From IMG/VR virus record IMGVR_UViG_3300026311_000090, positions 1 through 20,176 of that record: a DNA stretch of 20,176 nucleotides; one strand, written 5' to 3'. Below the pieces are notes generated by a model. It had not been told where the DNA came from. It ran no database searches and saw nothing but the letters and a program-made list of their open reading frames with translations. Positions 1 through 20,176 of the stretch are shown one piece after another (position 1 is the stretch's first letter; every line of letters starts with the position of its first letter). The stretch is from a virus. The position numbers and the translations under genes were made by a program.

Positions 1-390
1 CCATAGCGTGTTGCCATCATTATCTATAAGTCCAATATGAAGCGGATCGCCCTGTGCGTCTCTGTGTCCCTTTGAAAAGACTATCGATTGGTCATAGTAG
101 GTTTGTAATGTCGAGAGAATACTCGTGTATCGGCTAACTGTACAGTCATCATCATAACTATAGTAGCAACCATTTGGATAATTATAGCTGGCTAATGCAC
201 TTGTTATGTATTGGGCTACGCTTCGCGATAGTTGAACTTCGTTTTGGGTATCTACCCATTGGAAATTATTGGGTAAAAAGTTAGCTGCGCCAGTAGAGGC
301 TGAAACGAAATTTCCTGAAATCAATTGTATCGTTGAAAACACTAAAAGGCTTATTAAGAGCAAACTTATGAGGTTTTTTGCTTTCTTCAT
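1..390 (-). CDS. Secreted protein, N-terminal part (runs off the left edge)
   Basis: Not in the ORF track. ATG at 390, preceded by GGAGA, opens a frame with no stop to position 1: MKKAKNLISLLLISLLVFSTIQLISGNFVSA (signal peptide)...FSKGHRDAQGDPLHIGLIDNDGNTLW. Confidence 0.85.
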   Translation of the reverse strand, partial: MKKAKNLISLLLISLLVFSTIQLISGNFVSASTGAANFLPNNFQWVDTQNEVQLSRSVAQYITSALASYNYPNGCYYSYDDDCTVSRYTSILSTLQTYYDQSIVFSKGHRDAQGDPLHIGLIDNDGNTLW

Positions 391-447
391 TTATTTATCT
401 CCGCTTTACTGTTTTTTCTCCGTATTATCGTAAGAGATGCAAGTGAT

Positions 448-489
448 TTAGCTCTATACTTTAGGACACTTGTCCTAAATTTTAGGACA
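448..489 (-). promoter_or_regulatory. Copy 1 of a conserved ~42-bp upstream element (TTAGGACA/TGTCCTAA motifs beside a TATA-like AAGTATAG)
   Basis: 37/42 identical to 19166-19207. Contains the palindromes TTTAGGACA-CT-TGTCCTAAA (460-479) and TGTCCTAAA-T-TTTAGGACA (471-489). Lies ~60 nt upstream of the minus-strand ATG at 390. Confidence 0.65.
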
Positions 490-749
490 ATTGGATGCTT
501 GCTCATTATGTAGGCAATCGGTAATTTCCAAAATCAAGGTTATAGCTTATAAAAAATGGCGATTATGAAGGCAGATTTACTGCCGTTTAAGATAGCTTTC
601 GGCTATACCGGAAGAGATTGTTATTATGTATGAGTAGCGTGTCAAAGTGTGCGGAACATAATGCCCTTTGCATTCTATAGTTTGCCCGACTAAAAGTTGT
701 AGGTTATCCAAGTTGTAATATTCGAGGGTAATAGTATTCCAGTCGATTT

Positions 750-1073
750 TTAATCTATTGGACCGCTATGGGTTGGGTCGCTGATTGGATGGGCTGCCAT
801 TTCAGCTCTAACTTGAGTCATGTTACATGGAGTAGCTTTTGCTGGGTCAAACGGGGGTAATGTCGGTTCGGGTCCGATCTCGGCTAAATTGATCGATGGA
901 ATTTTTAACGGTTGTAGATAAGGATTTGAGTTAGCTAACGTTGAATTAGCGCTTAAAACATCAATTGATCCAACTGATGACGACGCATTGTATTGAATCG
1001 TTTGTGCGAGAACATTTGCAGAAAAATAGTAAATAGAAATTATAAGCACACCAATCACTAATTTTTTACTCAT
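750..1073 (-). CDS. Small secreted protein, possibly a frameshifted N-terminal half
   Basis: ATG 1073 gives MSKKLVIGVLIISIYYFSANVLAQ (signal peptide), followed by a Pro-rich region. An overlapping frame stays open from ~768 to 577. Confidence 0.6.
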   Translation of the reverse strand: MSKKLVIGVLIISIYYFSANVLAQTIQYNASSSVGSIDVLSANSTLANSNPYLQPLKIPSINLAEIGPEPTLPPFDPAKATPCNMTQVRAEMAAHPISDPTHSGPID

Positions 1074-1117
1074 TTCAACTTCACATCCGTGTGTTAGCAC
1101 ATAGCTTGAAAGATTAC

Positions 1118-1158
1118 TTAATGCTATACTTCAGAACACCCGTACTAAACTTAGGACA
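1118..1158 (-). promoter_or_regulatory. Copy 2 (degenerate) of the ~42-bp upstream element
   Basis: TTAATGCTATACTTCAGAACACCCGTACTAAACTTAGGACA aligns 32/42 (one gap) with 448-489. It sits upstream of the minus-strand gene at 1073, in the same orientation as the other copies. Confidence 0.5.
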
Positions 1159-1237
1159 GGATAGTGTTAGTTCTAAAAATATGTTCTAAAGCTTAGTCTT
1201 AAAAGAAGAGTATAATTAATAGTTACACGGTGAAAAA

Positions 1238-1924
1238 ATGAGTCAGAAAAGAGTCAAAAGTAGAAAGCTTGTTTATAGTTTACTTATACTCATAGCTTTC
1301 TGCGTCATCTTAACTTTTTCCTTATACTTAGCTTTCAGTCCTCTAGTTAATAGTCAAGAGTCAACCAGATTATCAACTGGCCCAATTTCTACAACTGATG
1401 AAGCAATTAAAATTGGGATGCCCATTGTTGACCAGTATATAGAAGAAAACAATCGAACAATAACAACTGTGGAAGCAACACTAAGGAATTCTACCCAACC
1501 TTATTGGTTTATTCAGGTTGAATTTGAAGGTATAGAAAGCAGAGGATACCACGACCAAAGTAGTGGTTACGAAGTATCTGTGTGGGCAGATAGCAGCGAA
1601 ATCTTACATCATGGTCCAATTTGGCATAATAGTCCAAGTGCGACTGACGAAAACACTAAAATTACTGTTGATCGAGCGATTGAGATTGCGATACCTATCG
1701 CTGAGGAATATGCTACAGAAAACAATCGAACAATAACAACCATGGTGGAAGCATCACTAACTAACCATACCGATTCCCGCCCTTTATGGCAGATAGATGT
1801 AAAATTTGAACCAGTAAAAAATGGGGACTACAGAGATGTGCAACATTGGATTGATGCATATACAGTTTCGATATGGGCAGACACGTGCGAAATAAGAAGC
1901 CACAGCGCGCGAGGTTGGTATTAG
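1238..1924 (+). CDS. Membrane-anchored protein with two tandem PepSY-like repeats
   Basis: N-terminal TM helix (LVYSLLILIAFCVILTFSLYLAF). Two ~90-aa repeats (xAIxIxxPI...ENNRTITT...W.I.V.FE...Y.VS.WAD..EI..H). The PepSY assignment is by motif resemblance only. Confidence 0.8.
   Translation: MSQKRVKSRKLVYSLLILIAFCVILTFSLYLAFSPLVNSQESTRLSTGPISTTDEAIKIGMPIVDQYIEENNRTITTVEATLRNSTQPYWFIQVEFEGIESRGYHDQSSGYEVSVWADSSEILHHGPIWHNSPSATDENTKITVDRAIEIAIPIAEEYATENNRTITTMVEASLTNHTDSRPLWQIDVKFEPVKNGDYRDVQHWIDAYTVSIWADTCEIRSHSARGWY
1444..1740 (+). repeat. Intragenic duplication with an identical 24-bp core
   Basis: AGAAAACAATCGAACAATAACAAC at 1444-1467 and 1717-1740, 273 nt (91 codons) apart. Confidence 0.9.
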
Positions 1925-2281
1925 TTACAGTCCAATCTCATAAAGCTCTATTCATTTTTTATACTTAAGAATCGCAGCATCATTCGAAGCTTTGCTTTAA
2001 CATATAAGAGGCTCACAAGGCAAGGGTGTGGCAGTTTTTACAACGAGTACTTACTACCAAACAATATACAAAACATAATTTTTGAACAAGTATGATTCAT
2101 AGCTTAAAGCGCATCTTAATACCCTCTTTTGCTTCTCGCAATTTCCGGGAATTTAGCTCTTCTTCATTTTTCAATCAATCTTAGAAGCATTTATGCTTTG
2201 CGAAGTTTTATGCAATTTGCCACAGACCCTTTAGTCCCGTAATATACGGTGGCGACATTAAAAGTTGAGGTCTTAGTTGGT

Positions 2282-2290
2282 AAAAAAAAA
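2282..2290 (-). terminator. Oligo-T archaeal terminator candidate
   Basis: T9 on the minus strand, ~35 nt after the TGA of the 2326-2552 fragment. Confidence 0.45.
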
Positions 2291-2325
2291 GTGAGTCGGG
2301 GTTAAAGTGTTTAAGCAGAGTCTCG

Positions 2326-2552
2326 TCAGCCACTCACATGGACAGCATCTACGCGCAGATTAGCGCTCCATCCTTGGTCATCATTAACGCAAACACCGAT
2401 GTATCTAAAGTTATTATACGAACCGCAGCTGATATCATATGGATTGCTATTAGTGATATATCCATTGAATGTTGTGTACCAGTTAGAGTAATCATTGGAT
2501 ACGTAAACAATTAGGTGACTTGAATATCCCGAGACTGTATGTGCGCGCGCGT
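2326..2552 (-). pseudogene. 3' remnant of a secreted/surface protein gene (5' end deleted)
   Basis: Protein-like open frame NARAHTVSGYSSHLIVYVSNDYSNWYTTFNGYITNSNPYDISCGSYNNFRYIGVCVNDDQGWSANLRVDAVHVSG* ending at TGA 2328-2326. There is no start codon, and the frame is bounded upstream by TAG 2571-2569 inside the portal sequence. Confidence 0.7.
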
Positions 2553-3369
2553 TAGCAGTGTTCCCGACCTAAAGATTCCCTACAAAGTCACAGGCTACCA
2601 ACTCAAAAGCACATACAGCGGCAATGCTGGAAGTGAGCTAAAACCCGAAGCGGTAGTTCACTGGCGCCTATGCAGTGATGTGCCTTCGGGTTTTGGAGTT
2701 GGACTCTTACAGGTGCTCTTGCACACGTTAACGCTTGATAGTGATAAGCGCCCTGCCTACTCTTGGATGAAGGCTAAAATTGAGCGCATCATGCCCCGAA
2801 TTTTCGAGAAGTATGCTGGACCTGATGTGTTAGCGTACTTGGATAAGGCTGATGCTGCAACCATAAAACAGTTCGAAGCCGCCATCAAAAACCGTCCCGA
2901 AGAGGGCGCTTGGCTATTCTACAACAAACCCTGCGAAGTCAAACCCGTAACCATAGACCCCAGAGCACAAGGCTTCGTTTACTACATCGACCACATCGTC
3001 AACCAGTTCTATCTTGGCTGCGAAACCCCATTGCCAAGACTTTTCAGCACACCTGGCTTCACCGAAGCATCGGCAAGGGCAGCTCTAGACTTGCAGGACA
3101 TGCTCATAAAACCCGTCCAACGCTATGTTAAGCGCCAAGTAGAACGAGAAATCTTCTTGCCCATTGTTGTTCAAGCTGGGTGTGATGCAGCGAAGGCTAA
3201 GGTTAGGTTGAATTTTGGCAGCCCCGAAACCCCAGAGTTAAACCCTGCTGACCTAATTAAAGCCGCTGAGCAGGGGCTAATTCGAGCCGAAGAATTCCGC
3301 AAGAACGCCGTCAAGTTTGGCTGGGAACTCTGGGATACAACAAACGCAACCAAGGAGACGCCAAAATGA
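2551..3369 (+). pseudogene. Portal protein, 5'-truncated
   Basis: Portal-like C-terminal motifs (HWRL..., FTEASARAA, IKPVQRYVKRQVEREIF, VRLNF, GLIRAEEFR). About 270 aa, short for a portal. The ORF-track ATG at 2539 lies in the antisense of the neighbouring gene remnant and has no RBS. Confidence 0.75.
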
Positions 3370-3719
3370 CAAGCGTAACCACCGAGGACATAAGAGATGT
3401 TTTGCACCTAAGCGACGCCGACATTGCAGACGCTAAGATTTTGAAGATGGTTAAGCGTGCCCAGGTCACTTTGACCTTAGAGCTTTCTCAATCCATAGAT
3501 GCATCAAACTGCACGGACGCCGAAAAAGAGGCGATAACGCTTCTTGCGGCAATTTATGCGCTTTGCTTTTTGACTGGCGGCTCAGCAGTCGGCTTAAACT
3601 TCAGCGTAGGCGACCTGAGCACCTCAGCATCTTCTTCCTTGCCAAGCTTAGACGTGCTACAATCTGAGTTTGGACGGATTCTTGACGGCCTAAAAACACC
3701 TTATGTTGGGAGCGCCTAA
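3366..3719 (+). CDS. Head-tail adaptor (SPP1 gp15/HK97 gp6-like)
   Basis: 117 aa, helical, begins VTTEDIRDVL, has a C-terminal SVGDLS strand, overlaps the portal stop (ATGA) and sits in the expected position. Confidence 0.65.
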   Translation: MTSVTTEDIRDVLHLSDADIADAKILKMVKRAQVTLTLELSQSIDASNCTDAEKEAITLLAAIYALCFLTGGSAVGLNFSVGDLSTSASSSLPSLDVLQSEFGRILDGLKTPYVGSA

Positions 3720-3721
3720 CA

Positions 3722-5113
3722 ATGGCAACCGTTCCAGAAACCTATTACCAGTTTGTCATGGACTACGCGCCCTATGTGTATGTGATAGCGCCCAATACCC
3801 CTGATCCAGCTTTTGGCAAAGGCGTTTTGGCGGCTAGCTTTGCCATAGATTTTCTGTGTGAAGCCTACTCTGCCCCGCAATTTGAGAACAGAAAAGCAGA
3901 CGTCTACAGCAAAATCATAAACCTAGCCGATTGGGTTCTAACTCAGCAATGCCTCGACCCAGCACGTAAAGCTTTTGGCGGCTTCAAAAGCGCAGAAGAA
4001 AGCACCTATTATTACAGTGTGGACGCTTGCAGAGTCATTCCGTCTCTTCTAAGAGCCTATGAACTCACAAACGATAGCCGATACTTAGAGGCTGCAAAGT
4101 TAGCCGCTGGAACTTTTCTCAAGACCATGCAGTACCAGCAGCCCTACGGCGGCTTCACCAGAGCTGTGACTATTGGCGATGCTTGGCTTCTGCAACTAGA
4201 CATTGAATGCCTCTATGGCCTAATCGGCTTGAACATGCTAGCCGAAAAGTACGATGCGGCAAATGCGCTACTCTACCGAGGCATAATGAACAAGGCAACC
4301 GGTTTTCTGAGGGCAGGCTTTGAGAACCTTTGGTTGGATTTTGACCCTGCCGATGGCAAGTGGCACCGAGTCGGTCTAACGGAAAATGAAGTGTACGATG
4401 ACCCCTTCGCCTATGCGCTAGTTGGCTTGTATGTGGTTGAAAGCTGGAGCGTTAGCTGCCAAAAAGTCTACAGCGCCCTAAACAACATCAGGGCAAGCGC
4501 AAAGTATCCAGCTTATGACCCTACAGTCTGCTGGGCAGGCTACATAGACGTCGTCAACAGATTCGTTGCATGCGACTACTACGATGCAGTCACAAGCGGA
4601 ATCCTATGGAAGATTCGCAAGAACCACGACCAACCCAGCTTAGAGCTGAGCATGAAAGTCATCGGCAAGCATGCTGAAGAGTTCATGTTTTGGGGTGCCA
4701 AGCATGCAGATTACAGTTTTGTTGAGAACAAAAAGGCAATGGTCACTGTTTGCTGGCTAGCCCAACTGTTCCTACACTACCAAGAGCCAACAACCCAGTT
4801 CACAAGAATTCTAAGAAGCAAAGGCGAAGCGGTTACGCTTTATCCAATCAGAGAAGCCGTTGCCACAGTGAGTTATGGTGAGTCGCTGGATTTGCTGGCT
4901 GTCGTTTCTCCAATCAAAGCTGAACAGGTAATGCTGGAAGCAGGCTACTACCTCAACGACTACTTAGCCTTCTACACGTTCCTCCCAGTGAGGGTTCACG
5001 ATAAAATCAGGCGTCAGGGCGAAGACTATGAAATCCAAACTGTAACTCCCTTCACTTTTACGAATCAGCGTTTGTACTTTAAAAGCGTGGCTAGGAGACT
5101 GATTTGCAGTTGA
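3722..5113 (+). CDS. Fusion of an (alpha/alpha)-barrel glycoside-hydrolase-like domain to a C-terminal head-closure (gp16-like) domain
   Basis: First ~355 aa show helical hairpin repeats (LADWVLTQQ...FGGF, SLLRAYELTNDSRYLEAAKLAA...FL). The last ~105 aa resemble head-closure proteins (EAVTLY...DKIRRQGEDYEIQTV...YFKSVARR). Follows the adaptor. Confidence 0.65.
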   Translation: MATVPETYYQFVMDYAPYVYVIAPNTPDPAFGKGVLAASFAIDFLCEAYSAPQFENRKADVYSKIINLADWVLTQQCLDPARKAFGGFKSAEESTYYYSVDACRVIPSLLRAYELTNDSRYLEAAKLAAGTFLKTMQYQQPYGGFTRAVTIGDAWLLQLDIECLYGLIGLNMLAEKYDAANALLYRGIMNKATGFLRAGFENLWLDFDPADGKWHRVGLTENEVYDDPFAYALVGLYVVESWSVSCQKVYSALNNIRASAKYPAYDPTVCWAGYIDVVNRFVACDYYDAVTSGILWKIRKNHDQPSLELSMKVIGKHAEEFMFWGAKHADYSFVENKKAMVTVCWLAQLFLHYQEPTTQFTRILRSKGEAVTLYPIREAVATVSYGESLDLLAVVSPIKAEQVMLEAGYYLNDYLAFYTFLPVRVHDKIRRQGEDYEIQTVTPFTFTNQRLYFKSVARRLICS

Positions 5114-6126
5114 GCGAAGCAGAAAACCCAGTCGTTACCATTTTGCGGCTTATCGAGTCTCGGCTACGAGTTGTCAAGGACGATGGCGGCTTAGCCCGTG
5201 TCCTTTGCGCTCAAGCCAACTATGACCGGGAACTGCTCAAAGACTACGACGCCCAAATCACCGTATCCAAAACCGCTGAACCATGCCAAGCACAGAAGCA
5301 CACCTTAGACGGAAAACTCAGACGCCGCATCTACTCCCTTCGAGCAACCATAACGACAGTAGACAAGCCCACTCCAAATTCAGATGTCGGCAGAGTCATG
5401 CGGGATAAAGTCCTTGAGCAGCTTCTTTTGACTATTCCCGAAAACCGCAACCTGCCCTACAGAACCATCTATAACTTCTACCCGCTAGATTCGACCTCTG
5501 CAACTCACAAGGCCTATGATGCCACAGGCACAGGGGAACTTGAGCCTTCAAACGTCTCTTGGGCAGAACTGCCAAACGTAGAGTATTCAGCGCTTTGGGG
5601 CAGTGACGATGTTAGGCATTCTAAAAGCTCAACTGGCAACGGCTTGTATGCGTTTATGCTTTTCCGTTTCAAAATAGGCGCTAAAGCTGGAGAAACCCGT
5701 AATGAACCAAGGAAACAGTGTCTTAAGCGTGTTTCATTGTCTTTTGAAGGCTTTGGGATTGCTCCGCAAGGGAACGGTGTAACCCTCAAAGTATGGGACA
5801 ACATCTCAGGCACTTGGAGCAATGCACAAAATGGCAGTTTAGGAACTGATGAAACGCTAACAATCGCTCTAACATCAAACCTTACCAACTACGTCAACGA
5901 AAGCGGCTTTCTCTATCTAATGGCACGGACCACCAACCCATCTGACGGAGTTTCCCCTGCCGTTTTGAACTGCGACTTTGTGCAGGCAACCGTTGACGTG
6001 CGAGGCGTCACTTTCTGCGATGTTCATAGTTACCGAGACGTCGATGTAGTGGACGTTAAGCCGTTTCTCTACAAGGAAGAAATCGTAATCGTGGCTTGGC
6101 TGTTCGAGTCAGTTGCCATTTCATAG
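5110..6126 (+). CDS. Tail terminator/completion protein with an inserted beta-sandwich domain
   Basis: TTG 5110 overlaps the previous stop (TTGA) and the gene lies directly before the tail tube. Terminator-like N-terminal (~115 aa) and C-terminal (~40 aa) parts flank a ~180-aa beta-rich insert. Confidence 0.6.
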   Translation: MSEAENPVVTILRLIESRLRVVKDDGGLARVLCAQANYDRELLKDYDAQITVSKTAEPCQAQKHTLDGKLRRRIYSLRATITTVDKPTPNSDVGRVMRDKVLEQLLLTIPENRNLPYRTIYNFYPLDSTSATHKAYDATGTGELEPSNVSWAELPNVEYSALWGSDDVRHSKSSTGNGLYAFMLFRFKIGAKAGETRNEPRKQCLKRVSLSFEGFGIAPQGNGVTLKVWDNISGTWSNAQNGSLGTDETLTIALTSNLTNYVNESGFLYLMARTTNPSDGVSPAVLNCDFVQATVDVRGVTFCDVHSYRDVDVVDVKPFLYKEEIVIVAWLFESVAIS

Positions 6127-6143
6127 TCACAGGTGGAAAAAAG

Positions 6144-7007
6144 ATGGTAGACACCTATCACAGCGACCAAGAAAAGTTCTATTACGTTCCAGAAGGCACC
6201 TTCGGCGTTGTTCCCGCCAACCCGCCGATGCTGGGGCACTCCTGCAGCAGCCTAGACCCAGACATAAACCCAACCAACATCAAAGTAGCAGGCACAGGCT
6301 CAGTTGACGTTGTTTCTCTGAAACGTGGCTTAAGACAGCCACTTCTAAAGCTCAAATATCCAATCCCCTCTGACGCACCCATTAACCTCTTGCAGTACGT
6401 CAAGCAAGAACTCAACGTTAGCCTTTCTTTGCAGGTGCTCTACTACAAAAACCAGTTCGCTTTTGCCACCGACATCATAAGCCTGCTATACAAGGGCGCA
6501 AGATTCGACAAAGCCACCTTAACATGCGGTATAGACAGTATTTTGGAGTGTGAAGCCGAGTTTCCAGCCCAAGATGTCGAAGTGGGCACGGCAAAGATTG
6601 CAGGCGCATCTTATACTGAATATGCTGGTGCTGTTTCAGGCAACGAGAGTTACGTCAAAATAGGAGGTGTAACTTGTGAGCGGGTTACTTCTTGGAAACT
6701 CCAAATTGACAACTCATGCAAAGCCGTCCCAGTCATAAGGTCAGTTAACGGTCATTTGGCAAAGTATCTTACGTGGGGTAAACGGCTGCTGACTGGGGAA
6801 CTCAATTTTGAGTTTGAAAGCAAACAAGAAACAGACGAAATTTTAGCCGATGTTGAGCAATCCAGCCTAGAATTCGGCTTAGGCAGCGTCAACAAAGTCA
6901 GCGTAGAACATACCAAATGGGACGATTTCTCGCTGAGCGGCAAGTCTGAGGACCTAATCTACGCTAAAGTTCCCTTCACGGCCAGAGGACCACTCACAAT
7001 CATATAG
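6144..7007 (+). CDS. Major tail tube protein
   Basis: ATG 6144 after AGGTGG (the ORF-track start at 6096 overlaps the previous gene). 287 aa, beta-rich, with tube-like motifs (VTSWKLQIDN, RLLTGELNFEF). Confidence 0.8.
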   Translation: MVDTYHSDQEKFYYVPEGTFGVVPANPPMLGHSCSSLDPDINPTNIKVAGTGSVDVVSLKRGLRQPLLKLKYPIPSDAPINLLQYVKQELNVSLSLQVLYYKNQFAFATDIISLLYKGARFDKATLTCGIDSILECEAEFPAQDVEVGTAKIAGASYTEYAGAVSGNESYVKIGGVTCERVTSWKLQIDNSCKAVPVIRSVNGHLAKYLTWGKRLLTGELNFEFESKQETDEILADVEQSSLEFGLGSVNKVSVEHTKWDDFSLSGKSEDLIYAKVPFTARGPLTII

Positions 7008-7020
7008 GAGTTATGAAAAA

Positions 7021-7188
7021 ATGAAGTCGAAATTTGAAACCAAGGTTTACATTCAAACTGTCGATTTATTGGCTCGTTTTTCAGAGCGCATAAGCAAGTT
7101 ACCCCTGCATTTGCAAGAGGATTTGCTAGCTGATTTGGAAACGGCACTGGAAAACCGCCTCAAAGTAATGGAGAGTCTGAAAGAGTGA
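7021..7188 (+). CDS. Small hypothetical viral protein (55 aa)
   Basis: Not in the ORF track. MKSKFETKVYIQTVDLLARFSERISKLPLHLQEDLLADLETALENRLKVMESLKE* fills the gap, follows GGAG, and its stop overlaps the next GTG (GTGA). Confidence 0.7.
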   Translation: MKSKFETKVYIQTVDLLARFSERISKLPLHLQEDLLADLETALENRLKVMESLKE

Positions 7189-7649
7189 AGCAAGAAGCAT
7201 TAGAACTTGACGACCGATTCGGCGAACAATACCAGGGCAAATACGTTTTCAAAGAAATCACTTGGGCTAAACGCAACCGCATTATCCAAAAGCACACCAA
7301 ATACAACAAGCTAACCGGGGATGTCGAAAGTAGCGACTTCATAACTATACAAGCAGAAACTATCCTTGCCAGCCTGCATGGTCAGCCTCAAAGCCACCCT
7401 ATAACCCTTGAGAAGCTTCTAAGCGAAGAAGACGGTGTATCCATTGAGCTTGGAGAACTGTTCTCTAAAGTAGTCAACAAACTAAATGGTATGTCACGGG
7501 AGGATTTGCGTTTTTTACTAGAGCAGTTAGACGAGGGAAACCTCACAGCTCTCTTGTCGAGTTTCGGCTATGCCAAACCTTCGGCTGGACACCAACCCAA
7601 CTTGCCAAGCAGCCAGCCAGAACAATCCAAGAATTCTGCCAAATCTTGA
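7185..7649 (+). CDS. Tail assembly chaperone (gpG-like)
   Basis: Lies between the tail tube and tape measure genes. Acidic, 154 aa, and contains in-phase slippery heptamers. Confidence 0.75.
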   Translation: MKQEALELDDRFGEQYQGKYVFKEITWAKRNRIIQKHTKYNKLTGDVESSDFITIQAETILASLHGQPQSHPITLEKLLSEEDGVSIELGELFSKVVNKLNGMSREDLRFLLEQLDEGNLTALLSSFGYAKPSAGHQPNLPSSQPEQSKNSAKS

Positions 7650-7714
7650 ATGTGATGGACGATATGGCTGAGGAAGAAAAGAAAAAGACGGAGAGTGAAG
7701 CAAGACGGCGGTAG
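7511..7714 (+). other. -1 programmed frameshift site(s) and gpT-like extension (G-T fusion of ~176 aa)
   Basis: T_TTT_TTA (7511-7517) and G_GGA_AAC (7535-7541) are both X_XXY_YYZ in the zero frame. The -1 frame is open to TAG 7712-7714: ...TRAVRRGKPHSSLVEFRLCQTFGWTPTQLAKQPARTIQEFCQILNVMDDMAEEEKKKTESEARRR*. Confidence 0.8.
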
Positions 7715-8076
7715 AAGTTACCTGTGACATCGATGGCGTAGAAGAGTTCAAGGCAGCTATGCAACGGTTAGATAGTGGCATGCAGCGGCAAGTTCATCGT
7801 CAACTGGTTAGCTGGGCTGCTGACGTCAAAGCTTTGGCTAGAAAGCTTGTTCCAATCAGGACGGGTTACTTGCAAAGCACTATCTATGCTAAAATTAGTG
7901 AGTGGGTGGCTGAAATCGGTGCTGACGCTACCTACGCCTTGTTTGTAGAGCTTGGCACCAAGTACATGCAAGCCCAACCTTACCTTTACCCAGCTATCCA
8001 CGAATACCTACCCCAACTCGAATCCATCATCGTCTCAGCCATTGAGCAAGCCAAAGTGGAGGCTGGACTGCCCTGA
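7705..8076 (+). CDS. HK97 gp10-like tail/neck protein
   Basis: Family motifs ARKLVPIRTGYLQSTI, YALFVELGT and MQAQPYLYPAI. The frame extends 18 codons above ATG 7759 to ACG 7705 (AVEVTCDIDGVEEFKAAM), behind GGAGAGTGA. Confidence 0.85.
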   Translation, partial: TAVEVTCDIDGVEEFKAAMQRLDSGMQRQVHRQLVSWAADVKALARKLVPIRTGYLQSTIYAKISEWVAEIGADATYALFVELGTKYMQAQPYLYPAIHEYLPQLESIIVSAIEQAKVEAGLP

Positions 8077-8657
8077 GTTTTCGCGAGATAGCAATAACGG
8101 TTCGGGCGGTGAATCGGGCTTCAAACGAGTTTAGCCGAATACAAACCGACGCTGAAGCACTAGCGACTAGGGTTAAGAGTTTAGGCGCTGCCATGGCTGG
8201 AATTGGCGCTGCAGGCACCGCCATCGGATATGTTGCTAACCAATTCGGTTTGCTCAATGATGCAGAAACTAAGGTTTTCACTTCTGCTATGATGGTTGTT
8301 TCTGTCATGGGCATGTTCCTGCGCACAAGCGCTGGACTTGCCGTAGCTCAGAAAGTGTATTCTGCGGCTTGTTGGGTCGCCACTGTGGCACAGAACGCAC
8401 TAAACATCAGCTACGGAACGTTTCTAGCTCTAACGGGTGTGGGGATTGCGGTTATTGTTGCGGCTGCCGCAGCCATGGCCTATTTTGCGAGCAGCATGAA
8501 CAACGCTACCGCCAGTGTGGAGAACTTCAACAGTGCCACAGCTGAGACGCCTACGCATACTCGCAGTATCCAAAGAGCGGGGGAATCAGCGGTCACTTCT
8601 AGGTCACAAAGCGGTAGCTCATCTGATGCTTCTTTCTATCGGAGGGGTGTTGAATAG
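8073..8657 (+). CDS. Very short tape-measure-like protein (194 aa)
   Basis: The frame extends above GTG 8109 to CTG 8073 (SFREIAITVRAVNRAS, a TMP-like N-terminus), overlapping the previous stop, with GGAGG at 8058-8062. Ala/Gly-rich with hydrophobic helices; precedes the baseplate gene. Confidence 0.7.
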   Translation: MSFREIAITVRAVNRASNEFSRIQTDAEALATRVKSLGAAMAGIGAAGTAIGYVANQFGLLNDAETKVFTSAMMVVSVMGMFLRTSAGLAVAQKVYSAACWVATVAQNALNISYGTFLALTGVGIAVIVAAAAAMAYFASSMNNATASVENFNSATAETPTHTRSIQRAGESAVTSRSQSGSSSDASFYRRGVE

Positions 8658-10252
8658 TGAGTGTTAATCCGCCAGCTTTGACGATTGCTTTGGGTTCTGT
8701 CGGCATTCCCCAAGTTGACGTCATCGACGGCCTGGTACACCTTGGCGCCACCAAAGAGGTCAGCAGTTGGGAACTTAGGCTTCAGAACTGGAACGCCAAA
8801 TACAGCCCAAACGGCACATACCCGCTAAACGCGGGGCAGGACGGCTACATCTGCATTGGCAGAGGCGCCAACGTTCCACAACTAATCACCACCCGCACCG
8901 AGAGCATAAAGTACCAGTCAAACACCACAGAAAACTACGTTATAGTCGCTGGCCGCTGCTGGGGAGAAAAACTCTTCCGCCAAACCGTAACCAAAGACTA
9001 CTCAGGCTACAGAGGCGAAGCTATAGCCAAAGACCTCTTGGATTACTATTCAGGATTAAGCCATGTACGTGGTAGCACAGAGCTAGTTGAGGACACAGAC
9101 ACAACCTTTACCGATCTAAAAGTGCAGGATACCCAAGTTTGGGATATGCTCCAAAAAATCGCCTTTGAAAGCGACAAGAACGGTGCCATTGGCTATGACT
9201 TTCGGACTGCACCGGATGGGAAATTCGAGTTTTTCCCAAGAAGCACCAAAACAAGCTCCGTCAGCCTCACAGACAAGATAGAGGCTTACGAGTACTGGAA
9301 AGAAATCATCGCCATCAGAAATAAAATTACCATCTACGGGGCTGCCGATAAAAGCTCTCCCTTGGATAAAGCCGAGACTGTTGAAAGCCTCTCGCCTGCA
9401 AGCGGTGCGTGGACCTTGTACGCTGGCATTTCCATGACGCTTGATGCAACCAAAACATATGGGGAAGCCGCAGCAAGCATAAAGCTTGTTAGTGGTTCAA
9501 ACTACTACGGCGGACTCTACTTAACTTTCAACACACCGCAAAACCTCAACACATACCCCAAACTCTACTTAGCCCTCCTACGCGATACACATATCCGAGC
9601 AGACGGTTTTAGCGTTGAACTCTTCGATACCTCATATAGAGCCGCTGGGCAGGTCCTTAGCAACGTTAACGACAACGACCCGTCAGCATTTGCCCTCGAC
9701 GTCGGCGGAGCCTTTGCAGCCAACTGGCATCCACAGGCAGGCTTTGACTGGACTCAGGTCAGCGTTGTTCGAATTGACGGTTGGTTAGTTGACACCCTTA
9801 CTTCTGGGACATTTTGGGTTATGCAGTTATTCTTTGGCGGCGCACGCTACAGCAGCATGCAGCAGAATACGGCTAGCCAAGCTGCCTATGGACTCAGAGA
9901 GTTTGTGGATACTGACGAGGAGCTTTGGAGCGACACCGAATGCTTGCTTAGGGCTAGGGCTATTCTCGCCAATATGAAAGACCCTTCCGAATACATCACT
10001 CTAAGGAGCACAGTCATCGATTATGGAAATACTCCCCTTTTCGCCGCTGACATGATTCCAGTTACACTGCCAAACGAGAACGTCAACGGCAACTTCCGCA
10101 TTTTAAGCGCTGAATACCATGTCAAAGCCAAAACAGACGATTTAGAGATAACTTTGGAGCTTGGGCGCGAGAAATCACTGCTGGCGGATTACGTGTACGC
10201 TTTGCGGTCCAAAGTGGACCACATTAACAGATACAAGGTTGCGAGGTTATAA
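8657..10252 (+). CDS. Baseplate hub/Tal-like tail tip protein with a CBM-like insertion
   Basis: Hub-like motifs (GEAIAKDLL, WDMLQKIA...YDFR...DGKFEFFPR, IRNKITIYG, FRILSAEY). Central ~165-aa beta-sandwich insert (FDWTQVSVVRI...GTFWVMQLFFG). Confidence 0.7.
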   Translation: MSVNPPALTIALGSVGIPQVDVIDGLVHLGATKEVSSWELRLQNWNAKYSPNGTYPLNAGQDGYICIGRGANVPQLITTRTESIKYQSNTTENYVIVAGRCWGEKLFRQTVTKDYSGYRGEAIAKDLLDYYSGLSHVRGSTELVEDTDTTFTDLKVQDTQVWDMLQKIAFESDKNGAIGYDFRTAPDGKFEFFPRSTKTSSVSLTDKIEAYEYWKEIIAIRNKITIYGAADKSSPLDKAETVESLSPASGAWTLYAGISMTLDATKTYGEAAASIKLVSGSNYYGGLYLTFNTPQNLNTYPKLYLALLRDTHIRADGFSVELFDTSYRAAGQVLSNVNDNDPSAFALDVGGAFAANWHPQAGFDWTQVSVVRIDGWLVDTLTSGTFWVMQLFFGGARYSSMQQNTASQAAYGLREFVDTDEELWSDTECLLRARAILANMKDPSEYITLRSTVIDYGNTPLFAADMIPVTLPNENVNGNFRILSAEYHVKAKTDDLEITLELGREKSLLADYVYALRSKVDHINRYKVARL

Positions 10253-10255
10253 CAA

Positions 10256-10669
10256 ATGAAAACAAGTTTGCGAAAGACAATTGAGGGTTTGAATCCAGGC
10301 GATTTAGTTTGTTGCAGTTGGTGCGACGCTTCGGTTGGCAAAAGCAGCGGTTCAGGCACGGCCATAGATGTTCCTGTGAAGAGTTGGGGCATATATGTTG
10401 GCCTCATCGGCGACAAAGTTAAGCACATAGTGCTAGCTCAGAACAGTTTCCGCTACTCCGACGGCCTATTTGATTTGGATTATACCGCGGTTCCGTTAAG
10501 CTGGACTGTTGACGTGTCGGTGCTGATTAAAGAGCATGTTCCAAAAGAGTTGGCGGGAAAGCTGGTTAATAGTTTTATGATGGGTGGACATCGGTCGCTT
10601 AATCGTCCACGTACATTTCAGCGTAGAATTTTTCAGCAGAGGTTGAGCATAGATGGCAGACCCTATTAA
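10256..10669 (+). CDS. Hypothetical viral protein
   Basis: 137 aa, in operon context, and overlaps the next gene. Confidence 0.7.
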   Translation: MKTSLRKTIEGLNPGDLVCCSWCDASVGKSSGSGTAIDVPVKSWGIYVGLIGDKVKHIVLAQNSFRYSDGLFDLDYTAVPLSWTVDVSVLIKEHVPKELAGKLVNSFMMGGHRSLNRPRTFQRRIFQQRLSIDGRPY

Positions 10670-10898
10670 GCGTGCTCTAACAAGAAGGCGCAGGATTCCA
10701 GGTCGCCCTGTTATAATCGAGGAGCCTAACGAGAAGCTCGTGCTTGGCGTTAAATTCGGCATAGGCATGACCGTTTGCCTATCACTTTTGGAGATTGCAC
10801 ACATGGCTTTCATGGGAACATGGAACAGCGAAATTTTCGCTGCAATCACTGGCTTGAGTGGAACTGTTATGGGCGTTTTTGTGGGGCAGAAATCATGA
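10653..10898 (+). CDS. Holin-like small membrane protein
   Basis: 81 aa with a basic N-terminus and two predicted TM helices (FGIGMTVCLSLLEIAHMAF; IFAAITGLSGTVMGVFVG), located after the tail genes. Confidence 0.55.
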   Translation: MADPIKRALTRRRRIPGRPVIIEEPNEKLVLGVKFGIGMTVCLSLLEIAHMAFMGTWNSEIFAAITGLSGTVMGVFVGQKS

Positions 10899-11239
10899 CA
10901 CGAAGAAGAAAAGATGAATTGGTGGAAAATAAAAAAAATATTTTTTTTCCACACATCGTTTATCGTTCCTTTAGCCGAATCACCAGAAAACTCACTGCCA
11001 AAGACTTTGTTGACGCTGACTCCTTCAAAGCAAGGGATGATATCATGCGCATTTTTGCAGCGGAATGCTTTGAGTTAGCTCAGAAATTCGCTGAAGAAAA
11101 AAACGAGAAACTTGCCCTGCAATACACAAAGTTGTCAGCAAAGATGCTGGGTCTTTCGTTGCGTCCCAAGAAGCTCAGTGATTTGGATGAGATTAAGCGG
11201 GTTTTAGCAGAGTTGAAGGCTCAGGAAAAGATCGAGTAA
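10895..11239 (+). CDS. Putative terminase small subunit
   Basis: ATG 10895 overlaps the previous stop (ATGA). 114 aa, basic and helical, ending immediately before terL. Assignment is by position only. Confidence 0.5.
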   Translation: MTRRRKDELVENKKNIFFPHIVYRSFSRITRKLTAKDFVDADSFKARDDIMRIFAAECFELAQKFAEEKNEKLALQYTKLSAKMLGLSLRPKKLSDLDEIKRVLAELKAQEKIE

Positions 11240-12829
11240 ATGTCCTACCACACTGTGCCCAGTAGCATTTCTGGCATTTGGCGTGAAATTGAGAAAATAC
11301 AGGCGGTTAAGGTTTCAGAAGAGGATAACCGCAGGGTTCGTTTTTGCGCTAAAGTTTTAGCTGAGTTGAGCGGCCAGAAGGTTGACGTGGTTTTTCGTAG
11401 GATTAAACCGCGAAGTGAAGAGGACCTTTGCAGCATTAGAGTGCTGTTTGCTAAATGCCAAGGGTACAGTTTGGAAGAGTTAGGGGAAGACCCTGTTTTT
11501 TCTGAGGTGTTTATGAATTTTCACCCCAAGAGCTACCAGCTAAAATTTCTTGTCAGCCAAGCGAGACAGGAAACCATGCTCTGGACCCGTCAGGGTGGAA
11601 AGACAACCTCTGAGGGCGTGAAGTTTTTTAAGCGCCGAGTTCGACGCCCAGGTACTCAAGCAACCGTTACCGCGCCAGGTTTTAGGCAGTCCAAACTTGT
11701 CATTGAAAAATTGTCTGATACTATTTTCAATATGGACCCTGTGGCGCGGAAAGCTTGGGTTGAGAAAGTCCTAAGAACCGCAATTCGTTTGCATAACCGT
11801 TCCAAGTTTAAGGCGTTTCCATTTAGCCTTGAAAAGCTGAGGGGCGAAACCAGTGACGATGTGATTGTCGCGGAAGCGGCTTTCATTAAAGAACTTGAAG
11901 AGTTGGTGCAGGGCACTTTGATGCCTCAGATGGCTACCCGCTACGATAAGGGTTCAATTATTTGTCTTGACAGCACGCCGTGGGATAAGAAGTGCTATTA
12001 TTACAAAACGCTTAATGTTGCTGAGGTTTCCCAGTTCTGGACGCCCTTCATTGCCGACTATCACGAAGCGGTTAGGGAGGGCTTGATTTCTCAAGAGTTT
12101 ATCGATTTGCAGCGGCGGCAACTTGACCCAGACCGTTTTAGCCGCGAATACGAGCTACAATTCACCGAAGACCATGGACGCTGGCTTAGCCAAGAACTAA
12201 TCACCGCCTGCGTAGACCACAGCATTGTAGAGCCATGGCATTTTGAAGATTCCTTTGAGGACTTAGATTTCTGCGCTGGATTAGATGTTGGCCAGCAAAA
12301 CGATAACGCAGCCCTCAGTATAATCGAGTTGCAGGGTGAAGCTCGGTTTCTGCGTTATAGTTACCTATTTCCGCTCGGTACTCCGTATGATGTGCTCACG
12401 GCTCATCTCAAGGTGATAACTGACCGCTGGCACATCAGAAGAACGCTAGTCGATGCCACGAATGAACGGGCGCTAGCCGAAACCATGACAGCGCAAATTG
12501 ACGGCGTCGAAGGTATAGCGTTCACTCAACCATGGAAACAAAAAGCCGCTGGTTTTCTTAAGCAACTGATGAGCAAAAAACAGTTTAGGTACTATTTTGA
12601 CCCTGAAGTCGTCGCTGGCTTAGCTATCGAACAGTTCGAGGTTTTAGCAGGCAAACCAAAAGCTGAGGGCGAGGGCGAAGTAAGCAAGGAGCAGGGTGAA
12701 CTTGAAGGGAACATTCGGTTCTATCATGCGCCTGGGACTCATGATGACCGTTTCTGGTCAATTTGCCTAGCCGTTGCAGCATCCATAGAGGTTGAGCCTG
12801 AACCGTTCTTTGCAGTTATTCCACGGTGA
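11240..12829 (+). CDS. terL: Terminase large subunit
   Basis: Walker A WTRQGGKTT, KLRGET before a Walker B-like DVIVAEAAF, coupling motif STP, and RNase H-like nuclease acidic motifs AGLDVG, LVDAT and HDDRFWSICLA. Confidence 0.92.
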   Translation: MSYHTVPSSISGIWREIEKIQAVKVSEEDNRRVRFCAKVLAELSGQKVDVVFRRIKPRSEEDLCSIRVLFAKCQGYSLEELGEDPVFSEVFMNFHPKSYQLKFLVSQARQETMLWTRQGGKTTSEGVKFFKRRVRRPGTQATVTAPGFRQSKLVIEKLSDTIFNMDPVARKAWVEKVLRTAIRLHNRSKFKAFPFSLEKLRGETSDDVIVAEAAFIKELEELVQGTLMPQMATRYDKGSIICLDSTPWDKKCYYYKTLNVAEVSQFWTPFIADYHEAVREGLISQEFIDLQRRQLDPDRFSREYELQFTEDHGRWLSQELITACVDHSIVEPWHFEDSFEDLDFCAGLDVGQQNDNAALSIIELQGEARFLRYSYLFPLGTPYDVLTAHLKVITDRWHIRRTLVDATNERALAETMTAQIDGVEGIAFTQPWKQKAAGFLKQLMSKKQFRYYFDPEVVAGLAIEQFEVLAGKPKAEGEGEVSKEQGELEGNIRFYHAPGTHDDRFWSICLAVAASIEVEPEPFFAVIPR

Positions 12830-12834
12830 CTAAA

Positions 12835-14283
12835 ATGACAAGACGACGAAGTGAACTTTTCCGTATAACCAAATTTCGAAGAGTCTAGAATCGAGAAGAA
12901 GGCAAATTCTCCTTCAACATAAGCTATGAAACCCACACAAAGGTCACTCCCAGAAGTCTTGTTGTGGCTGAAGCCTTCGGTTTGGGTATTGATGATGCTC
13001 AGAGGTTCAAGGTTTTAGACGCTGAACTCAAGATTGGGCCTCAAGACATCGTCTACATTACGGGTGATAGTGGCAGCGGCAAAAGTGTGTTGCTACGCGC
13101 AATCAGGGCTGATTTGGGAGAAGAAGCTATTGATTTATCTGAGGTTGCAGTGGATCCGGACAAGCCTTTGATTGAAACAGTAGGCGCAACAGTTGAAGAA
13201 GGCTTAGAGTTGCTAAGCAAAGTGGGGTTAAACGATGCTTTTCTCTTTCTACGCACATACAACCAGCTTAGTGATGGACAGAAGTACCGTTACCGAATCG
13301 CCAAACTCGTCGAAAGCGGCAAGCAGTGGTGGCTGATGGATGAATTCGCCGCCTGCTTAGATCGGGACACAGCCAAAATCATCGCCTACAACCTACAAAA
13401 GCTAGCTCGACAACAAGGTAAAGCAGTCATAGCAGCCACCACCCATAGCGACCTCCAAGAGGACTTGAAGCCCACCGTTTTGGTGCGTAAGCGGTTTGGC
13501 GAAGAAATCCAAATCAATTACTACCCAAACGAGTCAGCTACTGAATGCAGTCTTGTTAAAGAGATGAAAGTTGAAGAGGGGAATAAAGAGGATTGGCGTA
13601 GACTTAGCGGTTTCCATTATCGAGGACACAATGTTGCAGTTCCCCGCAAGATTTTCCGCTTAGTAAGAAAAGACGAACTCTGCGGCGTCATAGTGTACAG
13701 TTATCCACCGCCAGCCTGCTATGGTAGACGAATAGTGCTTCCAAGAATGACTATTCAGGAACTAAACAAAAAATTAAGCATCATTAACCGAGTGGTTATT
13801 CATCCAAAATATCGGACAATAGGTTTAGGTGCCAAACTTATTCGTGAGACACTACCCATAGCTGGCACTCCTTACGTTGAGATGATTGCTGTTATGGCTA
13901 AGTATAGTCCGTTTGCAGAAAAGGCAGGCATGCAAAGAATAGCTCAGCAGCAAGCCGTTAAGAGCATTTTAGCTGTTTCTAAAGTGCTCTTAGCGTTGGG
14001 TTTTGACTTGCAATTTTTGGGCAGCGAACGCTATGTTAGAGCAAAGCTTGAAAGTTTAAATCCTGTGCAAATAGGACCGCTAAAGGAGGCTTTCATAAAA
14101 AGTAAGCATACAAGGTTTAAGAAAGAGTTTGCAGTTAGTCGCCATCAACCTTTTGGGAAAACTGATGACTACATAAACAGCATACAAAATGCAGATAATA
14201 TAAAAATAGGGAAGCTTATCAAGCTGGCTGGAATGCTCTTGCAGACTAAAGTTTACTTGTTCTGGGAAAAAGCTGTAAAATAA
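12835..14283 (+). CDS. ABC-type ATPase / GNAT acetyltransferase fusion, interrupted by an in-frame TAG at codon 18
   Basis: Walker A GDSGSGKS, signature LSDGQKYR, Walker B WLMDEF, H-loop ATTH; GNAT motif A RVVIHPKYRTIGLGAKLI. ATG 12835 is in frame with GTG 12964, with a single TAG (12886-12888) between them. Confidence 0.85.
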
Positions 14284-14363
14284 TAGAAGAACTTGGGCAG
14301 TTATAATCGAGTTAACGCTTTAATATTACTATCTTTCAATTACAGTTGGCTTTGAGGTTGTAG

Positions 14364-14613
14364 ATGGTGGAGCGGCAGGAAGCTGTTTTGGTTCTAAGAG
14401 AACTTCTTCGGGTTTGCCCTGATTTGATGAATCAAGCAGTCTCTTTAGACACAAGCTTTTTAGCCTCCGAGCAAATCGGGGGGGGGAACGAAAATTTCGC
14501 TTAGAGGCATCCTAAATGACAACTCTCGCCAATGTTTACAGCCCATACTTGAAAAGCACAAGTTGACCCTAAAAGAAACAAACGATACCATAACCATTTA
14601 TCGTTCGCAATAA
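14364..14613 (+). pseudogene. Small protein gene (~82 aa) frameshifted at a G9 tract
   Basis: GAGGT RBS and ATG 14364. As written the frame stops at TAG 14502-14504. With G8 instead of G9 (14478-14486) it reads on: ...IGGGTKISLRGILNDNSRQCLQPILEKHKLTLKETNDTITIYRSQ*. Confidence 0.65.
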
Positions 14614-14686
14614 GCTTGTTAAAGAGCCAGTAATTAAGTTGATAAAGTGCCTGAATTAGCAAATGTTTACTTGATAGCCCATGTTT

Positions 14687-15025
14687 TTAATTACTCTGTA
14701 GTTGATTCGTTTCAGGTTTTACAAGTCCTCGTTTGAGAGCTAGGAAAACAAAGAATTGCGAAAAAGCAGCCACTGTTGCAGATATTAGGATATGTACTGT
14801 GTTAATATCGCCTGCTAGAGCGGTTCCTCCTAAAGTACTGAAAAAAGTGATTCCGCTAGTAATGATTGCATCTATGAGCGCGTTTCCCCAATCAAATTTT
14901 TGTTCTATCGCAGAGGTCTTATTGTTTATACAGCAAACTCGGAACCCTCTGACTGTTAACGTTGGGTTTATGTTTTTTAAGCAATTTATGAGTCTGCCTC
15001 TAATGGTTAAGGTAAGTTTTACCAA
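14687..15025 (-). CDS. Small membrane protein (holin-like topology; start uncertain)
   Basis: C-terminal two-thirds are hydrophobic (FDWGNALIDAIITSGITFFSTLGG...ISATVAAFSQFFVFLALKRG). The true start may be downstream of 15025. Confidence 0.6.
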   Translation of the reverse strand: MVKLTLTIRGRLINCLKNINPTLTVRGFRVCCINNKTSAIEQKFDWGNALIDAIITSGITFFSTLGGTALAGDINTVHILISATVAAFSQFFVFLALKRGLVKPETNQLQSN

Positions 15026-15117
15026 AAGTTATTTCGCCTCCTCAATGTTTGGATAACTGCTTTGTGCCAAAAGAAATTATCACATTCAGTTACCTAGTAA
15101 CCTTATGGTTATTAGCT

Positions 15118-15137
15118 AGACGTGATGTTTCTGAAAC
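15118..15137. promoter_or_regulatory. Operator-like element matching the central palindrome of the mirror module
   Basis: AGACGTGATGTTTCTGAAAC is 18/20 identical to 17705-17724. Confidence 0.55.
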
Positions 15138-15189
15138 TACACGGCTAACTTAAGAACGGTTCTCAATCTCTAGGATATCACCGTTAATA

Positions 15190-15206
15190 GAAGACAAGTT
15201 GTCTTC
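15190..15206. promoter_or_regulatory. Perfect palindrome at the 5' end of the wHTH gene
   Basis: GAAGACAA-G-TTGTCTTC overlaps TTG 15199, or lies just upstream of the alternative TTG 15223. Confidence 0.45.
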
Positions 15207-15501
15207 GAAGCGTGTGTTTATTTTGGATCTTAGAGACTTGTTTGCTTCAAAGGGCAGACAAAAAATCATAGAAGTGCTGTCATTGCATAGAGAGTTAAAT
15301 GTTATGCAACTGGTAAGCCGGGTTGGTGGTAGATATCCAGAGGTGAACAGAAACCTTGCTATTTTAGAGGGTGAGGGTATTATAATAAGTGAGTATCGAA
15401 AGCAGGTCAAACGTGCAAAGGTTAGAATAATTAAACTAATCAAGGAAAATCCTCGAACTCAAAAGTTAATTAGAGCATTAAGAGACCTGAAGGAAGATTA
15501 G
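15199..15501 (+). CDS. ArsR-like winged-helix transcription regulator (paralog 1)
   Basis: ASKGRQKIIEVLS...VNRNLAILEGEGII wHTH pattern. Alignment with paralog 2 favours TTG 15223 as the start. Confidence 0.85.
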   Translation: MSSKRVFILDLRDLFASKGRQKIIEVLSLHRELNVMQLVSRVGGRYPEVNRNLAILEGEGIIISEYRKQVKRAKVRIIKLIKENPRTQKLIRALRDLKED

Positions 15502-15627
15502 AACACCAGCAGTTGCTCGTCGATCTCGAAGTTATCATTACCGAAAAGTATTCCGTCAATAAGTAGATTAAGGTAGACCATAACTGACCTATTCACAAAA
15601 AAGAGGTTTAAGGAAGAATTTAGGTAC

Positions 15628-16713
15628 TTACTGCTTTCGCTTTTTCCTAAATAAAAGAATGAGGAACACGACAACTACTAGAATGACGATGACGGCTATA
15701 ACGGCAAAAATAATTATTTGAAGGTCAGCAGATAGTGAAACTGTCTTTTCCATGGATGCGTTTAATGTAACGTTCTCTTGTACCTGCGTTTGGTTTTGGT
15801 TAACTCTTATTGTGTACTCGCCTATCTGCGTCTCTCCATGCTCTGAAATTTCCAGAGCCGGTAGTTCGAATTGTGCTGTACCCTCGCTTGAAGTGGTCTG
15901 TTCAGCTACAAGAGAATTATTGGCTTGAGAGTATATTTGAACAACGGCGTCCTGTACAGGCGTTCCTTGGGACTCAACAAGAACCGTTAGATACCAGTAG
16001 GTACGAACAATGCCTTGACCAAGATTAGATGTATCAAGTTGGTCGTAAGTAGAGTTAATTACATCAACGTATATTGGACTAATATTATTCGTTACAACTA
16101 TACTGTCAATATGTGAATCGACTAAACGAGAATTACAAGATAGCCGTAGCTGTCCTGCAGTGGAATTGGTGATTCGAATCTGAGAAGTACCGCCACCGCC
16201 ATATGCATCGACTGTGCTAATGTGAGAATTTACCGCCTGCAAAGTTGCATTTACTCTCTCCAGTATGATGCTTTTTGCCAAATTAGACTCCGTAATGTTA
16301 ATGCCCGCGTTATCATACAGTATAAAATCGAATATGAGACTTTCAATTTTAGAGTTATTCTGCATAACAATTTTTGAGTTCTCGTATAGTTTGTATGAAT
16401 ACTGGCCTTTTTCAAAATCAGGATACAATACGCCATTATCAAGTATTAGGATAGAGTTACCGCTCATTACTAAATTTCCTTTTAAATTTAGTTGAGCATC
16501 TTTGATTAGTAGAACATCATTATTACCAAGAACAAGATCGCCTGTGTGCATTGTAATGTTTTGTTGACCTACCGTTGATGCTTCTTGAGGACTAAGTAAT
16601 GAGGATTCATTATCTGCTGATGCGATGGGAGCCCATGAAAAAACCGTACTAGCAAATGTGAATAAAAGCAAAGCAATCAAGGCGTGAGCTCTCAACCCAT
16701 TTATCCTATTCAT
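15628..16713 (-). CDS. Cell-surface protein: signal peptide, beta-helix region, carboxypeptidase-regulatory-like domain and C-terminal TM anchor
   Basis: N-terminal signal peptide; I/L-x-N/S beta-helix repeats; LTVLVESQGTPVQDAVVQI...TSSEGTAQF; hydrophobic C-terminus followed by RKKRKQ. Confidence 0.8.
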   Translation of the reverse strand: MNRINGLRAHALIALLLFTFASTVFSWAPIASADNESSLLSPQEASTVGQQNITMHTGDLVLGNNDVLLIKDAQLNLKGNLVMSGNSILILDNGVLYPDFEKGQYSYKLYENSKIVMQNNSKIESLIFDFILYDNAGINITESNLAKSIILERVNATLQAVNSHISTVDAYGGGGTSQIRITNSTAGQLRLSCNSRLVDSHIDSIVVTNNISPIYVDVINSTYDQLDTSNLGQGIVRTYWYLTVLVESQGTPVQDAVVQIYSQANNSLVAEQTTSSEGTAQFELPALEISEHGETQIGEYTIRVNQNQTQVQENVTLNASMEKTVSLSADLQIIIFAVIAVIVILVVVVFLILLFRKKRKQ

Positions 16714-16877
16714 CTACATGGTACACCTTATCTGCTACATCAAGATTTAGCACAAATAAAGCTTACGATAAATGCAGAAAAATTGTTCTGACTTTGCACA
16801 GTAGCAGTTTAAAGTTCTGAAAAAAGAAAGGAGATGCTTAGGCTTCTCAGTTTGCTAGCCAAAGCTTTGATTGACTA

Positions 16878-17627
16878 TCAGTAGTGTTTTTCTACTATGT
16901 CATGTCCGAGCCCTGATTCATCCCAGACCCAACGGTCGTCTTGCATGTTTCCGCTAGATAAAAAGAAGTTCTGATTGTTTCTCACTATACCGTTAGATAC
17001 TATATGGATTCCGCTTCCGCCTTTTCCTGCCGTTGTTTTTTCGTGATTGAAGTTTATGAGACAGTAGTCAACTAAACCGTTAATGTACATGCCATCGCAT
17101 GGTTGACTTGACCATACGTTTGCTTTTATAAACGAATTGTAAATTCGACAGTTTTCGCCTACTTCTATGCCTTTCAGATTTTGCGCGTCTCTGAGTGAAA
17201 TGCCGACATCGTTAATGTGTGTAAAGGCTCTACTGTTATCGCTTCTGCCGCCAGGTGCAAATTGAATCCCTGTATTTACGTCTTTCATGCGAACATGCTC
17301 AATGTGATTTACTTCTGCCCAGCGGTCATCAGTCGCAGTTAGTTTTATTCCTATGTCGCAATTAACAAGGACAACGTTTCTAACTTTACAGTGAACTACG
17401 TCTTGTAAAAGAATACCGGTATTGGAGCCATTACCTACAATTACCAGATTTTCAATCCCAGCACTTTTTACCCATTCGCTATCAAAATTTTGGCCAACCG
17501 CTATAATTGGATTAGCGCTTGATGTTACTGTTATTTGTTTACTACCAACGCCTCTCAGAAGTCCATCACTAGCCAGATTGATTGTTGAGCTTAAATTTTG
17601 GTTAGAAGTATACTGTGTTAAGGTCAA
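16878..17627 (-). CDS. Pectin-lyase-like right-handed beta-helix protein, paralog A (no signal peptide)
   Basis: TAGGAGGTGA RBS and TTG start. Beta-helix repeats (IENLVIVGNG...GILL...VRNVVLVNCDIGIKL). Roughly half identical to 17816-18556 by eye. Confidence 0.8.
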   Translation of the reverse strand: MTLTQYTSNQNLSSTINLASDGLLRGVGSKQITVTSSANPIIAVGQNFDSEWVKSAGIENLVIVGNGSNTGILLQDVVHCKVRNVVLVNCDIGIKLTATDDRWAEVNHIEHVRMKDVNTGIQFAPGGRSDNSRAFTHINDVGISLRDAQNLKGIEVGENCRIYNSFIKANVWSSQPCDGMYINGLVDYCLINFNHEKTTAGKGGSGIHIVSNGIVRNNQNFFLSSGNMQDDRWVWDESGLGHDIVEKHY

Positions 17628-17696
17628 ATTTTTTCACCTCCTATTGATCTTATAGTAAAGAAACCTTAGACGAAATTAACAAAGGCGCTTTCGTGC

Positions 17697-17741
17697 TTTA
17701 AAGGAGACGTGATGTTCCTGTAACATCCCGTCTTTTTTAAA
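17697..17741. promoter_or_regulatory. Central inverted repeat with TATA-like ends between the divergent paralogs
   Basis: TTTAAAGGAGACGTGATGTT-CCTGT-AACATCCCGTCTTTTTTAAA; the 20-bp arms pair 17/20. Its centre (17719) nearly coincides with the midpoint of the two start codons (17721.5). Confidence 0.75.
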
Positions 17742-17815
17742 ACAAAAGGAAACAATTACATTTCATGGGAAACCCGCCCAAAGCATGAAACTGTTGTTTG
17801 TAGGAGGTGAAAATT

Positions 17816-18556
17816 TTGACTGTAATAGAATATACCACCACTCAAAACCTAAGTTCTACGATCAATCTTGCCAGTGATGGCCTTTTGAGGGGCGTTGGAA
17901 GTAAACAAATCATCATAAACTCAACTGCTAATCCCATTATTAGCGTAGCTTCAAATCTAAGCGACCTAGTAAAAACCGCTTTGATTGAAAATGTGATAAT
18001 TTTCGGGAACGGAACAAACACAGCGATTCTTTTGCAAAACGTTTTCAATTGCCAAATCAGAAACGTCAGCATCGTCAACTGCGATACGGGAGTAAAACTG
18101 ACATCAACAGGAAGCGGTTGGAGTCAATCCAATCACATTCAACATGTTCGCATGTCATACGTTAATAAAGGCGTACAATTTGCTCCTGGAGGCACAAACA
18201 ACTTTGGATTTACTCACATTGAAGATGTCAACATTTCCTTGAATAACTCTCAAAATCTCAATGGCATTGAAATCGGCACTGGATGCAAACCTTACAGTTC
18301 ATTCATCAAAGCGAATGTTTGGTCAAGTCAACAATGTAACGGCATATACTGTGACGGCGAAATCAAGTACTGCTTAATTAATTTCAATCACGAAAAAACA
18401 ACCTCAGGTGCGGCTGGCTGTGGCGTTTATCTAGGGTCAAACGCAGTAATAGGTAGCAGCATAAATCAGAGTTTCTTTGTAGCCGCAGGAAACTTGGGAT
18501 CAGCAGTATGCAACCCATACAGTAAAGCAAACGACATTGTATACAAGACCTATTAG
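17816..18556 (+). CDS. Pectin-lyase-like right-handed beta-helix protein, paralog B (no signal peptide)
   Basis: TAGGAGGTGAAAATT-TTG places the start at 17816 (the ORF-track GTG at 17807 is inside the RBS). Shares QNLSSTINLASDGLLRGVGSKQI, FIKANVWSSQ and YCLINFNHEKTT with paralog A. Confidence 0.8.
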   Translation: MTVIEYTTTQNLSSTINLASDGLLRGVGSKQIIINSTANPIISVASNLSDLVKTALIENVIIFGNGTNTAILLQNVFNCQIRNVSIVNCDTGVKLTSTGSGWSQSNHIQHVRMSYVNKGVQFAPGGTNNFGFTHIEDVNISLNNSQNLNGIEIGTGCKPYSSFIKANVWSSQQCNGIYCDGEIKYCLINFNHEKTTSGAAGCGVYLGSNAVIGSSINQSFFVAAGNLGSAVCNPYSKANDIVYKTY

Positions 18557-18574
18557 GCACTGATCTTAGACAAC

Positions 18575-18608
18575 TTTACTTTTCTCCTTTTTTGTTAACT
18601 CTTTTTTT
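18575..18608 (+). terminator. T-rich terminator candidate
   Basis: TTTACTTTTCTCCTTTTTTGTTAACTCTTTTTTT after the paralog B stop. A similar TCTCCTTTCTTTTTT follows paralog A on the minus strand. Confidence 0.5.
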
Positions 18609-18710
18609 AACCTCTTGACGAAATTATTCGTTTAGGATTTTATCAAGCCCTTTCTAAAAGGAAAGGGGTAATTCAAGGTTCGCCTTAGCTTTTAAAACAA
18701 TGATACTTTC

Positions 18711-19094
18711 TTAAAGGAATATTTGCAATTGACGAGCCTCAAAATTATGGTAAAATAAGTCACCACAAGCGTATTGTTGATCCTGTTCTAATCTTATGCC
18801 ATCGTTCTCTTGACGAGGTTGCCTAGAATCAACAGGTCTGTCCAATATTTCGATGACTTTAATTAATATCGTAGTTTTAGGGCTTTCTCGATTAAGACTA
18901 ACAATGCATTTGCGACCAAGGCGATTATAAATAATAATACCCTCCTTCTCCAAAATCCGCAGATTACGCATAACTTCGTTATAGCGGCAGCCCGTCTTGT
19001 GAATTAACTTCATAATTCTGATTTTCATTACATGCGACAGCACCCTCAATATCTTTTGTCGGCATTTAGATGCTAAAATCTCGCTTGGCTCCAA
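18711..19094 (-). CDS. ArsR-like winged-helix transcription regulator (paralog 2)
   Basis: GAGGT RBS and TTG start. ASKCRQKILRVLS...RYNEVMRNLRILEKEGIII matches paralog 1, plus a non-homologous C-terminal tail. Confidence 0.85.
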   Translation of the reverse strand: MEPSEILASKCRQKILRVLSHVMKIRIMKLIHKTGCRYNEVMRNLRILEKEGIIIYNRLGRKCIVSLNRESPKTTILIKVIEILDRPVDSRQPRQENDGIRLEQDQQYACGDLFYHNFEARQLQIFL

Positions 19095-19165
19095 GACAAT
19101 ACCTCAGTTGTAGGAGGCCCCCTGGACCGAGGCATACCTGAATAGACTATAGCAAGAGAGCATAC

Positions 19166-19207
19166 TTAGCTCTATACTTTAGGACAATTGTACAAAAAAT
19201 TAGGACA
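19166..19207 (-). promoter_or_regulatory. Copy 3 of the ~42-bp upstream element
   Basis: The first 21 nt (TTAGCTCTATACTTTAGGACA) are identical to 448-468. Lies ~70 nt upstream of wHTH paralog 2. Confidence 0.65.
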
Positions 19208-19294
19208 CTGTTAACTTGAGATTTTAGGTATACAATATACAGTCGATATGGCGCATCTTTTTGGTTAGGCTAAAAATCATAAAACTTATGATGA

Positions 19295-20176
19295 TTAAGA
19301 ATGCTTACGTTTTAAGTAGACCAGTAAACTTATGCTCACAATAACCACAGACACTATACCAGCGGCTATTATTGGTGCGGTTGGAAAAGACCCTGACTCG
19401 TCTCCGTTCGTAGGTGTTGGAGTCGTTGTTGGTGTGAGTGTTGGTTCATTGATCTCGGGGGGGCTCCAGCACCGTTTGTAGGGTGAACTAAGGGATTAGA
19501 ATCAACGAAGGGAAAATCAGACCAATCGGTTTTATTATAGTTGTATGGTGTGTCCCAAATACCTGTGTGCCCTATTTCTTTAGCATCAGGATACAAAGTT
19601 TCATAGTCACTCCAATAATTCCTATCAAAATTAAGCCTACCATACAAAGCAAGAAATATTCTACAATTAATGAAATCATTTTCAGTTACAACATTTTCGC
19701 CAGAATAATCCGCAGATATTGACGGTCTACCATCAATGAAAACGTTATATTTGATTACATTTCCTTTACCGTCACCATCATTTCCTCTGATCTCTATTCC
19801 GCCTCCTTCAAAGGTGTTGTTGAGAAAACTGTTACCATAAGAGGAAGCAAATATGCGGCCCTTATCGCAAAATCGCACATTCTTCACCACAACAGCCCCA
19901 TAAGCAGGCGGAATAGCAGTAGAATCTTTTCTCAAATCTATTCCGGCGCCATTACCTTTAATTGCGTATCCGGCACCATCAATTGTAATGCCAGCTTTTC
20001 GAACTGTTATAGCGCCGAAGATGTCGCCCTTAAAGGTGTAAGTGTTCCCGTTTCTTTCAAGCAAATCTGTGCTTGGTTCAACGCTTCCATCTGGCTTAAT
20101 CGTGAGGTTAAGTGGTTCTTGAGCGTTAACTGGTAATGCAAGGATTGAAAGAGAGACTATTAGGCTCACTGTGATT
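19295..20176 (-). CDS. NosD/CASH-like beta-helix surface protein (5' end beyond the window), frameshifted at a G7 tract before its membrane anchor
   Basis: Signal-peptide tail then LTIKPDGSVEP...ITIDGAGY...NYWSDY...GIWDTPY. As written the frame ends at 19369. One extra G at 19457-19463 gives PPEINEPTLTPTTTPTPT...IIAAGIVSVVIVSISLLVYLKRKHS* (stop at 19297-19295). Confidence 0.8.

Follow-up and report, generated by a model that had tools for sequence, protein, structure and literature searches.

A head-less viral contig as a probable deletion derivative of a BATPV1-like temperate virus of Bathyarchaeia

The 20,176-nt stretch of DNA analysed here (the window) constitutes an entire IMG/VR record, classed as linear with a CheckV completeness of 55%, and is very probably a defective deletion derivative of a temperate HK97-type tailed virus of Bathyarchaeia; the virus would belong to the family of Bathyarchaeia tailed provirus 1 (BATPV1, JAAKEZ010000002_pro, 33,358 bp; Microbiol Spectr 2024, PMC11705971). 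The window is proposed to be wholly viral DNA from a member of this family, in which a single illegitimate join, with a 7-nt filler, has fused the cargo end (nt 2544) with the interior of the portal gene (nt 2552). Such a join would account for the loss of attP, the integrase, the left arm, the head genes and portal codons 1 to ~145. A search of all six frames found no integrase or capsid gene in the window, as the initial annotation had stated, and no other head gene either; the missing capsid gene is attributed to the deletion. The molecule is predicted to form no capsids and no full portal and to be incapable of integration by itself, and is therefore considered a defective derivative. The earlier suggestion of simply a decayed provirus comes close to this reading; however, the genes are intact except for the portal, and the flanks are viral cargo rather than host DNA.

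The structural block and its truncated portal gene

The structural block spans 11.7 kb of one strand, with 15 same-strand ORFs across 2539-14283 (Table 1), and its GC content is ~49% versus ~38% on either side; the step is sharp at both edges, and the left edge (nt 2552) lies inside the portal gene, exactly at the GC shift. The genes of the compact neck-tail cluster that had been described, with the terminase after the tail and holin-like genes, are thus present; the compactness itself is due to truncation inside the portal gene. The Caudoviricetes hallmarks are all found in the window as homologues of TerL, the portal fold and the tail tube. Searches of the window for a separate Dit gene found none, in agreement with the earlier description, and no sheath gene was found either, the virus being read as long-tailed; nor does the window contain a replication gene, a PF00589 match, a tRNA gene, an att site or a housekeeping gene. 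All retained genes can be aligned over their full length to those of relatives, the cut portal being the sole exception, and their dN/dS against the related locus L010 is 0.04-0.18, within the range below 1 that had been anticipated.

The portal of the window lacks ~145 N-terminal residues of full-length homologues (400-420 aa); its homology begins at nt 2551 by tblastn, and the apparent ATG start of the ORF (2539) is fortuitous. Its identity is drawn from family members, 19 of 80 of which match Portal_Mu and 16 of 80 Phage_portal in Pfam, and from an AlphaFold2 model (pLDDT 88) with the portal of HFTV1 as its best Foldseek match (E 2.6e-9).

Table 1. Features of the window. Positions are those of the whole 20,176-nt stretch; c43 is the provirus on JBLNCY010000043.1.
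Feature	Position	Strand	Basis or remark
Left low-GC cargo	1..2544		Secreted-protein genes; DNA homology to c43
Secreted-protein gene, left cargo	1-390	-	
Secreted-protein gene, left cargo	750-1100	-	
Secreted-protein gene, left cargo	1238-1924	+	
3' gene remnant, left cargo	2349-2510	-	Intact c43 version is 141 aa
Junction filler, GCGCGCG	2545..2551		Between cut cargo gene and cut portal gene
Portal, 5'-truncated	2539..3369	+	Residues ~146-417 of ~410-420 aa kept
Head-tail adaptor, gp6-like	3366..3719	+	PF05135 in 2/9 aligned positional homologues, best E 2.8e-7
Conserved 463-aa protein	3722..5113	+	Weak matches to C5-epim_C and GH88; syntenic in relatives
Conserved 340-aa protein, AF_1625_C family	5104..6126	+	Syntenic in relatives
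Tail tube	6096..7007	+	PF18906 E 2.6e-13; phrog_290 E 2.1e-15
Tail assembly chaperone position, 55-aa and 154-aa ORFs	7021..7649	+	Position; conservation in relatives
Tail completion/Neck1, HK97 gp10-like	7759..8076	+	PF04883 E 3.6e-4; phrog_5 E 1.9e-14
Tape-measure-like protein, short, 182 aa	8109..8657	+	Weak family matches; hydrophobic core
Tail/baseplate hub-like, YQBQ-like	8657..10252	+	PF24032 E 1.2e-6; phrog_400 tail protein
137-aa protein and 81-aa small membrane protein	10256..10898	+	Conserved in relatives
TerS candidate	10775..11239	+	Co-occurrence with TerL type
TerL	11240..12829	+	phrog_2 E 3.5e-23
Soluble ABC-type ATPase and GNAT fusion	12964..14283	+	PF00005; phrog_293, phrog_886, phrog_11143
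Right low-GC cargo	14284..20176		Membrane protein, two wHTH regulators, two beta-helix paralogues, secreted proteins

The window's own copy of the adaptor has no direct Pfam match, and neither of the two ORFs at the chaperone position has a significant family match. The N-terminal part of the 463-aa protein resembles an alpha/alpha barrel and its nearest protein-atlas clusters are viral; those nearest to the 340-aa protein are 100% PF27237 and mostly viral. Homology of the tail tube ORF begins at about residue 15. The tape-measure-like ORF had been given as 194 aa, which holds only if an earlier start is used in place of the GTG; its sequence matches are weak (PF24164, E 0.015; PHROG tape-measure families, E 0.06), but a short ORF is kept at this position in all relatives (homologues ~170-225 aa), and its position, hydrophobic core and conservation are compatible with a tape measure. 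A hydrophobicity scan of the 81-aa ORF (10653-10898) reveals hydrophobic helices, making it holin-like. The ORF preceding TerL has no family match; it occurs only where relatives share the TerL type of the window and is absent alongside the ~30%-identical TerL, which suggests a candidate small terminase subunit, with its true start probably at an internal ATG near residue 42. TerL itself is 69-91% identical to copies in 13 related loci, and the ABC-ATPase/GNAT gene adjoins TerL in nearly every family member.

The family of relatives, BATPV1 and c43

The relatives were examined at 22 TerL-related loci, namely eight from IMG/VR, five from archaeal MAGs and nine of ten regions around TerL paralogues from four Bathyarchaeia MAGs; 19 of the 22 share at least two further genes with the window, in the same order and at 40-92% aa identity, so that the gene order proposed for a search of archaeal MAGs does recur there as well as in IMG/VR. 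In fuller relatives the portal is immediately preceded by a cement-like gene and an HK97 capsid gene (PF05065, phrog_267); in at least eight elements an integrase (PF00589) lies 5-20 kb downstream of ABC/GNAT in the same orientation, and homologous integrases (31-96% identity) occupy the corresponding end in five family members. Other genes of the fuller relatives are ParB-like, HerA-like and UvrD/PD-(D/E)XK; beyond these, the family showed no clear replication module. The att repeats lie at varied tRNA genes, tRNA-Pro(GGG) in BATPV1 and tRNA-Leu(TAG) in two others. Intact members begin with attL and a short left arm, followed by a 453-aa protein, the cement-like protein, the HK97 capsid, portal, adaptor and two conserved proteins; continue with the tube, chaperone, gp10-like protein, short tape measure, hub, small membrane protein, TerS-TerL and ABC-ATPase/GNAT; and end with 5-20 kb of lower-GC variable cargo, a tyrosine integrase and attR in a tRNA gene.

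The distribution of the family is patchy, with members in 43 of 301 sampled Bathyarchaeia species, and a genome carries several diverged, often broken copies (one to five or more), with up to 11 TerL homologues in one MAG; portal homologues form more than 1000 clusters at 90% identity. Several relatives are classed as proviruses in IMG/VR, and one contig looks circularly permuted. The MAGs with relatives are labelled Bathyarchaeia, Bathyarchaeota or Thermoproteota, and in one case Methanocella; these labels support the Bathyarchaeia-like host that had been suggested for the window, which itself has no host DNA.

BATPV1 was identified with the locus G002:C37:240214-273571 (L024), whose 33,358 bp equal the published size and which is bounded by 22-bp direct repeats that overlap tRNA-Pro(GGG) and occur only twice in the region. 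Thirteen genes of the window's block have counterparts in this provirus, arranged alike; identity is 67-85% for 12 of these, namely the portal, adaptor, 463-aa and 340-aa proteins, tube, chaperone, gp10-like protein, tape measure, hub, two small proteins and ABC/GNAT. The host class is probably also the same, and lower-GC cargo again follows ABC/GNAT, inside the att borders. BATPV1 is complete, with a cement-like gene, HK97 capsid, full portal, tyrosine integrase and 22-bp att repeats, whereas the window is devoid of head genes and integrase; further differences are the TerL of BATPV1, which is of another type and ~30% identical to that of the window, the absence of the TerS candidate from BATPV1, and its different cargo genes.

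The closest relative over the right half of the window is c43, from a MAG labelled Methanocella sp., with a TerL 91% identical to that of the window and the same cargo genes. Window positions 11036-19208 are collinear with c43 6-8087 at 84% DNA identity, and 1115-2544 match c43 8043-9468 at 96%; in c43 these two segments follow one another in this order and are succeeded by the integrase, tRNA-Leu(TAG) and host genes, the homology ending ~50 bp short of the integrase gene. A 42-bp repeat is found as one copy in c43, while the window has ~2 kb of extra genes between copies. The c43 contig ends just before TerL, leaving its head genes out of view.

The junction, the flanks and the form of the molecule

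At the junction, the match to c43 runs up to 2544 and that to intact portal genes begins at 2552, with 7 intervening nt that resemble neither. The cargo gene broken off here is complete in c43 (141 aa), where the cargo runs on through it; the window instead continues into the middle of the portal. A chimera formed during assembly or amplification, with a complete BATPV1-like virus misjoined at 2544/2552 and no natural head-less molecule, is unlikely, though it is the strongest of the alternatives. It would agree with a metagenomic contig whose junction falls at a low-complexity GC run and is unique to one record, no other public record having been found with it; however, the partners share no k-mer and the filler appears non-templated, a join that a graph-based assembler would not make and that misassembly through overlaps would not produce. 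Furthermore, both partners come from one virus with the geometry of a single deletion in a circle, and comparable deletion remnants are known in host chromosomes, for example at L013, where cement residues 1-80 are joined to TerL from residue 72. The chimera is accordingly the less likely of the two readings, and the junction is taken to reflect a biological event rather than an artefact.

The low-GC flanks of the window are viral cargo and not host DNA, because they are contiguous in c43 and run straight into its integrase; that the cargo lies inside the provirus is proven by att sites for BATPV1 only, the attL of c43 lying off its contig. Beta-helix homologues are likewise present in the cargo of family member L035. 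In three independent metagenome contigs, homologues of the genes at the two ends of the window are same-strand neighbours ~1.8 kb apart, and there is no overlap between the two contig ends. Since cargo flanks the block on both sides and the genes at the contig ends are neighbours elsewhere, the deletion derivative would most simply be circular or tandem: either a ~22-kb circle, one deletion away from the viral genome in its circular form, or a single repeat unit from two tandemly integrated copies (a double lysogen) with an internal deletion.

A provirus decayed within a host chromosome, the 38%-GC flanks being host DNA and the 11.7-kb island the remains of the virus, is highly improbable. The sharp GC step at both edges would fit this account, as would flank genes for surface proteins and regulators and the recurrence of one flank gene, as homologues, on numerous metagenome contigs of ~40% GC; against it, the flanks are contiguous in c43 between ABC/GNAT and a viral integrase with tRNA-Leu, BATPV1 has similar lower-GC cargo within its att borders, and att sites, tRNA genes and housekeeping genes are all absent from the window. 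A deletion in an integrated linear copy, moreover, cannot bring the cargo end to a position left of the portal. There is a similarly slim chance that the head-less ~22-kb molecule is a helper-dependent episome, satellite-like or defective-interfering; such an episome would retain terminase, pac site, tail genes and cargo of its own, with packaging into capsids provided by a co-resident full-length BATPV1-like virus. Helpers of this sort are plentiful, because the hosts often carry several copies.

Gene transfer agents and other viruses of Bathyarchaeia

The gene transfer agent (GTA) of Rhodobacter capsulatus, RcGTA, has no integrase and is inherited vertically as one cluster, in which capsid and portal genes are included; it packages host DNA. 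It resembles the window in its HK97-type head-tail module, short tape measure and portal fold, the GTA portal structures 6tba and 6toa being among the Foldseek matches to the window portal; it differs in that the intact relatives of the window bear integrases, are flanked by att sites, and are multi-copy and patchy, and in that the window has no capsid gene. The initial annotation had suggested a GTA-like or domesticated cluster of Bathyarchaeia on account of the compact one-strand layout, the short tape measure and the lack of integrase, replication and capsid genes, to which the low dN/dS could be added; this reading, taken as a particle-forming cluster, is the least credible of all, as the compactness is that of truncation within the portal gene, low dN/dS is equally expected of a virus, no particle can form when the capsid protein is missing and the portal incomplete, and the family consists of diverged, often broken copies with variable cargo in a minority of sampled species. 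Homologues free of integration genes at one syntenic locus had been expected of a GTA; instead, fuller homologues carry an integrase and sit at different tRNA genes, although an intact closed circular virome contig, which would also have spoken against a GTA, was not found for the family. The outcome removes a tempting but wrong lead toward an archaeal GTA.

The family is an ordinary temperate virus lineage and not a new kind of system; as a provirus family of Bathyarchaeia it is very widespread and has been little studied. Two families of Bathyarchaeia tailed viruses, Fuxiviridae and Kunpengviridae, have been proposed (ISME Commun 2024, PMC10848311). In Fuxivirus (~32 kb) the portal (gene 28) comes immediately after the terminase (gene 27), and the capsid gene follows (PMC10848311); the family of the window is set apart from it, by description only, through a capsid gene before the portal and TerL after the tail genes. 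Both of these traits merit description, together with the tape measure of just ~180-220 aa, the ABC-ATPase/GNAT gene beside TerL, a TerS-TerL cassette exchangeable between members, and cargo that is lower in GC and rich in surface-protein genes.

Gene content and the truncated portal

The window most probably represents a defective derivative, devoid of head genes and integrase, of a temperate tailed virus of Bathyarchaeia related to BATPV1, a published tailed provirus of that class (PMC11705971). The IMG/VR record of 20,176 bp constitutes the entire window and is classed as linear, with a CheckV completeness estimate of 55%. Between 2539 and 14283 lie 15 plus-strand ORFs with hardly any spacing, and the GC content of this block is ~49% vs ~38% on either side. 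Family scans and all-frame searches agree with the gene content described in the initial annotation; the integrase, capsid and other head genes of the family are absent from all frames of the window, and scanning the window for repeats and tRNA genes revealed no att-like pair bracketing the block. The 340-aa product of 5104-6126, encoded after the neck genes and before the tube gene, groups with mostly viral protein clusters characterized by PF27237 (AF_1625_C), a domain whose name comes from a protein of Archaeoglobus.

Principal features of the structural block
Feature	Position	Strand	Basis
Portal fragment, 276 aa, first ORF of the block	2539-3369	+	C-terminal two thirds of a 400-420-aa protein
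Tail tube protein	6096-7007	+	PF18906, E 2.6e-13; phrog_290
HK97 gp10/Neck1 tail-completion protein	7759-8076	+	phrog_5, E 1.9e-14
Tape-measure-like protein, 182 aa	8109-8657	+	Weak tape-measure similarity; hydrophobic core and position fit
YQBQ-like hub	8657-10252	+	Family scans
Small membrane protein, 81-aa ORF	10653-10898	+
Large terminase (TerL)	11240-12829	+	phrog_2, E 3.5e-23
ABC-type ATPase fused to GNAT domain	12964-14283	+	Family scans

The first ORF of the block is a portal gene that lacks its 5' end, as established by Pfam matches within its family, by a fold match and by the length of its relatives. The ORF itself has no direct Pfam match; however, a profile search places it in a family of 605 clusters at 50% identity, of which 80 diverse members include 19 matching Portal_Mu and 16 matching Phage_portal. 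An AlphaFold2 model built on the 80-sequence alignment reached a pLDDT of 88, superseding an unusable model from six sequences (pLDDT 43), and its top Foldseek matches are portals, the best being that of Haloferax tailed virus 1 (E 2.6e-9); PDB searches with the portal profile and with the adaptor profile returned nothing significant. Full-length counterparts are 400-420 aa in every relative and in more than 100 database homologues, while homology in the window begins at nt 2551-2552, corresponding to residue ~146, and the 5' loss coincides exactly with the GC step. The small size of the cluster is due to this cut. The assignment of the portal function to the 453-aa protein encoded upstream in relatives, with the 420-aa protein serving as something else, is excluded by the same Pfam and fold matches. 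At 90% identity the portal family comprises more than 1000 clusters, indicative of a very abundant, multi-copy provirus family.

Relatives, cargo and the complete virus

Searches with TerL yielded eight relative loci in IMG/VR and five in archaeal MAGs; of these five MAGs, four are labeled Bathyarchaeia, Bathyarchaeota or uncultured archaeon, and the fifth Methanocella. The comparison also covered the surroundings of 10 more TerL paralogues from four Bathyarchaeia MAGs. The gene order of the window is retained in most loci at 40-92% amino-acid identity. From tape measures of 180-220 aa, a short tail ~25-35 nm in length is predicted for the family. In longer contigs the portal is directly preceded by the 453-aa protein, a cement-like protein (PF09956) and an HK97 capsid protein (PF05065, phrog_267), and the ABC/GNAT gene is followed by 5-20 kb of variable, lower-GC genes, among them those for ASCH, ParB-HTH, HerA-like ATPase, UvrD/PD-(D/E)XK and PIN proteins; a tyrosine integrase follows this cargo in the same orientation. 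The integrases of five family members are mutually homologous (31-96% identity). In contig G002:C37 the element is bordered by a perfect 22-bp direct repeat that overlaps the tRNA-Pro(GGG) 3' end and has only two copies in this region; the length of the element from attL to the tRNA end, 33,358 bp, is the exact published size of BATPV1 (JAAKEZ010000002_pro) from the same assembly. The integrase adjoins tRNA-Leu(TAG) in two other members, and three related IMG/VR records are classed as proviruses with completeness of 42-87%.

The low-GC flanks form one continuous viral cargo region that separates the structural module from the integrase, because they are contiguous in JBLNCY010000043.1 (c43), the closest relative over the right half, and lead there to an integrase and tRNA-Leu. 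This contig aligns with window 11036-19208 at 84% DNA identity and then immediately with 1115-2544 at 96%, the two segments meeting through a single copy of a 42-bp repeat; homology stops at c43 position 9468, within an intact 141-aa minus-strand gene, and is followed by the integrase (9519-10568), tRNA-Leu and host genes. That the flanks are host DNA is rejected on this collinearity and on the downstream integrase and tRNA. A further member of the family likewise has beta-helix genes in its cargo, similar to those of the window. The 42-bp repeat occurs three times in the window (448-489, 1118-1159 and 19166-19207), upstream of three cargo genes; since c43 has a lone copy at the precise point at which ~2 kb of additional genes are present in the window, cargo genes may be gained or lost through this repeat.

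Two adjacent integrases lie at neighboring tRNA genes in c43 (9519-12096): a PF00589 integrase beside tRNA-Leu(TAG) and an SSV-type integrase (PF16795) starting within tRNA-Thr(GGT), which suggests that a second element integrated adjacent to the provirus. MAGs labeled Methanocella sp. are the source of this contig and of one portal homologue (P0045), and all other hosts in the family are Bathyarchaeia or Thermoproteota; the label could reflect a mis-binned contig or a broader host range. The family has two TerL types that share only ~30% identity although the rest of their modules is syntenic and 50-85% identical (window 10775-12829; loci L022 and L024-L029), and the ORF immediately preceding TerL (window 10775-11239) is found only alongside the TerL type of the window; these observations together suggest that family members exchange a TerS-TerL cassette.

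The junction and the likely circular or tandem topology

The left-hand homology runs up to ...TATGTGC at 2544, and homology to the portal starts with TTAGCAGTG at 2552; the 7 nt between them, GCGCGCG, match neither partner. Such filler is typical of illegitimate joining. Exact searches of metagenome and viral contig collections gave no match to the junction, which is unique among public records. All retained genes align full-length with relatives, and dN/dS against one relative locus (L010) is 0.04-0.18, portal fragment included; therefore either the portal truncation is recent relative to gene divergence or the contig is chimeric. That the window is a chimeric contig of a BATPV1-like virus is considered the less likely of these; judged from its sequence, the filler would not come from a k-mer graph.

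In the window the cargo ends to the left of the portal fragment and starts to the right of the ABC/GNAT gene. A linear integrated copy that suffered a deletion cannot yield this order; a single deletion in a circular form would do so, as would one spanning two copies in tandem. Viral contigs contained no relative of either end gene. A metagenome scan supports such an origin: in three independent contigs, homologues of the two genes truncated at the window ends lie ~1.8 kb apart on one strand, so the window looks like a ~22-kb circle or repeat unit broken during assembly.

The 28.7-kb contig of relative G008 has an ORF spanning the join of its end to its start, with consistent gene order and no sequence overlap between the ends, which does no more than suggest a closed circle. 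A cement-like gene stands at its end (L018) and a capsid gene at its start (L021), as in a circularly permuted genome, and in this member the capsid gene is preceded rather than followed by the portal homologue (32% identity).

Broken copies are found elsewhere in the family. One full-length syntenic copy (L030, G003:C6:379800-399799), on a 984-kb contig, has frameshifts in many genes and is a decaying provirus; its genes for tube, chaperone, hub, TerL and ABC/GNAT are frameshifted or split. A chromosomal locus on G002:C20 (L013, 9365-12854) has residues 1-80 of the cement-like protein fused to TerL from residue 72, with one TAA stop inside the joined remnant and an intact ABC/GNAT gene after it; the family therefore includes a second internal deletion of independent origin.

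Distribution and the gene transfer agent question

Among 301 sampled Bathyarchaeia species, 43 have the portal at E <= 1e-30, a patchy distribution with one to five copies per genome, several of them broken or cut. Four Bathyarchaeia MAGs (G002-G005) carry 6-11 TerL homologues each, and three distinct portal clusters are represented on a single 2.68-Mb contig. That the element is an episome dependent on a helper, packaged by full-length relatives in the same host, is considered very improbable.

The proposal that the cluster resembles a gene transfer agent (GTA) of an archaeon does not hold: relatives use different tRNA attachment sites and have homologous integrases, outcomes that had been named as refuting it; they also carry variable cargo, and the patchy, multi-copy distribution is likewise unlike that of a GTA. 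The low dN/dS that had been anticipated was observed; however, these values fit a virus or a GTA alike and have no power to separate the two. The window resembles GTAs in its short tape measure and compact layout only, both of which are traits of the temperate virus family; it is thus placed as a further member of the already known BATPV1-like viruses rather than as an archaeal GTA.
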